Below, in pieces: positions 1 through 64,000 of a stretch of DNA of 64,000 nucleotides; the first letter of the stretch is position 1, and the number at the start of each line of letters is the position of its first letter. The translations under genes were made by a program, and so were the position numbers. The notes beneath the pieces were generated by a model. That model worked only from the letters and a program-made list of their open reading frames with translations. It did no database searches and was not told the DNA's origin. The DNA is taken from contig DATHQM010000054.1 in assembly GCA_035482695.1 (NCBI GenBank), positions 460-64,459 of the forward strand. The letters are read 5' to 3'. Source of the stretch: Steroidobacteraceae bacterium (GTDB taxonomy: Bacteria; Pseudomonadota; Gammaproteobacteria; Steroidobacterales; Steroidobacteraceae).

Positions 1-1
1 C

Positions 2-763
2 AGCGGTGCATGCGGTTTTTGCAGCCACTGTCGCCGCGATAACGCCTTCGCCTGCGAAAATATCCAGGGCGCCACTGGAGTGACCCGCGACGGCGGCTAC
101 GCCACGCATATGCTGGCCCATGCCAGCGCACTCGCGCACGTACCGGCCGAGCTCGACCCGGTCGCGTCCGCCCCCTTGCTGTGCGCCGGAATCACGACCT
201 TCAACGCGCTGCGCCACTGTGGCGCGGGCCCCGGAGAACTGGTGGCGATCCACGGAGTCGGCGGCCTCGGTCATCTCGGCGTTCAGTTCGCCGCGCGCCT
301 GGGGTTTCGCGTCGTCGCCGTGAACCGTGGACGAGACAAGGAGGAGCTGGCGCGCAAGCTCGGTGCACACGAATACATCGACAGCACCGCCGGCGACCCG
401 GCGGCTGCGTTGCGCGCTTTGGGCGGCGCCCGGGCGATACTGGCGACAGTGACCGATGCTGCGGCGATGCAGGCCATCGTGGGCGGTCTTGGCGTAAACG
501 GTACCTTGATGGTCATCGGTGCGGTCGGCGCGCTGACGGTCAACTCGCTGGAACTGCTGGCGAAACGGGCCGCGGTAAAGGGTTGGTACTCGGGAACCGG
601 GGTAGACTCGGAAGACACGCTGCTCTTCAGCCAGCGCCATCAGATCACGTCGATGAACGAGGTCTTTCCCCTGGAACAGGCGCAGGCAGCGTACGAGCGC
701 ATGATGAGCGGCAAGGCCCGGTTTCGCGTGGTTCTCGAGGTGGGCCAGTCAACACCCGGGTGA
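2..763 (+). CDS. Zn-dependent alcohol dehydrogenase family protein, 5' end cut by window edge
   Basis: Frame is open from the window edge. The first codons read SGACGFCSHCRRDNAFAC (structural-Zn Cys cluster), followed by the Rossmann motif HGVGGLGHLGVQFAARLG. High GC3. Confidence 0.85.
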   Translation, partial: SGACGFCSHCRRDNAFACENIQGATGVTRDGGYATHMLAHASALAHVPAELDPVASAPLLCAGITTFNALRHCGAGPGELVAIHGVGGLGHLGVQFAARLGFRVVAVNRGRDKEELARKLGAHEYIDSTAGDPAAALRALGGARAILATVTDAAAMQAIVGGLGVNGTLMVIGAVGALTVNSLELLAKRAAVKGWYSGTGVDSEDTLLFSQRHQITSMNEVFPLEQAQAAYERMMSGKARFRVVLEVGQSTPG

Positions 764-797
764 TGCCCGGCCCTGCCCTCGCAAAACGGGATGAGGA

Positions 798-1382
798 GTG
801 AGCTCATTGGCGAGGATCCGCGAGAGTGGCATGCCACCGCTCGAGCAGTGGGAGCGCTTCTTCGATCCTGAGGGCATTCTGGAGACGCTCGGCTGCCGCG
901 ACTTGTCGGGCGATGTGCTCGAGCTTGGCTGCGGTTACGGCACGTTCACCATCCCGGCCGCGCGCCGCGCGTGCGGCAGGGTGTATGCACTCGACATCGA
1001 CCCGCTCATGGTTGCGGCTACTGCGGAACGAGCCAGGCGGGCCGGCGTCCACAACGTCGTTGCGGAGCAGCGCGACTTCGTTTTTGGCGGTAGCGCTCGC
1101 GCCGCGTGCTCAACAGCGTATGTCATGCTGTTCAATATCCTGCACCTGGAAGATCCACTCAGCCTTTTGCGGGAGGCGCACCGCGTGCTGCGCCCCGGCG
1201 CAATCCTGGGAGTCCTGCACTGGAAGCCTGACGCCACCACGCCGCGCGGGCCGCCGCTCGAGATCCGGCCGTCGCCGGAGCAATGCCGGCAATGGGGAAA
1301 GGCAGCGGGGTTCCGCTGGATACGAACTCCGGAGCTGCCCGGATCCCCGTGGCACTGGGGCATGATGCTTGAGCGTGCGTAA
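798..1382 (+). CDS. class I SAM-dependent methyltransferase
   Basis: Motif I VLELGCGYGTF and a later acidic loop YALDID. Start is ambiguous (GTG 798, TTG 807 or ATG 831). Confidence 0.8.
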   Translation: MSSLARIRESGMPPLEQWERFFDPEGILETLGCRDLSGDVLELGCGYGTFTIPAARRACGRVYALDIDPLMVAATAERARRAGVHNVVAEQRDFVFGGSARAACSTAYVMLFNILHLEDPLSLLREAHRVLRPGAILGVLHWKPDATTPRGPPLEIRPSPEQCRQWGKAAGFRWIRTPELPGSPWHWGMMLERA

Positions 1383-1430
1383 CTCGATGTGTCGCACCGA
1401 CCCCATGCCGCTGGTCGGACGTTGGCGCCG

Positions 1431-1499
1431 CGCGCAGCGCCACTCCCGCGCAGGCGCCACTCCTTATATAGGCCCTGATCCCTATAGGGCCCTGATCCC
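1431..1499. repeat. two consecutive tandem duplications (16/17-nt units) in a convergent intergenic spacer
   Basis: CGCGCAGCGCCACTCC then CGCGCAGGCGCCACTCC (1431-1463), followed by TATAGGCCCTGATCCC then TATAGGGCCCTGATCCC (1467-1499). The second copy of each pair carries one extra G. Lies between the stop codons at 1382 (+) and 1531 (-). Confidence 0.8.
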
Positions 1500-1530
1500 T
1501 GGCGATACTCGTCAATCGGCGCGCGCGATC

Positions 1531-2079
1531 TCAGCGTCCGCCGGAATCACCGCGACGCCCCGCTTCGAACAGGAACCAGGTGCGCCGCTCCGTCTCGTCG
1601 ATCCACACCTCGATGAGACTCGCGGTCGCGATGTCGCGGTACTCCTCGCACACGTTGTGCGCCTCGCGCAGGCGCCCCGCGAGTGCCTTGTTGTCCTCAC
1701 GCAGCTCGGCGAGCATGTCGGACGGCTCCACGTACTCCGCGTCGTTGTCGGACACTCTCTTCATGGCGGCGATCTGACCGATCGAGCGCAGCGTTCCCCC
1801 GCCTACCTTGCGGACGCGCTCGGCGATGGCGTCGGTCATCGCGAAGATCTGGTCGGCATGTTCGTCGAACAAGAGATGGTAGTCGCGGAAGTGCGGGCCG
1901 CTCAGGTGCCAGTGGAAGTTCTTGGTCTTGACGTACAGCGCAAAGACGTCCGCGAGAATGGCATTCATCGCGCCGGAAATTTCCTTGGTCGCGGTCGCCG
2001 ACAGGTCCGTGGGCGTAATCAGCGGCCGGCGGGACGCGTCGTGTGTGTCGTGGCTCTTGGTCGAATCCGGGCGGCTCAT
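1531..2079 (-). CDS. dps: Dps family DNA-protection/ferritin-like protein
   Basis: LADVFALYVKTKNFHWHLSGPHFRDYHLLFDEHADQIF is the classical Dps ferroxidase region. ATG at 2079 is preceded by AAAGGA; the track's extension to 2124 is unlikely. Confidence 0.92.
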   Translation of the reverse strand: MSRPDSTKSHDTHDASRRPLITPTDLSATATKEISGAMNAILADVFALYVKTKNFHWHLSGPHFRDYHLLFDEHADQIFAMTDAIAERVRKVGGGTLRSIGQIAAMKRVSDNDAEYVEPSDMLAELREDNKALAGRLREAHNVCEEYRDIATASLIEVWIDETERRTWFLFEAGRRGDSGGR

Positions 2080-2239
2080 GGCAAATTGTCCTTTTGGTGG
2101 GGCGGTGCCTTGGCCCCTGATCATACCGCCGCACGAAACGGTGATGTCACCCCCTTAAGGCTGCAAACCGCACGCCTCGCGTCAGGGCCGCGGGACGGCA
2201 AGCACCGACCCCCCGCTCCTGCTGCGGCTCGGCCACGCC

Positions 2240-2440
2240 TCAGTTGTCGAACGAGCGCGCGCGCCGCCGGGCGCGCCACCAGTGAACGATGCGCCGTTCG
2301 GCCGGAGGCGTGTGCCCATGCCCTGCGCGCTCGTCGCCCGACTCCGGATAGCCGGCGTCCTTCGAGCGCCAGGTGGCTGCCACGACATAGAGCGTAAACA
2401 GAGCGCCAACAACGAAAAGGCCGATTCCGGGCTCGCTCAC
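2240..2440 (-). CDS. small hypothetical membrane protein (66 aa)
   Basis: GTG start preceded by GGAGAG. One hydrophobic helix (GIGLFVVGALFTLYVVAATW) and a GC3-rich frame. Same strand as, and directly downstream of, the caspase-like gene. Confidence 0.45.
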   Translation of the reverse strand: MSEPGIGLFVVGALFTLYVVAATWRSKDAGYPESGDERAGHGHTPPAERRIVHWWRARRRARSFDN

Positions 2441-2542
2441 CGTCGCTCTCCGCGAACACGCAACGAGCGCACAGCATAGGGCGGTGCCCGGGAGCGCCCT
2501 GTTAAGAAATCGGCTTGCCGGAGTTCCGCGAGCTCGGCCCGG

Positions 2543-4393
2543 CTACTGGAGCCGCGCCATCCACACGTCGGCGTCCGGCCAGACCGGCAATGTGCGTGCG
2601 CAACGGAAGCCGCTGTCCGCATCGGCGCGATCGGGCAGCTCGTAGCGGCGCGTGGCGGCTCGCTTGTTGGCGGGGTTGGGCTCGAGCCACGAGCCGCCCT
2701 TGAGGACCCGGGTACTGCCGACTCCACGGGTGTCGACCCATTGCCAGACGTTCCCGGAGAGCCCGCGGTAGCGGTCACCGATGCCGCCGACGGGTCCGTC
2801 GGTCACGTGCGGCGCAATGTTCATCGAACGCGTCGTGGGACCGAAGTCATCACCCCACGGGAAAATGTTGTCCTGCGGTCCGCGCGCGGCGTACTCCCAC
2901 TCATCTTCACTCGGCAGGCGCGAGCTCTTCGAGCGACAGTAGGCCTCGGCATCCTGGAAGCTGACGCCGACGACGGCTGAATCATCGTCGAGCGGCCGCT
3001 GTTTCAGCGCGTTGCGCCAGCTGCCGCCGGCCACGCGCTGCTCGTGACGGTCGCTGCCGGGCGCCATGGCGTAGGCGAAACCCACCTTCTCGGCGTGCGT
3101 GAGGTACTGCGCGCCGTCGGCAAACTGCCGGAAAGCGCGCACGCTCACCGGCGTGGCGTCGAGCTCGAACGGCGCGAGCGTCACCTGGCGCAGTCTCTCA
3201 TCGGCATAGTCCCGCGGCTGACAGTCGGCCGCGTACTGCTTGCACAGCGCGAGTGCCGCGCCAATCTGCTCCGGCGTGCTGCCGAGTGCGACGCGCCGCG
3301 GGCCGCTCGCGATCAGGCGACGGATCGTATCGGGCGGATAGTCGTGTGCGCTGTCCAGCTGCGCCGTGTCGATGCCGAGCGAGCGCAGCAGCGCCACGGC
3401 GTGGGCGCCGGCAACCACAGCAGCCTGCGGGGCGGGCGCGACCGTGGGCGCTCGGACCGCCGCGGACGTGTGCGAGCTGAACAGGTCGGATACCCAGGCG
3501 AACCAACCGGAGTTGCCGCTGCCCTCAGTGCCGGCAGTACCGCTACCGGCAGAGCCGCTGCCGGCAGCGCCCGTGCCCGTTGCGCCGGCATCCGATCGCG
3601 ACGGCGCCGGCACAGGCGTCGGCACGGAGGTGGCGCGCGCCGCCGCCGCCGGACCGTTGAAGTAGTAATCCTCTCCGGTGAGGGACGAGGCTTCCCACGG
3701 CACCTGCTTGCCCGCGGTCGCGCCCATGACGTCCGCGCGGACGTGCTTGAACACCTGCTCGAGCGGCTGGTGTACTTCCAGCATGGCGCGCGTCAGGGCA
3801 GTGGTGTAGGGACTGTTGCGGCCGCTACCGTCTTCGGCAACTGCACCCGGAGCGGTGGAATACGCAATCAGGATTCCCGCCGGCGCATCCATGCTGGCCA
3901 GCCCGCGGTCGGCAGAGCGCATGCTGCGGTTGAAGGGATTGTTGCGGCAGGCATCGAGGATGACGATGTTGAGACGGTTGCGGGCATAGCGCATCTGCTC
4001 GATCACCCAGTCGGCGCTGACGGCCTCTATCTCCACGTCCCCTTCGCGCTCGATGTTGGCTTTGGTCGGGATCAGGTAGTTGCGGCCGTTGAGCTGCACG
4101 CCGTGACCGGCGTAGTAGAAGAGCCCGACCGCCTGCGGGCCGCCCTTGTCGAGACGCTCGCCGAACTCCTGGATGGCGCGCTTCATGGTGTTCTGGTCGG
4201 CGTCGCGGCGCTCGATCACCTCGAAGCCCAGCTGGCTCAAGGCCTGGGCGACCAGCCGGGCATCGTTGGCGGGATTGAGCAGCGGGCCGCTGGCATAGGC
4301 GCTGTTGCCGACGACCAGGGCAATGCGCGTCTCGGCCGCCTGCACACCGGCGGGCAGCAGCAGCGCCACCGCAAGCAGGGCGAGCCGGCACAT
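2543..4393 (-). CDS. secreted caspase-like (peptidase C14) protein fused to a C-terminal FGE/SUMF1-type domain
   Basis: Signal peptide MCRLALLAVALLLPAGVQA. Caspase His/Cys dyad motifs YYAGHGVQ and IVILDACRNNPF. Low-complexity A/G/S/T/P linker. FGE-type motifs RLPSEDEWEYAARG, GNVWQWVDT, LKGGSW and SGFRCAR. ATG 4393 with AGGAAG upstream. Confidence 0.85.
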   Translation of the reverse strand: MCRLALLAVALLLPAGVQAAETRIALVVGNSAYASGPLLNPANDARLVAQALSQLGFEVIERRDADQNTMKRAIQEFGERLDKGGPQAVGLFYYAGHGVQLNGRNYLIPTKANIEREGDVEIEAVSADWVIEQMRYARNRLNIVILDACRNNPFNRSMRSADRGLASMDAPAGILIAYSTAPGAVAEDGSGRNSPYTTALTRAMLEVHQPLEQVFKHVRADVMGATAGKQVPWEASSLTGEDYYFNGPAAAARATSVPTPVPAPSRSDAGATGTGAAGSGSAGSGTAGTEGSGNSGWFAWVSDLFSSHTSAAVRAPTVAPAPQAAVVAGAHAVALLRSLGIDTAQLDSAHDYPPDTIRRLIASGPRRVALGSTPEQIGAALALCKQYAADCQPRDYADERLRQVTLAPFELDATPVSVRAFRQFADGAQYLTHAEKVGFAYAMAPGSDRHEQRVAGGSWRNALKQRPLDDDSAVVGVSFQDAEAYCRSKSSRLPSEDEWEYAARGPQDNIFPWGDDFGPTTRSMNIAPHVTDGPVGGIGDRYRGLSGNVWQWVDTRGVGSTRVLKGGSWLEPNPANKRAATRRYELPDRADADSGFRCARTLPVWPDADVWMARLQ

Positions 4394-4537
4394 CGAGATA
4401 GGCTTCCTGTCGTTGTTCTTGTGCGCGTGGGCCTGCACGCTTCAATGTCCCCCGCTGAAAACCTTGAGCGGCGGCTGCGCCGCCCATGATGCTATTATCC
4501 GCGCCCGTAGCCGATTGGGAAGTTTGCGGAGAAAAAC

Positions 4538-5236
4538 ATGGCATACCGCAGCTTTTTCTGCCGGGTTGCCCGCCCGCCCGCGATCCCGGCCGTGGCGCTG
4601 GCCGTGGTGCTCGGCGCCGCGCCGCTGCATGCCGGCATCATGCGCGACGTGCTGGAGGACCTGCACATCGTCAAGCCGCCCCCGCCGGCCGCGCCCGCCG
4701 CGGGCGAGCAGATGCCGCCTTTTCAGGGATTCGCCTGCTGCAACCTGCACTACGACGGCCGCTCGATCAGCGACACGAACTACGCCTCGCTGCCGATGAT
4801 ACCGGCCGGTACGCCCATCGAAGTGGTCGCTTATGACAAGCACAAGGCCAGTATCAAGGTCGATGGCAAGCCGCTGCAGCTCAGCCAGGACAAGAGCAGC
4901 GACGTGGTGGCCCTCGGAACCTGGGTAAACCAGGTCGTGGTGAAGGACGATCCGCGCCCGCGCATCCGCAGCTATTCGCCGGCCGTGCAGGAGGCGATCC
5001 GCGAGGGCAAGGTGACGCTCGGCATGACGCGCGAGCAGGCCATCGTGGCCGTCGGCTACCCGCTGCCGAATGAGACCATCACGCTCGACGCGCCCGCATG
5101 GCGCATTTACCACGCGCGCCGCGAGCCGTTCGATCTCAATTTCCGGGCCGACGGGGGTCTGGGGTCAGTGACCGGCGACGACAGCGTCACGAGTGCCATG
5201 GTCTACCAGCCGCAGAAGAGCGCCTCGGGTCGCTAG
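4538..5236 (+). CDS. hypothetical exported protein with a BamE (SmpA/OmlA)-like C-terminal segment
   Basis: GGAGA RBS before ATG 4538. N-terminal hydrophobic signal (AIPAVALAVVLGAAPLHAG). GMTREQAIVAVGYP resembles the SmpA/OmlA motif. Divergent from the caspase-like gene. Confidence 0.6.
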   Translation: MAYRSFFCRVARPPAIPAVALAVVLGAAPLHAGIMRDVLEDLHIVKPPPPAAPAAGEQMPPFQGFACCNLHYDGRSISDTNYASLPMIPAGTPIEVVAYDKHKASIKVDGKPLQLSQDKSSDVVALGTWVNQVVVKDDPRPRIRSYSPAVQEAIREGKVTLGMTREQAIVAVGYPLPNETITLDAPAWRIYHARREPFDLNFRADGGLGSVTGDDSVTSAMVYQPQKSASGR

Positions 5237-5300
5237 GTTCGATCGAGCGGTCGGAACGCGGTGGGTCGCTACCGGCCCATGGCCGGACGCCCGCGTCGTC

Positions 5301-5513
5301 TCAGCGCCGTTGTCGGCTGACTCCCGCCGAATGATGCGTATGGTCGTAGCGCACGACGTGCACTGCGGGAGTGGAATGCAGCGCAGCGCGGCGCGCTGCG
5401 AGAATCTGTTGCGGAATGAGCAGAGCGGCGACCAGGGCTGCCGCGACGATGACGCCGAGCGTGGCGGCGCGCAGCGATAAGGCACGACGCGGTGCCGGGA
5501 ACGCGCGCCTCAT
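5301..5513 (-). CDS. small hypothetical single-pass membrane protein (70 aa)
   Basis: ATG overlaps the TGA of the upstream small ORF (ATGA coupling). TM helix LGVIVAAALVAALLI. The track ORF 5301..5846 shares only this 3' part. Confidence 0.4.
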   Translation of the reverse strand: MRRAFPAPRRALSLRAATLGVIVAAALVAALLIPQQILAARRAALHSTPAVHVVRYDHTHHSAGVSRQRR

Positions 5514-5689
5514 GAGCGCCCCGATGGAGGTCTCTTGTCGCCGGCGGGCGCCAGCACCAGGGGTGCATTGCGCCACTGCGAGAAGCACAGCGTGTACAGG
5601 TCGCCTTCGACGCTGCTGACCACGGTGCGCAGCCAGCGCAGCGGGGTGGTTCCCGAGTAGAGGAGCGAAGGGTTCGTGTGCCGGGTCAT
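5510..5689 (-). CDS. small hypothetical protein (59 aa, below the ORF-track cutoff)
   Basis: ATG 5689 preceded by GGGAGA. Very strong GC3 bias in this frame (MTRHTNPSLLYSGTTPLRWLRTVVSSVEGDLYTLCFSQWRNAPLVLAPAGDKRPPSGRS). Stop overlaps the next start. Confidence 0.4.
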   Translation of the reverse strand: MTRHTNPSLLYSGTTPLRWLRTVVSSVEGDLYTLCFSQWRNAPLVLAPAGDKRPPSGRS

Positions 5690-6145
5690 GCGTGTCTCCC
5701 GCGGTACGCTCTTTACGCCGCACCGCTGGAGACGAACAGTCGCATCCCGGGACGGGGCCTACCACTCGTAGGCACCGCGATGATCTAGGTACTTGCCGCT
5801 TTCCCGCAGTGCGTCGCTTCACAAAACGCAGCATCCGCGGCAGCAAGGGTCGTTGCGTGTGCCGCTCGCCCGCAGCGCACGGCGCATGCCGCTCAGGTCC
5901 GCGCCCCTAAGCGTTAATCCCTAGCCCGCTGCGGTGCCTACGACTGTCATGAGCCATTGCCGCATGACACGCTGCACTGGCGCGTCAAGACCGTAAGGGT
6001 CGCAAGAAGCCGCAATGATGGGCCACGGAGCGCGCAATCGGGGAACTCGCTGCGGGCAGCGATGCGAAGTCGGTGCCCGCAGCAACTTTGTAGACCCCGC
6101 GGGGCCCGATCCGGCGAGCAACGGCCAGCCGCCAGTTTGTTACCG

Positions 6146-6694
6146 TCAACCGCGAGCCGCCAGCGGTGCCGGCAACTCCAGGCACAGCTGCGCGATGTTG
6201 CACTCGCTGCGCCCCGGCCTGAAACCGAGCGATGCCCCCAGCCGCAGCATGGGCAGATTGTCGCTCAGCACGCTCATCCACAGCCGGCGCATGCCGCGCC
6301 GGCCGCAGTAACCGATCAGCTTCTGCATCAGCAGGCGTCCGAGTCCCTGCCCCTTCAGATCCGAGCGCACCAGCACGGCAACCTCGGCACCCTCCCCGTC
6401 GGCATCGGCGCAGGCGCGCACCACCCCAAGGGTCTCCTCGGCGCCGGCGCCATCGAGCGCGGTGGCGACGAAGGCCATCTCGCGTTGGTAGTCGATATGT
6501 GTGAAGCGCACGAGCTGCGCTTCCGGAAGCTCGCGCCGGAACGAGAAGAATCTGCGGTACAGATCCTGGGGGCTGATACAGGCTGCGAAGCGCCGATGAC
6601 GCGCCAGGTCATCGTCGCGAATGGGGCGGACCACGATGCGGCGACCGCGGTGGTTCAGCCGCGCGTGCAGCGCATCGGGTAATCGCTCGTCCAT
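6146..6694 (-). CDS. GNAT family N-acetyltransferase
   Basis: Acetyl-CoA binding motif LKGQGLGRLLMQKLIGYCGRRG and the typical downstream VLSDNLPMLRLGASLGF. ATG 6694 is preferred over TTG 6703. Confidence 0.8.
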   Translation of the reverse strand: MDERLPDALHARLNHRGRRIVVRPIRDDDLARHRRFAACISPQDLYRRFFSFRRELPEAQLVRFTHIDYQREMAFVATALDGAGAEETLGVVRACADADGEGAEVAVLVRSDLKGQGLGRLLMQKLIGYCGRRGMRRLWMSVLSDNLPMLRLGASLGFRPGRSECNIAQLCLELPAPLAARG

Positions 6695-6831
6695 GGCCCG
6701 CAATCCTGCACCGCTTGGCCGCGCACCGACCCCGACCTGTTGCGCGTCCGCTGCAGCTACCTAGCGGCGTAGGTGTTTGTCACCAGCGCCGCCAGCACAC
6801 CGCCGGGCGTTCAGCGCACCACGCCGGCGGC

Positions 6832-8628
6832 TCAGCCAACCGTCGCGGAGCCGCCGTACGGCTGCACGCTCACGGCGACCGAGTCCGCGATGTGCTCCTT
6901 GGTAATGACCCCCACAACGTCCGACGCACGTGGCACGCCGCGCCCGCGCACCACCACGATCATCGAGGCGTGCTTGCGCCAGAAGCGCTGGATGACGTCG
7001 AACATGATGTCTTCCTGGTGTGCGATGGTGAACGACTCGCTGGCCACGCTTCCCAGCCTGACGCCTGTGTAGGCGCCTTCCAGGCCGTGCCGCAGGCTGG
7101 TATTCACGCGCAACGTGCCGGCGATGCGCTCGCCGTCCGTGACCACGATGTGGCGCAGAGCACTGTCCAGCTCCGGCATGCGCAGAAACTCATCGAACCC
7201 CATGGTTCGCGGCAGTAGCACGAACTCCTTCTCCATCACCTCGCCGGCGCTGCGGATCAGGAACATGTTGGCGTGCATGGCCTTGGGAATGAAATGCTTC
7301 CTGCCGGCCAGCTTGATCGTGTAGATGTTCTCATCGCTCAGCATGCGGCGGACGCCGATGCTGACCGCGACCGCCACGATCATCGGCATCACGATGTCGT
7401 AGTCGCGCGTCATCTCGAAGATCATGACGATAGCCGTCATCGCGGCTCCCGTGCCTCCGCCAACCATCGCCGCCATGCCCACCATCGCGAACGCAGGTAT
7501 GGTGAAGTCCGGCAGTTGCAGGAACGCATGCGCGCAGGCGCCGAAGGCGCCGCCCGCCCCCGCACCCATGAATAGCGACGGGGAGAAGATGCCACCCGAG
7601 GAGCCCGACCCGAGGCTGATCGAAGTGGCCGCCAGCTTGCTCACGAACAGCAGCGCCATGAAGGGCGCGGCGACCATGCCGCCTAGCAGGATGTCCTGGA
7701 TGGTCGAGTAGCCGACACCGTCGATGTGATAGTGACCGGAGCCGAGCAGGAACGCATACATCATCGTGCCGACGATGGCCATGCCGAGCGCGTGTCGCAG
7801 GTAGGGATTAGCGATGCGCTCGAAGAGCTTCTCGCTGGCATACAAGCCGCGAATGAACGCCGTAGCGGCCAGGCCGCACAACGCGCCGAGCACGGCACAC
7901 AGCAACACCGCCGGCAGCGAAACGGGCGCCCCGTTCAGCACGAGTTTCTCCGGCACATCGAACGCAGGCCGCACGCCGAGAAACAAGCGACCGATGAAGG
8001 TGGCGGTTCCGGTAGCCAGCGCCACGGGCAGGAAGGTGCGCACGCTGACCTCGGGCATCATCAGCTCGATCGCGAACATCACGCCGCCGAGCGGCGTATT
8101 GAACGTTGCGGCGATGCCCGCTCCCGCGCCGGCGGCGACCAGCGTGATGCGTTGCCAGGTGTCCATTCTGATCAGCTGTCCGGCCGTCGAACCGAGCGTC
8201 GCGCCGATCTGGATGATCGGACCTTCGCGCCCCACGGCCGCGCCGCTGCCGATCGAGAGCGCCGAAGCGAGCGACTTCACGGCCGCCACGACCGGACGGA
8301 TCCTTCCTTCGCGGTAGAAGATCGCGTCCATCACTTCCGGGACGCCGTGACCGCGCGCCTCCGGTGCAAACTTCGTGACCACGAACACCACCGCGAGTCC
8401 GCCGATGACCGGCACCAGAATGACGCCCGCTCCCCAGCGACTAGCCGACTCGTAAAAGTTCGCGTCGTAGACGAGCGAGAGACGGCCGTAGAAGAAGGCG
8501 TTGTGGATCACGCCGATCAACGCCCGGAAGACGATCGCGCCCGCGCCGGTGATGATGCCGACGCCGACGGCGAGTAGCGACAGTCCGAGAAGGCCTGGGG
8601 GCGGTCGCGCAGCGACGTCCGGTTGCAT
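6832..8628 (-). CDS. ClC family chloride channel/transporter with C-terminal CBS pair
   Basis: Selectivity-filter motifs GREGPIIQIG and GSSGGIFSPSLFMG, about 10 TM helices, and two CBS-like repeats at the C-terminus. ATG 8628 (MQPDVAARPP...) is preferred to the upstream extension. Confidence 0.9.
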   Translation of the reverse strand: MQPDVAARPPPGLLGLSLLAVGVGIITGAGAIVFRALIGVIHNAFFYGRLSLVYDANFYESASRWGAGVILVPVIGGLAVVFVVTKFAPEARGHGVPEVMDAIFYREGRIRPVVAAVKSLASALSIGSGAAVGREGPIIQIGATLGSTAGQLIRMDTWQRITLVAAGAGAGIAATFNTPLGGVMFAIELMMPEVSVRTFLPVALATGTATFIGRLFLGVRPAFDVPEKLVLNGAPVSLPAVLLCAVLGALCGLAATAFIRGLYASEKLFERIANPYLRHALGMAIVGTMMYAFLLGSGHYHIDGVGYSTIQDILLGGMVAAPFMALLFVSKLAATSISLGSGSSGGIFSPSLFMGAGAGGAFGACAHAFLQLPDFTIPAFAMVGMAAMVGGGTGAAMTAIVMIFEMTRDYDIVMPMIVAVAVSIGVRRMLSDENIYTIKLAGRKHFIPKAMHANMFLIRSAGEVMEKEFVLLPRTMGFDEFLRMPELDSALRHIVVTDGERIAGTLRVNTSLRHGLEGAYTGVRLGSVASESFTIAHQEDIMFDVIQRFWRKHASMIVVVRGRGVPRASDVVGVITKEHIADSVAVSVQPYGGSATVG

Positions 8629-9039
8629 GGCGAAGTGAAACAGAGTGCGGCGATCGGGAGCGAGAATACAGGTTCGGGTCGGGCCGCTGCCAGTGCCGCA
8701 GCGCGATGGCCTTATAATCCGCACCGGGCATCAGGTTCGCGCGCGCCGCGCCAGCGCGCCGCCTGCATCTGCCCGGCCTCACAGCCTGCCGCAAGCCGAA
8801 CTCGCGGATTTTGCCAGGCAGGCGCACGAGTAGATCTGCCCGTACTCTCACGCGACACGCGGCAACGTGCCCCTGGAGCTGGTGATCGAGGGTGCGTAGC
8901 GCGCGTTTGCGCCGCGGCGATCGGAATCCGATTCGACTTAACACATCAGAAGCGGCGCTGCATCACGGTTAGTACGTACTTCGACCAATGCGCATGCGGC
9001 GACTCACGATAGGCTGCTCGCGCGGCTGACGTGATACTG

Positions 9040-9140
9040 GCGCCGTTTTCAATCGCAAACCCATCGAAAGATGGGGACGCAAAGCCTCCGGTCTAAGGGT
9101 TGACGCCTATGACAGCGGGGTTGCCGGGGCAGCTAAAGCC
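9040..9140 (+). promoter_or_regulatory. c-di-GMP-I (GEMM-I) riboswitch aptamer
   Basis: GCAAACC-CAUC-GAAA-GAUG-GGGACGCAAAGCCUCCGGUCUAAG...CCUAUGACAGCGGGGUUGCC. This matches, block for block, the V. cholerae Vc2 aptamer as I recall it (GCAAACCAUUCGAAAGAGUGGGACGCAAAGCCUCCGGCCUAA...GCGGGGUUACC). It includes the GNRA tetraloop hairpin (9061-9076) and a tetraloop-receptor-like UCUAAG/UAUGA pair (9092-9097/9108-9112). Located 110 nt upstream of ATG 9250. Confidence 0.88.
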
Positions 9141-9249
9141 GCCTCGTTAGACACGCGCCCGACGTAGCGGGCCATGTCGGGCAACCCCCTGTGCATCTGC
9201 TCCCCGCAACCGGATTGACGCAGTCGTTAATCGGTTTGCTGGAGCACAA

Positions 9250-9729
9250 ATGCAAAAGTCTAGGTCTGGATTCCCGGTGTCGGTGTGGACGGCGACCGCG
9301 CCGGCGGTCGCGCTGCTGCTGCTCGCAGGCTGCGGTGACGGATCGGCCGACAGCGCCTCGAGCTCGGCCGCACCGCAGTCATCGAACAGCACCGTTGCGA
9401 GCCAGCCGACGGGCAGCCGTGGCGATAACCCCCCGCCAACCCGATCGGCGCTACCCGGTCCGAGCACCTCCAGTGCGTCGCTCGACTGGGCTGCACCGAC
9501 CACGAACACCAACGGCTCCGCGCTGACCAACCTGGGTGGTTACAAGATCTACTACGGCACGAGCAGCAGTCGGCTCTCCAGCACAATAACAATCAGCAAC
9601 CCCGGCCTGCTGACCTACGTGGTCGAGGGGTTACCGATAGGCACCACCTACTACTTCACGATCGTCGCGGTCACCACCGGCGGGGTCGAAAGCGCCGACT
9701 CGGCGGTTGTGTCCATGCAGATCTCCTGA
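9250..9729 (+). CDS. lipoprotein with fibronectin type III-like domain
   Basis: Lipobox LLLLAGC, a Ser/Pro-rich linker, then an FN3-like pattern (LDWAAPTTNTNGSALTNLGGYKIYYGTSS...TYYFTIVAVTTGGVESADS). GGAG RBS at 9241-9244. Confidence 0.8.
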   Translation: MQKSRSGFPVSVWTATAPAVALLLLAGCGDGSADSASSSAAPQSSNSTVASQPTGSRGDNPPPTRSALPGPSTSSASLDWAAPTTNTNGSALTNLGGYKIYYGTSSSRLSSTITISNPGLLTYVVEGLPIGTTYYFTIVAVTTGGVESADSAVVSMQIS

Positions 9730-9748
9730 TTACGAACAAAGGATACTC

Positions 9749-10321
9749 ATGAGCACGTCTTCACTCCTGGCGATCGCGGCGTCAGCCAGCCCTTCTCCCG
9801 GCGACTCCGCGATAACCGCCGCGCCGGTAAACGTCGCCATTGCGGACAGCGCGCGGGTGCCGGTAAGCGTCGCCATTCCGGACGCCGCGCCGTATGCCAT
9901 ACAGCTGCGCATCTCCCCGGCACCGATCGATCCGCGCAGCGTGCCGCGTCTCGATATCTTCGACCTGTATACGCTCTACTGCGATGTGCGGCTGGAGAAC
10001 GGACTGATGCGCCACTCACTGCGCCTCGGATTCTTCAAGGACCCCGCCACGGCGAAGGTCATCGCGCGTTACCTGGCGTCCTATTTCGAGGCGACGCAGA
10101 TCGTGCACCTCAATACCACCGAACAGACTCGCTCCCTGCGCGTCAAGCTCGCGGCGCTGAAGGATATCGGTGACTCCGGACGTCACACGGTCATCGAACT
10201 CTCCGAGCCCGAGCCTGCCGCGCCACAGACGCGCCGCGCGCCGCCGCGCCCGCTCGGCAGGCCGCGCGCGCCTGATATCGACACCCGTTCGCTCTGGTCG
10301 CGCCTGGTGCAGCCGCGCTAG
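9749..10321 (+). CDS. hypothetical protein, possible SPOR-like fold
   Basis: AAAGGA RBS then ATG 9749. The segment YAIQLRISPAPID...HSLRLGFFKDPATAKVIARYL is reminiscent of SPOR domains. Arg/Pro-rich tail. Second gene of the riboswitch-led operon. Confidence 0.6.
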   Translation: MSTSSLLAIAASASPSPGDSAITAAPVNVAIADSARVPVSVAIPDAAPYAIQLRISPAPIDPRSVPRLDIFDLYTLYCDVRLENGLMRHSLRLGFFKDPATAKVIARYLASYFEATQIVHLNTTEQTRSLRVKLAALKDIGDSGRHTVIELSEPEPAAPQTRRAPPRPLGRPRAPDIDTRSLWSRLVQPR

Positions 10322-10333
10322 CGCAACGGCTAT

Positions 10334-11278
10334 TCAAAGTCCGGCCAGCACCCCGATCAGGCGGCCGGCCGCGTAGGTAACGGCGGCGGCGACCGCGCCG
10401 ATCGCGGTTTGTCGCAATCCGGAAAATACGGCAGGCCGGGCGTTGAACAGCGAGCTGCTCAGTCCCACGACAAACAGCGCTGTCACCGACAGCGCGATAC
10501 TGCCGGCGACTCTCCAGGGAAGCGGCAAGAGACAAAACGGCAGCAACGGCACGAGCGCACCGCACGCGAACAGCACGAAGGAGAACGTGGCGGCACTCGC
10601 TGCGCTGCCGACCGATGCGACGCTCGGGTGCTGCTCGCGCTGACGCGCATCCAGGGCCGGGTCGAGCTGGCTGAGGGCAAGCTCGCGGGCGTTGGTAACC
10701 GATAGCCATTCACCAAGTGCCATCGAGCAGGCGCCGCCGAGCAGTCCCACCGTGCCGGTGAGCAGCGTGGCCGCGGGAGAGACGCCACCGCCGGCGACGC
10801 CCATCAGCAGGCAGAAGTTCGACGCCAGCCCGTCGTTGACGCCGAGCAACGCGGCGCGCAGGTTGGTCCCGACGGCGACGTCACTCCCGCCCCTCAGGAT
10901 GTCCGCGTGCGCGTGCTCATCGAGCGCCAGCCCCGCCGCCTGCGCGTCCTCCTGGGCCGCGTAGTCGTCCCGATCCTTCATCTCCCGGGTCACGATGCTC
11001 GGTACCACGAACGCCGAGCCGAAGCGCCGTGCGAGGAAGATCAGGAACGCGGTACGCAGCGAGCGGCGCAAGACCGGCAGAACGTGCCCGGCGCCGCGCA
11101 ATTGTTGCTCCCAGAAGGCCGCGTGGCGCCGCTCACTGCTGGCGAGCTCGAGGTAGACCCCGCGTTGCTGCGGATCGCGCTCGAAGCGTGCGAGTGCGGC
11201 ATACAGCTCCGCGCTGTCATGCTCGGCTCGCCAGTTGCGCAGCAGCCGTTCCTTCTCCTGCACGTCGGTGTTCATCAC
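10334..11278 (-). CDS. ferritin-like (erythrin) domain fused to VIT1/CCC1 iron/manganese transporter (MbfA-like), paralog 1
   Basis: N-terminal EHDSAELYAALA...LASSERRHAAFWEQQL (rubrerythrin/erythrin-type helices). C-terminal VIT1 motifs LRAALLGVNDGLASNFCLLMGVAGG and LGEWLSVTNAREL. Confidence 0.85.
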   Translation of the reverse strand: MMNTDVQEKERLLRNWRAEHDSAELYAALARFERDPQQRGVYLELASSERRHAAFWEQQLRGAGHVLPVLRRSLRTAFLIFLARRFGSAFVVPSIVTREMKDRDDYAAQEDAQAAGLALDEHAHADILRGGSDVAVGTNLRAALLGVNDGLASNFCLLMGVAGGGVSPAATLLTGTVGLLGGACSMALGEWLSVTNARELALSQLDPALDARQREQHPSVASVGSAASAATFSFVLFACGALVPLLPFCLLPLPWRVAGSIALSVTALFVVGLSSSLFNARPAVFSGLRQTAIGAVAAAVTYAAGRLIGVLAGL

Positions 11279-11607
11279 GATGCCCGGAATGCAGAATTAG
11301 CGCAGACCGCCGCAGTCTCCTGATAGCGCACTGCGCTTGCCTGGTGATCGTTGATCGCCGCCTGATGATACTGTGCGTCGGCGGCGACATCGAGATACGT
11401 AGCGAGACCTGCAGGCCGCACAGGATCGCGGTGCCGCTGCGCCGCGATAATCCGCTCAAGGCGCAGGTCACCCTCGGAAACTACCTATTACCGGTAGGTC
11501 CGCAGATGGCAGATGGGCGACAACGAGCTGCAGGCGTGCGAGAAGTACCTAGCGACGCCGCGCCCGGCGCGGTAGATGCTCGGGGCGGCTGGCATGACAG
11601 GTACCGT

Positions 11608-12447
11608 ATGAATTCGAACAATGAAACCCACAGCAACGCTGGCGTGCCTCGCAGCGACGCGCCTCGCAGCGATGATTGGAGTCAGTACGCCTCCAAGGGC
11701 CTGCACAGCCGGTTGTTGCACGTATCGCGGCTGGCTACCATGGGGGAGCTGGCCGGCGGCGTATCGCATGAGCTCAACCAGCCGTTGACCGCGATCGCAA
11801 ACTATGCGCACGCATGCGACCGGTTGCTGGCGCGACCTGGTGCCGACCTGGGCGAAGTGCGTGAAGCGCTGCACCAGATCACGCTGCAGACCACGCGCGC
11901 CGCCGACATCATCCGACGGCTGCGAAAACTGGCGGACAGACAAAGCAGCGAGCACCTGCCCGCGAGCGTCAACCTACTCGTGCAGGAGCTGCAGGACCTG
12001 CTGGAGACCGATGCGGGTCTGCATCGAGTGGAGTTGTCGCTGCAGCTGGCTGCGGAACTGCCCGAGGTACTGGTTGACGGCGGACAGATTCAGCAGGTAG
12101 TCCTCAATTTCTTCCGCAACAGCCTCGATGCTCTCGCCGCGCGTGCCCCGAGCGACTCTCCCCGGGTGATCATCCGTACCTCGGCGATCGCCGATAATGA
12201 GGTGGAGCTGGCGGTAAGCGACAATGGACCGGGTCTTGCGCCGGGCCTGAAGAGGCGCCTCTTCGACCCCTTCTTCTCGACCAACGGGCAAGGCAGCGGA
12301 CTGGGTCTTGCGATCAGCAACACCGTGGCACGCGCTCATGGCGGCTCGGTCGGCTACCGGTCCAGCGAGTCAGGTGGTGCCTGCTTTTACATACGGCTCC
12401 CCGTACGCCTCCCCAACCCCGCTGCCGAACCTGCTGTGCCGGCTTGA
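11608..12447 (+). CDS. sensor-less cytoplasmic histidine kinase (HisKA + HATPase only), orphan
   Basis: H-box MGELAGGVSHELNQPLTAIANYA starts about 45 aa from the N-terminus. N/G boxes NFFRNSLDA, DNGPGL and GSGLGLAIS. No TM or sensory domain. ATG 11608; the track's 11029 extension is non-coding-like. Confidence 0.85.
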   Translation: MNSNNETHSNAGVPRSDAPRSDDWSQYASKGLHSRLLHVSRLATMGELAGGVSHELNQPLTAIANYAHACDRLLARPGADLGEVREALHQITLQTTRAADIIRRLRKLADRQSSEHLPASVNLLVQELQDLLETDAGLHRVELSLQLAAELPEVLVDGGQIQQVVLNFFRNSLDALAARAPSDSPRVIIRTSAIADNEVELAVSDNGPGLAPGLKRRLFDPFFSTNGQGSGLGLAISNTVARAHGGSVGYRSSESGGACFYIRLPVRLPNPAAEPAVPA

Positions 12448-12489
12448 AGCCGGCGCCTGGCTGGCATGCGCGCGGCCGGGCAGCAGCGG

Positions 12490-14070
12490 TCAGGTCGCCA
12501 GCAACTCCTCGAGTATCAACAGCAGCTCTTCCGCGTTGATGGGTTTGCTGGCGATGCGCAGGTGCGGATCGTCCCGCAACTGCTTGATAGCGGTCGAGGT
12601 ATCTCCGGTGATGAGCACCGACCGCAGGTCAGCCGCCACGCTCGCTCGCAACTGCTCGATCACCTGCGTCCCAAGCTCGCCATCGCGCAGATGATAATCC
12701 GTGATCAGCAGGTCGGGAGCCCCCTCCTCGCGGGCACTGCGCAGAGCCTCCCCCAGCGAGGCGACGGCCGACACCCGGTAACCTTCGACGTTCAGCAACA
12801 TGCGCGTCGCATCGCGTACTCCCGGATCGTCCTCCACGAGAATGACGCGCGGTTTAGCGGATCCCGCGGGCCTGACAGCTGCCGGGATCCCCTGCGGCCC
12901 CGGGCCCGTGCCCGCCGTGCTTCCCCGCGGAAGCGCGAATGAGAACGTCGAGCCCTTGCCGACCTGGGAGGTCACTTCCAGACGCAGGTTCAGCAGACTC
13001 ACCAGGCGCTGGACGATGCTGAGTCCAAGGCCGTAACCGTCACGCGAACTGTTGGTCGCAACGCCCACCTGGTAGAACTCGTCATAGATGTAAGCGAGCT
13101 GGCTGGCGGGTATGCCGATGCCGGTGTCGACCACATCGATGCGCAAGCAGGCTTGCTCCGGCCGCGCCCGCAGCAGCACCTCGCCCTTAGGGGTGTATTT
13201 GATGGCATTCGAAATCAGGTTGTTGAGGATCTGCCGCACCAGCGAGGGATCGCTGTGCACGCTCCCCGGCGCGGACTGCACCCGCAGCTGCAGTCCCTTG
13301 TCGGCCGCGACGCTGGCAAACTCCCGGCGCAACTCCTCGAACAGCGCGACTACCGTGAAATCGGCAGACTCGGGCTTGATCGCACCCGACTCGAGCTTAC
13401 TGATATCAAGCAATGCGTTCAGCAGACGCGACATCGCATTGATCGCGGCGGCCTGCTGTGACAGCGCTTCGACCGCATCCTGGCCGTGCGTCATGCGGCG
13501 CAGCGAGCCGTTGAGGAGCGCGAGCGTCTGCAGGGGCTGACGCAGGTCGTGACTGGCCGTGGCCAGGAAGCGGCTCTTGGCCTGGTTGGCCCGATCGGCG
13601 CTGTCGCGCGCGTCATCGGCGATGTGTCTGAGCCGATCTGCTACTTCGCGGGCGCGTTCCGAGGCTTCGCGGATCATCTTCAGCTCCGCTTCCGCACGCT
13701 TGCGCTCGGTGACGTCGCGAATCGCCGCGGCGACCAGGATCCGTTCGCCATCCTGGATCGGACTCAGGCTGATCTCGACTGGAAATTCACTACCGTCGGT
13801 GCGTTGTCCGAACAGGGATAGCCCCTCACCCATCGCGCGGATACGCGGTACCGCCGTGTAGCCCTGCCGATGGGCGACGTGGCGACTGCGAAAGCGCGCG
13901 GGCATCAGCCGTTCGATGCTCAGGCCGACGATTTCGGCGGGCGCATAACCGAACAGTGCCGAGATCTGCCGATTGACATACCTGACGATGCCCTCGTCGT
14001 CGATGATGATCATCGCATCCGGAGCAGCGTCGAGCGCGCTGCTTGCCAGATCGATGGATGCCGATCGCAT
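12490..14070 (-). CDS. PAS-containing hybrid sensor histidine kinase/response regulator
   Basis: PAS (MIIIDDEGIVRYVNRQISALFGY), H-box FLATASHDLRQPL, HATPase (DTGIGIP, GYGLGLSIV), C-terminal receiver (RVILVEDDP...LLITDYHL). Confidence 0.9.
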   Translation of the reverse strand: MRSASIDLASSALDAAPDAMIIIDDEGIVRYVNRQISALFGYAPAEIVGLSIERLMPARFRSRHVAHRQGYTAVPRIRAMGEGLSLFGQRTDGSEFPVEISLSPIQDGERILVAAAIRDVTERKRAEAELKMIREASERAREVADRLRHIADDARDSADRANQAKSRFLATASHDLRQPLQTLALLNGSLRRMTHGQDAVEALSQQAAAINAMSRLLNALLDISKLESGAIKPESADFTVVALFEELRREFASVAADKGLQLRVQSAPGSVHSDPSLVRQILNNLISNAIKYTPKGEVLLRARPEQACLRIDVVDTGIGIPASQLAYIYDEFYQVGVATNSSRDGYGLGLSIVQRLVSLLNLRLEVTSQVGKGSTFSFALPRGSTAGTGPGPQGIPAAVRPAGSAKPRVILVEDDPGVRDATRMLLNVEGYRVSAVASLGEALRSAREEGAPDLLITDYHLRDGELGTQVIEQLRASVAADLRSVLITGDTSTAIKQLRDDPHLRIASKPINAEELLLILEELLAT

Positions 14071-14559
14071 GGCGACATCCTAGCGCCGATCCCACGCCGA
14101 CCGCGACTGGAAGCCTCAGGCCGGGGCTAGAGCACGGCGGGTGTCCCGCGCAACGGTAGCTAAGGCCACCGGGCACGCGCCTGCAACACAGTCGCACCGC
14201 TGTACTGTCCGGAGACGGCGAGAGGAGCGTCGAGTGGTCGCCAGCCGACGACGATCAAGATTCACTGAGGTCACGCTGCTGGACAGCCGCGGCGACGAAT
14301 CGGCTGCCGCGGCCATGACCCCGCCTTCGGGGGGCTCTCTACAGGGGGGCCAAATACCACTGCCTATAGGGACTTACCACAACTGCGCGCGCTGCCCGGT
14401 CCTCGAGGGCACCGATGGCCGATATTGGCTCCCGATTGATATGCCAGGATGCCATTGCATGGCAGGCGTGGACTGTATCCCCCGTGCTGCGTCGAGAGTG
14501 AGGGCCATGTCAACGATCGTATCGCGCGTGCGTCTCGAGTGACCGCTGAGGAACGCCGC

Positions 14560-17103
14560 ATGACCAAGCACCGATTTCCCATCTCCGCGAAGATCGCTGC
14601 CGCCTTCTGCGCCATCGTCCTCATCGTGCTGGCGGTCGGGATCATGGCCCTGGTGCGCCTCGATGCGATCAACGCTGGGGCGACCGCAGCGCGCGACAAC
14701 CACGTACCGAGCGCCCGTACCCTGGGCCAGCTGCGTACCAGCGTCAGAATGTACCGCCTCACCGAGGCGGCGCTGGCGCTCCTGGCTCACGATGAACGCG
14801 AAATGCCGGCGGCGAACGCGCAACTGCAGTCTGCGGCGGCTACGGTCGACAAGGCGCGGGCAGACAGCGAGCCATTCATCACGCGTGGCACGGCCGGCGA
14901 GCGCTACCTGCACGATTTCGACGCGATCTGGGCCGCCTACCAGGCGGCCACCGACGGCCCAAGACGCAGCTTCCTGAACCAGGAAACGGATGCACGCAGC
15001 TACTTCGCCGTGGGATCGCGATTCTATGAGGCGGCCACCAGCGTACTGACCCAGGACATCATCGACAATACGCGTGTCAGCATGACTGCCAGCTCGGCCG
15101 CAATAGAGTTCATCACGCGCACGCGTGAGCTCATGCTGGCGGCGCTGCTCGCAGTCATCGCAGCGAGCGCCATCCTCGGGCTGCTGCTGACGCGCAGCGT
15201 GTCGATCCCGGTCAGGGTCACCACCGCTGCCATGAAACGCCTCGCCTCACGCGACTTCGCCGTGACAATCCCCGGCATCGGCCGCGGCGACGAGCTCGGC
15301 GAGATGGCCGACGCCATCGAGGTATTCAGACAGAGCCTCCTCGATCACGAGCGGCTGCGTGCGCACGACGATGCGCAAAAAGCGGCGCTGCTCGTCAGCG
15401 AGCTGCGGTTCCGTGAAATATTCGACTGCGTCCACGACGGGATCTTCATCAGTGACGCCGCCAGCGGTCGCATCGTGGACGTCAATCCGCGCGGTTGCGA
15501 GCTGTTCGGCTTCGAGCGCGACGAGCTGATCGGCACCACGCCGGAAATGCTGGCCGCCGGAGTGACCCCCTACACGGAAACCGGCGTGATGCGCGGCCTC
15601 GTCCGCATGCGCGGCCAGGGTCCGGCCACCTGCGAGTGGCACTGCAAGAGGAAGGACGGGCGGCTGTTCTGGGTGGAGCTGTCGCTGCGGCACGCTAACT
15701 TCGGTGGACAGGACGTGGTGCTCGCCAGCGTGCGCGACATCAGCGATCGCCGCGAGGCGGAAGAGCAGATCAGGCACATGGCGCTCTATGACGGCCTGAC
15801 CGGATTGCCAAACCGCGGCGTATTCGTCGAAGCCGTCGGGCGGGCAATAAGCCGCTCAAGACGTGACGGCCGGAACTTCGCCGTGCTGTTCCTCGATCTG
15901 GATCACTTCAAGGACGTCAACGACACGCTCGGTCATCCTGTGGGGGATGCGCTGCTGCGCGAGGTCGCCGGGCGGCTGCGCAGCGCGGTTCGCGAAACTG
16001 ACGTCGTGGCACGCTTCGGCGGCGACGAATTCGCGGTACTGGCTGACGACATCCATGGTGCGACCGATGCGGCCCAGCTCGGCGACAAGCTGCTCAAGGC
16101 ACTCGAAGCGCCATTTGCCATTCAGGGAACCCAGGTGCGCACCGGCCTGAGTATCGGCATTGCGCCATACACCGAAAGCAGCGCCGACGTCGAGATGCTG
16201 ATGTCGCACGCCGACGTAGCGCTGTACCGAGCCAAGGCCGAAGGCCGGGGCACTTATCGCTTCTTCAACACCGGGATGGACTCCGAGACGCGTGCGCGCG
16301 TCGCCTTGATCGGCGAGCTGCGCGAAGCCATTGCGTCGGATCAGCTGTTTCTCATGTACCAGCCGCAGGTCGACATCGCGAGCGGTCGCATCACCGGCGT
16401 CGAGGCGCTGGTGCGCTGGCGACACCCGCGGCGCGGCGTGCTGGCTCCGGAAACGTTCGTTCCCGAGGCGGAGAGCAGCGGCCTGATCGTCGCCCTCGGC
16501 AGGCGGGTGCTGCGCGATGCGTGCCGCCAGGCGAAACGCTGGCACGACGCCGGCTTGCTGCCGGAGCGCATGGCGGTGAATCTTTCGGCCGGGCAATTAC
16601 GGGTGCCGTCCGAGCTGGAACAGCTCGTCATGGCGACCCTGAGCGAGATCGGGTTGCCCGCGCAGCGGCTCGAGCTGGAGCTGACCGAAAGCATGCTGAT
16701 GGGAACCGGTGCCCACCAGGCCGTGCTCGCGCGCCTGCGTGCGCGGGGCGTGAAAGTCGCTATCGATGAGTTCGGCACGGGCTATTCCTGTCTCGATTAC
16801 CTGCGCTGTTTCCCCGTGGATCGGGTAAAAATTGCGCAGACTTTCGTGGCCGAGCTCGATCAGCCCGGAAACGCAGCGGTAGTGAAGGCCACCATCGGAC
16901 TGGCGCGCGAGCTGCATATGGCGGTCATCGCGGAAGGCCTGGAGACGCGCCGCCAGATCGAGTTGCTGTCGGAGTGGGGCTGCACGGAAGGCCAGGGTTT
17001 CTACTACGCACAACCCGGCTCGCCCGAGGAGCTCGAACCGCTGCTGCGCGCCGGCTTCCTCCGTCGCACATCAGGTGAAGCGGCGAATAAGGTCGCGGCC
17101 TGA
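14560..17103 (+). CDS. membrane sensor HAMP-PAS-GGDEF-EAL protein (c-di-GMP synthesis/turnover)
   Basis: Two TM segments flank a helical periplasmic region, then HAMP and PAS. GGDEF is intact (RFGGDEF) with an RxxD I-site (RETD) five residues upstream. EAL motifs EALVRW, DEFGTGYS, EGLET and QGFYY. GAGGAA RBS before ATG 14560. Confidence 0.9.
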   Translation: MTKHRFPISAKIAAAFCAIVLIVLAVGIMALVRLDAINAGATAARDNHVPSARTLGQLRTSVRMYRLTEAALALLAHDEREMPAANAQLQSAAATVDKARADSEPFITRGTAGERYLHDFDAIWAAYQAATDGPRRSFLNQETDARSYFAVGSRFYEAATSVLTQDIIDNTRVSMTASSAAIEFITRTRELMLAALLAVIAASAILGLLLTRSVSIPVRVTTAAMKRLASRDFAVTIPGIGRGDELGEMADAIEVFRQSLLDHERLRAHDDAQKAALLVSELRFREIFDCVHDGIFISDAASGRIVDVNPRGCELFGFERDELIGTTPEMLAAGVTPYTETGVMRGLVRMRGQGPATCEWHCKRKDGRLFWVELSLRHANFGGQDVVLASVRDISDRREAEEQIRHMALYDGLTGLPNRGVFVEAVGRAISRSRRDGRNFAVLFLDLDHFKDVNDTLGHPVGDALLREVAGRLRSAVRETDVVARFGGDEFAVLADDIHGATDAAQLGDKLLKALEAPFAIQGTQVRTGLSIGIAPYTESSADVEMLMSHADVALYRAKAEGRGTYRFFNTGMDSETRARVALIGELREAIASDQLFLMYQPQVDIASGRITGVEALVRWRHPRRGVLAPETFVPEAESSGLIVALGRRVLRDACRQAKRWHDAGLLPERMAVNLSAGQLRVPSELEQLVMATLSEIGLPAQRLELELTESMLMGTGAHQAVLARLRARGVKVAIDEFGTGYSCLDYLRCFPVDRVKIAQTFVAELDQPGNAAVVKATIGLARELHMAVIAEGLETRRQIELLSEWGCTEGQGFYYAQPGSPEELEPLLRAGFLRRTSGEAANKVAA

Positions 17104-17121
17104 GCGGCCGCTCACGCACAC

Positions 17122-17943
17122 TCAAAACCACAGCCGCAGTCCCGCGACCCACTGCAGCTCGGACGTGCCCAGGCCCTGTGTACGGGCATCGGTAGCGGTC
17201 CCGCCGCACAGCCGCCGCCACGCGACGCCCACGTAGGGCGCGAACTCGCGGCGAATCTCGTAGCGCAACCGCACGCCCACATCCAGATCCGCGAGCCCCG
17301 AGCCGAGCTGGCGCGCGGGGTCGGCCTTCCCGTACAGGTTGGCCTCGGCCTCGGGCTGCACCACGAGCCGCGGTGTGAGCCGCAGGTCGTATTCGACCTT
17401 CACGCGTGCGGCAGTGCGACCCGCATCGCCGGCGTACGCCGTGGCCTCGACGTCGAACCAGTAGGGTGCGAGCCCCTGCACGCCGAGCGCGGCCCAGCCG
17501 CGCGGCGGCCCGTCGCCGAAATCCTCGCGCGCCCCCGCCTGCAGGCTCCACCAGCGGCTGACGATGCGATCCCAGAGCAACTCCACGCGGGCGTCCGCGG
17601 TGATTCCCTGCAGCCGCTCGCCCTCGGTGCGCAGCCACAGCTTGTCGTAGTCGCCGCCGTACCACGCCTCCCCTTCCCACACCGCGGCATCCCCACTACC
17701 GTCGTGACGCCACTCGAGCTGATCCAGCAGCACACTGCCGGTGCTCGCGGCGTCGTTCATCTGCATCACCTGCACCATGTCGGCGTTGCTCATCGGCGGC
17801 ATCGATTGCTGCGGCGGCTCGGGGGCGACATGTGGCGCGATCGCCGCTTGCTGCTGCGCCCGCGCCACGGATGCGATCGCGGCCAGGGCCGCAGCGAGCA
17901 CGGCGGCGCGCATGCGCTCAACGTGCGCCGGCCACCACCTCAT
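17122..17943 (-). CDS. copB: copper resistance protein B (outer membrane)
   Basis: Typical CopB/PcoB sequence (MQMNDAAS...LLDQLEWRHDG...WYGGDYDKLWLRTEGER...) ending in an aromatic residue (LRLWF). Start overlaps the copA stop (ATGA). Confidence 0.88.
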   Translation of the reverse strand: MRWWPAHVERMRAAVLAAALAAIASVARAQQQAAIAPHVAPEPPQQSMPPMSNADMVQVMQMNDAASTGSVLLDQLEWRHDGSGDAAVWEGEAWYGGDYDKLWLRTEGERLQGITADARVELLWDRIVSRWWSLQAGAREDFGDGPPRGWAALGVQGLAPYWFDVEATAYAGDAGRTAARVKVEYDLRLTPRLVVQPEAEANLYGKADPARQLGSGLADLDVGVRLRYEIRREFAPYVGVAWRRLCGGTATDARTQGLGTSELQWVAGLRLWF

Positions 17944-19652
17944 CCCGCGCGGTCCGTGCCCGGGCGCTCCACCACGACCTCACGGAACATGCCGGCCTCC
18001 ATGTGGTAGAGCAGATGACAATGGTAAGCCCAGCGCCCGAGCGCATCGGCAGTGACCAGGTAGCTGAGGCGCTGCGCGGGTTGCACCGTGATCGTGTGCT
18101 TGCGCACCAGGAAATCGCCATTCTCCGCCAACAGCTCGCCCCACATGCCGTGCAGGTGGATCGGGTGATTCATCATGGTGTCATTCACCAGCACCAGCCG
18201 CAGTCGCTCACCGTAATTGAAACGCAGCGGCTCGCTCGCCGAGAACTTCTGTCCGTTGAATGACCAGATGAAGCGCTGCATGTGCCCGGTGAGGTGCAGC
18301 TCGATGTCGCGAGCCGCCGCGCGCGAATCGATCGGACCGTCGAGAGTATGAAGATCGGCATAGGTGAGCACCCGGCGACCGTTGTTGCGCAGGCCGACTC
18401 CAGGATCGTCGAGCCGCGTTTGCGGCTGCAGCACCTGCATGTCGACCGTGGGCCCATAGTCCGCCGCAGCGTGCTCCCCGTCCGCGCCATCGGCCATGGA
18501 CATCGAGCTCATGTCGCGCATGCTGCCGGACATGCCCATGTCACTCATCGACAGCAGCGGGCGTGCATCGAGCCGCGGCACATCCGCCCGCAGGCCCGGC
18601 TGGGGCGCCAGCGTGCCACAGGCGTAGCCGGACCGATCGATCGCCTGCGCGAATATCGTGTATGGGCGGTCGGCCGGCGCGACGATGACATCGAGCACCT
18701 CCGCGGTGCCGATGCGGAATTCGTCGACGGAAACCGGCTCGACATCCTGGCCGTCCGCGGCCACCACCCGCAGCTTCAATCCCGGTATGCGCACGTCGAA
18801 GAACGACATCGAGGAGCCATTGATGAAACGCAGCCGTACCTCCTCGCCGCGCTGGAACAGTCCCGTCCAGTTGCCCTGAGGCGTGACGCCGTTCATCAGG
18901 TAGGTGTAGGTGTAGCCGGAGACGTCGGCGAGATCGGTCGGATCCATGCGCATGCGGGCCCACATGCCGCGCTCCGCGAGCGTCGCCGGCCAGCCGTCGC
19001 GGTGCGCATCGGCGAGCGTATCGCCGAGCGTGCGCTGTCCGTGGTTGAAATACTGAGGGTGCACCTTGAGCAGCCGGTACACGTGTTCCGGGTCCGCATC
19101 CGTCCAGTCCGACAGCAGCACGACGTAATCGCGCGCGCTGGGATGGCGCTCAGCGCCACGCGGGCTGACGATGATCGCGCCGTACAGCCCGGTCTGCTCC
19201 TGGAAGCGCGAGTGACTGTGATACCAGTACGTTCCGGACTGGTTAACGCGAAAGCGGTAGCGGTACACGCCCCCCGGCGGGATGCCGTGGAAGCTCAAGC
19301 CCGGCACCCCGTCCATGTCCGCCGGTACGATCATGCCGTGCCAGTGGATGGAGGTCGGCACCGGCAGATGATTCGCGACGCGCACTGCGACGACATCCCC
19401 TTCGCGCCAGCGCAGTACCGGTCCCGGAAGCCGCCCGTTGACGACCGTGGCGCTGCGGCGCCTGCCGGTGAGATCGACCGTCACAGTGCCGATCGCCAGC
19501 TCGAAGTCCGTCCCGCTGAGCGTCGCGGCGTCGCTGGCCGTTGCCGTCGTGACGCCAGCCACGGGAAGCAGCAGTGCGCTGCCGGCGAGCCCCTGAACGA
19601 ACTTGCGCCGCGAGACGAGGGAGGTCACGGCAGGCGCCGTCGTGCGCGTCAT
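17940..19652 (-). CDS. copA: copper resistance multicopper oxidase CopA/PcoA
   Basis: Tat signal SRRKFVQG. Copper-binding motifs HWHGM, WYHSH and HCHLLYHMEAGM. Met-rich loop MSDMGMSGSMRDMSSMSM. Confidence 0.92.
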   Translation of the reverse strand: MTRTTAPAVTSLVSRRKFVQGLAGSALLLPVAGVTTATASDAATLSGTDFELAIGTVTVDLTGRRRSATVVNGRLPGPVLRWREGDVVAVRVANHLPVPTSIHWHGMIVPADMDGVPGLSFHGIPPGGVYRYRFRVNQSGTYWYHSHSRFQEQTGLYGAIIVSPRGAERHPSARDYVVLLSDWTDADPEHVYRLLKVHPQYFNHGQRTLGDTLADAHRDGWPATLAERGMWARMRMDPTDLADVSGYTYTYLMNGVTPQGNWTGLFQRGEEVRLRFINGSSMSFFDVRIPGLKLRVVAADGQDVEPVSVDEFRIGTAEVLDVIVAPADRPYTIFAQAIDRSGYACGTLAPQPGLRADVPRLDARPLLSMSDMGMSGSMRDMSSMSMADGADGEHAAADYGPTVDMQVLQPQTRLDDPGVGLRNNGRRVLTYADLHTLDGPIDSRAAARDIELHLTGHMQRFIWSFNGQKFSASEPLRFNYGERLRLVLVNDTMMNHPIHLHGMWGELLAENGDFLVRKHTITVQPAQRLSYLVTADALGRWAYHCHLLYHMEAGMFREVVVERPGTDRAG

Positions 19653-19801
19653 TCGGATTCAGCCCCGGCTCCACGGCCTGTGTGCCGCGCATTCTGCGCC
19701 TTGCTCACTGTCGAGGGCAGTATTGTCGAACGCCGTGCATACGGAGCAAGATCGGCTGCAAGCGGCTAGCAAACACGCCGCCATGGCATGAGCCGAGCCA
19801 C

Positions 19802-20077
19802 ATGAAAGCCATCCCCTCCGTCCAGGTCGACGATCAGCGTGTGCTCGTCACCGAGTGGCGTTTTGCTCCGGGTGCCGAGACCGGCCACCACGTGCACGCG
19901 CATGACTACGTGGTCGTGCCGCTGTTAGCCGGGACGCTGCGCCTGGAGGAATCGGGGGGCGTTCGCGACGTGCATCTGCAGGCCGGCGCTTCCTACGCGC
20001 GCAAGGCTGGAGTCGCGCACAACGTCATCAACGTGAACCCTTACGAATTTCGCTTCGTCGAGATCGAATTGAAGTGA
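19802..20077 (+). CDS. cupin domain protein (91 aa)
   Basis: GHHVHAHDYVVVP...AGVAHNVIN is the two-motif cupin signature. ATG 19802. Confidence 0.75.
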   Translation: MKAIPSVQVDDQRVLVTEWRFAPGAETGHHVHAHDYVVVPLLAGTLRLEESGGVRDVHLQAGASYARKAGVAHNVINVNPYEFRFVEIELK

Positions 20078-20481
20078 CCGTGAAGCGCACTGTGCTGGCG
20101 ATTGCGGCGGGACTGCTCGTCTGGATCCTGGTCATATCGCTGCTCAACCGGGGGTTGCGCCTGGGGCTGGCGGGCTATGCGGCGGCTGAGCCCGCCATGA
20201 GCTTCACGCTCACCATGATGGCGGCGCGACTGATAATCGCGGCGCTCGCCTCGCTGATCGGCGGTGCCGCGGTCGGCTGGATTGCGCCGCGGGCGCGCGC
20301 CGCCTCGATCGTGCTCGGTGCGATCCTGGTGGCAGGATTCCTGCCGGTGCACGTGCAGCTGTGGAGCCGCTTTCCCGTCTGGTACCACCTGACGTTCCTG
20401 CTGAGCCTGCTCCCCCTGGTGGCGCTCGGGGCGCGCCTGGCTGGCTCCGCCGCAAGCCGCGGCGAGGTCATTCAGCCCTGA
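20074..20481 (+). CDS. hypothetical integral membrane protein
   Basis: Four hydrophobic helices. Start overlaps the cupin gene stop (GTGA). GC3-rich frame. Confidence 0.6.
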   Translation: MTVKRTVLAIAAGLLVWILVISLLNRGLRLGLAGYAAAEPAMSFTLTMMAARLIIAALASLIGGAAVGWIAPRARAASIVLGAILVAGFLPVHVQLWSRFPVWYHLTFLLSLLPLVALGARLAGSAASRGEVIQP

Positions 20482-20514
20482 CATCGCCGCGCAACACACT
20501 AAGCGCCGTCGGGC

Positions 20515-21687
20515 TCAGGCGAAGCTCGCCGGCGCCTCCGGCAGGCGCACTTCCGGTATGCGCGTGCGCAGCAGGTCGTGGAACTCGAGCATCCACTTCT
20601 CGATCTGCGACAGCGGCCCGGGTCGATAGCTGCTGTCGGCGATGCCGCGCTGCAGCCGCTCGCACAGACGCCGGTCCTCGCCGTTCACCTGCATGTTGAT
20701 GCGATTCCCCAGCCAGCGCATCAGACGCATCTCGCGCCGGTCGTCCGGCATGCCGAATGCCGCTCCGCGGATCAGCGCTTTTCCCGGGCCGCGCGGCAAC
20801 ACCTGGAAGAAGTCCACCTGCTCGGGCATGACGTCGATACCGAGGTTCGGCAGGCAGCTGTAGAAGCGCCAGCTGCGGCGGTTGGGCTCCGGCAGATGTG
20901 CAGCGGTGACTGCGCCCACGTACTTCTGATAGACGCGCTCGCTCCAGCGCGACGAGGGCGCCTCGCGCATCCAGCTGAAGCCGCGCGCGATGCCCGGCAC
21001 GCCGCGCTGGTCCTCGTAATCGGGCGTGAACAGGCGGTTCAGGCCCGGATGCCCGATCGGAACGTGATAGGACTCCAGATAGTTGTCCATCGCAATCTTC
21101 CAGTCCACGTTCCATTCCTCGAGGTAGACCGGCTGCGTCGGCACCAGGTCCTCCAGGTGATACGGCGCCAGCTCATCGAGGATCGGCGCCCAAACCTGCG
21201 ACGGCGGCGGCGGATTGCCCGCAAGACACACCCACACGAAGCCGAGCGTGATCTCCACGCGCACCGCGTTCAGCCCGTAGTCGGCGAGGTTCAGTCCCGG
21301 GAAACTGTCCCGGGCGGGCGTGGCGAGCAGCGAGCCGTCGTAACGGTAGGTCCAGCCGTGATACGGGCAGGTGATGCGGCCCGGGCAGCGGCCGGTTCCC
21401 TCGAGCAGCCGCGTACCGCGGTGCCGGCAGACGTTGTGAAATGCGCGCACCCCGCCGCCGGCATCGCGCAGCGCGATCACGCTGTCGGATCCGAGCTCGA
21501 AGGTGATGTAGTCGCCGGCGGCCGGAATCTGGCTGACGTGACAGGCAATCTGCCAGCTCGGTTTCAGGATGCGCTCGATCTCCAGGCGCGTCATCTGCGG
21601 ATGCGAGTACACCCACGCCGGCAGGCCGCGCGACTGCGTTTCGGGCACACGAGTCGGCACTGCGGTGAGGCTCGGCGGGCTGCTCAT
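20515..21687 (-). CDS. Rieske [2Fe-2S] ring-hydroxylating oxygenase alpha subunit family protein
   Basis: Rieske motif CRHRGTRL...CPYHGWTY. Catalytic-domain His motif NYLESYHVPIGH. Confidence 0.88.
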   Translation of the reverse strand: MSSPPSLTAVPTRVPETQSRGLPAWVYSHPQMTRLEIERILKPSWQIACHVSQIPAAGDYITFELGSDSVIALRDAGGGVRAFHNVCRHRGTRLLEGTGRCPGRITCPYHGWTYRYDGSLLATPARDSFPGLNLADYGLNAVRVEITLGFVWVCLAGNPPPPSQVWAPILDELAPYHLEDLVPTQPVYLEEWNVDWKIAMDNYLESYHVPIGHPGLNRLFTPDYEDQRGVPGIARGFSWMREAPSSRWSERVYQKYVGAVTAAHLPEPNRRSWRFYSCLPNLGIDVMPEQVDFFQVLPRGPGKALIRGAAFGMPDDRREMRLMRWLGNRINMQVNGEDRRLCERLQRGIADSSYRPGPLSQIEKWMLEFHDLLRTRIPEVRLPEAPASFA

Positions 21688-21898
21688 GGCAATCTCCTTC
21701 GGACGCGACCGAGCAGCTTAGCGCTGCGCGCAGGTATGGACATTTTCGATCCCATCGTAAGCATGTGCGGGGCCGAGGCGGCTGCCCGGAAGCGACAACG
21801 GATTGCTAGTATGAATCCGTATCGCGGCAAGCGCTTGATTTTAAAAATGAAACAGTTCAGCTTCGCGTCATGAAAAAGCAGCCGCAGGGGGTCGGGCT

Positions 21899-23443
21899 GT
21901 GCAAGGGGTGAACTGGGTAGCCCTGTGCGTCTTCGTGGTGCTTTTCGGCTTCGTCACGTGGCTGGGATTCGCGGCGGCCCGCTGGCGTCGGGGCGACCTC
22001 GACCTGCTGCACGAGTGGGGCCTCGGCGGGCGACGTTTCGGCACCGTCGTCACCTGGTTTCTCATCGGCGGCGACTGCTACACCGCCTACACGTTCATCG
22101 CGATCCCGGCTCTGGCGTTTGGCGCAGGCGCCGTGGGCTTCTTCGCCATGCCGTACGCCATGGTCGCGTACCCGATTCTGCTCATGCTGTTTCCGCGGCT
22201 GTGGCAGGTCTGCCAGCGAAAGGGCTATATCACCGCGGCGGATTTCGTGCGCGGGCGCTTCGGCAATCGCTGGCTGGCGCTCGCGGTGACGCTCAGCGGC
22301 ATCGTCGCAACGATGCCTTACATCGCCCTGCAGCTGGTCGGCATCCAGGTTGTCGTCGGCGCGCTCGGCATCTCCGGTACGGGATGGGCGGCGGATCTGC
22401 CGCTGATCATCGCGTTCCTCGTGCTGGCGGCGTTCACCTACTCGAGCGGACTGCGCGCGCCGGCATCCATCGCCATCGTCAAGGATGTCCTCATCTATCT
22501 CACGGCCTTCGCGGCGATCATCGTCATCCCGATCGAGTCAGGAGGCTTCGCAAAAATATTCGCAGCCGTTCCGCCCGGCAAGCTGCTGCTGGCGCCGCCC
22601 GGTCCTCATACCACCGGCTCCTACGGCGCGTACGCGACGCTCGCGCTCGGCTCGGCGCTCGCGCTGTTCCTCTATCCGCACAGCCTCACTGCGGTATTGA
22701 GCGCCAGCAGCCGTAACGCCGTGCGACGCAACGCCGCACTGCTGCCGAGCTTCACCGTGGTGCTCGGGCTGCTGGCGCTGCTCGGCTTCTTCGCGCTCGC
22801 GGCGGGAGTCGACCGGTTGCCGCAGTTCGCCGCAGGGTTCAAGCAATTCGGCAACAACTTCGCCGTACCCGCGCTGTTGCTGCATAGTTTCCCCTCCTGG
22901 TTCGTCGGGCTCGCCTTCGCGGCCATCGGCATCGGTGCACTGGTGCCCGCGGCCATCATGTCCATCGCCACGGCGAATCTCTATACCCGTAACATCCACC
23001 GCGAGTTCATCGAACCGGCGGTCAGCGAGCGCCGCGAGGCGCAGATCGCCAAGTGGGTATCGCTGCTCGTCAAGCTCGGCGCGCTGGTGTTCATCATCTT
23101 CGTGCCGACGCCATATGCGATTCAGCTGCAGCTGCTGGGGGGCATCTGGATCATCCAGACCCTGCCGGCGGTGCTGCTCGGCGCTCACACCCGCTGGTTC
23201 AACCCATGGGCGCTGCTGCTCGGCTGGGCGGTCGGCACGGGTGCCGGCACCGCCATGGCCTTTGCCGCACATCTCACCGCGGCGTATCCGCTGGCGTTCG
23301 GCGGCTATACCTTCCCGGGTTACACCGCCCTGTACACCCTCATCCTGAATCTCATCGTCGCGGCCGTGCTGACACCGCTGTGCGATGCGCTCGGTGCGAG
23401 GGTGCGCAGCGACGCGACCGTGGCGGCGGACTACCTGGCATGA
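21899..23443 (+). CDS. sodium:solute symporter (SSF) family transporter
   Basis: About 13 TM helices. N-terminal LGGRRFGTVVTWFLIGGDCYTAYTFIAIPA is typical of SSF permeases. Start codon uncertain (GTG 21899). Confidence 0.85.
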   Translation: MQGVNWVALCVFVVLFGFVTWLGFAAARWRRGDLDLLHEWGLGGRRFGTVVTWFLIGGDCYTAYTFIAIPALAFGAGAVGFFAMPYAMVAYPILLMLFPRLWQVCQRKGYITAADFVRGRFGNRWLALAVTLSGIVATMPYIALQLVGIQVVVGALGISGTGWAADLPLIIAFLVLAAFTYSSGLRAPASIAIVKDVLIYLTAFAAIIVIPIESGGFAKIFAAVPPGKLLLAPPGPHTTGSYGAYATLALGSALALFLYPHSLTAVLSASSRNAVRRNAALLPSFTVVLGLLALLGFFALAAGVDRLPQFAAGFKQFGNNFAVPALLLHSFPSWFVGLAFAAIGIGALVPAAIMSIATANLYTRNIHREFIEPAVSERREAQIAKWVSLLVKLGALVFIIFVPTPYAIQLQLLGGIWIIQTLPAVLLGAHTRWFNPWALLLGWAVGTGAGTAMAFAAHLTAAYPLAFGGYTFPGYTALYTLILNLIVAAVLTPLCDALGARVRSDATVAADYLA

Positions 23444-24171
23444 ATCCGCTCAGCATAAGGACACGCGACGGTATCTGTCCGGCTTACGTCTATCCGCCGC
23501 CCGGCGGCGGACCCTGGCCGGCGGTGCTGGTGTTCATGGACGGGCTCGGCATCCGTCCCGCCGTGCTCGAGATCGGCGAGCGCCTTGCGCGGCATGGCTA
23601 TTACGCCGTGCTGCCCGATCTTTACTACCGCTCCGGCCCGTACGCGCCGATGGATCCGCGCGCGATATTCGCCGATGCGGACCTGCGTCGTGGGCTCGCG
23701 GAGAAGTTCATGGCGCTGGCCACCCCCGCCAATGTCATGTCCGACACACAGGTCTTCCTCGATTTCCTCGGCGCACAGCCCGAGGTGCGCAGCGGCGCCA
23801 TCGGCACGACCGGTTACTGCCTGGGCGGCCTCATGTCGCTCAGCGCCGCCGGCACCTATCCCGGGCGAATCGCCGCCGCCGCTTCGTATCACGGCGGGCG
23901 GCTGGCGACCGACGCGCCCGACAGTCCACACCGGCTGGCGCCGCAAATGAAGGCCCGCATCTACGTCGCCGGCGCCAGCGACGATCCCTCGTTCCCCGCG
24001 GACATGAAACAACGTCTCGAGGCGGCGCTCACCGAGGCCGGCGTCGACCACCGCATCGAGACGTACCCGGCAAAGCATGGCTGGGTGTTTCGCGACACGC
24101 CGGCCTATGACGCGGCGGCGTGCGAGCGGCACTGGCAAACGCTGCTGGCGCTGCTCGCGTCGCAGCTCTAG
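23440..24171 (+). CDS. dienelactone hydrolase family protein
   Basis: ATG 23440 overlaps the symporter stop (ATGA). Nucleophile motif GYCLGG, then AGASDDPSFP and KHGW, typical of DLH. Confidence 0.85.
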   Translation: MNPLSIRTRDGICPAYVYPPPGGGPWPAVLVFMDGLGIRPAVLEIGERLARHGYYAVLPDLYYRSGPYAPMDPRAIFADADLRRGLAEKFMALATPANVMSDTQVFLDFLGAQPEVRSGAIGTTGYCLGGLMSLSAAGTYPGRIAAAASYHGGRLATDAPDSPHRLAPQMKARIYVAGASDDPSFPADMKQRLEAALTEAGVDHRIETYPAKHGWVFRDTPAYDAAACERHWQTLLALLASQL

Positions 24172-25289
24172 GAAATCGAAACCCCGAGCAGCGAACCCAC
24201 TCCGTAGGTGAGGGCTGCGGCGGCACAGCCGGACAGCGCCTGCCGCAACGCCGAGAACCACGGCGTGCGTCCGTTGAAAAGCGAGGTCAGCAGCCCGATG
24301 CCTGCCAGCGCGAGGAAGCTGAGTGCAATGCTCAGGGCGATCGCCTGCACGCCGCGCGCCCACAGGAACGGAACCACCGGGAAGATCGCGCCCGCGCAGA
24401 ACAGTGCAAAGGAAGTGGCGGCGGCGCTGAAGGGATTGCCGCCGAGCTCGGCCGGATCGATCCCGAGCTCCTCGCGTACCAGCGTGTCGAGCGCCGCGTG
24501 CTTGTCCTTCATGAGCTCCGCGGCGACGCGCTGCGCGTCAGCCTTCGGCAGGCCCTTCGCCTGGTAGATCAGCGCCAGCTCGTGCTGCTCGGCTTGCGGG
24601 GTCTGCTCGATCTCCTCCGCCTCCCTGGCGATCTGGCTGCTCGCCAGCTCGCGCGCGTTGGTCACCGAGAGCCACTCGCCGAGCGCCATCGAGCAGGCGC
24701 CCGCGACCAGCCCGGCGAGACCGGTGAGCAGGATGATCCGCTCGCTGCCGCCGGCTCCGGCAACGCCCATGATCAGGCAGAAGTTGGATACCAGCCCATC
24801 GTTCGCCCCCAGCACCGCCGCGCGCAGGTTGTTCCCCGAGGCGCCGCGATGCCAGGGCTCGGCACGCGCAATGTCCGTCCCGCTCACGCCGCCGGGGGCT
24901 GCGCTGCGGGCGATCTCCTGCACCACGGCCGCATGACCGCGCTCCTCGGCGGAGATCGCCTGCGCGTCGCTCTGGGTCGCGTACTTGTTGCGATCGGAAA
25001 ATTCCGCCGCCGCGATGGTCGGCATCACGAAGTGCGGACCGAAGCGCTGCGCCAGTCTGCCGAGCAGCCGCGTGCGAAAGCCCGGCACGTAGGGCTCGAT
25101 GGCGACGCCGGCCTTCGCCAGCTTCTCGCGCCACAGCGCGGCGTGACGCGCCTCCGCCTGCGCCAGCTGCAGGAACAGGTCGCGCCTCACCGGATCGGTT
25201 TCGGCCGCGGCAATGCTGGTGTAGAGCCTGGCACCGTCCAGCTCGTCGCGCAGATTCGCCTGGAAGCGCTTGATGTCGTCGGCGGCCAT
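24168..25289 (-). CDS. ferritin-like domain fused to VIT1/CCC1 transporter (MbfA-like), paralog 2
   Basis: ELDGARLYTSIA...LAQAEARHAALWREKL...ISAEERGHAAVV (two erythrin-type helix pairs). VIT1 motifs LRAAVLGANDGLVSNFCLIMGVAG and LGEWLSVTNAREL. Only 8 nt downstream of the cyclodeaminase-family gene. Confidence 0.85.
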   Translation of the reverse strand: MAADDIKRFQANLRDELDGARLYTSIAAAETDPVRRDLFLQLAQAEARHAALWREKLAKAGVAIEPYVPGFRTRLLGRLAQRFGPHFVMPTIAAAEFSDRNKYATQSDAQAISAEERGHAAVVQEIARSAAPGGVSGTDIARAEPWHRGASGNNLRAAVLGANDGLVSNFCLIMGVAGAGGSERIILLTGLAGLVAGACSMALGEWLSVTNARELASSQIAREAEEIEQTPQAEQHELALIYQAKGLPKADAQRVAAELMKDKHAALDTLVREELGIDPAELGGNPFSAAATSFALFCAGAIFPVVPFLWARGVQAIALSIALSFLALAGIGLLTSLFNGRTPWFSALRQALSGCAAAALTYGVGSLLGVSIS

Positions 25290-25297
25290 GAGGAATT

Positions 25298-26244
25298 CTA
25301 CGCCCGCGCCGCGGCGGTCACGATCAGCTGCGCTGCGGCCAGATCCTCGATGGCACTGCCCACGGACTTGAAGAGCGTCAGCTCCTGCGGCGAGCCGCGT
25401 CCGCTTACCCGCCCGAGCACCAGGTCCTGCAGCTCGCCCTCGATGTGCTCGCGGCTGATGACGCCGCGAGCGAGCGGGTCGAGGAGGTCACCCGCCTCGG
25501 CGAGCGCACCGGCGAACGTATCGACGAAGATGCGACAGCGGCGCACCACCTCGTCGTCCGTTTCCCGCATGGTGGGCGTGAAGCTGCCCACCAGGTCGAC
25601 GAATACGCCGGACCTGAGCCAGCGCCCGCACAGCAACGCCGTGGCGCTGCTGGTGGCGCAGCAGATGATGTCCGCGGTCGCGGCCGAGCGCTCGAGGGAA
25701 TCGGCGCTGTCCACGCTGATATCGGCCGCCACGCGCGAGCGGATGGCCGCCACGGTCGCCGCGACGCGCTGCGCCCGGCGTCCCCAGACGCTGATGCGGC
25801 GAATGGGTCGCACCGTGCAGTGCGCCAGGGCCATGTAGGGAGCCAGTGCGCCGGTTCCGACGATGAGCAGCTGCGAGCTGTCACGACGCGACAGGTAATC
25901 CGAGGCGAGCGCCGATGCGGCCCCGGTCCGCAGCCGCGTCACCACCGTGCCGTCGAGTATCGCCACCGGCGTGCCCTCGTCCGAGAAGACCGCGATCATC
26001 CCCTGGATCGTCGGCAGGCCGCGCGCCGGATTCTCCGGAACGATGTCAGCAGCTTCACCGCCCCGCGGCCTTGCGCGTCGAACGCCGGCATGCTGACAAA
26101 CAGCCGCTCGCCGGCGCCTCCCGGGATGTGCGCCACCTGCCGCGCGGGGGCCACGCAGGCGCTGCGAAACGCGTGGCGCAGACACTCGATCAGCTCCGGC
26201 ATGCTGGCCAGGCGGTGTGTTTGCTCCGCGTCGAGCAGCAACAT
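25298..26244 (-). pseudogene. ornithine cyclodeaminase/mu-crystallin family gene interrupted by an apparent 1-nt deletion near 26043-26048
   Basis: N-terminal 67 codons from ATG 26244 (MLLLDAEQTHRLASMPELIECLRHAF...GRGAVKLLT) are in one frame. The rest (VPENPARGLPTIQGMIAVF...TRLRTGAASALAS...IVGTGALAP...) is in another frame, running to the stop at 25298. Total length is 947 nt, not a multiple of 3. Confidence 0.7.
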
Positions 26245-27518
26245 CAGTGTGTCCGCCGCGACGCGAAGCGCGCGAATGCATAGGGTGCGGGGTCGATCGC
26301 CGGTGTCTGCGCCGACAGCAGGTCGGCCAGCAACTGCCCGGACCCGGCCGCCATGGTCCACCCCAGCGGGCCGTGCCCGGTATTGAGCCAGAGGTTCGCC
26401 ACGCCGGTCGCGCCGATGACCGGCACGCCATCGGCCGACATGGGGCGCAGCCCGCACCAGGGCCTGGCGGCTGCCGGGTCGAGGCCGGCTTCGGGCAGCA
26501 CCTTCGCGACCAGGTTGAGCAGATTGCGCACGCGCTCCGGACGCAGCGCCAGGTCGTAGCCGGCAAACTCCGCGGTGCCGGCCGCGCGCACCGCGCCGTC
26601 GAGCGGCACGATGACCGCGTGCAGGTCATCGTCCGCGATCGGCATCTGCAGCGGCGGCGGCTTACCCGCGCCGGCCGGGAAGGTCACCGAGTATCCCTTG
26701 GCCGGCCGGACCGGCAGCCCGATCCCGAGGGGCTTGAGCAGTGGCGCACTGTAGCTGGCGGCGGCGAGCACGTAGGCGTCCGCAGTGAGCCGTTCGTCCG
26801 CCGTGCGCACGGCTGCCAACCGGCCGGCTGCGACCTCCAGCGCCCGTACCTGCACGCCGAAGCGAAACTGCACGCCCGCCGCACGCGCCTGCTCAGCGAG
26901 CGCCACGCAGAAGCGGTGGGCATCGCCCGTCTCGTCGATCGGGCAGTAGAGCGCGCCGGCGAGCTCGCGGCCGATCGGAGCGAGCGCGGGTTCCAGCTCC
27001 AGGGCCTGCGCGCTGGAGAGGCTCTCGAACTCGACCGCGCCGGCCGACCAGCGCGTCACGGCGGCGACTGCCCGCGCGAGGCTGGCGCGATCGCGGAAGA
27101 TCCGCAGGCTGCCACGCGCGGCGCGCCCGTAGATGAGGCCGGTCTGTTGCCGCAGCAGCTGCAGCACCTGGCGCGAGTACAGGGCAAGCGCAAGGTTGCT
27201 GCGCGTGTTGCGCAGGTAGCGCTCGACGCTCGAGTTGCGCAGGAAGCGGATCCCCCAGCCGCCGAGCGCGGGCAGTGCGGCGAGCCGCAGCTTCAGCGGC
27301 GCCTCGGGACGGCCGAGCGAATGCAGCAGTACCCGCCAGCAGCCGGGCGCGTTCCACGGCTCGGGCATGCTCGGTGACAGCAGTGCCCCGTTGGCGAAGC
27401 TCGTCTGCCTGCCGGGACCGTCCTCGCGCTCGAGCACCGTGACCTCGTGTCCGCGGCGCCGCAGAAACCAGGCACTGGTCAGGCCGATCAGGCCGCTGCC
27501 GATCACGACTACTTTCAT
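26244..27518 (-). CDS. FAD-dependent D-amino-acid dehydrogenase-like oxidoreductase
   Basis: N-terminal dinucleotide fold MKVVVIGSGLIGLTSAWFL..GHEVTVLE. DadA-like length. The stop shares a base with the ATG of the next gene (TGATG). Alternative start at 27533. Confidence 0.85.
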   Translation of the reverse strand: MKVVVIGSGLIGLTSAWFLRRRGHEVTVLEREDGPGRQTSFANGALLSPSMPEPWNAPGCWRVLLHSLGRPEAPLKLRLAALPALGGWGIRFLRNSSVERYLRNTRSNLALALYSRQVLQLLRQQTGLIYGRAARGSLRIFRDRASLARAVAAVTRWSAGAVEFESLSSAQALELEPALAPIGRELAGALYCPIDETGDAHRFCVALAEQARAAGVQFRFGVQVRALEVAAGRLAAVRTADERLTADAYVLAAASYSAPLLKPLGIGLPVRPAKGYSVTFPAGAGKPPPLQMPIADDDLHAVIVPLDGAVRAAGTAEFAGYDLALRPERVRNLLNLVAKVLPEAGLDPAAARPWCGLRPMSADGVPVIGATGVANLWLNTGHGPLGWTMAAGSGQLLADLLSAQTPAIDPAPYAFARFASRRTH

Positions 27519-27620
27519 CGGCCGATATTTCATCACATCCGCGCGCTTAGGTACCGGCAACGGTCAAGACGCCGGCGTGCCGCTGGTGGAACCGACCACC
27601 GGATCGGTTAATCTGCGGCC

Positions 27621-28511
27621 ATGGACGTGGGATTCATCGGGCTCGGCCGCATGGGCAGCGCCATCGCGGCCAACCTGCTGCGCGCCGGTCACACGCTGTG
27701 TATCTGGAATCGTTCGCCTGAAGCCGCACGCGAGCTGCAACGGCTGGGCGCGAAAGTCGCGGCGGCGCCCGCGGAGACCGCGCGCGCCCAGGTGTTGTTC
27801 ACCATGCTGGCGGACGACGCTGCCACGCGCGCGGTCGTCCTCGACGCCGGCGTGCTCGATGCCGCATCCCGTGGCCTGATTCACGCCAACCTCGCCACGG
27901 TCTCGGTGGGCTGTGCACGCGAGCTCGCGCAGCTGGAGAAGGCCCGCGGCATCGACTACGTCGCCGCCCCGGTGTTCGGCAGGCCGGAAGCGGCCCAGGC
28001 GGCGAAGCTCAATGTCGTTGTGGCCGGCGATCCGGCGGCCATCGGGCGCCTGCAGCCGCTGTTCGCCGCGATCGCCGAGCGGGTCTGGCCGATCAGCGGT
28101 GCCGCCGAGCGCGCCAATGTGGTGAAGCTCGCCGGGAACTTCATGATCGCGAGCGCGCTCGAGACGATGGGCGAAGCGGCCGCACTGGTGCAGGCTCACG
28201 GCATCGGCGCGGGCGAATTCCTCGAGGTGCTGACCAGCACGCTGTTCGCATCCCCGGTGTATCAGAACTACGGCAGGCTGATTGCGTCGGCTCGCTATGA
28301 GCCGGCCGGATTCAAACTCTCGCTCGGGTTGAAGGACGTGCGGCTGGTGCTGCAGGCGGGCGAGGACGTGCACGTGCCACTGCCCTTCGCGAGCGTGCTG
28401 CGTGACCATTTTCTCGAGGCGCTCGCCGCCGGCAGGGGCGACCAGGACTGGGCGGCTCTCGCCGCCGTCGCGGCTGCACACGGACCGCAGCAGCAGCCAC
28501 GAGAGCGCTGA
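27621..28511 (+). CDS. NAD(P)-dependent 3-hydroxyisobutyrate/6-phosphogluconate dehydrogenase-like oxidoreductase
   Basis: VGFIGLGRMGSAIAANL Rossmann motif, and later GAAERANVVKLAGN, typical of the HIBADH family. Confidence 0.85.
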   Translation: MDVGFIGLGRMGSAIAANLLRAGHTLCIWNRSPEAARELQRLGAKVAAAPAETARAQVLFTMLADDAATRAVVLDAGVLDAASRGLIHANLATVSVGCARELAQLEKARGIDYVAAPVFGRPEAAQAAKLNVVVAGDPAAIGRLQPLFAAIAERVWPISGAAERANVVKLAGNFMIASALETMGEAAALVQAHGIGAGEFLEVLTSTLFASPVYQNYGRLIASARYEPAGFKLSLGLKDVRLVLQAGEDVHVPLPFASVLRDHFLEALAAGRGDQDWAALAAVAAAHGPQQQPRER

Positions 28512-30092
28512 GTGCGGGCGGCGCGTCCGGCTGCCTGCCTGCGCCGCGCGGGGCTCGGCGCGCTCGCCGCAACATCCTGCGCATTCGTCGCACCCCCGCC
28601 CTCGCTCGCCGCGCCCCGGCCCGCAGATTCCTCGCTGATCGGCCAGGTCGACGCCTATCGCCGCGCGCATGAGGAGGCGATCGTCGCGCAGCTCGACGCC
28701 CTGACGCGGCTGCGCAGTATCGCCGCAGATCCGACCGGACTCGACGCCGCCGCCGACCGATTGCAAGCCCTGCTGGCGGCGCGCGGCTTCGCGGTACGGC
28801 AGCTGCGCGCGGAAATCGGCACGCCGGCGCTCGTGTTCGGCTCGCTCAAGAGCCCGCGCGCCACGCACACCGTGGTGTTTTACGCGCATTATGACGGCCA
28901 GCCGGTGACGCCCTCGCGGTGGCACTCGGACCCCTTCATCCCGGTGATGCGCAGCGGGCCGCTGAGCGCCGCGGCGTCCGAGGTCAACTGGCGCGACCTG
29001 CGCGCGCCGCTCGACCCCGAGTGGCGTCTGTTCGGCCGCGCCGTCGCCGACGACAAGGCCTCCATCGTGGCGTTCCTCGCGGCCTTTGATGCGCTGGCCG
29101 CGGCCGGCCGCAAACCCACCGTCAACATAAAGGTCGTGTGGGAAGGCGAGGAGGAAGCAGGCTCGCCGCATCTCGAAGCGATCCTGCGAGCCAACCGCGA
29201 GCCGCTGGCGAGCGATCTGTGGCTGATCGGCGATGCACCGGTGCATCAGTCGCGCACGCCGACGCTCTACTTCGGCGCGCGCGGCAGCGTGGACCTGGAG
29301 GCGACGGTGTACGGGCCGCTGCACGCGCTGCACGACGGGCACTACGGCAACTGGGTGCCGAATCCCGCGGTCATGGCGGCGGAGCTGGTGAGCGAGATGC
29401 GCGACAGCGAGGGCCGGATCCTCATTCCCGGATTTGACGACGAGGTGCAGCCGGTTCCGCCCGCCGCGCGCGCGGCGCTGGCGCAGCTGCCGCCGGTGGA
29501 GGAGTCGCTCAAGCGCGAGTTCGGCATCGGCCGCAGCGAGGGTAATGAAGGACTGACCGCCAGCACGCTGCGACCCGCGCTCAACGTGCGCGGCCTCCGT
29601 TCCGGCCAGGTGGGCGCGGACGCCGTCAATGCCATCCCCGCGGATGCGGTCATTTCCATCGATTTTCGCCTGGTGCCCGACCAGCGACCGGCCACGGTGC
29701 GTGCGCGCGTCGAAGCTTTCCTCGCCGCCCGGGGGTGGACGGTGGTCAGTGCACCTCCGGACTTCGACACGCGCCTCGCCCATCCGCGCATCATCAGCCT
29801 GCGCTGGGATGCGGGATACCCGGCGCTGCGCACCGACATGTCATCGCCGCTCGCGCGTGCGGTGATTGCGGCCGCCGACCGCGCCGCGGGCGGCCGTGTG
29901 GCGCTGTTACCGATGATGGGCGGCAGCGTGCCGATCTACATGATCGCCGCGGTCTGCGCGGTGCCGGTGATCGGCCTGCCGATCGTCAACCACGACGACA
30001 GCCAGCACGCGCCCGATGAGAACCTGCGGCTGAAGAATCTGTGGGACGGAATCGATACCTACGCCGCAATGCTCGGCACGCTCAGCTGGTAA
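28512..30092 (+). CDS. exported M20 family metallopeptidase
   Basis: N-terminal signal-like segment. Metal-ligand motifs FYAHYDGQPV, GRAVADDKAS and WEGEEEAGSP. GTG start abuts the previous stop. Confidence 0.85.
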   Translation: MRAARPAACLRRAGLGALAATSCAFVAPPPSLAAPRPADSSLIGQVDAYRRAHEEAIVAQLDALTRLRSIAADPTGLDAAADRLQALLAARGFAVRQLRAEIGTPALVFGSLKSPRATHTVVFYAHYDGQPVTPSRWHSDPFIPVMRSGPLSAAASEVNWRDLRAPLDPEWRLFGRAVADDKASIVAFLAAFDALAAAGRKPTVNIKVVWEGEEEAGSPHLEAILRANREPLASDLWLIGDAPVHQSRTPTLYFGARGSVDLEATVYGPLHALHDGHYGNWVPNPAVMAAELVSEMRDSEGRILIPGFDDEVQPVPPAARAALAQLPPVEESLKREFGIGRSEGNEGLTASTLRPALNVRGLRSGQVGADAVNAIPADAVISIDFRLVPDQRPATVRARVEAFLAARGWTVVSAPPDFDTRLAHPRIISLRWDAGYPALRTDMSSPLARAVIAAADRAAGGRVALLPMMGGSVPIYMIAAVCAVPVIGLPIVNHDDSQHAPDENLRLKNLWDGIDTYAAMLGTLSW

Positions 30093-30203
30093 ACCGCTGC
30101 GCAGTTGTCCGCAGCACGCCCGCCCGCAAGCCGGGGTAGCTTGCTTAACACGCAGGGCGGCAGTTATGTTGTGCATCCGGCCAGCCTTCGGAAGGAGAAG
30201 CGC

Positions 30204-30524
30204 GTGAAACAGGTCATCGACAAGTCCCGCCGCCGCCTGCTCAGGAACATCGCCCTGGGTGTGGTACTGATCCCGATCGCCCGCGCGCCTGTGGAGATCG
30301 CCGGCGCTGCCGACGGCCCGCTCGTCACTGCCGACGATCCCACCGCCAAGGCACTGAAATACACCGCCGACGCCAGCACGTCGCCGGACGCCAAGGGCAA
30401 CAAGTGCTCGAACTGCCGCTTCTACCAGGGTGCCGCCGACAGCGCGCAGGGAGGCTGCCTGATATTCCCGGGCAAGTCGGTCAAGGCTGCGGGGTGGTGT
30501 AGTTCCTGGACCGCGAAAACCTAG
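30204..30524 (+). CDS. high-potential iron-sulfur protein (HiPIP)
   Basis: GAAGGAG RBS then GTG 30204. Tat motif SRRRLL. Four-Cys HiPIP pattern CSNCRFY...GGCLIFPGKSVKAAGWCSSW. Confidence 0.9.
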   Translation: MKQVIDKSRRRLLRNIALGVVLIPIARAPVEIAGAADGPLVTADDPTAKALKYTADASTSPDAKGNKCSNCRFYQGAADSAQGGCLIFPGKSVKAAGWCSSWTAKT

Positions 30525-30713
30525 GCACGCCGGCCCGCGGTGCCGCGTCGGCCGCCGTACTCATGCCGGCGGCTGTACTGCCACCATCCGCGGGCCGCTG
30601 CGCCCGGCCAGCACGCGACACACGAACCCGGCCGGCTTGACGACCAACAGGCCGCAGGCCAGGCGGTCCATGATGATCGCCGCGACCGCCTGCTAAATGC
30701 ACCGTTTCGCGCG

Positions 30714-30727
30714 TGCAACGTGTTGCA
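30714..30727. promoter_or_regulatory. 14-bp palindrome TGCAACGTGTTGCA, candidate operator
   Basis: Perfect inverted repeat TGCAAC-GT-GTTGCA, about 115 nt upstream of the kinase ATG (30841), in an otherwise non-coding 316-bp spacer. Confidence 0.3.
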
Positions 30728-30816
30728 AATGCCGATTTCCTCACGTAATCGCGGCCACTCCCCCGCCATTGCGGAACATACGTACGGACGTCCGACCCCG
30801 GGCAGTACATCCTGAT

Positions 30817-30836
30817 GCCTCATAGTATGATGAGGC
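30817..30836 (+). promoter_or_regulatory. stem-loop whose 3' arm contains the Shine-Dalgarno of the kinase gene
   Basis: GCCTCAT-AGTATG-ATGAGGC (7-bp stem). GAGG at 30832-30835 is the only SD-like element before ATG 30841. Confidence 0.35.
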
Positions 30837-30840
30837 GAAA

Positions 30841-31605
30841 ATGAAGGCTGATTCGCACCCTGAGGGGCAGCTGGGAGTGCCGGCTGCAGTGCTGCACGGC
30901 CGGCTTCTGCACGTCTCGCGCATGGCGACCATCGGTGAGATGGCCGCCGGAGTCGCGCATGAGCTGAATCAACCGCTGACGGCGATCGCCAACTACGCCC
31001 AGGCCTGCCGCCGGCTGCTCGCGCGGCCCGATGCCGACCCGACGGAGCTGCAGCAGGCGCTGGCGGAGATCACCACGCAGGCGGCCCGCGCTGCCGAGAT
31101 CATCCGCCGCCTGCGCGACCTTGCCCGCAGCCAGCAGAGCGAGCGGGCGACGACCGATATCAATGCCCTGGTGCAGGAGATGATCGAACTGGTCGAGAGC
31201 GATGCGCGCCTGCACGGCGTGCACGTCTCGCTCGAGCTCACCGACGAGCTGCCCGGGGTGCTGGTCGACGCCGGTCAGATCCAGCACGTCATTCTCAGCT
31301 TCGTACGCAACAGCCTCGAAGCGCTGGCATCGCAACCCGGCGGCGGGCATTTGTCGATCCGCACCTCGCGGCCCTCCACCGCCGAGGTGGAGGTGGCCGT
31401 CATCGATAACGGCCCGGGTCTTGCCGCGGAAGCGATGGCACGCCTCTTCGACCCCTTCTTCTCCACCAAGGCGAGGGGTACGGGGATGGGCCTGGCGATC
31501 AGCCACACGATCGCACGCACCCACGGCGGTTCGGTAGGCTATCGGCCCAATCAGCCGTCGGGGGCATGCTTTTACATTCTCCTGCCGGCGCCGCCCGCCA
31601 CGTGA
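30841..31605 (+). CDS. sensor-less cytoplasmic histidine kinase (FixL-type transmitter only)
   Basis: H-box IGEMAAGVAHELNQPLTAIANYA begins about 30 aa from the N-terminus. HATPase motifs DNGPGL and GTGMGLAIS. Clear paralog of 11608..12447. Confidence 0.88.
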   Translation: MKADSHPEGQLGVPAAVLHGRLLHVSRMATIGEMAAGVAHELNQPLTAIANYAQACRRLLARPDADPTELQQALAEITTQAARAAEIIRRLRDLARSQQSERATTDINALVQEMIELVESDARLHGVHVSLELTDELPGVLVDAGQIQHVILSFVRNSLEALASQPGGGHLSIRTSRPSTAEVEVAVIDNGPGLAAEAMARLFDPFFSTKARGTGMGLAISHTIARTHGGSVGYRPNQPSGACFYILLPAPPAT

Positions 31606-31606
31606 T

Positions 31607-32233
31607 ATGCAGGACCCGGCGACAACCATCTACGTAGTCGACGACGATGAGGGGGTGCGCAACTCCGTACGCTTCCTGCTCAAGTCCGTCGGACTGACCG
31701 CACGCACCTTTGCCTCCGCGCGCGAGTTCCTCGACGGCTACCAGCCCAGGCAGCCCGGTTGCGTGGTGCTCGACGTGCGCATGCCCGGAATGAGCGGGCT
31801 GGAATTGCAGGAGCAGCTCAACCTGCGCGGCGCGGTGATTCCTGTGATCTTCATCACCGGGCACGGCGATATCCCCATGGCGGTGGACGCCATGCAACAT
31901 GGTGCGTTCGATTTTCTGCAGAAGCCGTTCCGCGACCAGGACCTGATCGACCGCATCCAGCGGGCACTCGATCGCGATGCCAAAAATCGCGCCGCGCTCG
32001 CGCAGCACGACCGAATCCGCGGGCGCTTCGAATCCCTCACGCCACGCGAGCGCGAGGTGCTGACGCTGATGACGCGTGGAAAACCCAACAAGGTGATGGC
32101 CGCGGAGCTCGGCGTCAGTCAGCGCACCGTCGAGATACACCGTGCCCGCGTGATGGAGAAAACCGGCGCCGCGTCACTCGCCCAGCTGGTGCGGATGGTG
32201 CTCGATCTCGAGTCGCAGGACACCGTGCCCTAA
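31607..32233 (+). CDS. FixJ/LuxR family response regulator
   Basis: Receiver (IYVVDDDEGVR...VVLDVRMPGMSG...FLQKP) plus LuxR HTH (LTPREREVLTLMTRGKPNKVMAAELGVSQRTVEIHR). Starts 1 nt after the kinase stop. Confidence 0.92.
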   Translation: MQDPATTIYVVDDDEGVRNSVRFLLKSVGLTARTFASAREFLDGYQPRQPGCVVLDVRMPGMSGLELQEQLNLRGAVIPVIFITGHGDIPMAVDAMQHGAFDFLQKPFRDQDLIDRIQRALDRDAKNRAALAQHDRIRGRFESLTPREREVLTLMTRGKPNKVMAAELGVSQRTVEIHRARVMEKTGAASLAQLVRMVLDLESQDTVP

Positions 32234-32244
32234 AGCGCGTTGCT

Positions 32245-32263
32245 GCGGCGGACACGCCGCCGC
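32245..32263 (+). terminator. GC-rich hairpin after the response regulator gene
   Basis: GCGGCGG-ACACG-CCGCCGC followed by TT, located 12 nt after the stop at 32233. No long U tract. Confidence 0.35.
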
Positions 32264-32318
32264 TTCGCTGCGGCATCTGCGTATTTCCCCGGCAGCGTCA
32301 TTGCCATAATCATGTGGC

Positions 32319-32834
32319 ATGAACACCAGATCTGACGCGGATATATGCGCCAACGTCGAGGCGGAACTGCACTGCTGCCCGGACGTGGACGAGACCGACA
32401 TCGCGGTCAAGGTACGCAACGGTACCGTCACGCTGAGCGGCTTCGTGCGCAGTCTCTTCGACAAGTACGGCGCGGAGGACGCGATCAGGCGCGTTCGCGG
32501 GGTCGGCGCGGTGGCCAACGAGCTGGTCGTGCAGACACCCGACGGCCGCGACAGCATCTGCGATCCGCAGATCGCGGGCGCCGCAGTTACAGCGATCCAG
32601 CGGCAGCTGCCACTGTGCTGTGAACAGATACGCCTGCTCGTTCACCAGGGCTGCGTCACTCTTGAAGGCAAAGTCGAGTGGCTGCACCAGCGTGAGGAAG
32701 CCGAGGCAGTCGTGCTGCGACTGCCGGGTGTTCGCGGCGTGATCAACGCCATTGCGCTCGCACCGTGCGTGGCATCGGGATGCAACGAGCTGTCGATCCG
32801 CTCCGCGGGTGTTGCCGCCGGGAACGACACCTAG
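32319..32834 (+). CDS. BON domain protein (two BON repeats, OsmY-like)
   Basis: Two repeats of the pattern I.V.V.NG.VTL.G.V....(..)A......V.GV..V.N.L (VKVRNGTVTLSGFV...VRGVGAVANELVV and LVHQGCVTLEGKV...LPGVRGVINAIAL). Confidence 0.85.
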   Translation: MNTRSDADICANVEAELHCCPDVDETDIAVKVRNGTVTLSGFVRSLFDKYGAEDAIRRVRGVGAVANELVVQTPDGRDSICDPQIAGAAVTAIQRQLPLCCEQIRLLVHQGCVTLEGKVEWLHQREEAEAVVLRLPGVRGVINAIALAPCVASGCNELSIRSAGVAAGNDT

Positions 32835-33002
32835 GCCAGGCGAGCCGCGGGCATCCCACACCCGCACGCTGCGATGCAAGCGCTGTTCGATGCGGCGCTG
32901 CGGCGGCGGCGCGAACGGTGCGTGCGCAAGCGCACATACCCGAAAGGATGCTAAGCTGCCGCGCCGTCAGCAGCGCTCGGGTAGCCTTTGAGGGAGCGAA
33001 AA

Positions 33003-34439
33003 ATGGCAGATAGCGCCAACACCCAGGCCTCGCGTCACTTAACTATCGCGGCGATCCTGGCGTCGGGGCTGCTCGCGGCGCCAGCGGCGCTGGCGGTACC
33101 GAGCTTTGCACGGCAGACGGGCATGGCCTGCGAGGCCTGCCACACGGTCTTTCCCGAGCTCACGCACTTCGGCCGCGTCTTCAAGGCTAACGGCTATACG
33201 CTCACGAACCTCAAGCAGGTGCGCGACGTCAGCGCCACCAAACAGCAGCTGCTCGAGCTGTCGCAGATGCCGCCGCTGTCCATCATGGCGCAGATCTCCT
33301 ACACGGAGCTGAAGACCCCCGTCCCCAACCTTGCAGGTGCTGGCGCTCCCGGAGTCGCGCAAAACGGCACTGCCGGCTTTCCGCAGCAGTTCAGCCTGTT
33401 CTACGCGGGCAAGATTGCACCGAACTTCGGCGCGATGTTCCAGCTCACTTACGATAACGCCGGCGGCACGATCGGCATCGACAACAGCGATCTGCGCTTC
33501 GCCGATATGGCACTGCTGCCCGACAACGGCACCCTGACCTACGGCCTGTCGCTCAACAACAACCCGACGGTGCAGGATCTGTGGAACTCGACGCCGGCAT
33601 GGGGCCTTCCCTACGAAGCGAGTAACGCGGCGGTGTCGCCACTCGCCGGCACTGCGATCAACGGCGCGTTCGCGCAGAACGTCGCCGGTCTCACCGGTTA
33701 TCTGTACTGGAACGAATCACTGTACGCCGAGGTCGGCGGTTACCGCTCGGCGCAGCAGGGAGTGACCAACCAGCTGACCGGCGGCGCCGGGCCGCTCGAC
33801 GGCACCGCCTCGAACGTCATCCAGGGGCTCTCGCCTTACTGGCGCCTCGCCTACGAGTACAACTGGGACCGCAATTCCATCGAGGTCGGCGGCTACGGAA
33901 TGGACTTCAAGGTGCTGCCGGGGGCGGCATCCGGCGCGCCCACGAATCTGCATGGTCCTTACAACCAGTTCAATGACGTCGCCGAGGATCTGCAGTATCA
34001 GTTCATAGGCGAGCAGAATCTGTTCAGCGTGATGGCAACCCACATCCACGAGTCGATGACGCTCAATGCGGCTTTTGCCAGCGGGGCGTCGGCGAATCCC
34101 TCCAATACACTCACCACCACCGAGGTAGCGGCCACCTACTACTATCGCCGCCGCATCGGTGGTTCGCTGCAGTACTTCTCGACCACCGGCAGCACCGACA
34201 CCGGCCTGTATCCGGGCACGGCACCAGGCCAGCCGGGCGTGGTCACCAGCGCCAACGGCTCGCCCGACACGCGCGGCTACATCGCGGAGCTCAACTACCT
34301 GCCGTGGCTCAACGTCAAGGTATCGATGCAGTACATCTGGTACAACAAATTCAACGGCGGCAGCAGTAACTACGACGGCGTGGGACGCAACGCTTCCGAC
34401 AACGATACGTTGTATCTGCTCCTCTGGTTCGCGTACTGA
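33003..34439 (+). CDS. fused monohaem cytochrome c / outer-membrane beta-barrel protein (Cyc2-like)
   Basis: GAGGGAG RBS then ATG 33003. Signal peptide ends ALA-VP, followed immediately by SFARQTGMACEACHTVFPELTHFGRVFKANGY (single CxxCH). After that come about 430 aa of alternating-pattern, Gly/Tyr/Asn-rich sequence ending in an aromatic terminus (LLWFAY), typical of OM barrels. Confidence 0.75.
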   Translation: MADSANTQASRHLTIAAILASGLLAAPAALAVPSFARQTGMACEACHTVFPELTHFGRVFKANGYTLTNLKQVRDVSATKQQLLELSQMPPLSIMAQISYTELKTPVPNLAGAGAPGVAQNGTAGFPQQFSLFYAGKIAPNFGAMFQLTYDNAGGTIGIDNSDLRFADMALLPDNGTLTYGLSLNNNPTVQDLWNSTPAWGLPYEASNAAVSPLAGTAINGAFAQNVAGLTGYLYWNESLYAEVGGYRSAQQGVTNQLTGGAGPLDGTASNVIQGLSPYWRLAYEYNWDRNSIEVGGYGMDFKVLPGAASGAPTNLHGPYNQFNDVAEDLQYQFIGEQNLFSVMATHIHESMTLNAAFASGASANPSNTLTTTEVAATYYYRRRIGGSLQYFSTTGSTDTGLYPGTAPGQPGVVTSANGSPDTRGYIAELNYLPWLNVKVSMQYIWYNKFNGGSSNYDGVGRNASDNDTLYLLLWFAY

Positions 34440-34448
34440 GGTTGCGTC

Positions 34449-35126
34449 ATGAGCCATATCAACATGAATCGTGATGCCCGCTGGCAACCCGGCAGCGCCT
34501 GGCCGCGCCTGTGGCTGTCGCTTGCCGGCACCGCCCTGCTCGCGACCGCGGTGTGCGTGGTGCGCGCCGATGAGCCCGATCCTGCCGCAAAGGCGTACGT
34601 CGCAAAAATTGCCATCGGCACCTGCGGCACCTGCCACGGGCGGGACGGCAACAGCACGCAGCCGAAGTTTCCGCGCCTCGCCGGCCAGCGACCCACCTAC
34701 CTCGTTACGCAGCTCAAGGGATTTCGCGCCCAGACCCGCGGTGATCCGGATGCGATCAGCTACATGTGGGGCATGGCGAGCCAGCTGGACGATACGACCA
34801 TGGAGACGCTCGCCGCCTATTACGCCACGCAGACAGCGCAGGTCAGCCCGGGCGGCGACGCGGCGCTCGTCGCGCGCGGACGCGAGATCTACGAGCATGG
34901 CGTGGCGGCACAGGGCGTGCCGGCCTGCAGCACCTGTCATGGAGCGGATGCCCATGGGCAGCAGGATTTCCCGCGCCTCGCCGGCCAGCACGCGCAGTAC
35001 GCGCTGAAGCAGCTCGCCTCCTTCCAGAGCAGCATGCGCAACGTCGCGGTCATGCACGGCGTGGCGCAGAATCTGCATCTGGACGACATGCAGGCGGTGG
35101 CGGCGTACCTGGAGGCGCAGCCCTAG
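34449..35126 (+). CDS. dihaem cytochrome c4 family protein
   Basis: Two CxxCH sites (CGTCHGRDG, CSTCHGADA), each followed by FPRLAGQ and a Met-containing distal segment. Signal peptide present. Starts 9 nt after the Cyc2-like gene. Confidence 0.9.
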   Translation: MSHINMNRDARWQPGSAWPRLWLSLAGTALLATAVCVVRADEPDPAAKAYVAKIAIGTCGTCHGRDGNSTQPKFPRLAGQRPTYLVTQLKGFRAQTRGDPDAISYMWGMASQLDDTTMETLAAYYATQTAQVSPGGDAALVARGREIYEHGVAAQGVPACSTCHGADAHGQQDFPRLAGQHAQYALKQLASFQSSMRNVAVMHGVAQNLHLDDMQAVAAYLEAQP

Positions 35127-35179
35127 GAGGCGTGCGCCGTGTGGGCGGGGTCGCGGGTCAGCCTGCGCGGAACTCGCGC

Positions 35180-35914
35180 TCACGCCGCGCCGGGCCGCGA
35201 GCTGCCGGCGACAAGTGCCGGCAGCGCGGCGATGCTGTCCACGAAGGCGTCGCAGGCGAGCGTGCGCGGATCGGCGCCCTCGTTGTAGCCGTACGGGACG
35301 CACACCACCGCGATCCCTGCGGCGCGCGCCGCCAGCACGTCGACCTGCGAGTCTCCGACCATCAACGTCTGCGCCGGCAGCACCTGCAGGCGCTCGCACG
35401 CCAGCCACAGCGGCTGCGGGTGCGGCTTACGCTCGCGGCCGTCCTGCGCGCCGACGACCAGCTGAATCCACCGGGTGAGCTCGAGCCTCGCGAGCAGCTC
35501 GACCGCCAGCTGCTGCGTCTTGTTGGTTACCACCCCGAGGCGCAGGCCGAGCGCGCACAGGCCTGACAGGCCCTGCACCACGCCGGGAAAGGGTCGTGCC
35601 GCGAAGGCGTTGTCTTCGTGCAGCCGCTCGTAGTGTGCGTCGTAGCGCTGCTGCAGCCGGGCACGGTCGGCGCGCGCGCCGGCGGCGCCGCAGCGCGCCA
35701 GGGCGCGCTCGATCAGGGTGGGCACGCCGCGCCCGATCAGCCCGCGCACCTCGGCCGGGGCGAGCGGGCCCAGCCGCTGCTCGGCGAGCGCCGCGTTCAG
35801 CGCGGCGGCGATGTCGGCGGCGGTATCGAGCAGCGTGCCGTCCAGGTCGAACAGCACCGCGCGCACCGCGGGCGCGCCCGCCCGCCGCGCCGGCGCCGTG
35901 GGGCCGGCATTCAC
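35180..35914 (-). CDS. gph: phosphoglycolate phosphatase (HAD superfamily)
   Basis: HAD motifs VLFDLDGTLLDT, GVVTNK, KPHPQPL and MVGDSQVDVLAARAAG. Confidence 0.85.
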   Translation of the reverse strand: MNAGPTAPARRAGAPAVRAVLFDLDGTLLDTAADIAAALNAALAEQRLGPLAPAEVRGLIGRGVPTLIERALARCGAAGARADRARLQQRYDAHYERLHEDNAFAARPFPGVVQGLSGLCALGLRLGVVTNKTQQLAVELLARLELTRWIQLVVGAQDGRERKPHPQPLWLACERLQVLPAQTLMVGDSQVDVLAARAAGIAVVCVPYGYNEGADPRTLACDAFVDSIAALPALVAGSSRPGAA

Positions 35915-36039
35915 GTCCGCGGCCCCCTCATGGCCTGTGTGGTCGGCTCATCGGCGAATTGTGCAGCAGGCACGCGCAGCGGAGTACCATTTGCGCACTA
36001 CCGCCGCGCCTGGTGGCGCGGCCGAGCTAAGGATCAGCC

Positions 36040-37149
36040 ATGAAACACGCGACCCGCAGCCTCTACTACAAGACCGTGGCCTGGTGCGCCGCGGCGCTGC
36101 CGATCGTCGCGCTGCTGCTCGCACTGCCGCTTGCGCGGGCGGCCGCGGCCGCTCCGCCCGCCGCCTCCCCGGCGCAGACGCCCGCGCCACAGTTCGGCGG
36201 CCAGTGCGCCGAGGCACTCGCGCAGGGCCAGCACGTCGCGACCAACTGCGCCATCACCTGGACCGACAAGGACGGCAAGCTCTACTGCTTCAGCAGTGCG
36301 GCGGCGAAGAAGTCCTTCCTCGAGGATGCGCAGACGAATCTGCAGAAGGCGCGCGACTTCAGCGCCGCGAGCAACGTCGAGTCGACCGAGCAGGCTATGC
36401 AGTCCTTCGACAGCAACGACGCCGAGGCACTCGTCAAGGGCCTCATCGAGGAGAAAACCAAGGCCAACGGTGGCGTCTTTCCGTACGAGGATCCGCTCAG
36501 CGGAGAGCAGCTGAAACTCAGCTTCGACGGCATCGATTTCACGCGCACCATCGACGGCTACGGGTTCTTCCCCGACGTGAAATTCCACGACGCCGCCGAT
36601 GCGCAGAAGCGCTACCTGATCGATTTCTGGGTGGCGCCCGGCGCCGACGCGAAGCTGAAGGTGCAGGAGATCCGCATCTACAAGGAGTCGGTGAAGAGCG
36701 AGGGCACCTGGGTGCTGACCGCGCGCTCGCCGATACCGTGGTGGTGGATCCCGGCTTCCGAGCATCCGGGCAAGATGGCGGCCAAACGCAGCTGGGAAGT
36801 GATGTCGGCGGTCGAAGGCGGAGCCCTGCGCGCCCAGGCAACGAACAACGGCGTGTTCGAGCTCAAGGACGACAAGACCGGCAAGGTGCTGAAGCTCGAG
36901 TTCGTCGACACGCATCAGCCCATCCGGCAACTCGACGAGAACGGGCACTACTTCGCCTGCACGGACTTTCGCGTCGTCGGCACCAAGGACCAGATCTACG
37001 ATATCGACTTCTGGGTCACCGACAAGGACGGCACCATGACGGTCGAGCAGACCAAAGTGCACAAGGTGCCCGAGCTCAAGGACGGCCAGTGGGTGCAGGT
37101 GCCGCGCTACGAGTGGAAGGACGTCGGCAGCTCGCACGTCGTGCCGTGA
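36040..37149 (+). CDS. exported hypothetical protein: N-terminal YHS-like segment plus an internally duplicated domain
   Basis: AAGGA RBS and a signal peptide. GGQCAEALAQGQHVATNCAITWTDKDGKLYCFSSAAAKKSF resembles secreted YHS-type domains. Two repeats share D..(S/T)G..LKL.F ... Y.IDFWV ... V.E....K. Confidence 0.75.
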   Translation: MKHATRSLYYKTVAWCAAALPIVALLLALPLARAAAAAPPAASPAQTPAPQFGGQCAEALAQGQHVATNCAITWTDKDGKLYCFSSAAAKKSFLEDAQTNLQKARDFSAASNVESTEQAMQSFDSNDAEALVKGLIEEKTKANGGVFPYEDPLSGEQLKLSFDGIDFTRTIDGYGFFPDVKFHDAADAQKRYLIDFWVAPGADAKLKVQEIRIYKESVKSEGTWVLTARSPIPWWWIPASEHPGKMAAKRSWEVMSAVEGGALRAQATNNGVFELKDDKTGKVLKLEFVDTHQPIRQLDENGHYFACTDFRVVGTKDQIYDIDFWVTDKDGTMTVEQTKVHKVPELKDGQWVQVPRYEWKDVGSSHVVP

Positions 37150-37198
37150 GGCCGGCGGCAGGCGCGCGCCGGCGCGACACTGCGCTGAGCCGCGGCCG

Positions 37199-38308
37199 CT
37201 AGCCCGCCGGCACGGCGCGCACGACGCCCCAGGGACTGCCGCCGACCTTCACCCGGGCTTTCACCTCCCCGGTCTTGAGATCGATGATCGACACATCGCC
37301 CGAGGGCCCGTTGGCCGTGTAGGCCGTCTCGCCGTCGGAGCTCAGCGCCACGCCCCAGGGACGCACGCCGACATTGTCGATGGTGCGGACGATCCGGCCG
37401 GATTGCGTGTCGACCTCGAGGAGCTTGCCGAACCTGCCGGTCGTGACATAGAGGTGCCGGCCGCCGTCCGGCGAATCGAGGCCCATGGGGCGCACGACTT
37501 TCGGGTCCCCGAGATCGATGGTCTTCACGACCTTATAGTCGTCGCTGCTGAACTCCGTCAGCGCCGCGCCGAACTCATCGCTCACGTAGCCGCGATGCGT
37601 GTCGCGGGACAGGTAGATCGCGCGCGGGCGCTTCCCGGTAGGGATCTGCGCCAGCACCTTCATGGCGCCGGCCTCGACCACGTAAACCGCGTTGGAGGTC
37701 TCGCAGGCGACGTACACGATGCGGTCGTCCGCACTAATGGCAACGCCCTCCGGCTCGGTACCGACCGGCACAGTGACGCGCAGGCTCCCCTTGGCAAGGT
37801 CGATGGCCGAGAGCTGCCCGCTGTCCTCGTTGGAGACATACAGCACCTTGCCGTCGTGCGACAGCGCGAAGGTCTCCGGGTCGATGCCGCTCGGGTAGGT
37901 GCCGATGAGTCGCTGCGCGGCGAGGTCGATCACCCCGATGCCGTCGTAACGGTGATCGGGCGGCGGGAGCTTCGACTCGTCGACCCCCGGTCCCGCCGCC
38001 GGCGAGCCGGTCAGCGCCACATACAGCCGCTTGCGATCCGGGGAGATGACGATGCCGCGCGGCCGCTTGCCGACCGCGATGCGCGCCACCACCGCCGCCT
38101 GCTGCGGATCGACGATCACGACGTTGCCGCCGGTCTCGTCCGAGACGTACAGCCGCTCGCCGCCGCCCGCCGCGACGGCCGCGCTGAGCGGTGCGAGCAG
38201 CAGCAGCGCCAGCACCGCGGCCGCGGCACCGGAACGCCGGCGCGATGCGTGAGTCTTCAGTAGCGCACCATCAGTACAGCACCACGCTTCGGATCGAGGT
38301 GCCGGCAT
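37199..38308 (-). CDS. YVTN-repeat beta-propeller protein (PQQ-dehydrogenase-associated type)
   Basis: Repeated ..LYV(S/A)...G.V.VID.... units ([99 protein letters not shown]). Overlaps the flhA 3' end by 38 nt if ATG 38308 is used. Confidence 0.8.
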
Positions 38309-39380
38309 GCATCAGGTCGAACGCGTCGTTGATCTTATCCAGCGGCATGGTGTGCGTGATCAGCGGATCGATCGCGATCTTCTTGTCCATGTACCAGTCG
38401 ACGATCTTCGGTACGTCGGTGCGGCCACGCGCGCCGCCGAAAGCGGTGCCCTTCCATACCCTGCCCGTCACCAGCTGGAACGGCCGGGTCTTGATTTCCT
38501 GGCCCGCGCCGGCCACGCCGATGATCACCGATACGCCCCAGCCGCGATGGCAGCACTCGAGTGCCTGGCGCATGAGGTTGACGTTGCCCACACATTCGAA
38601 GCTGTAGTCGGCGCCGCCGTCGGTGACGGCGACGAGGTGCGCCACCAGGTCGCCCTCAACCTCCTTGGGGTTGACGAAGTGCGTCATGCCGAATTTCTCG
38701 GCGAGCGCCTTGCGATTCGGATTGAGATCGACGCCGACGATCTTGTAGGCGCCGGCCATGCGGGCGCCCTGGATCACGTTCAGCCCGATGCCGCCGAGAC
38801 CAAACACCACCACGTTGGCGCCCGGCTCGACCTTCGCGGTGTTGATCACCGCGCCGATCCCGGTGGTCACGCCGCAGCCGATGTAGCAGACCTTGTCGAA
38901 CGGCGCGTCCTCGCGGATCTTCGCCACCGCGATCTCCGGCAGCACCGTGAAGTTGGAGAAGGTCGAACAACCCATGTAGTGGTAGATCTTGTCCTTGCCG
39001 ATCGAGAAGCGGCTGGTGCCATCGGGCATCACGCCTTTGCCCTGGGTGGCGCGGATCGCGGTGCACAGGTTGGTCTTGCGCGACAGGCAGCTCTTGCACT
39101 GCCGGCACTCCGGCGTGTAGAGCGGGATCACGTGGTCGCCCTTCTTCACGGAAGTGACGCCAGGTCCTACGTCGACGACGATGCCCGCCCCCTCGTGTCC
39201 GAGAATCGACGGGAACAGGCCTTCCGGGTCACCGCCCGAACGGGTGAACTCGTCCGTGTGGCAGACGCCGGTGGCCTTGAGCTCCACCAGCACCTCGCCG
39301 GCCTTGGGGCCTTCCAGATCGACCGTCGCGATCTCGAGGGGCTTGCCGGCGGCATAGGCAATCGCAGCGCGTGTTTTCAT
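38271..39380 (-). CDS. flhA: S-(hydroxymethyl)glutathione dehydrogenase / class III alcohol dehydrogenase
   Basis: [49 protein letters not shown]...[10 protein letters not shown] and the rest are near-canonical class III ADH sequence. AGGAAC RBS. Confidence 0.93.
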
Positions 39381-39427
39381 GGCTGACAGGTTCCTGATTC
39401 GGAAGCGGTTACGAGTCCGAAGCTGAG

Positions 39428-39455
39428 GGCCCCGCGCGAGCGGGCGCGCGGGGCC
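39428..39455 (-). other. strong intercistronic stem-loop between gfa and flhA
   Basis: GGCCCCGCGCG-(6 nt)-CGCGCGGGGCC, a perfect 11-bp GC stem in the 92-nt gfa-flhA spacer. No U tract follows. Confidence 0.5.
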
Positions 39456-39472
39456 TTCAATGCACGCTGAAC

Positions 39473-40045
39473 TTACGCGGCCAGCACGCCCTTGGCTTTC
39501 GCCGTGTGCGTGGCGATCAGATCCATCAGCGCCGGCGACAGGCAGTCATAGGGCTCGAGGCCGAGCTCTTTCAACCTGGCGCGCACCGCGCCCATCTGGT
39601 CGGGCTTGGTGCCCGACTCGATGATCGAGGATACGAACGCCGCGAAGCGCGGCTCCTCCCAACCCTGCTCCTTCGACAGCTCGGTATGGAAGAAGTCGAA
39701 GCCGTAGAACGGGTGCTGCTTGTTCTCGATGCGCCCGTACATGTGCACGCCGCAGCCGGTGCAGGCATGGCGCTGGATCGCCGCCTTCTCATCGACGATC
39801 TTCAGCTTGTTGCCGTTCGCGGTCACGGACAGCTTGTCGCGCCCGCCCACGCCGACGATGGAGAACACCGCTCCCTCCGGCTTCCAGCACTTGGTGCAGC
39901 CGCAGGCGTGATTGAAGGCGACGTTCGTGCCGATGCGCACGGTCACCGGGTTGCTGGTGCACTTGCAGGTGAGCGTGCCGCCGGCGAACCCCGGCGTGCC
40001 CTTCTTGACTCCGTTGTCGACCATCGGGTGAATCTTGATTGCCAT
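39473..40045 (-). CDS. gfa: S-(hydroxymethyl)glutathione synthase (glutathione-dependent formaldehyde-activating enzyme)
   Basis: [26 protein letters not shown]...[15 protein letters not shown]...[17 protein letters not shown]...FVSSIIESG matches Paracoccus Gfa, as I recall it, almost residue for residue. Confidence 0.93.
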
Positions 40046-40082
40046 CTTAGTCCTGCCTCGCCTCTGGGGTGGATCGATTGAC

Positions 40083-42071
40083 TCATTCGGGCGACTGCGG
40101 ACTCACCCCGAGGTGCTGGGTGTGTCGCAGAAGTCCGTGTCGGTGAATCTTGCGGTAAATGGTGCGGCGGCTGATGTGCAGCCGCGCGGCGGCAGCGCTG
40201 ACGTTCCACTGACAGGTCTCGAGCGTGCGCCTGAGCGCATCGCGCTCGGCGCCGCTGAGCGCGCTCTCGCCGTCGGCGGCCGCGTCCACCGCCGCGCCGT
40301 CGCCGTGCGCTGCGTCCTCGACGCCGCCCGCCAGCCACTGCTCCCTGAAGTCCGCGAGCGTCAGCCGCTCGCCGCTGCGCAGCGCCAGCATGGTGCGCAG
40401 CACGTTGCGCAGCTGGCGCACGTTGCCCGGCCAGGAGTGGCGCACCAGCCGCTCGAGCAGCTGGGGCTCGATCTCGATCGTGGCAACGCACTCGCTCGCG
40501 AGCAGCTTGCGGATCAGGCCGGCCTTGTCGGTGCGCTGGCGCAGCGGCGGCAGCCGCACGGTGATGCCGTTCAGCCGGTAATACAGGTCTTCGCGGAACT
40601 GCCCCTTGGCGATCATGTCGAGCGGATCGTGTTGCGTGGCGCTGACGATGCGCACGTCGACGTTGACCACCTTGTTGCCGCCCAGCGGCGTCACTTCGCG
40701 GTCCTCGATCACGTTCAGCAACCGCGCCTGCAGGGCCACCGGCATGTCGCCGATCTCGTCGAGAAACAGCGTGCCGCCGTTGGCCTGCAGGATGCGGCCC
40801 ATACCGCCTTCGCGCGCCGCGCCGGTGAAGGCGCCCGGCTTGTGGCCGAACAGCTCGCTCTCGATGAGCGTTTCGGGGATCGCCGCGCAGTTGACCGTGA
40901 CGAAGGGCTTGTCGGCGCGGTTGCTCGCGTAATGGATGGCGCGCGCGCAGTAACCCTTGCCGGTGCCGGTCTCCCCGAGCAGCAGCACCGAGATATCCCG
41001 ATCGATCACGCGCCGCAGCGTCTCGACGTTCTGCGTCATGACTGGATCGGCCGAGTGCAGGCAGTCGAGCGACCCGCGCGCGCCCGCCGCGTTGGCCATG
41101 CGCACCTCGGCGTCGACCGCCACCTGGGTGCGTGGCGGGGCTTCCAGCGGCGCCTGCACGGTCGCGAACCAGCGCCGTGCCGCGGGCCGGGAGTTGAGCG
41201 GCTCGGCGCGGAAGCCGCGCTGCGCGGCGAGCTGCATGAGCGTGGCGAGGCTGGTATCGAGGATACGGTCGGCGCGCTGGCCGCACACCGCATCATGGTC
41301 GCGCTGCCCGAGGAGCTTGAGCGCCGCACGGTTGACGCCGCGCACCACGCCCTCGTCGTCGAACGCCAGCAGGCCTTCGCCGGGCGTGCTGACGAACTCC
41401 GCGCAGCGGTGAAAGCGCGCCAGGTGCAGGTCCTTGCAGCCACTGAGCAGCGTGCGGTTCTCGACGTTCTGCGCCGCCATGTCGACCAGCGCCAGCGTGT
41501 GACTCTGCGGATTCGAGGAGGCCCCGGAGATATCGAGCGCCGCGAGCAGCTCGCCGCGCATGTCGAAGATGGGCGCTGCCGAACAGGTGAGCGCGGTGTT
41601 CTGCGCCAGGAAGTGGTCGGTACGGTGGATCACCACCGGGCGGCGCGCCGTGAGGCAGGTGCCCATGCCATTGGTGCCCATCTCGCGCTCGCTCCACATC
41701 ACCCCTTCGCGAAAGCCGCAGCGCCTGGCGGTGGCGGAGAAGCCGGTGTCGCCGAGATAGCTGAGGATGACCCCGTCGCGGTCGGTCAGCATGATGCTGT
41801 ATTCGGAGTGCTTGATGAGCTTGCCGAGCTGCTCCATCTCGATGCGCGCGACGGCCAGCAGCACCCGCAGCCGTTCGCGCCGCTCCTGCAGGTCCGCGCG
41901 CTCGACGCTGTTCGGACGGCGCGTCTCCTGCGGATCGAGCGCAAAGTTGTTGAGGCAGCGGCTCCAGGATGTACGGACGACCTCGGGGATGGGCTGCTCG
42001 GCACCGTGTCGGCGTACCAGACTGCCGATGAGGTCCTGGTGAGTATGAGCAGCGGGTCGCGCACGCATCAT
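40083..42071 (-). CDS. sigma54-dependent transcriptional activator (AcoR-like: N-terminal GAF-type sensor, AAA+ domain, Fis-type HTH)
   Basis: Walker A GETGTGKG, the sigma54-contact motif GAFTGA ([10 protein letters not shown]), ESELFGH, and C-terminal [21 protein letters not shown] 42071 has a GGAGGGGGAG RBS. Confidence 0.9.
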
Positions 42072-42107
42072 AAATAGCTCCCCCTCCACACCCGTCAGGC
42101 GGACGGA

Positions 42108-42656
42108 CTAACCCTCAGGCTTACAGCCGAATTTACAGTCGGGCGAGCCATGGTAGTTCGACCGTACCCAGGCAAGGATGCGCCACAAATCGTCGGCCGT
42201 CTGCACCACCTGCCCCATCTGCGGCATCGGTCCGACGACGTTCTCCTGGGCAATGCGGCTGTAGCCCTTGCTCTGCAGAGTCTGGCTCCCGTAGGTCACC
42301 AGCCGGAACAGCGTGTCGTCATCGCCGCCGTAGACCCAGACGTCGTTAGTGAGCGGCGGGCACATCCCGCCGCCGCCGGTGCCGCCGTGGCAACCGTTGC
42401 AGCCGTAGCTGAAGTACAGCTTGCCGCCGGCCGTCACGACCGCCTGGTCAGTGTCCGCGTACGGGTTCTTGAGCGTGCCCTTGGGCGCGGCATCAGCCAC
42501 CTGGATGGGAGTCTGGCTGGCGGCCTTGGCGGGCGCCGCTGCGGGCGCTGCAGCCGGCGCTGCAGCCTGTGCGGCAGCGGCCGGCGGCTGGCGGGCGTAG
42601 ATCAGCAACGCCGCCAGCGCCAATGTAACCAACACCGTGACTGCACTCTTCCGCAC
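42108..42656 (-). CDS. periplasmic c-type cytochrome of the methanol/ethanol-dehydrogenase-associated type (XoxG/c550-like)
   Basis: Single haem site within FSYGCNGCHGGTGGGGMCPPL plus a distal GPMPQM. Signal peptide follows GTG 42656 (GAAAGG RBS). The track's ATG 42725 would overlap the upstream gene by 29 nt. Confidence 0.8.
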   Translation of the reverse strand: MRKSAVTVLVTLALAALLIYARQPPAAAAQAAAPAAAPAAAPAKAASQTPIQVADAAPKGTLKNPYADTDQAVVTAGGKLYFSYGCNGCHGGTGGGGMCPPLTNDVWVYGGDDDTLFRLVTYGSQTLQSKGYSRIAQENVVGPMPQMGQVVQTADDLWRILAWVRSNYHGSPDCKFGCKPEG

Positions 42657-42696
42657 TTGCGCGCCTTTCGTTGCCTCGAGGAACGGGACTGGCGTT

Positions 42697-44316
42697 CTAC
42701 GCTCCGGGATGTGCGCCAGATTCATCCAGCAGCTTGATCACCTTCTGATCGCCCTTGGCGCGCGCGATGGACAGCGCGGTGTCGCCGCGCTCGGTCTGCG
42801 CGTTGACGTTGGCGCCGGCATGCATCAGCAGCTCCACCATCTCCGCGCGGCCGTTGGCGGCGGCGATCATCAGCGCGGTGACTCCGCCGCTGTTGTGCGC
42901 GTTGACGTCCGCGCCCTTGCCCAGCAGCGCCCGGGCGAGGCCCTGCGCGTCGTTGGCGCTCGCCAGCATCAGCGGGGTGTAGCCCGCCTCACCGATCGCA
43001 CGGTTGGGATCAGCCCCGACCGCGACCAGCGCCAGCGCTGCCTCGTCCTTGCCGTACTGCGTGGCGATGCCGAGGGGCGTGAAATTCTGCCGGCTCACTG
43101 CATTCGGGTCCCCGCCCTTCGCCGCGAGCGTCTTGATGTCCGGCGCATCATTGCAATAGGCCGCGGTCATGAGCGGCGTCCAGCCGTCGCTGTCGCGCTG
43201 ATTGACGTCGGCGCCGTGCGCCAGCAGGAACGCGACCATCTCGGGTGAGCGCTGAATGAGCGCGTGATGCAGCGGCGTCTCGCCCTGCAGGTCCTGTGCC
43301 GTCACCGGCACGTGCACCTTGTCGAGCAGGTACGCGACGCGCACCTGGTCGTCGGCCACCACCGCATTGTTGAGCTCAATCTTCGGGTCCGCGCCGTGCT
43401 TCAGCCAGCCCTGCAGTTGCGCGATGCTCACCGGCGCGGCGCGCGCCTTCACCGGCGCCTGCGGCGCTCGCTCAACGTACGCTGCGTGCGCGGGCAGCTC
43501 GCCGCTGATCAGGCAGGTGTCGCACTGCACGAGCGGCACGCCGTAGTCGTTCAGGATCGCGTGCAGCGCGTCGCGCGACTGCTGCATCGCCTGCTCGAGG
43601 CGCTGCCGCAGCTCGTGATCGCTGCGCCGCACGGCGATCGCCATGTCGTACTGCAGCGGCACGGTATCGTCCATGAGGTTGGCCGCCTGCAGGTTGAGCG
43701 GCTCGCGCTTCATCGTTTTGTAGTAGCCGGCGAGCGGTCCCCACACGGCGGCGACGTCCAGATTGCCGTCGGCCACCTGCTGCACCTGGTAGCTCGGCTG
43801 GTCCGCCGGCACCAGGTCGGCGTCGTGACTCAGATAATGAATCTCCACCTTGCCGATACCGTGCTCGACGAGCGCCTCACGGATCGCGGAAGTCTCGTAG
43901 ACGCCGACCTTGAGCGTGCGCAGGCGCGGATCGTCCAGGGTCCTGATGTTCAGGTTGCGATCGCTGCGCGTTACCAGCACGTAGGTCGTGCGGTACAGCG
44001 CGCTGGTCGTGAGCACGTCCTCGGCGCCCAGCGGCATGTCGAGCATCACGTCGCACTGCTCGGCATCGAGCGTATTGCGTATCAGTCCGCGCTCAACCCC
44101 GGGCCGGTAGTAATACTCGACGGTGGTGTTGAGCGCGCGCGCCAGCACCTCCGCCATCTTGTTCTCGATGCCTTCGCCCTTGTTGTTGGACAGCGGCATG
44201 TTGCCCGGATCCGCGCATACGCGCAGCGCCGCCTCGGCCGGTGCGGCCAGCAGCGTGACCAATCCTGTGGCCAGCAACACGTTCAGTGCCGGCCGGGCTC
44301 GCATCCACCTCGTCAT
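42697..44316 (-). CDS. MoxJ/XoxJ-like periplasmic binding protein fused to C-terminal ankyrin repeats
   Basis: Signal peptide. LRVCADPGNMPLSNNKGEGIENKMAEVLA...CDVMLDMP matches the quinoprotein-dehydrogenase-associated SBP family. The C-terminal ~240 aa hold 6-7 ankyrin repeats (GETPLHHAL, DGWTPLMTAA, GYTPLMLAS, GVTALMIAAANGRAEMVELLMHAGANVNA, GDTALSIARAKG). Confidence 0.85.
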   Translation of the reverse strand: MTRWMRARPALNVLLATGLVTLLAAPAEAALRVCADPGNMPLSNNKGEGIENKMAEVLARALNTTVEYYYRPGVERGLIRNTLDAEQCDVMLDMPLGAEDVLTTSALYRTTYVLVTRSDRNLNIRTLDDPRLRTLKVGVYETSAIREALVEHGIGKVEIHYLSHDADLVPADQPSYQVQQVADGNLDVAAVWGPLAGYYKTMKREPLNLQAANLMDDTVPLQYDMAIAVRRSDHELRQRLEQAMQQSRDALHAILNDYGVPLVQCDTCLISGELPAHAAYVERAPQAPVKARAAPVSIAQLQGWLKHGADPKIELNNAVVADDQVRVAYLLDKVHVPVTAQDLQGETPLHHALIQRSPEMVAFLLAHGADVNQRDSDGWTPLMTAAYCNDAPDIKTLAAKGGDPNAVSRQNFTPLGIATQYGKDEAALALVAVGADPNRAIGEAGYTPLMLASANDAQGLARALLGKGADVNAHNSGGVTALMIAAANGRAEMVELLMHAGANVNAQTERGDTALSIARAKGDQKVIKLLDESGAHPGA

Positions 44317-44458
44317 TTTCTGCCTGCAGCTCCTCGCTCCATGCGGTGCCTTAGCTCCTTGCGGTGCTCTTCCCCTGAAGAAGAGGACGCGCCCGGCACG
44401 GTGCCGGGCGCGTCCAGCTGGCGACTATCTCACCAGGTCCTTGCTGAGGAGCATCCTC

Positions 44459-46327
44459 TTATTCTACTGCGAAGGTATAAAGCGTACCGCCCATCGGGAT
44501 CATGCTGAGGTTCGCAGCCTTGGTCATGGCCGTGGCGCCGATGGCTCCGAACTTATCGTTCAGGTCCAGTCCCGCCGTTACCGGCAGGCCGATCCAGCCG
44601 CCGATGCCGCTCCACACGGAAACGTACTGCTTGCCGTTGACGCTGTAGGTGATCGGGTTGCCGATGATTCCCGAGCCCAGACGCCGCTGCCACAGCACCT
44701 TGCCGCTGCTGCGATCGACCGCGCGGAAGTCGCCGTTCAGGCTGCCGTAGAACGCCAGCCCGCCGTCGGTCACCAGGGCGCCGCCCCAGTTCGGATACGG
44801 GTCGGGGATCTCCCACACGGTCTCACCGGTCAGCACGTTGAACTTCTTGAACTTGCCGGTGATGCCGGGCTTCTCCGGGTACATGTAGACGTTCGCGAAC
44901 ACGTACACGATGCCCTGCTGCGTGTGCGAGCGTTCCTGCGGCTCATCCTCCATGCACCAGTTGTTGGTCGGGCAATAGGCCATGCCGGGCTCGCTCGGAT
45001 CGATCGCGCACGGCTGCTGGTCCTTGCCGCCCATCGCCGAGGGGCACGCCTGGGTGTTGTCGTGCGGCTTCAGCGGCGAGTGCTCGAACACCCGCACGGG
45101 GCGACCGGTCTTCAGATCGACCTTTTCCGCCCAGTTGGTGGTCACGTACTTGTGAGCGCGCAGCAGCGTGCCGTCGGTACGATCGACCACATAGGCAAAG
45201 CCGTTGCGGTCGAAGTGGATCAGCACCTTGCGAGCCTTGCCGTCGACGGTGAGGTCTTCGAGCATGTTCTCGTTGATGCCGTCATAGTCCCACTGATCGA
45301 ACGGCGTCATCTGGTAGACCCATACGACTTCACCGGTATCGACCTTGCGGGCGAAGATCGACATCGACCACTTGTTGTCCCACTTGCCGTCGTTGCAGTC
45401 CTTCTGGGTGACAGGATTGGCACCGCAGCGGTACGAGGGGCTCCACAGACCGGGGTTGCCGCTCGAGGCATACACCAGCTTCAGCTCCGGATCGTAGCTG
45501 TACCAACCCCACATCGCGCCGCCACCACGCTTCCACTCATCACCCGGGTAGGTGGAAATGCCGACGTCTTTGCCGGCAGTACCGTACTCGGGATGCTTCT
45601 TGTTGGTGTCTTTCGTCAGACACACGTCCTTGTCGCTGCCGGTGTTGTAGCAATGCCAGATCAGCTTGCCCGTCTGCAGGTCGTAAGCAAAGAAAGCGCC
45701 ACGCGCCGCGAACTCGTCACCGCCGAAGCCGATGAGCACCTTGCCCTCGGCAATGATCGGCGCCGGCGTGATGGTCTCGCCCTTGTCCGGGAAGGCACTC
45801 TTGACGACCCACACTTCCTTGCCGGTCGCCGCGTTGAGCGCGATCACGAAGCCGTCGAGTGTGCCGAACACCAGCTTGCCGTCGGCAAAGGACATGCCGC
45901 GGTTCACCGTGTCGCAGCAGGCCCGCGGCACCGCCGAATCATCGCGATTGCTGGTCTTCTTGTAGTTCCAGATCTCTTTCGGATGGTCGGCATCGCTCAG
46001 ATCGAGCGCCTGGATGATGTTCGGCCAGCCGCTCTCCATGTACATCATGGGCTTGCCGTTGACGACCACCACCAGAGGCTGACCCTCGTGACCGCGCAGC
46101 GTGCCGCTCGACTGCGACCACACCATCTGCAGGTGCGACACGTTGGAGGCGTTGATGGACTTGAGCGCGCTGTGGCGGGTCAGGGCATGATCGCCGCCCG
46201 GGGCTGCCCACAGATTGGGGTCCTTCGAGCGGTCGTTCACTTCGTCCCCAATTGCCGCCGCGCAGGACGCTCCCAGTGCCAGCGCGGCACACAGGATGCG
46301 CAGGCTTGTATCGCGTTCGGATCGCAT
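44459..46327 (-). CDS. xoxF: PQQ-dependent methanol/ethanol dehydrogenase, XoxF (lanthanide-dependent) type
   Basis: Signal peptide. Vicinal disulfide PRACCDTVNRG. PQQ-propeller W-motifs. The diagnostic stretch DQWDYDGINENML carries Asp at the position that is Ala in Ca-dependent MxaF. Confidence 0.9.
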   Translation of the reverse strand: MRSERDTSLRILCAALALGASCAAAIGDEVNDRSKDPNLWAAPGGDHALTRHSALKSINASNVSHLQMVWSQSSGTLRGHEGQPLVVVVNGKPMMYMESGWPNIIQALDLSDADHPKEIWNYKKTSNRDDSAVPRACCDTVNRGMSFADGKLVFGTLDGFVIALNAATGKEVWVVKSAFPDKGETITPAPIIAEGKVLIGFGGDEFAARGAFFAYDLQTGKLIWHCYNTGSDKDVCLTKDTNKKHPEYGTAGKDVGISTYPGDEWKRGGGAMWGWYSYDPELKLVYASSGNPGLWSPSYRCGANPVTQKDCNDGKWDNKWSMSIFARKVDTGEVVWVYQMTPFDQWDYDGINENMLEDLTVDGKARKVLIHFDRNGFAYVVDRTDGTLLRAHKYVTTNWAEKVDLKTGRPVRVFEHSPLKPHDNTQACPSAMGGKDQQPCAIDPSEPGMAYCPTNNWCMEDEPQERSHTQQGIVYVFANVYMYPEKPGITGKFKKFNVLTGETVWEIPDPYPNWGGALVTDGGLAFYGSLNGDFRAVDRSSGKVLWQRRLGSGIIGNPITYSVNGKQYVSVWSGIGGWIGLPVTAGLDLNDKFGAIGATAMTKAANLSMIPMGGTLYTFAVE

Positions 46328-46538
46328 ACGCAGTTCTCCTAGACTCGAGTTATATCGTTCGGTATGTCCAGCATTGCCGGCGAGCGCCAGTTCGCAGCTG
46401 CGCGTTGGTCGGCCGCAACCTTCGTCCTCCCCACAGACCCCGTCTTCCCCTTTGAAGTTAATAATTTAGGCGCAATATCCTAGTCCCATTCCCCCGGTCA
46501 TGCAGCCGGACGGTGCAGGCGCCGAGTCCGCCACAAAC

Positions 46539-46558
46539 CTGTGTCACAAATGACACAG
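46539..46558. promoter_or_regulatory. perfect 8-bp inverted repeat CTGTGTCA-CAAA-TGACACAG between porin and xoxF
   Basis: Lies 100 nt after the porin stop and about 212 nt before the xoxF ATG. On the transcribed (minus) strand the hairpin is followed by GTTTGTGG. Confidence 0.4.
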
Positions 46559-46657
46559 TTGCCGATCCGTCACGCTCGTACCCTCGCGGCCACACGCTGG
46601 TGCCGCCGGCCGGGCGTTGTCGACCGGCGGCGGCACTGCGTCGCTCCTGATGACCTT

Positions 46658-47956
46658 CTAAAAGCCGAGAAACGCCCCGATGTTGATCGTCGTCGCATCG
46701 TTGCTCCCGGCGCTGCTCTCGCTCTTCGTGCGGCTGCCTTCCGCCAGCAGCATGAGATTCTTGGTGAGCGAGTAATACACCCCGATCGTGCCCTTGCGGT
46801 TGCTGCGCACCATATCGGGATTCGCCGCCTGGTCGAGCGAATTGGCGTAGTCGAGATTGCTCGCGCCGTAGTTCGCACCCAGTTTCACCGCGCCGAACTT
46901 GTACGTGACCTGTGCCAGGTAACCGTTCGAGGTTCGCGTTGAGTTGTCGAAGTCACCGAGGTTGAACAGTGCCGTCGTGCCCAGCCCGGTGGCATGGTAG
47001 TAGTAGCCGATGACTTCCAGGTCCTGCATGTCGAACTTGGCGAAGATGTCCTCGCCGGTGCCGGTGTACTGGTTGGTGGTCGTGGCGGGCGGGGGCGTCA
47101 GGTTCGGCACCTCGTAGTCCTGTTGCTGCGTGATGGCCGCCACGGAGAGGTAGAACTTCGTGCCCTCGGCGATCGGCAGCGTGTAGGCGAGCTTGGCGTG
47201 AAAGCCGGGGGCCTTCTTCGGCTCCACGGCACCAGCGTCGCTGAGCGAATTGAGCGGGTCGAAGATACCCACGGTCAGCGCGAAGCCCGAAAGGTCAGGC
47301 GTCGTGTAGTCGATCTGCGCCAGCCAGTCGGTGTAGATGTAGCCGAAGCCGATGCCACCAAGGGTGGTGTTGGCAGGCGCCGCCGAGGCGGCCGAGCCGG
47401 GTGCGCCCACACCCACCAGCGTCATGTCATTGAGAATGACGTCCGCACCGAACAGCCCGATCTGGCGGCCGAGGGTGAAGGTGCCCATGTCCTTGTTGCC
47501 GAAGGTCATGTAGACCTGGCGGATATCGAGGCCGGTGGAACCGAGCGCCGTGTTCGACGAGCCGTTGGTAGTGCCGGCCTGCAGATTAGGGCTGCCGCCG
47601 TCGTTGGTGGCGATGCCCGGGTAGAGGCCAAGGTGTGCCGCCAGGTCGATGCCGTCCTGCGTCGTGGAAACACCGAACGTGAAGGCCGCGGGCAACAGGC
47701 CGTTGCCGACGTTCGAAACGTTGCTGCTCGAGGCAGAGCCCACGCACGTCAGGCCGCCGGCGACCGCGACCGCGCTCGTCGCGCTCTGGCAGCTCGACCA
47801 GATGTAATCGACGTTCACTTCGCCGTCGACGGAAAAAGTCCACGATCCGTCTGCGGTCTTCAGGTCCACCGCTCCGGCCGGGAGCGCCAGGGCCGCAAGA
47901 CATGCCCCGGCCACCGTGGTGCGCAGGATCCGTCGAGTCAAGAAAGTGCTCTTCAT
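46658..47956 (-). CDS. outer-membrane porin (general Gram-negative porin type)
   Basis: GGGGAG RBS then ATG 47956. Signal peptide ends PAGA-VD. Alternating beta-strand pattern and a C-terminal ...INIGAFLGF. Confidence 0.85.
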   Translation of the reverse strand: MKSTFLTRRILRTTVAGACLAALALPAGAVDLKTADGSWTFSVDGEVNVDYIWSSCQSATSAVAVAGGLTCVGSASSSNVSNVGNGLLPAAFTFGVSTTQDGIDLAAHLGLYPGIATNDGGSPNLQAGTTNGSSNTALGSTGLDIRQVYMTFGNKDMGTFTLGRQIGLFGADVILNDMTLVGVGAPGSAASAAPANTTLGGIGFGYIYTDWLAQIDYTTPDLSGFALTVGIFDPLNSLSDAGAVEPKKAPGFHAKLAYTLPIAEGTKFYLSVAAITQQQDYEVPNLTPPPATTTNQYTGTGEDIFAKFDMQDLEVIGYYYHATGLGTTALFNLGDFDNSTRTSNGYLAQVTYKFGAVKLGANYGASNLDYANSLDQAANPDMVRSNRKGTIGVYYSLTKNLMLLAEGSRTKSESSAGSNDATTINIGAFLGF

Positions 47957-48027
47957 TGCATTACTCCCCACAGGTTGTCCCTCGTGATACGGCAGTGCGC
48001 GGCAGCGCAGCCACTGAAGACTGCGGT

Positions 48028-48043
48028 AGCAAGGCACATGCCA
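48028..48043 (-). promoter_or_regulatory. sigma54 (-24/-12) promoter upstream of the porin gene
   Basis: Minus strand reads TGGCATGTGCCTTGCT. GG and GC are separated by exactly 10 nt, and 13 of the 14 specified positions match the consensus TGGCAC-N5-TTGCW. The predicted transcription start is about 60 nt upstream of ATG 47956. Confidence 0.65.
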
Positions 48044-48241
48044 CCGTACGTTGTAATAGCGCAACATCTAGTGTACATGAGGAACAACGACTTATGCCCA
48101 GACTTCTGCGGGCGAAAGGCTGCAATTGTCAGAAAGGCTACAGTGTGACGCGCTTAGTGTTGCGAAAATGTCCCACTGTGCGTGGCCACGGCTACGCTCG
48201 CGCGCCACGGCGATGCCTCGAGGCGGCGCACGCCGTGCGAG

Positions 48242-51200
48242 CTAGCGTCGCAGCCATCGCGCCGCGAGCGGCGGCACCAGCACCAGGCTCACGAAGGTCG
48301 AGGAGACCAGGCCGCCGAGGATCACGACCGCCATCGGGCCTTCGATCTCGTGGCCGGGCGCGCGGCTTTGCAGCGCCACCGGCAACAGCGCGAACGCGGT
48401 GAGCAAAGCGGTGAGCAGCACGGGGGTGAGCCGCTCTTCTGCGCCGCGCAGCGCCGTCGCCACTCCCCAGGGCGCGCCCTCGACGCTCACCAGGTGCTCG
48501 TAGTGCGAGATCAAAAGGATCGTGTTGCGCGCGGCCATGCCGAACAGCGCCACGAAGCCGACCATCGCCCCGAGCGAGAGCGTGCCTCCCGCGAGCGCCA
48601 CGGCGGCGACACCGCCGATCAGCGTGCTCGGCAGCGCCGCGAGCACCAGCAGCACGTGGCGGCTGTGACCGAAGGCGAGCGCGAGCAGCAGCACGATCAG
48701 CACGAGCGCGGCGGCTGAATGCCACAACAGCTCGCGTGCCGCCGCCGCCTGCGCCGGTGCGGTGCCGCCGTAACGCAGGTACACGTTCGGCGGGAGCTTC
48801 ACGCGCGCGGCGATGGCCTGGTGCGCGGCACGGGCAAAGCCGGCCTGGTCGGAAGTTGTGGGACTGGCGATCACCACCTGGCGGCGCAGCCCGTCCTGGT
48901 GCTCGATGAGACTGCGTGCCGACACCATGGTGAGCGTCGCCACGTCTGCGAGCGGCACCATGACGCCGTCGCGGCCGCGCACGCGCAGCTCGCGCACATC
49001 CTCCGGGCTCGCACCGGCAGCGGCGATGCGCACCACGACCGGCACGCTGCGGTCGGACTCATTGAGCTGCGCCACCTCGGTGCCGTGATAGGCGGCGTTC
49101 AGCACGCCGAGCACGTCGGCAGCCTGCAGTCCGTAGAGGCTGAGCTGCCCGGGCCGCAACTGCACCTGCAGCTCGGGCTGGCGCGGCGGCACCTCGAGGC
49201 GCACGGTGCCGCTCTCTCGCCACTGGCGCAGCAGCGTCGCGATCTCGCCCGCCACCTCATCGTCGCGGTCCAGGTCCGGGCCGAAGACGCTGACGAAGAA
49301 CGGCGCCACTTCGCCCGAGAGGGTTTCGCCGATTCGCTCGGCGAGCACCGAGTAGATCTCGACCAGCTGGTTCGGGAACTGATCAAACACCGCGCGCACC
49401 CGTGATTCGAGCTGCTCGATCGTGACGCCGCGTGCAGGATCCAGCTGGATCTCGAACTCGCTCTTGTTCGGCGCATCCGGATCCTGGCCGTTTTCCGCGC
49501 GGCCGATCTGCTCGGCGACACTCTTCACCCCGGGAATCGCCACCAGCCGCGCGGCGATGCGCTCCCCGACGCGCGAGGTCTCGGTGAGCGAGATGCCGGG
49601 GCGCAACGCGGCGTGCGCGATCAGGTAATTCTCGCGGAAATCCGGCAGCAGCCGTGCCCCGAGCAGCGGCAGCAGCGCGAGCCCGGCCGCACCGCTCAGC
49701 AGGATCGCGCCGAGCACCAGCGGGGCGCGCGGTGCCAGACGCGCGATGGCCCGCTGCTGCCAGCGCTTCGCCTGCCGCAGCCACGCCGGCTCCTCCCGCG
49801 GCACGTAGCCGTGCATGAGCAGCGCGCACAGCGCCGGGGTGGCACTCATCGCCACCAGCAGCGACAGGCCGACCGCCAGCAGGAAGGCGGTCGCCAGCGG
49901 CCGGAAGAAGGCCCCCTGCAGCCCCGACAGCATGAGGATCGGCAGGAACGCGACCGCCACCGCCGCGGTGGCGAAGAACACCGGGCGGCGCACCTCGAGC
50001 GAGGCATCCAGGAGCAGCGCTCCCAGCGGCACCCCGGCGCCGGCCGCGCGCCGCCGCCGGGTGATGTTCTCGACGTCGATGACCGCATCGTCGACCACCA
50101 CCCCGAGCGCCACCACCAGGCCGCCGAGGCTCATGGTGTTCAGCGACCACCCGCCGAGGCTCAGGATCCACACCGTGGCGAGCAGCGACACCGGGATGGC
50201 GCCGAAGGAGATGAGCGCGCCGCGCCAGTCGCGCAGCGTGAGCAGCAGCAGCACCACCACCAGCAACGCGCCGACGGCCAGGGAGTTGCGCAGCTTGCCG
50301 ATCGCGCTCTCGATGAAGCTCGCCGGGCGCAGCAGCGCCGGATGGTACTGCACGCCGCGCTGCGCCAGCGCCGGCACCAGCGCCTGCAGCCGCTGCTCCA
50401 GCTCACGCGTGACGTCGAGCGTGTTGGCGCCGTACTGCGTGGATGTCTCCACCAGGATGCCGGGGTGTGCGCCGATGATCGCGTCGCCGAAGCGAGGTGC
50501 GGCGCCGTCGCGCACCTGCGCCACGTCGGCGAGGCGGATGGGCACGCCGCCACGGCTCGCGATCACCGTCTGCCCGAGCTCGTCCGGCGAGGTACCCGGC
50601 GGCTGCGCCTGCACGACGATGCGCTGCGTGGCGGACTCGAGGTAGCCGCCGCCGGTCATCTGTGTGCCGCGGCGCGCCGCCTCGAACACATCCTCGAGGC
50701 CGACACCGAGCGCGGCGAGCTTCACCGGGTCCACCAGCAGCTGCCGCTCGCGCGAGTCGCCGCCGAAGATCTGCACCTGCGCGACCCCGGGCACGCCGAG
50801 AATCTGCGGCTTCAGGGTCCAGCGGACCAGGTCGCGCAGCTCGAGCGGCGAGAGCCGCTCGCTGGTGAAACCGAAATGCAGCAGATACTCCATCGAGGAG
50901 CTCAGCGGCGAGAGCAGTGGCGCACCGACGCCGGCGGGCAGCAGTGCGGCCGCACCGGCGAGGCGCTCGGTGATCACCTGGCGCTGCAGGTAAGGGTCGC
51001 TGTCGCGGCCGAACACCACCTGGATGGCCGCCAGGCCCTGGCTCGACGTCGAGCGCACCGCCTCGACGTTCTCCGCGCCGGAGAGCAGGTCCTCGAGCGG
51101 CCGCGTCACCAGCGACTCGACCTGGGTCGCATCCAGTCCCGGCGCCTCGGCCTGCACCAGCACGTGCGGCGGGGCGAAATCGGGAAACACGTCGAGCCGC

Positions 51201-51301
51201 GCGGTGAGCAGTGCGCCGACGCCGAGCAGCGCGATGAGCAGCGAGAGTGCGGTCACGATGCGAGGATTGGCGAGCGAGCCGCGAACGATGGTGGCGAGCA
51301 T
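48242..51301 (-). CDS. CzcA/CusA family heavy-metal efflux RND transporter
   Basis: 1019-aa, 12-TM RND architecture with two large periplasmic loops. N-terminus MLATIVRGSLANPRIVTALSLLIALLG...FPDFAPP is typical of the HME-RND family. ATG 51301. Confidence 0.9.
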   Translation of the reverse strand: MLATIVRGSLANPRIVTALSLLIALLGVGALLTARLDVFPDFAPPHVLVQAEAPGLDATQVESLVTRPLEDLLSGAENVEAVRSTSSQGLAAIQVVFGRDSDPYLQRQVITERLAGAAALLPAGVGAPLLSPLSSSMEYLLHFGFTSERLSPLELRDLVRWTLKPQILGVPGVAQVQIFGGDSRERQLLVDPVKLAALGVGLEDVFEAARRGTQMTGGGYLESATQRIVVQAQPPGTSPDELGQTVIASRGGVPIRLADVAQVRDGAAPRFGDAIIGAHPGILVETSTQYGANTLDVTRELEQRLQALVPALAQRGVQYHPALLRPASFIESAIGKLRNSLAVGALLVVVLLLLTLRDWRGALISFGAIPVSLLATVWILSLGGWSLNTMSLGGLVVALGVVVDDAVIDVENITRRRRAAGAGVPLGALLLDASLEVRRPVFFATAAVAVAFLPILMLSGLQGAFFRPLATAFLLAVGLSLLVAMSATPALCALLMHGYVPREEPAWLRQAKRWQQRAIARLAPRAPLVLGAILLSGAAGLALLPLLGARLLPDFRENYLIAHAALRPGISLTETSRVGERIAARLVAIPGVKSVAEQIGRAENGQDPDAPNKSEFEIQLDPARGVTIEQLESRVRAVFDQFPNQLVEIYSVLAERIGETLSGEVAPFFVSVFGPDLDRDDEVAGEIATLLRQWRESGTVRLEVPPRQPELQVQLRPGQLSLYGLQAADVLGVLNAAYHGTEVAQLNESDRSVPVVVRIAAAGASPEDVRELRVRGRDGVMVPLADVATLTMVSARSLIEHQDGLRRQVVIASPTTSDQAGFARAAHQAIAARVKLPPNVYLRYGGTAPAQAAAARELLWHSAAALVLIVLLLALAFGHSRHVLLVLAALPSTLIGGVAAVALAGGTLSLGAMVGFVALFGMAARNTILLISHYEHLVSVEGAPWGVATALRGAEERLTPVLLTALLTAFALLPVALQSRAPGHEIEGPMAVVILGGLVSSTFVSLVLVPPLAARWLRR

Positions 51302-51306
51302 GGGCG

Positions 51307-52299
51307 CTAGTCGTGTTCCTCTTCGGCGGCCGAGAAGCTGTTGATCCCCTGCAGCGACCACAACACGCCCGCGCCCTGAACGACGACCTGGTCATCGCCC
51401 GCCAGGCCCTCGACCAGCCACGCGCCGCCCACGCGCGCGACCGGTCGCACCGCCGCCGCGGCGTAACTGAAGCTGCCCGCCGCGGCCGCGTTCACCCGCC
51501 GATAGACGTAGGCGCCCTCGGCGGCGTAGAGCAGCGACGCGGCCGGCACCAGCAGCCCGGTGGCGGCGGCGCCCTGCAGCCGCACGCGCACGCGCGCGCC
51601 GGGACCTAAGCCCGGCGGCGCACGCTCGAGCTGCAGCAGCCAGCCGGCGCTCTGCGTCTGCGCGTCGATGCGCGGCAGTGCGCCGAGCACGCGCGCGGCG
51701 AGCTGCGTGCCGTCGACCTCCAGCAGCGCGCGCTGACCGATCGCACTGCCGAACGCATGCCCGGGCGCGTCGGCACGCAGCAGGAGCTGCCGGGCGTCGG
51801 TCAGGGCGCTGAGCAGCGTGGCGCGCGCCGCGGGGCTCCAGGCGGCGAGCGGGCCCCACTGCAGCCGGAATGTGAGCTCCGCGGCCCGCGCCTGCGCGCC
51901 GCTCTCGGCGGACTGGGCCTGCGCCGCCTGCCACGTCTTGAGCGATGCCTGCTGATCCTCGCGGTATAGATGCTCGAGGCGCGCCGCGTCGGCGCCCGCG
52001 GCCGCGGCGGCCGCGCGGGTACTCTCCATGCGGCCGAGGTCACTCACCAGTGTCACCGGATCGAGGACCGTGCCGAACGCCTCGATCTCAACCGGCGCGC
52101 GCAGCGGCAGCGGACGCTCGATGCGAATGCCGACGGCGTCCTGCTGCGCGAGCGTCAGTGACAGCGGCCCCGCCGGTGTGGCGGCCGGCGGCGGCGCGTC
52201 GTCGGTGTCGGCGAACGCCGCTGCGGCTGCCAGCGCGAGCACTACGCACAGCGACCGGCTGAGAACGATCACGATGACGGCGCGGATGGCGTCGGCCAT
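51307..52299 (-). CDS. efflux RND periplasmic adaptor (membrane fusion protein)
   Basis: ATG 52299 (MADAIRAVIVIVLSRSLCVVLALAAAA...), an Ala-rich coiled-coil segment, and a beta-barrel-like C-terminus. Ends 5 nt before the RND pump start. The rest of track ORF 51307..53622 is shadow. Confidence 0.75.
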   Translation of the reverse strand: MADAIRAVIVIVLSRSLCVVLALAAAAAFADTDDAPPPAATPAGPLSLTLAQQDAVGIRIERPLPLRAPVEIEAFGTVLDPVTLVSDLGRMESTRAAAAAAGADAARLEHLYREDQQASLKTWQAAQAQSAESGAQARAAELTFRLQWGPLAAWSPAARATLLSALTDARQLLLRADAPGHAFGSAIGQRALLEVDGTQLAARVLGALPRIDAQTQSAGWLLQLERAPPGLGPGARVRVRLQGAAATGLLVPAASLLYAAEGAYVYRRVNAAAAGSFSYAAAAVRPVARVGGAWLVEGLAGDDQVVVQGAGVLWSLQGINSFSAAEEEHD

Positions 52300-53645
52300 A
52301 CACCCTCTTCGCCCTGCAACGGCCGCCGGTAGGCGTCCTCCAGCGAGCCGAACGCCAGCTGCGCGTTGTAGGCTGCCTGCAGCACCGCGAGCTGCGCCTC
52401 GGTGAGCGCGATCTGCGCGGCCAGCGCCTCGCTGCGATCGCCGGCGCCCGCCGCGAGCGCGCGCTGCTGCGATTGCTGCTGCCGCGCGGCAAGCGCGGCG
52501 AGGCTTGCGCTGTCGGCCCAGGCCTGCCGGGCTGCCGGCCAGGCACTCTCCGCGCTCTCGATCTCGGCGAAGATCCCGGCCTGCACCGCCTTCAGGTGCT
52601 CCCCGGCCACGGCGCGCCGTGCGAGCGCCTCGCCGATCTCGCCCTGGTGCTGATTGAAGAGCGGCAGCTCGAAGGACACCCCGACCGCGCTCTCTTGCGA
52701 GATGCTGGTGAGCGCCGGCTCGCGCAGCCCGTCGCCGCCCCAGGCGTAGGCGGGCGTGACGTGCAACTGCGGCCAGCGCCGCGCGGCCTCGCTGCGCAGG
52801 GCGAGCTCGGCGAGATCGTAGGCGCGCAGCGCCTGCACGATCTGCGGCCGGCCGATGAGTGCCGCGGTGCGCCAGCGCTCGGGGGTGGTGGCGCTCAAGG
52901 CGGCGATGGCCGCCCACTCGTCCCAGCGCAGCGGCGCCTCGCCGAGTGCCGCCGCAGGGACGCCGACCGCGGCGGCGAGGCGCACGCGCGCGTCGGCGCT
53001 GCGCGCCTGCGATTGCTGCAGGCGCTGCCGCGCCTGCTGCAGCTCGAGTTCGTCGCCGAGCAGCTGCGGGCGCGCGATGTCCCCGAGGGTGAGGCGACGC
53101 CGGTCGCCCTCGAGCAGCGACGCGCGCTCGCCGACCAGCGTGGCGAGCAGCGCCTGCTCGTCGTGCGCGGCGGCCGCATCGAGCAGCGCCAGGCGCAGCG
53201 TCGCGCGCACCTGCCAGAGCGTCTCGCTGAGATCGGATTCTGCCAGCGCGCTCTCGAGCGCCGCGCGCCGCCGCGCGCGCGAGCGCTCGCCGGGCTGGCC
53301 CAGCAGGAAATCGAGCGACACGCCGTACAGCCACGCGCCGCTGGTCGCCGCGCTCTTCAGGTAGTCGGCGAACAGCTCCATGGTGGGATTCGGCAGCTGC
53401 GCGGCGGTGCGCTCGGCGGCCGCCGCCGCCAGCACCTTGGCACGCTCTTCGGCGAGTCGTGGATTGAGCTGCAACGCGGCGGCGAGCCATTGCGCGAGGT
53501 CCCAGTCGCTCGCTGCCGCGGCCGGCCCGGGGACAGCGGCCTCGAGGCGGCGCGCGCTGAACTCCGCCAGCGTGGCGGCCGGTGCGAGCGGCGCCGGCGG
53601 CGGTGCGGAGGCACAGGCACACAGCAGCGCCGTGAGCAGCGGCAT
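52269..53645 (-). CDS. outer-membrane efflux lipoprotein (NodT/CzcC-like)
   Basis: Lipobox LLCAC after ATG 53645. Two TolC-type repeats rich in L/A/Q/R coiled coils. 3' end overlaps the adaptor gene start by 31 nt. Confidence 0.8.
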   Translation of the reverse strand: MPLLTALLCACASAPPPAPLAPAATLAEFSARRLEAAVPGPAAAASDWDLAQWLAAALQLNPRLAEERAKVLAAAAAERTAAQLPNPTMELFADYLKSAATSGAWLYGVSLDFLLGQPGERSRARRRAALESALAESDLSETLWQVRATLRLALLDAAAAHDEQALLATLVGERASLLEGDRRRLTLGDIARPQLLGDELELQQARQRLQQSQARSADARVRLAAAVGVPAAALGEAPLRWDEWAAIAALSATTPERWRTAALIGRPQIVQALRAYDLAELALRSEAARRWPQLHVTPAYAWGGDGLREPALTSISQESAVGVSFELPLFNQHQGEIGEALARRAVAGEHLKAVQAGIFAEIESAESAWPAARQAWADSASLAALAARQQQSQQRALAAGAGDRSEALAAQIALTEAQLAVLQAAYNAQLAFGSLEDAYRRPLQGEEGVWPTPSAPSS

Positions 53646-53691
53646 CGCAAGCCGCAGCGCCCGTGCCGCCACGCGCGCCGGCGCGGGCGCC

Positions 53692-54555
53692 CTAGCTGCG
53701 CGGCGCGGCTGTGAGCGCGTCGGCATGGAAGCGCAGGTGATCCTCGACGAAGCTGGCGATGAAGTAATAGTCGTGACCGTAGCCCTCGTGGCGGCGCAAT
53801 AGCAGCGGTTGGGCGGCGCTGGCGCAGGCCTGCTCCAGCAGCTCCGGCAACAGCTGACCCTGTGGCAGGAACTTGTCGGCCAGCCCCTGGTCGACCAGCA
53901 GCCGCGGAAACAGCGGCGCGCGGCGCGCGCTGATCAGCTCCACCGCGTCGTAGCTCGCCCAGGCGGCCGTGTCCTCGCCGAGATAGCGCGGCAGCGCCTT
54001 GCGGCCCCACGGGCAGCGGGTCGGCGAGCAGATCGGCGCGAAGGCGGAGACCGAGCGGTAGACATCCGGGTTTCTGAACGCCAGCACCAGCGCGCCGTGC
54101 CCGCCCATCGAGTGGCCGAAGATTCCCAGCTGGCGGGGATTGCCCGGGAAGCGGCCGAGCACCGTCTCGCGCAGCTCCTTGAGCACGTAGTCGTACATGC
54201 GGAAGTTGCGCGACCAGGGCGGCTGGGTCGCATTCAGGTAGAAGCCCGCGCCGGCGCCGAACTCCCAGTCATCCGCCTCGCCGGGAATGCCGGTGTTGCG
54301 CGGGCTGGTGTCGCAGGTGACCAGCATCAGGCCGAGCTGCGCAGCGACGCGCTGCGCGCCCGCCTTGATGGCGAAGGTCTCCTCGGTACAGGTCAGCCCG
54401 GCGAGGTAGAACAGCACCGGCACCGCGCGCTGCTGCGCCTGCGGCGGCTGGTAGACGGCAAAGCGCATCGGCGTACCCGTCACCTGCGAGTCGTGGCGGT
54501 AGAAGCCCTGCAGGCCGTCGAAGCTCTTATGCTCGCTGATCGTTTCGAGTGTCAT
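53692..54555 (-). CDS. fghA: S-formylglutathione hydrolase (esterase D)
   Basis: MTLETISEHKSFDGLQGFYRHDS...VLFYLAGLTCTEETF...GIFGHSMGGHGAL...GYGHDYYFI is canonical FghA/FrmB sequence. ATG 54555. Confidence 0.92.
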   Translation of the reverse strand: MTLETISEHKSFDGLQGFYRHDSQVTGTPMRFAVYQPPQAQQRAVPVLFYLAGLTCTEETFAIKAGAQRVAAQLGLMLVTCDTSPRNTGIPGEADDWEFGAGAGFYLNATQPPWSRNFRMYDYVLKELRETVLGRFPGNPRQLGIFGHSMGGHGALVLAFRNPDVYRSVSAFAPICSPTRCPWGRKALPRYLGEDTAAWASYDAVELISARRAPLFPRLLVDQGLADKFLPQGQLLPELLEQACASAAQPLLLRRHEGYGHDYYFIASFVEDHLRFHADALTAAPRS

Positions 54556-54852
54556 CTCAATCCCCGTCGGCTCCCTCGCACCTGCGGCACGCATTATGAA
54601 TCTGAACGGGCGCCGCGGTCTTGCGCTCGCTTGCGCCGCGCACGCCGCAGGTCATGTCACGGCTGGCTCAGGCGTGCCACATTGGACACACCGCGCTGCG
54701 CGCCTGTGACAGCGTGCCGGTCCGCGGGGTATATTTTTTGCGCACCGACTGCGGCGCACCGCTGTCGCGCATGGCGGCACGCCGTTAGTCGGTGCGTGCG
54801 ACGACGATGGCCGGGCACGGCCGCCATCCCCCTGGCGGCCGTGCCCCGGCAA

Positions 54853-54878
54853 GTGCGCGCGCTGGGCAGCGCGCGCAC
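54853..54878 (-). terminator. 12-bp perfect inverted repeat immediately after the TonB-dependent receptor gene
   Basis: GTGCGCGCGCTG-GG-CAGCGCGCGCAC, 15 nt downstream of the stop at 54893. Only a short TT follows on the transcribed strand. Confidence 0.5.
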
Positions 54879-54892
54879 CGCCGGTGCCGCCC

Positions 54893-57385
54893 TCACTCGG
54901 CCGACTGCGATACCTTGCCGAAGCGGTAGTTCAGGCGGATGCCGAACACGCGCGGCTCGTTGGTGGTCAGGCGCAGATCGAAGTTACCGGTGTTGCTGTA
55001 GATGATCGCGTTCTTGTCGGTGAGATTGTCGACATAGAGCTCAGCCAGCCATCTGGAATCCGGCGGCGTGAGCCCGAAGCGCAGATTCATGATGGTGTAA
55101 GACGGCTGCAGGATGCGCGGCAACCCGGTGTTCGGATCATTGGGATTCAGGCCGTTGTACATGTCGCCCTTGTGGGCCATGTCGAACTGCAGGTAGCCGC
55201 GCAGGTTCGCCTGCACCGGGTGCTCGTAGCGCGCATTCCAGCTCCAGCTGAAGTACGGCGCGAACGGCAGACGCTCGCCGACGTACGCCTGGTAGGCCGG
55301 GGTGATCGTGGAGGTCACGCTCGCCTGCGTGTAGTTGACGGAGGCCTGGAGTGTCAGGTCGTCGGTGAGGCGGTAGTCGGTGTTCGATTCCGCCCCGTAG
55401 ATGCGCGCCTCGCCGACGTTGATGTTGTAGCTCGAGGTGGGACAAACCAGCGCGTTATAGATCAGCGCCTGGAGGTCCTTCCAGTCCATGTAATAAGCCG
55501 CGCCGTTCCACAGCAGCCGATTTTCCAGGCTGGTCGACTTCCAGCCAATCTCGTAGTTGTTGAGTGTGTCCGGGTTGTAGCCCAGCGGCACCCCGGAGGC
55601 GTAGCAGCCCTGGGGTCCGGCGGGCAGCCCGGCGTTCGAGCCCCCGGGGCGGAAGCCCTGGGCCCAGTCGGCGTACATCATGACGTGATCGGTGAAGCGG
55701 TAGCTGACACCTGCCTTGCCATCCACCTTGTGCGAAGTGCTGGTGAAGTCGCTCGGAGTGTTGGGGGCATAAGCGAAGCCCAGAATCGGCGTGTCGTACT
55801 CTTCGTTGTCGTGGAAATGCACCACGCCCGCCTCCACGTTGAGCTTGTCGGTGACATCGAAATTGATGTTCGCGAACTCCGTGCTCTGCACGATGTGGGA
55901 GGTCTCGGTGTACGTGTACCAGACACCAGGCGCGAGCGTGCTGTGGGTCAGGTTGTAAGACGCTAGCGCCGCCTGAAACGCCGCACCCTGGTACTGAAGT
56001 CCCGGCATGTAATAGGTGTTGTTGTAGTTCTGGTCATTGGTCCGCTCCCAGTAGAGCCCCGCCAGCCAGTGCAAGCGACCTCCGGCCTTTGAAGAGAGCC
56101 GCAGCTCGTTCGACCAGCGCTGCGGGTCGACGTTGTAGGAGTAGTACTGCGTCGCCGGCTTACATCCCGTGTAGGGGCCAGTGCCGTAGTAGGGATCATT
56201 CAGGCAGGTGTAGCCCTCCTGGGTGCCGGGGAAGCCCCCACCGGGGGCACCGGCGTTGAAGTTCTGCTCGTATTGCGAGTATTCGTCCCACTGCCGTCGC
56301 TCCTGGTTCCAGTAAGTGCTGGCGAACACCAGATCGCCGATGCCCACGTCCCCGTCCACGTGAAAATCGACCATGTTCGTCTCGAACAGATTTTGCTCGG
56401 GACCAAAGCGCGCGACCGTGCGCGGCTGCAACGTCGGATCCTCGTCCCAGGCGCCATTGGTGTGCTGGCGCTGGAAGGCGTAGGTGAGCAGCGCACTCCA
56501 GCCCTCGCTGAACACCGCCTTGAGCGCCGCGCGGCCGCCTTCCATGTTCTCGCGGTTGTAGTCGTTGCCCGCCCACGCGGCGTTGTTCGAGACGGCACCG
56601 TTGACCCAGGTGCGGGTCACCAGCTCGTTGTTGATGAATCCGCCGTTATCGACGCTGAAGGCGGACGCGCGAAAGCCGAGAACCCCGTCGATGACGGGGA
56701 TGTTCACGAACCCCTCGTAGGTCTGGTTGTTCTGACCGCCCTGGATCTTGCCGCCGTCGAGGTCGACGCCGGCACTGAAGGCATGCACGTCGGGCTTGTT
56801 GGTGATGTAACGGATCGCGCCCGACATGGCACCGGCACCGTAGGTCGTGCCCTGCGGGCCGTTCAGCACCTCGATGCGCTCGATGTCGTAGAGGTGCAGG
56901 TCCGGCTGGGCCCCACCGTAGCTCATCGACAGGTCATCAACGAAGAAGCCGGTGGAAGAGGTGTTCGCGTAGTTGGGGTTGCTGCCGTCGGACACGCCGC
57001 GCATGACGAACAGCTGGGTTCCGGGGCCGGTGCTGATATACGAGATGGACGGCACCTTCTGCAGGTAGTCGTCCATGTTGGTGATCGCGAGGTTGGACAG
57101 GTCCTTCTGGGTGAAGACGTTGATGCTGATGGGAACGATCTGCAGGTTCTCTTCGACCTTGCGCGCCGTGACCACCACCTCCTGCAGGCCAGCCCCGGAA
57201 GCGCCGGAAGGTTCTGCCGCCGCTGCGTCCGCGAGTGCGGGCGCAGGCCGCAGCGCGATGCCGGCCAGCGCGGTGGCGACTGCAAGACCAATCCTCGAGC
57301 CACGTGGCAGTCTCGCGGACACCCTGGGAACGCAATGCGCCGCAGACTTACGGCTACGTGAATGCATCAGAGCAACCCCCCGCAT
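54893..57385 (-). CDS. TonB-dependent outer-membrane receptor
   Basis: Signal peptide, plug region LQEVVVTARKVEENLQIVPISINVF...IERIEVLNGPQGTTYGAGAMSGAIRYI, and a long beta-barrel. Alternative start at 57367. Confidence 0.9.
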   Translation of the reverse strand: MRGVALMHSRSRKSAAHCVPRVSARLPRGSRIGLAVATALAGIALRPAPALADAAAAEPSGASGAGLQEVVVTARKVEENLQIVPISINVFTQKDLSNLAITNMDDYLQKVPSISYISTGPGTQLFVMRGVSDGSNPNYANTSSTGFFVDDLSMSYGGAQPDLHLYDIERIEVLNGPQGTTYGAGAMSGAIRYITNKPDVHAFSAGVDLDGGKIQGGQNNQTYEGFVNIPVIDGVLGFRASAFSVDNGGFINNELVTRTWVNGAVSNNAAWAGNDYNRENMEGGRAALKAVFSEGWSALLTYAFQRQHTNGAWDEDPTLQPRTVARFGPEQNLFETNMVDFHVDGDVGIGDLVFASTYWNQERRQWDEYSQYEQNFNAGAPGGGFPGTQEGYTCLNDPYYGTGPYTGCKPATQYYSYNVDPQRWSNELRLSSKAGGRLHWLAGLYWERTNDQNYNNTYYMPGLQYQGAAFQAALASYNLTHSTLAPGVWYTYTETSHIVQSTEFANINFDVTDKLNVEAGVVHFHDNEEYDTPILGFAYAPNTPSDFTSTSHKVDGKAGVSYRFTDHVMMYADWAQGFRPGGSNAGLPAGPQGCYASGVPLGYNPDTLNNYEIGWKSTSLENRLLWNGAAYYMDWKDLQALIYNALVCPTSSYNINVGEARIYGAESNTDYRLTDDLTLQASVNYTQASVTSTITPAYQAYVGERLPFAPYFSWSWNARYEHPVQANLRGYLQFDMAHKGDMYNGLNPNDPNTGLPRILQPSYTIMNLRFGLTPPDSRWLAELYVDNLTDKNAIIYSNTGNFDLRLTTNEPRVFGIRLNYRFGKVSQSAE

Positions 57386-57515
57386 ACATTATCTGGCACC
57401 TCGCGCATCCTTGGCCCGAATCGAGCCAAAGACGCCAGCCCGATCATCCTTTGAGCCGGGGCTCTTAGTCAACGATCGTTCAACAAGGAGTGAGGCTGAT
57501 GCAGAGGCGGCAGTC

Positions 57516-59510
57516 TCACTCGAAGCGTTCCAGGCAGTCGCCGAGCGCACGTCGCAGCGGTTCAAGCTCGGCTGCGAAATGCCGCCAGTAGTCTACCCCG
57601 GAGGTGTAAAGGGGCTGGCGCACCTGTTCGGCGCTCGCGGTGCGCACCGAACGGCGCGTCTCGTGGAATTTCAGGCACGCGGGTTCGAATTCGAGCCCGC
57701 AGTGCTCGAGCAGGCGGCGGATGTGCAGTTGCGGCTCGCGCACCAGTTCCTCGTACTGCACGTGCAGCACCCGGCCAGGGAGCACCGCGTCCCAGTGGTC
57801 CATCAACGACAGGTAGCAGCGGTAATACCGGCCGAGGTCCTCGAGGGCGTAGCTGAAGCCTTGCCCCTCGGCAAAGTGCTGCTTGAAGGTGCTGAAGCAC
57901 GCATCCAGCGGATGGCGGCGCGCGTCGATGAGGATCGCCCCTGGCAGGATGGCGTGAATCAGTCCGATATGACTGAAATTATTGGGCATCTTGTCGCTGA
58001 AATGGTCACGCCCCGAGCGCAGCAGCGGCGCGGTCTCCTCGAGGTATCGCGCTCCGAGCGCGGTGAGCTGCGCCGGCGTGGCCACTCTCACGGTCTCGGG
58101 ATAGCCGTCGCGTGTCGCAGCCATCTCGTCGAACTGCGCGACGATATTGAGGATATTCGGCAGCTCCATGGTGCCTTCGACCCGCGAGTGGCTGGCGAGG
58201 ATCTGCTCGATGAGCGTCGAGCCCGAGCGCGGCAGCCCGACGATGAAGATCGGGGCGGGACTTGGGTTCCCGCTGCCCGCGCGCCCGGCGAAGAATGCCG
58301 CAGCGAAGACTGCACGGATGCGCTCGCTGCGGCGCTCGAACTGCGCGATATCGAACGGCGCATCGAGGCGGCGCAGCGCGTTGCCCCTGGCGTAGTGGGC
58401 GAATGCCCGCGCGTATTCCTGCCGCTGCTCGAAAGCCCTGCCGAGCGCAAAATGCAGTTGCGCCTCATTCGAGCGCCCGCGCTTGTCGCGCTCGAGCAGC
58501 TGCTGCATGGCCGCGATCTCCTCGTCGCTGAAGGTGTAGTTCTTCAGATCAGCGAGACTCCAATAGGCCTCGGCAATGCCCGGATCCATCTGCAGCGCCG
58601 CCTTGTAGGAGGCCTCGCTCTCGCGGCGCTTGCCGAGCGTTTTTTGCACGTGTCCGGCCGAGACGCGCAACCCCACCTCATCGGGCTTCAGATCCGCCGC
58701 CCGCTCATAGGCTCGCAGCGCCTCCTCCTGGCGCATGAGCCGCGTCGCTACGGCGGCGATCGTGACCCAGGTCTGCGGGCTGCCCGGCTCGATCCTCTCC
58801 AGATGATGCGCGGCAGCTTCCGCCTCCTTCAGGCGCCCGAGCCGGATGAGTGCGGTGCCGAGTCCGCGGTACGCGAGCGGGACATAGGCGGACTGCTTGA
58901 GCGCATGACGCAGTAACCGCTCGGTATCGAGGGCGCGGTCGGCGGCGAGAGACAGCGCGGCCAGCCCACAGAGCGCTGCGACGTGACTCGGATCCTCCTG
59001 CAGAATCCCGCGAAACAATTCCTCCGCCTTCCTGCGCTCGTCGGCGACCAGCGCCGCGGTGGCGGCTTCGATCTGCGGTCGGTACGGATCCGTGAGCCGC
59101 GCCCGCTCGAACGCCACGGCTGCCTCACGGTACTGATCGAGATCGACCAGCACGTCGCCGTACGCCAGCCAGGCGCGGTGGTGATGCGGCATCGTCGCGA
59201 GGACGCGCCGCACTTCTTCGCGAGCCTGCGCGGCGCGGCCGGCGCGGCGGCAGGCACGCGCCAGGTCCACCCGCGCGTCGGCGAACCCGGGGGCGCGTGC
59301 GACCACGCTCTCGAGAAGAGCGACGCTCTCGGCCACCTTGTCCTGATCGAGGAGCGCCACGCCGAGGAGCCACTGGCAGTTCACCTCCCCGGGGAACTGT
59401 GCCTCGAGCGCACGCAGCAGCCGTTCCGCGGTCGCCGCCCGGCCGGCAAGCAGCGCGGCGTGCGCGCGGCGGCGGCCCTCCTCGAAACTGCGCGGCTGCG
59501 GCGTGTTCAT
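57516..59510 (-). CDS. TPR-repeat protein with C-terminal sulfotransferase domain
   Basis: About 8 TPR-like repeats in the N-terminal 330 aa, then the PAPS-binding loop IFIVGLPRSGSTLIEQIL and a downstream sulfotransferase-like core. Confidence 0.85.
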   Translation of the reverse strand: MNTPQPRSFEEGRRRAHAALLAGRAATAERLLRALEAQFPGEVNCQWLLGVALLDQDKVAESVALLESVVARAPGFADARVDLARACRRAGRAAQAREEVRRVLATMPHHHRAWLAYGDVLVDLDQYREAAVAFERARLTDPYRPQIEAATAALVADERRKAEELFRGILQEDPSHVAALCGLAALSLAADRALDTERLLRHALKQSAYVPLAYRGLGTALIRLGRLKEAEAAAHHLERIEPGSPQTWVTIAAVATRLMRQEEALRAYERAADLKPDEVGLRVSAGHVQKTLGKRRESEASYKAALQMDPGIAEAYWSLADLKNYTFSDEEIAAMQQLLERDKRGRSNEAQLHFALGRAFEQRQEYARAFAHYARGNALRRLDAPFDIAQFERRSERIRAVFAAAFFAGRAGSGNPSPAPIFIVGLPRSGSTLIEQILASHSRVEGTMELPNILNIVAQFDEMAATRDGYPETVRVATPAQLTALGARYLEETAPLLRSGRDHFSDKMPNNFSHIGLIHAILPGAILIDARRHPLDACFSTFKQHFAEGQGFSYALEDLGRYYRCYLSLMDHWDAVLPGRVLHVQYEELVREPQLHIRRLLEHCGLEFEPACLKFHETRRSVRTASAEQVRQPLYTSGVDYWRHFAAELEPLRRALGDCLERFE

Positions 59511-59592
59511 GCAGCTAGTCTGCCGCGCCCCAGGACCTCAGGCTACACTCGCGCGCTGCCGTGCCGGTACGGCAACACCGCCGCGAGATCCC

Positions 59593-61656
59593 GTGCGTTA
59601 CGCCCACTTCCCGCCCTACGCTCTTGCCCTCCTCGTGTGCCTTGCACCTGCTGCCTGGGCCGGACGTGCCCTCACGCCCGAGGACTGGTATCGCTTCAAG
59701 GATGTCTCCGATCTCACCATGGCGCCCGACGGGAAGGCGGTCGCGTACCTGGTGACGACTTACGACCAGGCATCCGACCAGAGCCGCAGCGCGCTGTGGC
59801 TGGCGGACTGGGCGGGCAACGGCAGCGTCGAGCTCACCCGCGGTGAGAGCGTCAGCGAGCCACGCTTCAGCCCCGACGGCCGCTACATCAGCTTCCTGGC
59901 AGCGCGGCCGGCGGACGCCGCGACGCAGCTATACCTCCTCGACCGGCGTGGCGGCGAGCCGCAGCAGCTCACGCACGTGAACGGCGTGATCACGAGCTAC
60001 CAGTGGGCACCGGACGGCCGGCGGCTCGTGCTGGTCATGCACGGCAGCGACGCCGATGCGCCGGAGGCGCGCAGCGGCGCTGAGGCCCGCGGCGGCGGCG
60101 ATGCGCCGCGGCCGCTGGTGATCGACGCGTTCCATTTCAAGCAGGACAAGGACGGCTATCTCACGGCGGAGTCGCGCACGCACCTGTGCCTGCTCGAAGT
60201 CGCCGGCGGCCCCTGCCGGGCTCTGGCAGCTGATGCGCTGCGCGCGGATTCCGCGCCGGCATTCTCTCCCGACGGCAAGCAGATCGCCTTCGTCGGCAAC
60301 CGTGACGACAGTGCGCGCCAGCTGGGCCGGGATGAGATCCTGCTGGTGGCCGCGGAACCCGGCGCGCAGCCGCGCCGGCTGCTCACCACCTGGTCGCCCA
60401 ACCACCAGCACCTCGAGTGGAGTCCCGACGGCACGCTCGTCGCGTTCCTTGAGGGCGACGAGCCGCGCTACAACGCGTACATGATGGATCGCCTCGCGCT
60501 CATCGAGGTGAGCTCGGGCGGCGTGCGGCAGCTGACCGGCAGCCTCGACCGCGCGGTGCTGTCGCCGGTCTTCAGCGCGGACGGGCAGGCGATCGAGTTT
60601 GCGGTCGAGGACGACGGCTACCAGTACCCGGCGCAGATCGCGCTCGCGGGCGGCGCGCTCAAGCGTCTCGCCGGCCCGATCGTGGTGGAGGAGCTCGCCG
60701 CGGCGGCCGGACACACCGCGGTGCTGTCCTCCTCCGACCGCGCCCCGGTGGAGGTGTATGCGCTCGAGGAAGGCAGACTGCGGCCGCTGAGCGCCCACAA
60801 CCAGGCGCTATTCGCCGAGCTCGCGCTCGGCACCGTCGAGGACATCACGTTCAAGACCCGCGACGGCACGCCGATCCACGGACAGCAGATCGTGCCGCCG
60901 GATTTCGTGCGCGGCAGGCGCTATCCGACGATCGTATGGATCCACGGCGGACCGAACGGCCAGGACGACCACTCGCTCGAGCTCGCAGGCTACGGGCCAC
61001 CGCTCGAGCGGCAGCTGTTCGCCACGCATGGCTACGTGGTGCTGGCGATCAATTATCGCGGCGGCACCGGCCGCGGCGCGCAGTTTGCCCGCAGCATCGC
61101 CGGCGACTGGGGGCACAAGGAGGTCGAGGACCTGCTGGCGGGCGTGGACTACGCGATCGCGGCCGGTATTGCCGATCCGGCGCGGCTCGGAGTCGGCGGC
61201 TGGAGCTACGGCGGGCTGCTCACCGACTACACGATCGCGAGTGACCGGCGCTTCAAGGCCGCCATCGCCGGCGCCGGCAGCGGCAACCAGCTCTCGACCT
61301 ACGGCAGCGATGAGTACCTGCTGCAGTACAACGCGGAGCTCGGGCCGCCCTGGCGCACCACCGCGTTGTGGCTGAAGGTGTCCTACCCGTTCATCCACGC
61401 GGATCGCATCCGCACGCCCACGCTGTTCTTAGGCGGCGACCGCGACTTCAACGTGCCGATCGGCGGGGGCGAGCAGATGTACCAGGCGCTGCGCACCCTC
61501 GGTGTGCCGGCGCAGCTGATCGTTTATCCGGGCGAGTACCACGTGCTCACCCGCCCGAGCTTCCTGGTGGATCGCTCGCGGCGCTACCTCGAGTGGATGG
61601 ATAAGTACCTGCGCAGCGAGGCGGCGGCAGCGCCCGCCTCGACGCCTGAGCGGTGA
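59593..61656 (+). CDS. S9 family serine peptidase (TolB-like beta-propeller + prolyl oligopeptidase-type hydrolase)
   Basis: Signal peptide after GTG 59593 (YALALLVCLAPAAWA). Repeated SPDG propeller motifs. Catalytic GGWSYGG, GDRDFNVP and EYHV. The track start at 59503 is less likely. Confidence 0.85.
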   Translation: MRYAHFPPYALALLVCLAPAAWAGRALTPEDWYRFKDVSDLTMAPDGKAVAYLVTTYDQASDQSRSALWLADWAGNGSVELTRGESVSEPRFSPDGRYISFLAARPADAATQLYLLDRRGGEPQQLTHVNGVITSYQWAPDGRRLVLVMHGSDADAPEARSGAEARGGGDAPRPLVIDAFHFKQDKDGYLTAESRTHLCLLEVAGGPCRALAADALRADSAPAFSPDGKQIAFVGNRDDSARQLGRDEILLVAAEPGAQPRRLLTTWSPNHQHLEWSPDGTLVAFLEGDEPRYNAYMMDRLALIEVSSGGVRQLTGSLDRAVLSPVFSADGQAIEFAVEDDGYQYPAQIALAGGALKRLAGPIVVEELAAAAGHTAVLSSSDRAPVEVYALEEGRLRPLSAHNQALFAELALGTVEDITFKTRDGTPIHGQQIVPPDFVRGRRYPTIVWIHGGPNGQDDHSLELAGYGPPLERQLFATHGYVVLAINYRGGTGRGAQFARSIAGDWGHKEVEDLLAGVDYAIAAGIADPARLGVGGWSYGGLLTDYTIASDRRFKAAIAGAGSGNQLSTYGSDEYLLQYNAELGPPWRTTALWLKVSYPFIHADRIRTPTLFLGGDRDFNVPIGGGEQMYQALRTLGVPAQLIVYPGEYHVLTRPSFLVDRSRRYLEWMDKYLRSEAAAAPASTPER

Positions 61657-61681
61657 GGCACTGGCGCGCGCGCCGCGGCAC

Positions 61682-64000
61682 TCACTCCAATCGCTCGTAG
61701 ACCGCGCGCGCATCCTTGAGCTGCTGCAGCACTGCGCCCTTCTCCGCCGCCGAGTTCCACTCCGGCCAGGCATCGGTGGTCGACAGCAGCCGGTCGATCC
61801 ACGCCACGAAATACCGCGCGTCCTCGGGTGAGCGCGGCGCCGCGCCGCGCAGCGACACGTAGATCGGGCTGGTCGTCGCGTAGATGAAGTTATCCAGAAT
61901 CGGGTACTCGGCGTGCGCCGTGAAGGCCCGCAGCACACACCAGCCGCTGTGATCGAGCGGCACGCTGCCGCTCGCGGTGAGCGCGGTGCGCCCGCCACGC
62001 AGGGGAAGCTCCGCGGCGATGTGCCCGTCGCACACCACCTGCGCGTGATCGAGCGGCACGATGGAGCGCAGCTGCGCGCTGAAGGCGACCTTGCGCGCCT
62101 GCTCGAGCTGCACGGTGGCCCCGATCCTCTGCCCGCCGAGCGAGAAATTCAGCAGCGGTCCGTTGGTGGCGAAGGTGCGCCCGGCGCGCAGTGCCTTCAG
62201 CCATTCGTCGTGATCGATCGGGCCATCGCTCACGGCCGCATACACGCGGTTGAGACCCACCGGCCCGCGCAGGATCGCATAGTTGGCCATGGCGTCGGTG
62301 CCTGCGGCCGCCGGGATCCTGAACCCGAGGTTGAGGAGCCGATACCACACCCCGGCCGTCGCCTGGTGATCGGCGAACGAGACGATCTCCATGTAGTCGA
62401 CCTTCCCCAGCGCGACATCCACCGGCAGCTCGTCCGCGTCGGTGTGGGCGGGGTGGGTGAAGGGCTGCGGCTCCTCCTCGAACGGATGCACGTAGCCGAC
62501 CACCGCTCCCTGCGCGTGTCCCAGGTCGGCGACGTCGGCGTTGGTAGGAAACAGGCTGGCCGCCGCAGTGTTGAGGTAGCCGGCGTAGCCGGGCAGCAGC
62601 ACGCCGCCGCGGATCGCGAGCACGCCGAGGTGACCCCAGTAGCTGGTGTGGAATTCCTGGCCGTGCACTACCAGCGTATCCGGCAGCGAGGCGGGGTCGA
62701 CGCCGCGGCCGCTGTAGACGATGTCCGGGAAGCGCTGATCCTTGTTGACGATCAGGCTCTCGATGATGTTGACGTCCTCCGCCTGCGCCTGGAACACGAG
62801 GTGCGCGGGCGTGTTGCGGTAGTGGCCGCCGTAATTCATGTGCACGTGCACGTCGGCGCTCACCCAGCGCTCGCCCGGGGTCGTGAGCCAGGGATTGGCG
62901 GGGACGCCGAACGCCACCTCGGTCGTCGCCCCGGCGGCGACCTCGATGCTGCGCCGCTGCGGTGTGCGCTCGGGTCCCTTCATCACCTCGACGCTCACCC
63001 TGCCGGCCGGTACCTCGATCGTCTCATCGCCGCTGGTGTGGAAGTAGCGTGCGTCGAACGGATGCTCGTCGCGATCGAACAGCGCGTAGTGCAGCCACGC
63101 GCCCGGGGGCGCCTGGGCGCGGCCGGCGGCGTCCGTCACCACCGCGCGCGCCGGCGTCGGCAGGCCGCGCTCATCGCGCACCACCAGGTGCAGCTTGCCG
63201 GCAGGACGCAGCCGCTGGCGCTGCCCGAGCTCGAGCGCGCGCGCCGGCCCGCCCGGCACGGACAGCAGCTCGATGCCGGTGCCGCCGCCGCGATTGGAGA
63301 TGAAGGCCAGCTGCCGTCCATCCGGCGACCAGCGCGGGCCGGTGTCGTCCCAGTCGCCGAAACTGAGCTGGAACGGGTCGCCGCCTTCGGCCGGCAGCAG
63401 CCACAGTTGCAGCCATTGACGCCCGAGATAGGAGCTGTAAACCATGCGCCGCCCGTCGGGTGAAATTTCCGGGCGCGCTTGCCAGTTGGTCTCCTCATAG
63501 TGCAGCTCCACCGCCGGAGCGTTAGGCTCGAGCGGCAGGCGCCAGAAGCCGCCGGTACCGTGCAGGTGACCATGGTTCGACACGTAGAGCACCGCGCGCC
63601 CGTCGCGTGTCCAGCTCGGATTGATCTCCACGTCCGTAGGGCCGTAGTAGTAGCGCGGCACGGCACTGGTGGTCTCGCCGGTGAGCCGCCGCGCCCCGCT
63701 CAGGCGCCCGTCGCGGAAATCCGCGACGAACACGTGGAAATGGCGGTGATAGACGGTCGAGACGTACACCAGCTGCTGACCATCGGGCGACCAGCGCGGC
63801 TCCAGATCGACCGCGCCGTCGTGGGTGAGCTGCGAGGTGCGCCCGCTTGGCACATCGAGCAACCACAGCTCGCTCGAGCCGCCGGCCGCCGCGGACGTGT
63901 AGACGATGAAGCGCCCGTCCGGCGACCAGTCCGGCTGGTAGTCGTAGCCCGGGCCATCGGTGAGCTGCACGGCGAGCGTCGCGTCGATCCTCTGACGCCA
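61682..64000 (-). CDS. TolB-like beta-propeller fused to PHP/CehA-type metallohydrolase domain, 5' end beyond window
   Basis: The frame stays open to the window edge (...WRQRIDATLAVQLTDG...). Repeated WSPDG propeller motifs, then VSADVHVHMNYGGHY and HPFEE...H.DADE, typical of PHP-like metal sites. Confidence 0.8.
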   Translation of the reverse strand, partial: WRQRIDATLAVQLTDGPGYDYQPDWSPDGRFIVYTSAAAGGSSELWLLDVPSGRTSQLTHDGAVDLEPRWSPDGQQLVYVSTVYHRHFHVFVADFRDGRLSGARRLTGETTSAVPRYYYGPTDVEINPSWTRDGRAVLYVSNHGHLHGTGGFWRLPLEPNAPAVELHYEETNWQARPEISPDGRRMVYSSYLGRQWLQLWLLPAEGGDPFQLSFGDWDDTGPRWSPDGRQLAFISNRGGGTGIELLSVPGGPARALELGQRQRLRPAGKLHLVVRDERGLPTPARAVVTDAAGRAQAPPGAWLHYALFDRDEHPFDARYFHTSGDETIEVPAGRVSVEVMKGPERTPQRRSIEVAAGATTEVAFGVPANPWLTTPGERWVSADVHVHMNYGGHYRNTPAHLVFQAQAEDVNIIESLIVNKDQRFPDIVYSGRGVDPASLPDTLVVHGQEFHTSYWGHLGVLAIRGGVLLPGYAGYLNTAAASLFPTNADVADLGHAQGAVVGYVHPFEEEPQPFTHPAHTDADELPVDVALGKVDYMEIVSFADHQATAGVWYRLLNLGFRIPAAAGTDAMANYAILRGPVGLNRVYAAVSDGPIDHDEWLKALRAGRTFATNGPLLNFSLGGQRIGATVQLEQARKVAFSAQLRSIVPLDHAQVVCDGHIAAELPLRGGRTALTASGSVPLDHSGWCVLRAFTAHAEYPILDNFIYATTSPIYVSLRGAAPRSPEDARYFVAWIDRLLSTTDAWPEWNSAAEKGAVLQQLKDARAVYERLE

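Follow-up and report, generated by a model that had tools for sequence, protein, structure and literature searches.

The leader at positions 9044–9254 of a 64,000-nt window (the whole stretch of DNA analyzed here) from an uncultured soil Steroidobacteraceae bacterium precedes a two-gene cell-envelope operon and carries a real, conserved c-di-GMP-I (GEMM-I) riboswitch, which, apart from position 20 of the aptamer, is a typical representative of a familiar class. The account that we favor, with slightly more confidence than doubt, is that this leader is a GEMM-I-class riboswitch in which the ligand picks between the aptamer and an anti-aptamer helix, with translation initiation as the output and OFF as the favored response.

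The aptamer, its operon, and its distribution

A match to RF01051 covers positions 9044–9128 of the forward strand with 78.0 bits against a gathering score of 35 (E = 1.3e-13, cmscan, Rfam 15). It spans model positions 1–87 of 87, without truncation, and RF01051 is the single Rfam family above its gathering score when the whole 64 kb (G+C content ~67%) is scanned. The original prediction had placed a near-canonical GEMM-I riboswitch here and had named the covariance model as its check; a score 43 bits above the gathering score, which chance can hardly produce, bears it out. The 71-nt string that it quoted is found at 9055–9125, and the blocks that it listed are all present: GCAAAC, a GAAA-capped 6-bp hairpin, GGGACGCAAAGCC, CUCCGG, UCUAAG/UAUGA, and GCGGGGUUGCC. 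What does not hold of "near-canonical" concerns model position 11 (G20 in Vc2), which is C9054, so that the aptamer is not fully canonical.

The GAAA-tetraloop hairpin (9055–9080) consists of a stem at 9060–9065/9070–9075 and the closing pairs G9055-C9080 and C9056-G9079. The receptor hairpin (9083–9122; 5′ AGCC-CCGGUC, 3′ GAC-CGGGGUU) contains helix 3, which is 99.5% paired, and both the GAAA loop (9066–9069) and the receptor halves UCUAAG/UAUGA are canonical. The equivalent of A47, an adenine intercalated between the two bases of the ligand, is A9081 (model position 38), and the equivalent of C92, the Watson–Crick partner of Gβ, is C9124 (model position 83); both bases, whose contacts with the ligand are known (PMC6140456, PMC5888326), do not vary in any related aptamer. 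In 22 distinct relatives of the aptamer, the pairing of the Rfam structure reaches 97.9%, whereas controls with slid partners give 36–49%, and three stem pairs of the GAAA hairpin show compensatory changes.

A 525-nt region between divergent genes houses the aptamer: on one side is a ClC channel gene (6832–8724, reverse strand), on the other ATG 9250, which starts a 159-aa ORF; its placement in a noncoding region upstream of this ATG, as originally described, is correct. Gene 1 (9250–9729, forward strand) codes for a lipoprotein (lipobox LLAGC) with a fibronectin type III (fn3) domain (PF00041, 34 bits for a cut-off of 25), and its 294 homologs are closest in Steroidobacteraceae and soil metagenomes. 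Gene 2 (9749–10321, forward strand), whose ATG is nineteen nucleotides past the stop of gene 1, codes for a 190-aa protein of an unnamed family with 43 homologs at E ≤ 1e-3, the closest of them in soil metagenomes and Steroidobacteraceae MAGs, and with the invariant motifs LRLGFF and, at the C-terminus, SLWSRL. A convergent VIT1/rubrerythrin gene (10334–11278, reverse strand) closes the two-gene unit.

Profile searches with the gene 2 protein returned no Pfam, NCBIfam, or PDB sequence match and so gave no family identification at the sequence level, and 26 members of the family gave no Pfam match at E ≤ 1, the SPOR profile PF05036 included. The AlphaFold2 model has block-mean pLDDT values of 80–94 over residues 41–140, and its best Foldseek matches in the PDB are the SPOR domains of RlpA (6i09) and CwlC (1x60), with a TM score of 0.61–0.67 over the target and a probability of 0.90–0.98 at nonsignificant E values of 0.13–0.19. 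On this predicted fold, "SPOR-like" is a lead and not an assignment.

The loci compared are those encoding relatives of the gene 2 protein and of the fn3 protein, and two arrangements can be identified among them. The first, with the aptamer ahead of the fn3 gene, occurs in L001–L004, L081–L090, L161, L162, and L164–L168; the leader of L001 (DATBYD010000086) is virtually identical to that of the window, and the gene pair with its leader is syntenic in L161, L162, L163, and L165. In 18 loci of a Steroidobacter type, including that of the cultured S. gossypii (L066, with a G20-type leader), the aptamer precedes instead the gene of a ~700-aa protein with two copies of the LRLGFF domain. The tested orthologous leaders all score above the Rfam gathering score (64–88 bits). 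GEMM-I is absent from the more distant relatives of gene 2, both in L005–L018 (covariance model) and in L019–L057 and L091–L160 (pattern search). Hence, the association is limited to two clades.

Upstream of the aptamer there is a promoter-like element (9010–9038, forward strand), with a putative −35 box TAGGCT (9010–9015), a 17-nt spacer, and a putative −10 box GATACT (9033–9038). It scores below the threshold of a consensus promoter scan; the same layout (TTGGCC/TTCGCC, 17 nt, GATGAT/GATAAT) is found in the orthologs at the same distance from the aptamer. Transcription would then start near 9045, leaving a 5′ tail of ~9 nt.

Position 20, helix P1, and the ligand

The correspondence with Vc2 was derived in this analysis, using the Vc2 numbering of published work (PMC6140456, PMC9049102). 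Positions 20 and 47 are 27 nt apart, as are model positions 11 and 38; the pair G21-C46 corresponds to model pair 12–37; and A47 was taken to be the first A that follows GACGC, 27 nt to the 3′ side of position 20. The equivalent of position 20, the reader of Gα, is thereby C9054, a mismatch to the G of RF01051 aptamers. Position 20 is C in ten distinct leaders of the window-type clade (including L003, L004, L086, L089, L090, L161, L162, L164, and L165) and A in one (L002; also L084); L168 and the Steroidobacter-type aptamers without exception have G. An A at this position marks the cGAMP-sensing GEMM-Ib aptamers (PMC6456294, PMC6140456), so that the window, with its C, lacks the GEMM-Ib base as well, which occurs only in L002/L084.

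Because the Gα-reading G20 is replaced by C, c-di-GMP can only be inferred as the (sole) ligand, if a probable one. The alternative is a variant of specificity, in which aptamers with C or A at position 20 sense 3′3′-cGAMP or are bispecific, and which is compatible with any of the mechanisms considered below; we hold it to be possible, if rather doubtful. It draws on the role of position 20 as a selectivity switch (PMC6456294, PMC6140456): with A20G, the GEMM-Ib riboswitch Gmet_0970 becomes selective for c-di-GMP instead of cGAMP (PMC6456294), and with G20A, Vc2 binds both ligands, at 53 and 120 nM (PMC6140456). It also agrees with the distribution just described, as G is never found within the C-type clade. 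A and C appear to share the pattern of their Watson–Crick edges (acceptor N1/N3, donor N6/N4), which fits the idea that the two are interchangeable at position 20, and Rfam groups other binding-site variants, c-di-GMP-I-GGC and c-di-GMP-I-UAU, in the same clan. Against this, no C20 aptamer has been characterized to our knowledge; the literature searched yielded, for G20C in this aptamer, a single simulation study. In the 2010 work of Smith et al., mutants of Vc2 at G20 reportedly still bind c-di-GMP with nanomolar or better affinity. The sister leaders of the same gene family have G20. A canonical GGDEF-EAL protein is encoded 5 kb away, and this sole GGDEF protein found in the 64 kb has the canonical Asp (RETDVVARFGGDEF); a cGAMP synthase was not seen within the window. 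By analogy with the protonated A20 (PMC6140456), a protonated C could also read Gα.

The second peculiarity of these leaders is the P1 helix, which lies outside the RF01051 model. Position 19 is U in the window, so that the first pair of P1 (G19-C93) cannot form, and neither ortholog folds nor a column scan revealed a conserved complementarity between the 5′ tail and the 3′ flank that would close the aptamer. A long-range P1, in which the 5′ flank would pair beyond the next hairpin, was also considered and rejected, as the pairings differ from one ortholog to another and are not homologous, and an all-against-all column scan gave no covarying helix. Where the 3′ strand of P1 would begin, at C9125, one finds instead hairpin H1 (9125–9146), which abuts the aptamer and runs from C9125-G9146 through C9133-G9138 around a UAAA loop. 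Three of its nine pairs have compensatory changes, it is 93% paired in 13 leaders, and it folds whether or not the aptamer is enforced. A pairing of the tail UCAAUC (9049–9054) with GAUUGA (9213–9218) was discarded as too thinly supported and as unable to free the Shine–Dalgarno sequence (SD). The two motifs co-occur, and both are lost in L002 and L168.

The window-type leaders might, taken together, constitute a natural GEMM-I subclass with C or A ("M") at position 20, H1 in place of P1, and a changed ligand selectivity, a speculation that we consider unlikely. The changed selectivity may be for 3′3′-cGAMP, for both cGAMP and c-di-GMP, or for another cyclic dinucleotide. If so, a second cyclic-dinucleotide signal would control an envelope operon in Steroidobacteraceae and would coexist there with G20-type c-di-GMP switches on paralogous SPOR-like genes.

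The expression platform and the sign of regulation

A hairpin at 9192–9254 is predicted to sequester both the SD and the start codon. In it, UGCAU (9192–9196) pairs with AUGCA (9250–9254) and the anti-SD UGCUCC (9198–9203) with GGAGCA (9241–9246), above which an upper stem occupies 9206–9239; the pairing of anti-SD with SD around a small hairpin had been anticipated in the original prediction. The local fold has −29.2 kcal/mol in the window, and an equivalent hairpin of −22 to −33 kcal/mol buries SD and AUG in 13/13 orthologs. The lower stems are 87–88% paired, one pair is found with four pair types, and the paired sequences vary between orthologs (UGCUCC/GGAGCA, CGCUCCC/GGGAGCG, CUCCUAAG/CUUAGGAA). 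An intrinsic terminator can be ruled out as the expression platform, as none is found on the forward strand of 8400–9600 and the hairpins of the leader are not followed by U-runs.

Between aptamer and SD hairpin lies a strand that went unnoticed in the original prediction. The sequence GGCAACCCC (9180–9188) is a perfect 9-nt complement of GGGGUUGCC (9117–9125), the 3′ strand of the aptamer, and together with the following CUGU it forms an anti-aptamer strand (9180–9192) that pairs with 9117–9125 (and 9112–9115) when the aptamer is unformed. The resulting helix is part of the unconstrained minimum free energy (MFE) fold of all 8 orthologs folded, where it replaces the receptor helix of the aptamer and closes a three-way junction with H1 and H2. 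The latter is a hairpin of variable length among orthologs (9150–9178 in the window) with the base GACA:UGUC, a base helix that is 83% paired. The anti-aptamer helix itself has 8 pairs and is 96% paired in 13 leaders, with changes only between GC and GU; GCAAC of the anti-aptamer strand is invariant, and the lack of two-sided covariation follows from the invariance of the aptamer strand. The free ensemble is more stable than the aptamer-enforced ensemble by 1.0–10.3 kcal/mol, and a deficit of 1–10 kcal/mol is in the range that a tightly bound ligand can pay.

These elements suggest the following mechanism. The ligand, most likely c-di-GMP, would decide between the aptamer and the anti-aptamer helix, and this choice would determine the grip of the C-rich anti-SD arm on the SD, and thereby translation initiation. 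In the ligand-locked aptamer, the G-rich strands would no longer serve as decoys for the anti-SD arm, and the SD/AUG hairpin would close more firmly. Without ligand, the anti-SD arm would be open to capture by the unfolded aptamer strands, at least as long as transcription has not reached the SD. On these models, translational control is the most likely mechanism. The original prediction had also proposed it, and the proposal stands insofar as SD sequestration is predicted in every ortholog; the equilibrium folds, however, keep the SD hairpin closed in both states, with an unpaired probability of the SD of ~0 in the free and the aptamer-enforced state of all orthologs.

Evidence for the sign of regulation comes, in part, from the calculated cost of opening the ribosome-binding site (RBS), which is 10–22 kcal/mol in either state. 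This cost is higher with the aptamer enforced in 11/13 window-type leaders and in 14/14 Steroidobacter-type leaders, the latter with a different, independent platform (anti-SD CUUCCCC, SD GGGGAAG, GTG start), although the effect is small and the counts are not independent events, because the leader sequences are related. Translational repression by the ligand is thus favored, if held loosely: ligand as OFF, possibly by a kinetic effect, is our tentative reading of these models.

Two sets of folds also speak for this sign and bear on such a kinetic effect. The RNAalifold consensus zips the receptor hairpin of the aptamer onto 9180–9214, pairing the anti-SD arm and freeing the SD. As an equilibrium switch this extended structure is rejected, as it lies 18 kcal/mol above the MFE of the window, and it is kept only as a possible cotranscriptional intermediate. 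When the transcript is cut off short of the SD, 9/10 orthologs have the anti-SD arm paired with nucleotides of the aptamer; 2–43 of 100 shuffled arms gave an equal or better energy with the aptamer, so that the decoy complementarity is only weakly above that expected from composition. A 13-bp complementarity between 9119–9133 and 9199–9211, a candidate anti-anti-SD, is found in the window type and was discarded for its absence from the L003 and L086 types.

The same riboswitch could work with the opposite sign, ligand being ON, which we regard as unlikely. Binding would then free the pyrimidine-rich 13-nt segment 9180–9192 as a single-stranded standby site for the 30S subunit, which would capture the SD/AUG hairpin as it breathes, whereas without ligand this strand would be locked in a helix stacked on the hairpin. 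The geometry is suitable: in the free MFE fold no linker separates the end of the anti-aptamer helix (9192) from the start of the SD/AUG hairpin (9192/9193), 9183–9192 are largely unpaired in the aptamer-enforced fold, and the default ligand-free fold has everything closed. The nature of the products, an fn3 lipoprotein and a SPOR-like protein, also agrees with it, as c-di-GMP commonly induces adhesins and envelope proteins. Yet the calculated opening cost goes the opposite way in 25/27 leaders, initiation from a standby site would face a very stable hairpin (−22 to −33 kcal/mol), and manual inspection found no conserved complementarity of the released strand to the SD arm; a pairing of these two in the bound state, considered separately, was rejected as partial and not conserved.

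It is more doubtful still that the switch acts mainly on the fate of the transcript, through termination by Rho or cleavage by RNase within segment 9183–9212, rich in C and poor in G, with the SD hairpin as a constitutive brake on translation. By our own count, about 15 of the 30 nt of this segment are C and 5 are G. The closure of the SD hairpin in both modeled states would be consistent with a regulated step elsewhere, as would the absence of an intrinsic terminator. Rut sites, however, are not reliably recognizable from sequence, and the conserved burial of SD and AUG is a classic signature of translational control. Finally, a decaying, nonfunctional remnant, to which the nonconsensus base at a ligand-contacting position and the undetectable P1 helix might point, is scarcely credible given a full-length, high-scoring RF01051 match, compensatory changes, and the retention of aptamer, H1, anti-aptamer strand, and SD hairpin though the downstream proteins are only 44–70% identical.

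Significance and comparison with known systems

Thousands of GEMM-I riboswitches are known and Rfam detects them automatically, so that a plain further member adds little. The interest of this one lies in its tying cyclic-dinucleotide signaling to two proteins of little-studied soil Gammaproteobacteria, one from the uncharacterized SPOR-like (LRLGFF) family and the other a small fn3 lipoprotein. This connection provides a functional handle on both, for which it suggests roles in the envelope, at the septum, or in adhesion that a second messenger would control. The C/A found at position 20 throughout the clade and the missing P1 constitute a natural test of how far the GEMM-I pocket tolerates, or exploits, such a change. 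In the design of the leader, an SD/AUG hairpin that is constitutively stable goes together with a clearly conserved anti-aptamer strand. Equilibrium models fail to explain this design, which makes the leader a candidate for kinetic (cotranscriptional) control.

Among the products, the gene 2 protein has a predicted β-(α)-β-β-α-β core, whose closest structural matches are the SPOR domains of RlpA and CwlC; its family differs from these by its own LRLGFF and SLWSRL motifs and by the lack of a sequence match. Among the aptamers, c-di-GMP-I-GGC and c-di-GMP-I-UAU (clan CL00126) are, like the window aptamer, GEMM-I scaffolds with nonconsensus bases at ligand-contacting positions. Rfam presumably names these variants by positions 20, 47, and 92, in which case the window would be "CAC", outside the described variants; its best match in the clan is the plain c-di-GMP-I.

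The GEMM-Ib riboswitches of Geobacter (for example, Gs1761/pgcA and Gmet_0970) have the same fold and, like the window, a base other than G at position 20 (PMC6456294, PMC6140456), and their typical A20 is found in one window-type ortholog, L002. The window differs from them in having C rather than A, in its gammaproteobacterial host, and in its SD-sequestering platform, where Geobacter uses a terminator, at least for pgcA (PMC6456294).

In sequence, the closest known aptamer is Vc2 of Vibrio cholerae (RF01051). The window differs from it by C instead of G at position 20, by U instead of G at position 19, by the regulated genes, and by the replacement of a detectable P1 with the covarying H1, which starts where the 3′ strand of P1 would begin. 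It shares with Vc2 the two-hairpin aptamer with its GAAA tetraloop and 11-nt-type receptor UCUAAG/UAUGA, the identical core strings GACGCAAAGCCUCCGG and GCGGGGUU, the equivalents of A47 and C92, and the position on the sense strand of a 5′ UTR.

Leader hairpins, 5′ tail and promoter-like element

Hairpin H1 (window 9125-9146) contains three compensatory pairs, immediately adjoins the aptamer and lies at the expected site of the P1 3′ strand, and its stacking may take the place of P1. In the 5′ tail of the c-di-GMP-I aptamer, UCAAUC (window 9049-9054, which includes position 20 in Vc2 numbering) is complementary to GAUUGA (9213-9218), a part of the 5′ arm of the Shine-Dalgarno (SD) hairpin. In the related loci L002 and L168, AAUC has been lost from the tail and GGAUU from the hairpin. 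Both the complementarity and this joint loss may be due to chance.

A promoter-like element whose spacing is kept across orthologues occupies window 9010-9038 (-35 TAGGCT/TTGGCC, 17 nt, -10 GATACT/GATGAT), and was not reported by the consensus promoter scan. Judging from this element, transcription would start ~9 nt before the aptamer core.

Four leaders that form a subclade (L086, L089, L090 and L164) have an aptamer without the canonical 11-nt receptor, containing instead UCUUUG.../...GAACGAUAG, and their second leader hairpin, H2, carries an insertion of 20-25 nt. Downstream in these leaders, GGCUAGGCCC is almost complementary to GGGCUCUAGCC, the distal hairpin of the aptamer, which makes GGCUAGGCCC a putative second anti-aptamer element.

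Genes surrounding the operon

The operon is adjoined by a histidine kinase (window 11029-12447, + strand) and a PAS-HisKA-HATPase-receiver hybrid kinase (12490-14070, - strand); together with VIT1, these show synteny shared with the orthologous locus L161. At a distance of 5 kb downstream from the riboswitch is the gene (14449-17103, + strand) of an 884-aa 4HB_MCP-HAMP-PAS-GGDEF-EAL protein, which has a canonical GGDEF site (RETDVVARFGGDEF) and could possibly supply or remove c-di-GMP in the vicinity.

Elsewhere in the window are genes for a 631-aa protein with caspase (Peptidase_C14) and FGE-sulfatase domains (2543-4438), a three-domain multicopper oxidase (17940-19652) and a Rieske ring-hydroxylating oxygenase alpha subunit (20515-21687), all on the - strand. 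Three long ORFs, of 514 aa (21899-23443, +), 739 aa (27564-29783, -) and 342 aa (1369-2397, +), have no Pfam matches at E <= 1e-5, and some may not be genes, given the high GC content of the sequence.

The family of the second operon gene

The product of the second gene (window 9749-10321) belongs to a small uncharacterised family with the motifs LRLGFF and, at the C-terminus, SLWSRL, for which a SPOR-like fold is predicted. In Steroidobacter species, two copies of this domain are found in one ~700-aa Ala/Pro-rich protein (2510-4732 in the S. gossypii locus, L066), the gene of which is preceded by a GEMM-I aptamer of the G20 type.

Follow-up and report, generated by a model that had tools for sequence, protein, structure and literature searches.

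An ORF check of the window, that is, the whole 64,000-nt stretch of DNA analysed here, recovered a cluster of six ORFs, all on the + strand, and together with the domain searches it confirmed the coordinates and domains that a preliminary description had assigned to these genes. The features are as follows:

30204..30524, + strand: Tat-exported HiPIP (PF01355, SRRRLL motif, four Cys)
30841..31605, + strand: soluble, sensor-less histidine kinase with FixL-like DHp and catalytic domains only (HisKA, HATPase_c)
31607..32233, + strand: FixJ-like response regulator, REC plus LuxR/GerE HTH (NF006900)
32319..32834, + strand: two-BON-domain protein with no evident signal peptide (PF04972 twice)
32922..32935, no strand: palindrome GTGCGCAAGCGCAC, ~80 nt upstream of cyc2, a candidate operator kept as a lead
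33003..34439, + strand: Cyc2-family fused monohaem cytochrome c and outer-membrane porin (motif, BLASTP, AF2, Foldseek)
34449..35126, + strand: dihaem cytochrome c4, Cyc1-type periplasmic carrier (two CXXCH, structure matches, BLASTP)

The Cyc2-like protein is 478 aa long, with a signal peptide that ends in ALA ahead of VP and a single CXXCH (residues 43–47) straight behind it. A profile search returned no Pfam or NCBIfam match for this protein; its N terminus, AVPSFARQT-GMA-CEACH-TVF-PEL, fits the consensus given as unique to Cyc2 by Keffer et al., namely AXPXFAR[Q/K][T/Y] followed by CXXCH and then PXL (PMC8406198). The full motif was kept in 117 of 120 close homologs, and C43, C46, H47, P51 and L53 were invariant across 58 aligned family sequences. 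Exactly one CXXCH was present in 125/126 full-length distant representatives of the family, which bears out the expected conservation of the haem motif among homologs. By direct BLASTP, the protein matched Cyc2 of the Acidithiobacillus rus operon over its full length with 35% identity (E = 2e-72), and the earlier suggestion of a Cyc2-like protein thus holds as homology to the first gene of that operon. Representative P0269 shares a cluster (90% or more) with proteins of Acidithiobacillus ferrivorans and Acidithiobacillus sp., and the gene of these Acidithiobacillus proteins heads the order cyc2-cyc1-(183 aa)-COX2-COX1. The AF2 model (pLDDT 88.1, pTM 0.85) is a porin barrel with 16–18 strand elements, as the preliminary description had anticipated, and its best PDB matches by Foldseek were 16-strand porins (OmpF-type and OprP). 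The 478-aa protein agrees with Cyc2 in every published criterion of sequence and fold and is a genuine Cyc2-family outer-membrane cytochrome-porin; both family membership and fold are established by these results.

The c4 gene starts 9 nt past the cyc2 stop, and its product carries two CXXCH motifs and matched solved c4 cytochromes at about 1e-34 (1ETP, 3e-34; A. ferrooxidans c-552, 1H1O, 1.1e-33). Its identity to Cyc1 of the Acidithiobacillus rus operon was 40% (direct BLASTP, 1e-41), and its proposed role as the Cyc1 counterpart is sustained by this homology to the second gene of the operon. Synteny in relatives, which had been suggested as a check, was also found: the c4 gene immediately follows cyc2 in 57 of the 80 assessable related loci, an arrangement that exceeds chance and establishes the gene linkage. 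Genes for cup, rusticyanin or an aa3 oxidase were found after cyc2-c4 neither here nor in the 82 related loci examined.

The HiPIP gene has a GTG start preceded by AAGGAG, and its product, with a Tat-type SRRRLL motif and four Cys, scores 74 bits on PF01355 (E = 1e-20) and matches solved HiPIPs at up to 9e-14. A HiPIP of at least 35% identity was found within 5 kb of cyc2 in nine related loci, and a Caballeronia plasmid carries an IS-flanked HiPIP-cyc2-c4 trio whose HiPIP is 35% identical to that of the window (5e-19). This recurrence upholds HiPIP as a gene associated with the pair.

The kinase contains HisKA and HATPase_c only and matched the FixL model only at positions 249–483; its length of 254 aa leaves no space for a sensor domain, and its ortholog in locus L001 (245 aa, 74% identity) likewise has these two domains only. 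The regulator starts 1 nt past the kinase stop and scores 243.1 bits on the FixJ model NF006900, just below the cut-off of 255. In 10 loci, cyc2 has a regulator ortholog (≥50% identity) no more than 10 kb away, and that of L001 is placed directly behind ccoI-ccoS-DsbD_2 in the gene order ccoI-ccoS-DsbD_2-HK-RR-PAS hybrid kinase-BON-HSP20-HemN-GNAT-cyc2-c4-Usp-Usp. L001 and L010 have BON orthologs of 56–62% identity within their low-oxygen clusters, and the closest relative, L003, has no BON gene and no counterpart to window positions 32233–32977. Among the related loci, HemN was found in 10 and Usp in 11, ccoI is directly upstream in L018, L028 and L047, and plasmid copies of cyc2 are adjoined by Usp, hemerythrin, a Crp/Fnr regulator and U32 peptidases; in the window, no hemN, Usp or cco gene adjoins the cluster. 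Since orthologs of the kinase/FixJ-like pair in relatives stand in a ccoI/ccoS, hemN, HSP20 and Usp cluster that also holds cyc2-c4, the pair is not a dedicated part of the conduit, and neither is the BON gene, evidently an accessory stress or low-oxygen gene. The six-gene module with its own two-component system, as previously proposed, is therefore not upheld.

Upstream of cyc2, the GTGC-N6-GCAC palindrome has a similar position in the window and L003 and lies farther out (about −135) in L006. It was not enriched across the window (4 found versus 4.15 expected) and was not found upstream of the HiPIP or kinase gene. The regions ahead of cyc2 in 24 loci contained no FNR/FixK box, and across the cyc2 loci no upstream motif stood out as shared, so that low-oxygen control is argued from the gene neighbourhood alone.

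The Cyc2 family comprises 3,472 clusters at 50% identity and at least 586 species, which span many phyla and are mostly not known iron oxidisers, and it is also present on plasmids of Caballeronia, Ralstonia, Ideonella, Methylocystis and Acidiphilium. Judged from its nearest relatives, the host is a soil gammaproteobacterium of a neutral-soil heterotroph lineage, and no sign of obligate lithoautotrophy was seen within the window, where no terminal oxidase, rusticyanin or RuBisCO was found.

On balance, we favour an electron conduit built from two genes at 33003–35126 and belonging to the known Cyc2/Cyc1 type, with HiPIP as a second carrier, Fe(II) as the donor and a low-oxygen setting. The combination of Cyc2 and a dihaem c4 partner with HiPIP and a low-oxygen-type regulator pair suggests that electrons probably come from dissolved Fe(II) and, as far as sequence can tell, that the host probably takes them up. 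We infer substrate, direction of electron flow, oxidase partner and regulation as follows. Cyc2 would form an outer-membrane porin barrel bearing one c-type haem on its N-terminal peptide, and this haem, seated in the barrel or at it, would oxidise dissolved Fe(II). From there the electron would pass to c4, presumably translationally coupled to cyc2 via the 9-nt gap, and/or to HiPIP, a putative second high-potential periplasmic carrier that accompanies cyc2-c4 in several lineages, and from these to a terminal oxidase of high affinity whose genes lie elsewhere, probably one of the cbb3 type. The sensor-less kinase, FixJ-like regulator and BON gene would be remnants of a general low-oxygen cluster, the one in which cyc2-c4 is embedded in relatives, and would probably put the conduit under low-O2 control rather than act as a dedicated iron sensor. 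The published pathway model runs Cyc2 to Cyc1 to cbb3 oxidase (PMC7029218), and a potential of +208 mV was measured for the Fe(II)-oxidising Cyc2 of strain PV-1 (PMC8406198); Keffer et al. regard function as uncertain for homologs distant from characterised ones. If true, the mechanism would supply a heterotroph with additional electrons for respiration, or detoxify Fe(II), under conditions of scarce O2 and persistent Fe(II).

The same Cyc2/c4/HiPIP conduit could serve a partner other than Fe(II), oxidising Mn(II), Cu(I), reduced humic quinones or other soluble reductants, or could export electrons to extracellular acceptors once O2 is exhausted; we regard this as possible though unlikely. The low-oxygen gene context would equally fit an alternative electron outlet, the spread over many species that are mostly not known iron oxidisers agrees with other partners, and Cyc2 genes have reportedly been discussed for the Mn-oxidising 'Ca. 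Manganitrophaceae'. However, c4 and HiPIP are high-potential carriers, typically +50 to +450 mV, which suit inward, downhill flow to an oxidase and not export, and a narrow porin with a lone haem fits a donor that is small and dissolved. Additional Cyc2 functions are allowed by Keffer et al., yet every biochemically tested homolog, one per cluster, oxidises Fe(II). A barrel that works chiefly as a porin or uptake channel, whose haem has a structural, sensing or protective (peroxidase-like) role while c4 is simply an adjacent respiratory cytochrome, appears highly improbable: the fold does match general diffusion porins, whereas the conserved haem motif and the full-length homology to a characterised oxidase family argue otherwise, and the 9-nt coupling with its conservation across loci points to electron transfer between Cyc2 and c4.

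We also considered all six genes as one dedicated module, in which the kinase/FixJ pair evolved as an iron- or redox-specific regulator of the conduit. The order HiPIP-HK-RR-cyc2-c4 in L003, where the regulator gene ends ~150 nt before cyc2, would fit such a module, as would the regulator orthologs near cyc2 and the palindrome that precedes cyc2 in the three closest genomes. Yet orthologs of the pair in L001 and L008 (74% and 85–86% identity) lie 5–7 kb off, beside ccoI/ccoS and ahead of a PAS hybrid kinase, BON, HSP20 and hemN, the layout of a general low-O2 regulon, and a pair of this kind is missing from the vicinity of most cyc2-c4 loci. With a kinase that lacks a sensor domain, a dispensable BON gene and an unenriched palindrome missing upstream of HiPIP and the kinase gene, we consider this rather improbable.

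The claim that the combination is undescribed was overstated. Published work reports Cyc2 homologs outside known iron oxidisers (PMC8406198, PMC7029218), including heterotrophs in surveys, stand-alone cyc2 and cyc1 in Acidithiobacillus (PMC10654088) and a Cyc2-like cytochrome in the Steroidobacteraceae genome MAG 28 from acid mine drainage (PMC8357290). Zhou 2023 linked AfCyc2 to homologs in Rhodanobacteraceae, Burkholderiales and Acidiphilium, and Keffer 2021 took surplus Burkholderia, Ralstonia and Xanthomonas sequences out of the Cyc2 tree. In the accessible parts of the literature searched, nothing was found that describes the recurring link with HiPIP or a cyc2-c4 pair within a FixJ-type low-oxygen cluster.

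Compared with known systems, the regulator resembles those of FixLJ-type regulons (fixNOQP/fixGHIS, hemN) in its 243 bits on the FixJ model and in orthologs that follow ccoI-ccoS, but it falls just under the cut-off, the haem-PAS sensor of FixL is missing from the kinase and no FixK/FNR boxes precede cyc2. Regulator orthologs precede a PAS hybrid kinase, BON, HSP20, hemN and Usp, as in hypoxia islands rich in Usp, HSP20 and BON. PioABC and MtoAB likewise provide an outer-membrane electron route from Fe(II), and PioC is a HiPIP acting as periplasmic carrier; they place a separate decahaem cytochrome within a ~26-strand porin, whereas the window has one haem fused to a ~16–18-strand porin. With Cyc2 of Mariprofundus ferrooxydans PV-1 (Cluster 1), the window protein has the architecture and defining motif in common, the likeness being at that level. 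The neutrophilic Cyc2-Cyc1-cbb3 pathway has the same proposed periplasmic dihaem carrier and a matching microaerobic setting, as relatives of the window have cyc2-c4 beside ccoI/ccoS (cbb3 maturation) and hemN, although the host shows no sign of obligate lithoautotrophy within the window. In the Acidithiobacillus rus operon, the first two genes encode the same two proteins in the same order, and its Cyc2 (Cluster 2 in McAllister 2020 and Keffer 2021), reading ALPSFARQT-GWS-CAACH-TSY-PQL, has identical motif spacing. The window differs in having HiPIP and the FixJ-like pair as neighbours instead of cup, rusticyanin and the aa3 oxidase, and its host in not being an acidophilic autotroph. The cluster is a further example of the known, very widespread Cyc2 system and not a new system.

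All six open reading frames of the preliminary description were found on the + strand, at the coordinates that it had assigned:

30204-30524, + strand: HiPIP; PF01355 at 74.2 bits against a cut-off of 22, SRRRLL Tat motif, four Cys
30841-31605, + strand: histidine kinase, 254 aa; HisKA and HATPase_c only, aligned to the FixL model at positions 249-483 only
31607-32233, + strand: response regulator, REC and GerE; start 1 nt past the kinase stop, FixJ model 243.1 bits
32319-32834, + strand: BON protein; two BON domains, no evident signal peptide
33003-34439, + strand: Cyc2-like protein, 478 aa; signal peptide with the end junction ALA/VP, then a single CXXCH (residues 43-47)
34449-35126, + strand: cytochrome c4; two CXXCH, start 9 nt past the preceding stop

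Judged by its sequence motifs and predicted fold, the 478-aa protein is a Cyc2, that is, a monohaem cytochrome fused to a porin, and motif, BLASTP and structural evidence agree with the earlier reading of a one-CxxCH protein with a beta-barrel-like body. In Keffer et al. (2021; PMC8406198), Cyc2 is delimited by a signal peptide, one CXXCH, the motif AXPXFAR[Q/K][T/Y] just upstream of it, which is described there as unique to Cyc2, a PXL four residues past the CXXCH, a length of at least 365 aa, an OprO/OprP-like 16-strand porin body and a BLASTP E-value of at most 1e-5 to a reference. By inspection, the 478-aa protein starts with the signal peptide MADSANTQASRHLTIAAILASGLLAAPAALA, followed by VPSF. 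The AF2 model folds the hydrophobic core of this signal peptide into a helix (residues 7-24), and the A-x-A/VP junction is kept in most of 24 loci. Its haem region reads AVPSFARQT-GMA-CEACH-TVF-PEL, where AVPSFARQT fits the published motif exactly, CEACH (residues 43-47) is the sole CXXCH and PEL provides the PXL, and its length exceeds the published minimum. A single CXXCH was found in 120/120 close and 125/126 distant full-length homologs, and the full motif was kept in 117 of the 120 close ones. Nearly all of the distant ones have A[VIL]PSFARQTG..C..CH...P.L or a near variant, and Q38, C43, C46, H47, P51 and L53 were invariant among 58 aligned sequences.

An AF2 model generated from the 58-sequence alignment (pLDDT 88.1, pTM 0.85) predicted a small helical region at the N terminus, together with 16-18 strand elements; DSSP assigned 18, some possibly split. 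Foldseek matched this model to outer-membrane porins only, mostly 16-strand ones (Omp-Pst2, OmpF, BpsOmp38 and OprP, with OprP 2o4v at 1.4e-7), so that the postulated beta-barrel was recovered as a porin barrel; no solved Cyc2 was among the matches listed. A PDB sequence search returned noise only (E ≥0.2), and neither Pfam nor NCBIfam matched the protein, because the models rather than the family are missing. The bridge to bona fide Cyc2 is the cluster membership of the representative homolog P0269, which matched the window protein over its full length in an exhaustive HMMER search (E 1e-60, 36% identity) and whose 90% cluster includes proteins of Acidithiobacillus ferrivorans and Acidithiobacillus sp. 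For one cluster member, P0290 (495 aa), the gene comes first in a row that goes on with a dihaem cytochrome, a 183-aa protein, COX2 and COX1; this is the published rus order cyc2-cyc1-cup-coxB-coxA. In a direct BLASTP, residues 10-478 aligned to the Cyc2 of the P0290 operon with 35% identity (E 2e-72; reference source, rus-type operon of Acidithiobacillus sp. GCA_028065835.1), and the motif-to-CXXCH spacing was identical in the window protein and the Acidithiobacillus Cyc2.

The family is very large: more than 7,000 clusters were counted at the 90% identity level, and the exhaustive HMMER search at E ≤0.001 yielded 3,472 at the 50% level. Members occur in at least 586 GTDB species genomes, among Steroidobacteraceae-like Gammaproteobacteria, Burkholderiales, Alphaproteobacteria, Acidobacteriota, Bacteroidota, Chlorobiota and Binatia, and are named "cytochrome C" or "hypothetical protein" in their sources. 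Among the matches listed, the closest homologs (80-93% identity) came from soil MAGs labelled Steroidobacteraceae or uncultured Gammaproteobacteria, which is probably also the lineage of the host. On Caballeronia sp. SBC1 plasmid pSBC1_3 (L084, 8851-10257), the RefSeq CDS of the Cyc2 homolog begins VSFPEL, past the haem motif, and the in-frame sequence upstream of it holds an intact signal peptide and LPAFARQTGLACVACH; the P. phytofirmans Cyc2 CDS (361 aa) looks similarly truncated. Start miscalls of this kind strip off the sole feature by which the family can be recognised. On the conjugative plasmid pACRY03 of Acidiphilium cryptum JF-5 (L086), the Cyc2 homolog adjoins an SCP2 protein and two U32 peptidases, which we take to resemble the O2-independent ubiquinone synthesis genes ubiT/U/V. 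The score and identity to the query of CP084173.1, a plasmid record assigned to A. ferrooxidans, equal those of the Acidiphilium copy.

The dihaem c4 reported nine nucleotides past the Cyc2-like gene was corroborated by its haem motifs CGTCH and CSTCH and its two class-I cytochrome c domains, as in c4/Cyc1. Its residues 52-222 matched P. stutzeri c4 1ETP (3e-34) and A. ferrooxidans c-552 1H1O (1.1e-33) equally well, and the protein was 40% identical to the Cyc1 of the P0290 operon (BLASTP, 1e-41). The c4 gene is translationally coupled to cyc2, and a convergent HAD hydrolase gene after it closes the gene unit. The Tat-exported HiPIP was likewise borne out, with the cysteine pattern C-x2-C ... 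C ... C in addition to its Pfam score and export signal; solved HiPIPs matched it at up to 9e-14, the best PDB entries being generic HiPIPs. No credible small ORF was found in the 316-nt gap between the HiPIP and kinase genes, and an Rfam scan of 29900-35400 returned nothing.

Among 82 fetched loci around Cyc2 homologs, 80 were assessable for the gene downstream of cyc2, which was c4 in 57 and another dihaem cytochrome in two more. The loci without c4 are distant copies (41-45% identity), mostly in MAGs labelled Bacteroidota, Acidobacteriota, Binatia and Chlorobiota. A HiPIP gene lay within 5 kb of cyc2 in 9 of the 82 loci, in varying position and orientation. On the Caballeronia sp. SBC1 plasmid, HiPIP, cyc2 and a c-type cytochrome follow in this order with IS elements on both sides, and the three products are 35%, 44% and 53% identical, respectively, to those of the window. 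The conserved core is therefore cyc2-c4, with which the HiPIP travels as a recurrent third component.

The preliminary description had also read the six genes as one module with a dedicated two-component system, and this part was not supported: orthologs of the kinase, the regulator and the BON protein lie within a low-oxygen cluster of relatives. At L001, a related locus whose Cyc2 is 77% identical, the order is ccoI, ccoS, DsbD_2, kinase (74%), regulator (86%), PAS hybrid kinase, BON (62%), HSP20, HemN, GNAT, cyc2, c4, Usp, Usp. The block HSP20, HemN, GNAT, cyc2, c4, Usp is common to L005, L008 and L010, and ccoI and DsbD_2 are directly upstream of cyc2 in L018, L028 and L047. Plasmid copies of cyc2 adjoin Usp and hemerythrin genes in P. 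phytofirmans, and a Crp/Fnr regulator and a radical SAM enzyme in Methylocystis. The neighbour set in relatives is thus a low-oxygen response cluster around cbb3 oxidase maturation genes, of which the window lineage seems to have a condensed form. The kinase is truly sensor-less, as had been proposed, since its 254 aa align only to FixL positions 249-483. The regulator score of 243.1 bits is below the FixJ equivalog cut-off of 255 and near it; "FixJ-like" is therefore a fair label and "FixJ" is not.

The closest relative, L003 (89-95% nucleotide identity to the window), has the order HiPIP-kinase-regulator-cyc2-c4 and no BON gene. An insertion of BON into the module was considered and rejected; since relatives have BON orthologs within their low-oxygen cluster, a loss in L003 is more likely. 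Over about 20 kb, window 22001-42919 and L003 2999-21419 differ by the presence or absence of five single genes, namely an MbfA-like VIT1 gene (23444-25304), an M20 peptidase (28495-30117), BON (32233-32977) and a beta-propeller gene (37176-38270) in the window only, and an 824-aa ORF after c4 in L003 only.

It is plausible that the FixJ-like protein would regulate cyc2. In 24 loci, the 260 nt ahead of cyc2 contained no FNR/FixK box (TTGAT-N4-ATCAA, ≤2 mismatches), and its matches across the window were not at relevant promoters. Neither shared 8-mers upstream of cyc2 exceeding shuffled controls nor, at 29900-35400, sigma-70 promoters were found, and the terminator-like matches in that region fall inside genes. 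Comparison of the cyc2 upstream regions of the window, L003, L001, L005-L008 and L010 revealed a palindrome, GTGC-N6-GCAC (GTGCGCAAGCGCAC at 32922-32935), in the window, L003 and L006, the three closest genomes, and a TA(C/G)GTAC-type box at a similar upstream spot in six more distant relatives. Neither was significant in crude tests, the palindrome was not enriched across the window, and as an operator it is a lead only. Literature searches on low-oxygen regulation of cyc2 in Burkholderia, or on a genetic test of cyc2 in heterotrophs, found nothing relevant.

The gene content of the window reads as that of a heterotroph, with genes for PQQ alcohol dehydrogenase, glutathione-dependent formaldehyde detoxification, copper resistance, ferritin-like, VIT1 and TonB-receptor proteins; no terminal oxidase, rusticyanin or RuBisCO was found in the window ORFs annotated. 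The earlier impression of a methylotroph or heterotroph can be traced to an alcohol and formaldehyde oxidation cluster (37199-48067 and 53692-54594). Its first part contains a PQQ-associated beta-propeller (TIGR03866), zinc alcohol dehydrogenase (adhC-like), GFA, a GAF-domain sigma-54 activator, monohaem cytochrome c, ankyrin-repeat protein, PQQ dehydrogenase and a 469-aa porin-like protein without Pfam match, and an esterase (fghA-like) lies farther along at 53692-54594. Iron-handling genes at 1531-2124, 10334-11278, 24168-25289 and 54893-57385 encode a ferritin-like protein, two VIT1-family proteins, which are putative Fe(II) exporters and one of which has a ferritin-like N-terminal domain (MbfA-like), and a TonB-dependent receptor; a VIT1 gene also lies 2 kb from cyc2 in the related locus L027. 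A copper-resistance pair, CopB and a multicopper oxidase (CopA-type), occupies 17122-19652, and a 631-aa protein at 2543-4438 has both a caspase (Peptidase_C14) and an FGE-sulfatase-like domain.

By analogy with the published behaviour of characterised Cyc2 proteins, dissolved Fe(II) would be oxidised at the outer membrane by Cyc2, and its electrons would pass to c4 and/or HiPIP and from these to an oxidase of high affinity whose genes lie elsewhere than in the window. Cytochromes c4 and HiPIPs typically have high redox potentials. Taken with these, the potential of PV-1 Cyc2, +208 mV (PMC8406198), makes such an inward flow thermodynamically sensible. The proposed path also follows the published model Cyc2 -> Cyc1 -> cbb3 oxidase (PMC7029218), and the solved entry 8snh, in which a c4 chain occurs together with a subunit of a cbb3 oxidase, fits c4 working with such an oxidase. 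Fe(II) as the substrate of the window Cyc2 is what we infer from this analogy, and Keffer et al. warn that homologs far from tested Cyc2 proteins need verification (PMC8406198). Reaching beyond the cytochrome-porin fusion, its coupled c4, the linked Tat-exported HiPIP and the low-oxygen genomic context in relatives, we tentatively consider, while holding it rather improbable, that Cyc2-c4-HiPIP could be a mobile accessory module of Steroidobacteraceae-like soil heterotrophs and of other lineages in which the genes move on IS-flanked plasmid segments. It would be induced at low O2 via the FixJ-family regulator and, at oxic-anoxic interfaces, would let ordinary organotrophs use dissolved Fe(II) or a different soluble reductant as a source of respiratory electrons. 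If so, facultative iron oxidation in soils would be far commoner than known iron oxidisers suggest, and a regulator of a neutrophilic cyc2 would be known for the first time, in genetically tractable organisms.

Compared with known systems, the locus differs from the rus operon, in which cyc2-cyc1 are followed by cup, coxBACD (aa3 oxidase) and rusticyanin, whereas c4 here is followed by the convergent HAD hydrolase gene. Acidithiobacillus cup, COX2 and COX1 had no tblastn match in the 82 related loci (a set without the window), and Pfam found no oxidase or cupredoxin among the window ORFs scanned; with no cup, cox or rusticyanin genes, a rus-type operon was rejected. PioAB/MtoAB pair a porin of about 26 strands with a multihaem cytochrome that is a protein of its own, in contrast to the one fused haem and approximately 16-18 strand elements here. 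Unlike FixL/FixJ, the kinase has no haem-binding PAS sensor and the regulator falls just below the FixJ cut-off.

The preliminary claim that this combination is not a described system stood only in part. Cyc2 homologs in organisms not known as iron oxidisers (PMC8406198, PMC7029218), stand-alone cyc2 and cyc1 genes in Acidithiobacillus (PMC10654088), heterotroph neighbours of AfCyc2 and a Cyc2-like gene in a Steroidobacteraceae genome (PMC8357290) are already published, and a HiPIP beside a Cyc1-like cytochrome is noted in Ferrovum, its role left unclear there. The passages of the literature covered by the search gave no description of a recurrent HiPIP-cyc2-c4 linkage or of a FixJ-type low-oxygen cluster with cyc2-c4 embedded in it. 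Neutrophilic iron oxidation has Cyc2 as its main marker gene, and the field names its function outside classic iron oxidisers and its regulation as open questions (PMC8406198, PMC7029218). To this the locus adds a very large Cyc2 family lacking a Pfam or NCBIfam model, cyc2-c4 in low-oxygen clusters beside a FixJ-like regulator in one large clade, the HiPIP-cyc2-c4 trio in cultured Caballeronia, a cyc2 and c-type cytochrome pair in Ideonella and others, and cyc2 in Ralstonia; a cyc2 deletion test, hard in iron oxidisers, may be feasible in such cultured hosts. The locus is a known kind of system with useful context, and not a new system.

What the first reader, a model, noticed from the sequence alone, without database searches (positions are those of the whole stretch)
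33003..34439. Single-haem cytochrome fused to a beta-barrel: motif details
Seen:
- The mature N-terminus is VPSFARQTGMACEACHTVFPELTHFGRVFKANGYTL.
- There is no second haem motif.
- The remainder has porin-like composition (abundant G, Y, N, alternating hydrophobics) and ends in LLWFAY, an aromatic OM-insertion terminus.
- The true start is ATG 33003 behind GAGGGAG, not the track's TTG 32988.

Established from memory: I recall a conserved P.FAR-type segment before the haem motif, with the CxxCH within ~20 residues of the signal cleavage site, as a hallmark of Cyc2-type fused cytochrome-porins.

Inference: this is an extracellular-facing redox protein. Its substrate (Fe(II), humics, another metal) cannot be read from sequence.
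Basis: partly seen in the sequence, partly recalled or inferred. Interest (0 to 1): 0.7.

Follow-up and report, generated by a model that had tools for sequence, protein, structure and literature searches.

The report
Cyc2-type fused cytochrome-porin gene
This gene encodes an outer-membrane protein that joins a one-haem cytochrome to a 16-strand porin barrel; it belongs to the known Cyc2 iron-oxidase family and sits next to a periplasmic cytochrome c4 partner, so it is a correct but not a new identification, and its real substrate in this soil bacterium is still untested.

Summary
Window 33003-34439 (+) encodes a 478-aa protein with a 31-residue signal peptide, one CXXCH (only two Cys in total) and a C-terminal LLWFAY.

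It meets every published sequence criterion for Cyc2: AVPSFARQT upstream of CEACH, PEL four residues after it, and a length of at least 365 aa. An AlphaFold model (pLDDT 83.5) gives a 16-strand barrel with porin topology, and Foldseek returns only 16-strand porins.

It aligns end to end with the biochemically characterised Acidithiobacillus ferrooxidans Cyc2 (33% identity, E = 1e-66). The ATG start is supported by a Shine-Dalgarno/ATG arrangement shared with relatives.

The downstream gene (34449-35126) is a dihaem cytochrome c4, similar to A. ferrooxidans Cyc1 (1H1O, E = 1e-33). It follows the Cyc2-like gene in 63 of 84 related loci, mirroring cyc2-cyc1 of the rus operon. A HiPIP gene and a FixJ-type regulator lie upstream.

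The family is very large (over 3,400 clusters at 50% identity). It has already been reported in a Steroidobacteraceae genome and in many heterotrophs, where its function is considered uncertain.

Verdict: a new member of a known kind. Iron oxidation is likely but unproven. "Extracellular-facing" is imprecise, because topology puts the haem segment at the periplasmic mouth or inside the barrel.

The parts
32990..32996 (+). Shine-Dalgarno GAGGGAG, 6 nt upstream of the ATG start
   Evidence: Sequence. An equivalent GGGAG-type SD plus ATG is conserved in relatives L005, L007, L012, L003, L001 and L020.
33003..34439 (+). Cyc2-family fused monohaem cytochrome-porin gene (478 aa plus stop)
   Evidence: ORF. 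All published Cyc2 motifs are present. 33% identity and E = 1e-66 to A. ferrooxidans Cyc2 over the full length. More than 7,000 homologous clusters.
33003..33095 (+). Sec-type signal peptide, residues 1-31, with cleavage after A-L-A
   Evidence: Basic n-region (R11), hydrophobic core at residues 12-28 (Kyte-Doolittle window means 1.3-2.3), and A at -1 and -3. The same A-x-A site precedes xPxFAR in 119/124 (-1) and 104/124 (-3) family representatives. AfCyc2 also has a 31-residue signal peptide. This is rule-based; no SignalP run was possible.
33096..33272 (+). Small cytochrome-like segment plus linker (residues 32-90): AVPSFARQT motif, CEACH (nt 33129-33143), PEL, and the conserved G57/R58/F60/K61/G64/Y65
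   Evidence: Motifs. Column conservation. Short helices 35-39 and 55-62 and a hairpin at 72-87 in the model. H47 corresponds to the AfCyc2 haem ligand H16 in mature numbering.
33276..34433 (+). 16-strand beta-barrel (residues 92-477) with porin topology and a C-terminal aromatic beta-signal (LLWFAY)
   Evidence: AlphaFold2 model 2 has pLDDT 83.5 and pTM 0.82, with 16 strands. Model 1 gave the same strand count. Foldseek top hits are all 16-strand porins, best E = 1.9e-10. Turns are 2-5 residues and loops 4-41 residues. The C-terminal residue is F, Y or W in 111/124 representatives.
33558..33680 (+). Long loop 3 (residues 186-226), starting with the family's most conserved non-haem motif, NNNPTVQDLWNSTPAWG
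   Evidence: It is the longest connection (41 residues) between strands 5 and 6. N185, N186, P188 and D192 are invariant or nearly so. The same motif is in AfCyc2. That it folds into the lumen like porin L3 is inference.
34449..35126 (+). Dihaem cytochrome c4 gene (225 aa), 9 nt downstream; the likely periplasmic electron-transfer partner (Cyc1-like)
   Evidence: Pfam Cytochrom_C twice, and 2 CXXCH. PDB matches 1ETP at E = 3e-34 and 1H1O (A. ferrooxidans Cyc1/CYC41) at E = 1.1e-33. It lies immediately downstream of the Cyc2-like gene in 63/84 related loci.
30105..30524 (+). HiPIP gene (the true start is probably internal, before the SRRRLL Tat motif); a possible additional periplasmic carrier
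   Evidence: Pfam HIPIP 1.9e-20. A HiPIP lies within 6 kb of the Cyc2-like gene in 9/84 loci, mostly the closest clade. An annotated HiPIP also lies upstream of the Caballeronia homologue. The functional link is inferred.
30841..32233 (+). Histidine kinase (30841-31605) and FixJ/LuxR-type response regulator (31607-32233); candidate regulators
   Evidence: Pfam HisKA/HATPase_c. Response_reg plus GerE, and NCBIfam FixJ 243 bits against a cutoff of 255. The pair is conserved next to the gene in L005 and L001. A regulatory link is not shown.
32319..32834 (+). Two-BON-domain (OsmY-like) periplasmic stress protein gene directly upstream
   Evidence: Pfam BON 2.8e-27. BON genes also occur near the homologue in L001, L003, L004 and L012.

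Best explanation
The gene encodes a member of the Cyc2 family: a Sec-exported outer-membrane protein in which a roughly 60-residue monohaem c-type cytochrome segment is fused to the N-terminus of a 16-strand porin-like barrel. With the co-transcribed periplasmic dihaem cytochrome c4 (Cyc1-like) it forms a minimal trans-outer-membrane electron conduit. The most likely mechanism is as follows. A soluble reductant, most probably Fe(II), enters the barrel from outside and meets the single haem, which sits at the periplasmic mouth or in the lumen. The electron then passes to cytochrome c4, and possibly to the nearby HiPIP, and on to the respiratory chain. Shown here: the anatomy, the fold, homology to characterised Cyc2, and the conserved pairing with c4. 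Inferred: haem attachment, outer-membrane location, substrate, direction of electron flow, and control by the adjacent FixJ-type system under low oxygen.
For: - **Published Cyc2 criteria.** All are met (criteria from PMC8406198): a signal peptide, one CXXCH, AVPSFARQT with R five residues before Cys, PEL four residues after His, and 478 aa.
- **Fold.** The AlphaFold2 model (pLDDT 83.5, pTM 0.82) has 16 strands with short turns and long loops.
- **Homology to characterised Cyc2.** BLASTP against A. ferrooxidans Cyc2 (B7JAQ7, sequence) gives 33% identity, end to end, E = 1e-66. An Acidithiobacillus-type Cyc2 that is 81% identical to AfCyc2 was found by the unbiased library search at E = 1e-60.
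- **Same layout as AfCyc2.** AfCyc2 has a signal peptide at 1-31, a cytochrome-like segment at about 30-90, a barrel from about 90, and no Pfam family. Its haem ligand H16 equals the target's H47.
- **Partner gene.** The downstream gene is cytochrome c4: 1ETP at 3e-34 and AfCyc1 1H1O at 1e-33. It is adjacent in 63/84 loci, matching the cyc2-cyc1 order of the rus operon. Loci without c4 often carry a small monohaem cytochrome instead.
- **Conserved barrel residues.** R165, D192, R281, D325, D329 and E350 are invariant or nearly so. This is unusual for porins and consistent with a functional lumen.
Against: - No experiment exists for this protein or its close relatives. Only three Cyc2 proteins have biochemical support, and the field regards homologues outside known iron-oxidiser clades as uncertain.
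- The host clade (Steroidobacteraceae-like, soil) is not an established iron oxidiser.
- The window holds no rusticyanin, cox operon or carbon-fixation genes next to the pair.
- One of the two Fe sites computationally predicted in AfCyc2 (H119/D137/D138) is only partly conserved, as Q147/D160/N161.
- No conserved Met or His distal haem ligand is evident; K61 is 98% conserved and M95 69%.
Confidence: 0.6

Rival explanations
1. It is the same protein family and conduit, but it runs outward. Under oxygen limitation, electrons from the respiratory chain would pass through c4 or HiPIP to the haem and on to extracellular Fe(III), humic substances or another oxidant. It would act as an electron outlet rather than an iron oxidase.
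For: - The A. ferrooxidans Cyc2 chain is described as reversible.
- The neighbourhood in this clade looks like a low-oxygen or stress regulon: a FixJ-type two-component system and BON here; HSP20, HemN and Usp in L001 and L003; and U32/U32/SCP2 genes upstream of the Acidiphilium cryptum JF-5 homologue.
- From my own knowledge, not tested here: those U32/SCP2 genes resemble the UbiU/V/T O2-independent ubiquinone pathway, and A. cryptum JF-5 is known as an Fe(III) reducer.
Against: - No biochemical precedent exists for a Cyc2 working as a reductase in vivo outside A. ferrooxidans.
- A single haem at the periplasmic side cannot reach insoluble oxidants, so soluble acceptors would have to enter a narrow pore.
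- No FNR/FixK box was found upstream, so the low-oxygen link rests on gene neighbourhood only.
Confidence: 0.15
2. It is a Cyc2-family oxidase acting on another substrate or for another purpose. Examples are Mn(II) or reduced organic/humic shuttles, or Fe(II) oxidation used for detoxification at oxic-anoxic interfaces rather than for energy conservation.
For: - Cyc2 homologues of Ca. Manganitrophus are proposed to take electrons from Mn(II), and Nitrospira homologues could not be assigned to either Fe or Mn.
- Keffer et al. state that Cyc2 may have additional functions.
- The window is rich in metal-homeostasis genes: a ferritin/Dps-like gene, two VIT1-family genes, and a CopA-type multicopper oxidase with CopB. 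It otherwise looks organo- or methylotrophic, with a PQQ dehydrogenase, GFA and a zinc alcohol dehydrogenase.
Against: The closest characterised relative (AfCyc2, 33% identity) is an Fe(II) oxidase, and the c4 partner matches the iron-oxidation chain. There is no direct evidence for any alternative substrate in any Cyc2.
Confidence: 0.2
3. It is essentially a diffusion porin whose N-terminal haem has a structural, sensing or plug-gating role and takes no part in respiratory electron transfer.
For: The barrel resembles general and phosphate-selective porins, and there is no experimental redox data for this clade.
Against: The haem motif and surrounding residues are the most conserved part of a family spanning many phyla. 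The gene is consistently paired with a soluble c-type cytochrome. Three family members oxidise Fe(II) in vitro.
Confidence: 0.05

Closest known systems
[quoted passage not shown] 2020)
   Same: - The length (478 vs 485 aa) and the 31-residue signal peptide match.
- The xPSFARQTG..C..CH...P.L motif matches, and His16 of the mature protein is the haem ligand.
- Both have a cytochrome-like segment at about 30-90, then a 16-strand barrel.
- Both share the conserved loop-3 motif NN.PT..D.WN.TP.W, GSPDT, YLPW.N, YNKFNG, and an aromatic C-terminus.
- Identity is 33% end to end.
- Both are followed by a dihaem c4 cytochrome gene.
   Different: - There is no cup, coxBACD, rusticyanin or cta genes downstream; the unit here is only the two genes, followed by a convergent HAD hydrolase.
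- The host is a neutral-soil Steroidobacteraceae-like bacterium, not an acidophile.
- The predicted Fe site H119/D137/D138 is Q147/D160/N161 here.
- The neighbours are a FixJ-type two-component system, a BON protein and a HiPIP.
Cyc2 of Mariprofundus ferrooxydans PV-1 and other 'cluster 1' neutrophilic iron oxidisers (Gallionellaceae, Zetaproteobacteria, Chlorobi)
   Same: The architecture and diagnostic motifs are the same, and the barrel is predicted to have 16 strands. The protein presumably works at neutral pH, like these.
   Different: No cluster 1 sequence was available for direct comparison. Published identities between AfCyc2-type and cluster 1 proteins are only 18-23%. The target is closer to AfCyc2 (33%) than AfCyc2 is to its listed cluster mates (27-30%), though the methods differ. 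Confidence in iron oxidation is highest for cluster 1 and lower elsewhere.
Uncharacterised Cyc2 homologues of heterotrophic Proteobacteria (Ralstonia, Caballeronia/Paraburkholderia, Ideonella, Methylocystis, Acidiphilium) and a previously reported Steroidobacteraceae MAG
   Same: Identity is 35-44% over at least 89% of the length. The gene is often followed by a c-type cytochrome, and a HiPIP lies upstream in Caballeronia. A Steroidobacteraceae MAG has been reported with a Cyc2-like gene. A near-identical N-terminus (TLZ45134.1) is listed among the top AfCyc2 relatives.
   Different: None of these is functionally characterised, and they are annotated only as 'cytochrome C' or 'hypothetical protein'.
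Porin-cytochrome complexes MtrCAB / MtoAB / PioAB
   Same: They are outer-membrane conduits that couple extracellular iron redox chemistry to periplasmic carriers. PioC, the partner of PioAB, is a HiPIP.
   Different: Those use a 26-strand barrel that encloses a separate decahaem cytochrome. Here there is one polypeptide, one haem and 16 strands, with no multihaem gene adjacent.
General and phosphate-selective 16-strand porins (OmpF/OmpC, Omp-Pst, PorB, OprO/OprP)
   Same: The strand number and topology match, with a long loop 3 and a C-terminal aromatic residue. Foldseek E-values go down to 1.9e-10, with target-normalised TM scores of 0.55-0.61.
   Different: There is no detectable sequence similarity. 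Those porins lack the N-terminal haem segment and the invariant lumen residues.

Membership tests
Cyc2 fused cytochrome-porin family (criteria of Keffer et al. 2021 / FeGenie) | N-terminal signal peptide for export | tested here: met
   Residues 1-31 have a basic n-region, a hydrophobic core and an A-L-A cleavage site. The A-x-A site is conserved family-wide. This is a rule-based assessment; no dedicated predictor was available.
Cyc2 fused cytochrome-porin family (criteria of Keffer et al. 2021 / FeGenie) | Exactly one CXXCH haem-binding motif near the N-terminus | tested here: met
   CEACH at residues 43-47, with only two Cys in the protein. All 124 full-length representatives have exactly one CXXCH.
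Cyc2 fused cytochrome-porin family (criteria of Keffer et al. 2021 / FeGenie) | AXPXFAR[Q/K][T/Y] motif upstream of CXXCH (5 residues between R and C) | tested here: met
   A31-V-P-S-F-A-R-Q-T39, then G-M-A-C43.
Cyc2 fused cytochrome-porin family (criteria of Keffer et al. 2021 / FeGenie) | PXL motif 4 residues downstream of CXXCH | tested here: met
   H47-T-V-F-P51-E-L53. P51 is present in 115/117 and L53 in 117/117 of the diverse alignment.
Cyc2 fused cytochrome-porin family (criteria of Keffer et al. 2021 / FeGenie) | Length of at least 365 aa (typically over 400) | tested here: met
   478 aa.
Cyc2 fused cytochrome-porin family (criteria of Keffer et al. 2021 / FeGenie) | C-terminal 16-strand porin-like beta-barrel | tested here: met
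   Two AlphaFold2 models each give 16 strands. The better one has pLDDT 83.5. Foldseek hits are 16-strand porins, and with model 1 they include OprO 4RJW.
Cyc2 fused cytochrome-porin family (criteria of Keffer et al. 2021 / FeGenie) | Full-length sequence homology to a biochemically characterised Cyc2 | tested here: met
   33% identity, 209 bits and E = 1e-66 to AfCyc2 over residues 1-478. An Acidithiobacillus-type Cyc2 was hit at library-wide E = 1e-60.
Cyc2 fused cytochrome-porin family (criteria of Keffer et al. 2021 / FeGenie) | Score above the FeGenie Cyc2 HMM cut-offs and assignment to cluster 1, 2 or 3; placement in the published Cyc2 tree | not testable with these tools
   The FeGenie HMMs and the figshare alignment were not available. 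The only pointer is that the nearest characterised protein is AfCyc2 (cluster 2).
Cyc2 fused cytochrome-porin family (criteria of Keffer et al. 2021 / FeGenie) | Covalently bound haem, outer-membrane location and Fe(II) oxidase activity | not testable with these tools
   This needs expression, a haem stain, fractionation and kinetics.
Cytochrome c4 (dihaem class I; Cyc1/CYC41-like), for the downstream partner 34449-35126 | Two class-I cytochrome c domains, each with CXXCH, and homology to solved c4 structures | tested here: met
   Pfam Cytochrom_C in two stretches. 2 CXXCH. PDB matches 1ETP at 3e-34, 1H1O at 1.1e-33 and 6Q2U at 1.6e-30.
MtrB/MtoB/PioB porin-cytochrome complexes | About 26-strand barrel with an adjacent decahaem cytochrome gene | tested here: not met
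   There are 16 strands. The only neighbouring cytochromes are a dihaem c4 and a distant monohaem cytochrome c.

The most novel reading that the evidence does not exclude
In abundant soil heterotrophs or methylotrophs of the Steroidobacteraceae type, and in many Burkholderiales and Alphaproteobacteria, the stripped-down cyc2-c4 module (often with a HiPIP) would not be a chemolithotrophic engine. It would be a hypoxia-induced accessory electron valve, controlled by a FixJ-type system together with BON, Usp, HSP20 and HemN stress genes. It would let organotrophs exchange electrons with dissolved Fe(II)/Fe(III) or humic shuttles at oxic-anoxic interfaces. If so, a large share of the 'uncertain' Cyc2 homologues in soil metagenomes would mark facultative iron redox cycling by heterotrophs.
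Probability: 0.2. Interest if true: 0.55.

Novelty: new member of a known kind. Interest (0 to 1): 0.27.

Why it matters
Cyc2 is the most widely used marker gene for microbial iron oxidation, yet only three family members have been tested. This locus adds no new kind of system. It does document, in a soil Steroidobacteraceae-like genome, a clean example of the minimal two-gene cyc2-c4 unit. That unit proves to be conserved across dozens of proteobacterial lineages and sits among low-oxygen and stress genes. This is useful context for deciding whether the very many Cyc2 homologues in soil metagenomes really indicate iron oxidation. It also points to culturable organisms (Paraburkholderia kururiensis, Caballeronia, Ralstonia) in which the question could be tested genetically.

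Tried and rejected
- **Family libraries.** Pfam and NCBIfam scans of the target gave no hit at E <= 1. A PDB sequence search found nothing meaningful. The family has no curated model or solved relative.
- **Source names.** Names in the two large homologue searches were uninformative: 'hypothetical protein' or 'cytochrome C'.
- **Printed sequence search.** A full-text search for 'FARQT' returned only OCR noise. The Keffer supplements hold no sequences. The AfCyc2 sequence was eventually found in the Jiang et al. supplement. It had two or three OCR-dropped residues. I repaired two of them using the printed DNA and P0269, and residue numbering after about position 230 is still off by one.
- **FNR/FixK box.** A TTGAT-N4-ATCAA search (up to 2 mismatches) found no site in the 168-bp upstream region 32835-33002.
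- **Promoters and terminators.** The consensus sigma-70 and terminator scan around the unit gave nothing useful.
- **Model coordinates.** They are not exposed, so I could not measure where the haem segment sits relative to the barrel.
- **Genome scan.** It kept only the 80 best loci, so no cluster 1 iron-oxidiser Cyc2 was retrieved, and the cluster assignment (2 vs 3) remains open.
- **MtrB/PioB-type reading.** Considered and rejected: the strand number and the missing multihaem partner rule it out.
- **TTG 32988 start.** Considered and rejected: it overlaps the SD and is not conserved.
Full report
**1. The observation**

The window is 67.8% G+C. An ORF runs from TTG 32988 or ATG 33003 to the stop at 34437-34439 on the + strand.

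From the ATG, the 478-aa product begins MADSANTQASRHLTIAAILASGLLAAPAALA, followed by VPSFARQTGMACEACHTVFPELTHFGRVFKANGYTL. It ends in LYLLLWFAY. It has one CXXCH (residues 43-47) and only two cysteines.

The complete published motif string occurs once in the six-frame translation of the 64-kb window. C43, C46 and H47 are invariant across 117 relatives that are only 35-53% identical to the target. The motif is therefore a conserved feature and not chance.

**2. Start codon and export signal**

GAGGGAG lies 6 nt upstream of ATG 33003, and TTG 32988 overlaps this element. In relatives L005, L007, L012, L003, L001 and L020, a GGGAG-type Shine-Dalgarno precedes an ATG at the equivalent place. An in-frame TTG equivalent exists only in the closest relative, L005.

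Residues 1-31 have the form of a Sec signal peptide, with cleavage after A-L-A. Across 124 full-length family representatives, the residue at -1 is Ala in 119 and at -3 is Ala in 104. The site lies directly before x-P-x-F-A-R, and the median signal length is 30. No dedicated predictor was available, so this step is rule-based.

**3. What it is: family membership**

Pfam and NCBIfam have no model for the protein, and no solved structure is related by sequence.

The family is nevertheless very large. There are more than 7,000 clusters at 90% identity among the candidates scored. In an exhaustive search there are 3,472 representatives at 50% identity with E <= 1e-3, of which 435 have E <= 1e-30.

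Keffer et al. 2021 (PMC8406198) define Cyc2 by these features:
- a signal peptide;
- a single CXXCH;
- an AXPXFAR[Q/K][T/Y] motif upstream of it;
- a PXL motif four residues downstream;
- a length of at least 365 aa;
- a 16-strand porin resembling OprO/OprP.

The target reads A-V-P-S-F-A-R-Q-T, G-M-A, C-E-A-C-H, T-V-F, P-E-L. It fits residue for residue. Of 135 representatives with an N-terminal CXXCH, 70 carry both motifs exactly. Most of the rest carry conservative variants such as F to Y or A to S/G/T.

**4. Fold**

A first AlphaFold2 model from a shallow alignment was weak (pLDDT 54) but already showed 16 strands. A second model used a deeper alignment with 41-57% identical homologues obtained through a profile search. 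It reached pLDDT 83.5 and pTM 0.82.

The second model has 16 long strands between residues 92 and 477. These are preceded by short helices (35-39 and 55-62) around the haem motif and by a small hairpin (72-87).

The connections alternate strictly. Seven turns have 2-5 residues, and eight loops have 4-41 residues, the third being the longest at 41. This is the classical porin topology. It places both termini, and therefore the attachment point of the haem segment, on the periplasmic side.

Foldseek against the PDB returned only 16-strand porins. Omp-Pst2 scored E = 1.9e-10, followed by OmpF/OmpC, OmpT/OmpU and PorB. With model 1, OprO 4RJW appeared at rank 39. The C-terminal residue is aromatic in 111 of 124 representatives, which fits a BAM insertion signal.

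**5. Direct link to a characterised Cyc2**

The supplement of Jiang, Khare and Banta (bioRxiv 10.1101/2021.03.22.436458) prints the A. ferrooxidans Cyc2 sequence, B7JAQ7.

BLASTP aligns the target with it from residue 1 to 478, at 33% identity, 47% positives, 209 bits and E = 1e-66. Global identity is 38% over aligned positions.

Shared blocks outside the haem segment include:
- FPQQ.SLFYAG;
- the loop-3 motif NN.PT..D.WN.TP.W;
- PY.RLAY;
- GSPDT;
- YLPW.N;
- YNKFNG;
- the terminal L.LL.W..Y.

One of the representatives found by the exhaustive search (P0269, library-wide E = 1e-60) is 81% identical to AfCyc2.

The same supplement lists the ten proteins most similar to AfCyc2. Among them is 'Gammaproteobacteria bacterium TLZ45134.1', whose N-terminus is almost identical to the target. 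The list also has the Rubrivivax and Melioribacter proteins whose loci I had fetched as L048 and L063.

AfCyc2 has the same layout: 485 aa, a signal peptide at 1-31, a cytochrome-like segment at about 30-90, a barrel from about 90, and no Pfam family. Its haem ligand His16 (mature numbering) is the target's H47.

Published identities of AfCyc2 to its listed cluster mates are 27-30%, and to cluster 1 proteins 18-23%. AfCyc2 is therefore the nearest characterised relative. McAllister et al. 2020 place AfCyc2 in cluster 2. I could not run FeGenie or the published tree, so the cluster assignment stays open.

**6. Surroundings**

Nine nucleotides downstream, a 225-aa dihaem cytochrome starts at 34449. 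It is a cytochrome c4. PDB matches are 1ETP at 3e-34, and 1H1O (A. ferrooxidans Cyc1/CYC41) at 1.1e-33. A convergent HAD hydrolase closes the unit.

In 84 related loci, a c4 homologue lies immediately downstream on the same strand in 63. This covers essentially all proteobacterial copies, plus an Acidobacteriota MAG and Paraburkholderia kururiensis. In the loci without c4, which are mostly Bacteroidota, Acidobacteriota and Binatia, a small monohaem cytochrome is often adjacent instead.

This mirrors the cyc2-cyc1 order of the rus operon and the stand-alone cyc2-cyc1 pairs described in Acidithiobacillus (PMC10654088).

Upstream in the window lie four genes:
- a HiPIP (30105-30524);
- a short histidine kinase;
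- a FixJ-type response regulator;
- a two-BON-domain protein.

A HiPIP lies within 6 kb in 9 of 84 loci, mostly in the closest clade. One is also annotated upstream of the Caballeronia homologue.

In Steroidobacteraceae relatives the pair sits among BON, HSP20, HemN and Usp genes, and L001 also carries a two-component system. This suggests a low-oxygen or stress regulon. However, no FNR/FixK box was found upstream, and no promoter or terminator consensus was informative.

The closest genome (93% identity, with a largely shared neighbourhood) is a soil MAG labelled uncultured Gammaproteobacteria. Other close hits are Steroidobacteraceae MAGs.

**7. How it most likely works**

Shown: an exported protein with a haem-c binding site, fused to a 16-strand barrel, homologous over its whole length to an outer-membrane Fe(II) oxidase, and encoded with a periplasmic c4 cytochrome.

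Inferred: the haem segment sits at the periplasmic mouth or inside the lumen, as proposed for AfCyc2 and Cyc2 PV-1. A soluble reductant, most likely Fe(II), enters the barrel. The electron then goes through the single haem to cytochrome c4 and perhaps HiPIP, and on to the respiratory chain.

The barrel carries invariant or nearly invariant polar residues (R165, D192, R281, D325, D329, E350, Y247, Y279), which is unusual for a porin and consistent with a functional lumen.

The two Fe sites computationally predicted in AfCyc2 map onto the target as follows:
- H119/D137/D138 corresponds to Q147/D160/N161, so it is only partly conserved.
- Y262/D308 corresponds approximately to Y279/D325, both at least 98% conserved. 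The residue numbering here is uncertain by one because of OCR gaps.

No Met or second His is universally conserved. K61 (98%) and M95 (69%) are the only candidate distal ligands, so that point is unresolved.

**8. Rivals**

- **Reverse flow.** The conduit could export electrons to Fe(III) or humics under hypoxia. The reported reversibility of the A. ferrooxidans chain and the stress or low-oxygen neighbourhood favour this.
- **Another substrate or purpose.** This could be Mn(II), or Fe(II) detoxification. It is allowed by the literature and by the metal-homeostasis genes elsewhere in the window.
- **Non-redox porin.** This role is unlikely, given the conservation of the haem segment and the constant cytochrome partner.

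None of these rivals changes the family assignment.

**9. Comparison with what is known, and novelty**

Cyc2 homologues are known to be widespread in organisms not known to oxidise iron. Burkholderia, Ralstonia and Xanthomonas sequences were down-sampled in the reference tree. The AfCyc2 similarity network connects to Rhodanobacteraceae, Burkholderiales, Hyphomicrobiales and Acidiphilium.

A Steroidobacteraceae MAG has already been reported as Cyc2-positive (PMC8357290). Surveys routinely flag such genes as functionally uncertain.

Cultured carriers annotate the gene only as 'cytochrome C' or 'hypothetical protein'.

This is therefore a new member of a known kind. 'Extracellular-facing' should be replaced by 'outer-membrane conduit with the haem at the periplasmic side or in the lumen'.

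**10. Scores**

| Item | Value |
|---|---|
| Family membership | about 0.95 |
| Fe(II) oxidation as the physiological role | about 0.45 |
| Combined best explanation | 0.6 |
| Interest | 0.27 |

The interest score reflects a correct and tidy result that would not surprise a specialist. The breadth of the conserved cyc2-c4 module and its stress-regulon context give a modest lead for testing what the many soil Cyc2 homologues do.

Noticed in passing
window 30105-30524 (+): A HiPIP gene with a twin-arginine motif (SRRRLL) lies about 2.5 kb upstream of the Cyc2-like gene. HiPIPs are carriers in other iron-oxidation chains (Iro, PioC). One recurs within 6 kb in 9/84 related loci and upstream of the Caballeronia homologue.
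   Followed up: partly
window 37199-46327 (-): There is a cluster resembling methanol/formaldehyde oxidation. It has a PQQ-dependent dehydrogenase (44459-46327), an ankyrin-repeat protein (42697-44316), a monohaem cytochrome c (42108-42725), a sigma-54 activator with a GAF domain (40083-42089), a glutathione-dependent formaldehyde-activating enzyme (39473-40045), a zinc alcohol dehydrogenase (38271-39380) and a YncE-like propeller (37199-38308). A similar gene set on one contig was described for a Steroidobacteraceae MAG (PMC13264449).
   Followed up: no
window 1531-2124, 10334-11278, 17122-19652, 24168-25289: The window has a concentration of metal-handling genes: a ferritin/Dps-like protein, two VIT1-family (Fe/Mn transporter) proteins, and a CopA-type multicopper oxidase with CopB.
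   Followed up: no
window 33003-34439, residues K61 and M95: No Met or second His is conserved across the family to serve as sixth haem ligand; only K61 (98%) and M95 (69%) stand out. The mature N-terminus is held at a fixed 11 residues before the first Cys in nearly all members. The identity of the distal ligand is open.
   Followed up: partly
window 32922-32935: A perfect inverted repeat, GTGCGC-AA-GCGCAC, lies in the 168-bp region between the BON gene and the Cyc2-like gene. It could be an operator or a stem-loop. Conservation in relatives was not examined (sequence).
   Followed up: no
L067 4068-5468 and 5896-7290; L079 6017-8698; L083 7895-10573; L055 3371-5878: In a Lentimicrobiaceae MAG two Cyc2-like genes lie in tandem. 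In two Acidobacteriota loci a protein of about 890 aa with four CXXCH follows the gene; from my own reading, its N-terminus looks cytochrome-b-like. In L055 two haem-motif proteins (506 and 323 aa) precede it.
   Followed up: no
L086 (Acidiphilium cryptum JF-5 plasmid pACRY03) 1588-4147: SCP2 and two U32-peptidase genes lie upstream of the Cyc2-like/cytochrome c pair on a conjugative plasmid. From my own knowledge, these resemble the O2-independent ubiquinone pathway UbiT/U/V. An identical-scoring hit sits on a plasmid labelled Acidithiobacillus ferrooxidans, CP084173.1.
   Followed up: no
window 2543-4438 (-): A 631-aa protein combines a caspase (Peptidase_C14) domain with an FGE-sulfatase-type domain.
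   Followed up: no
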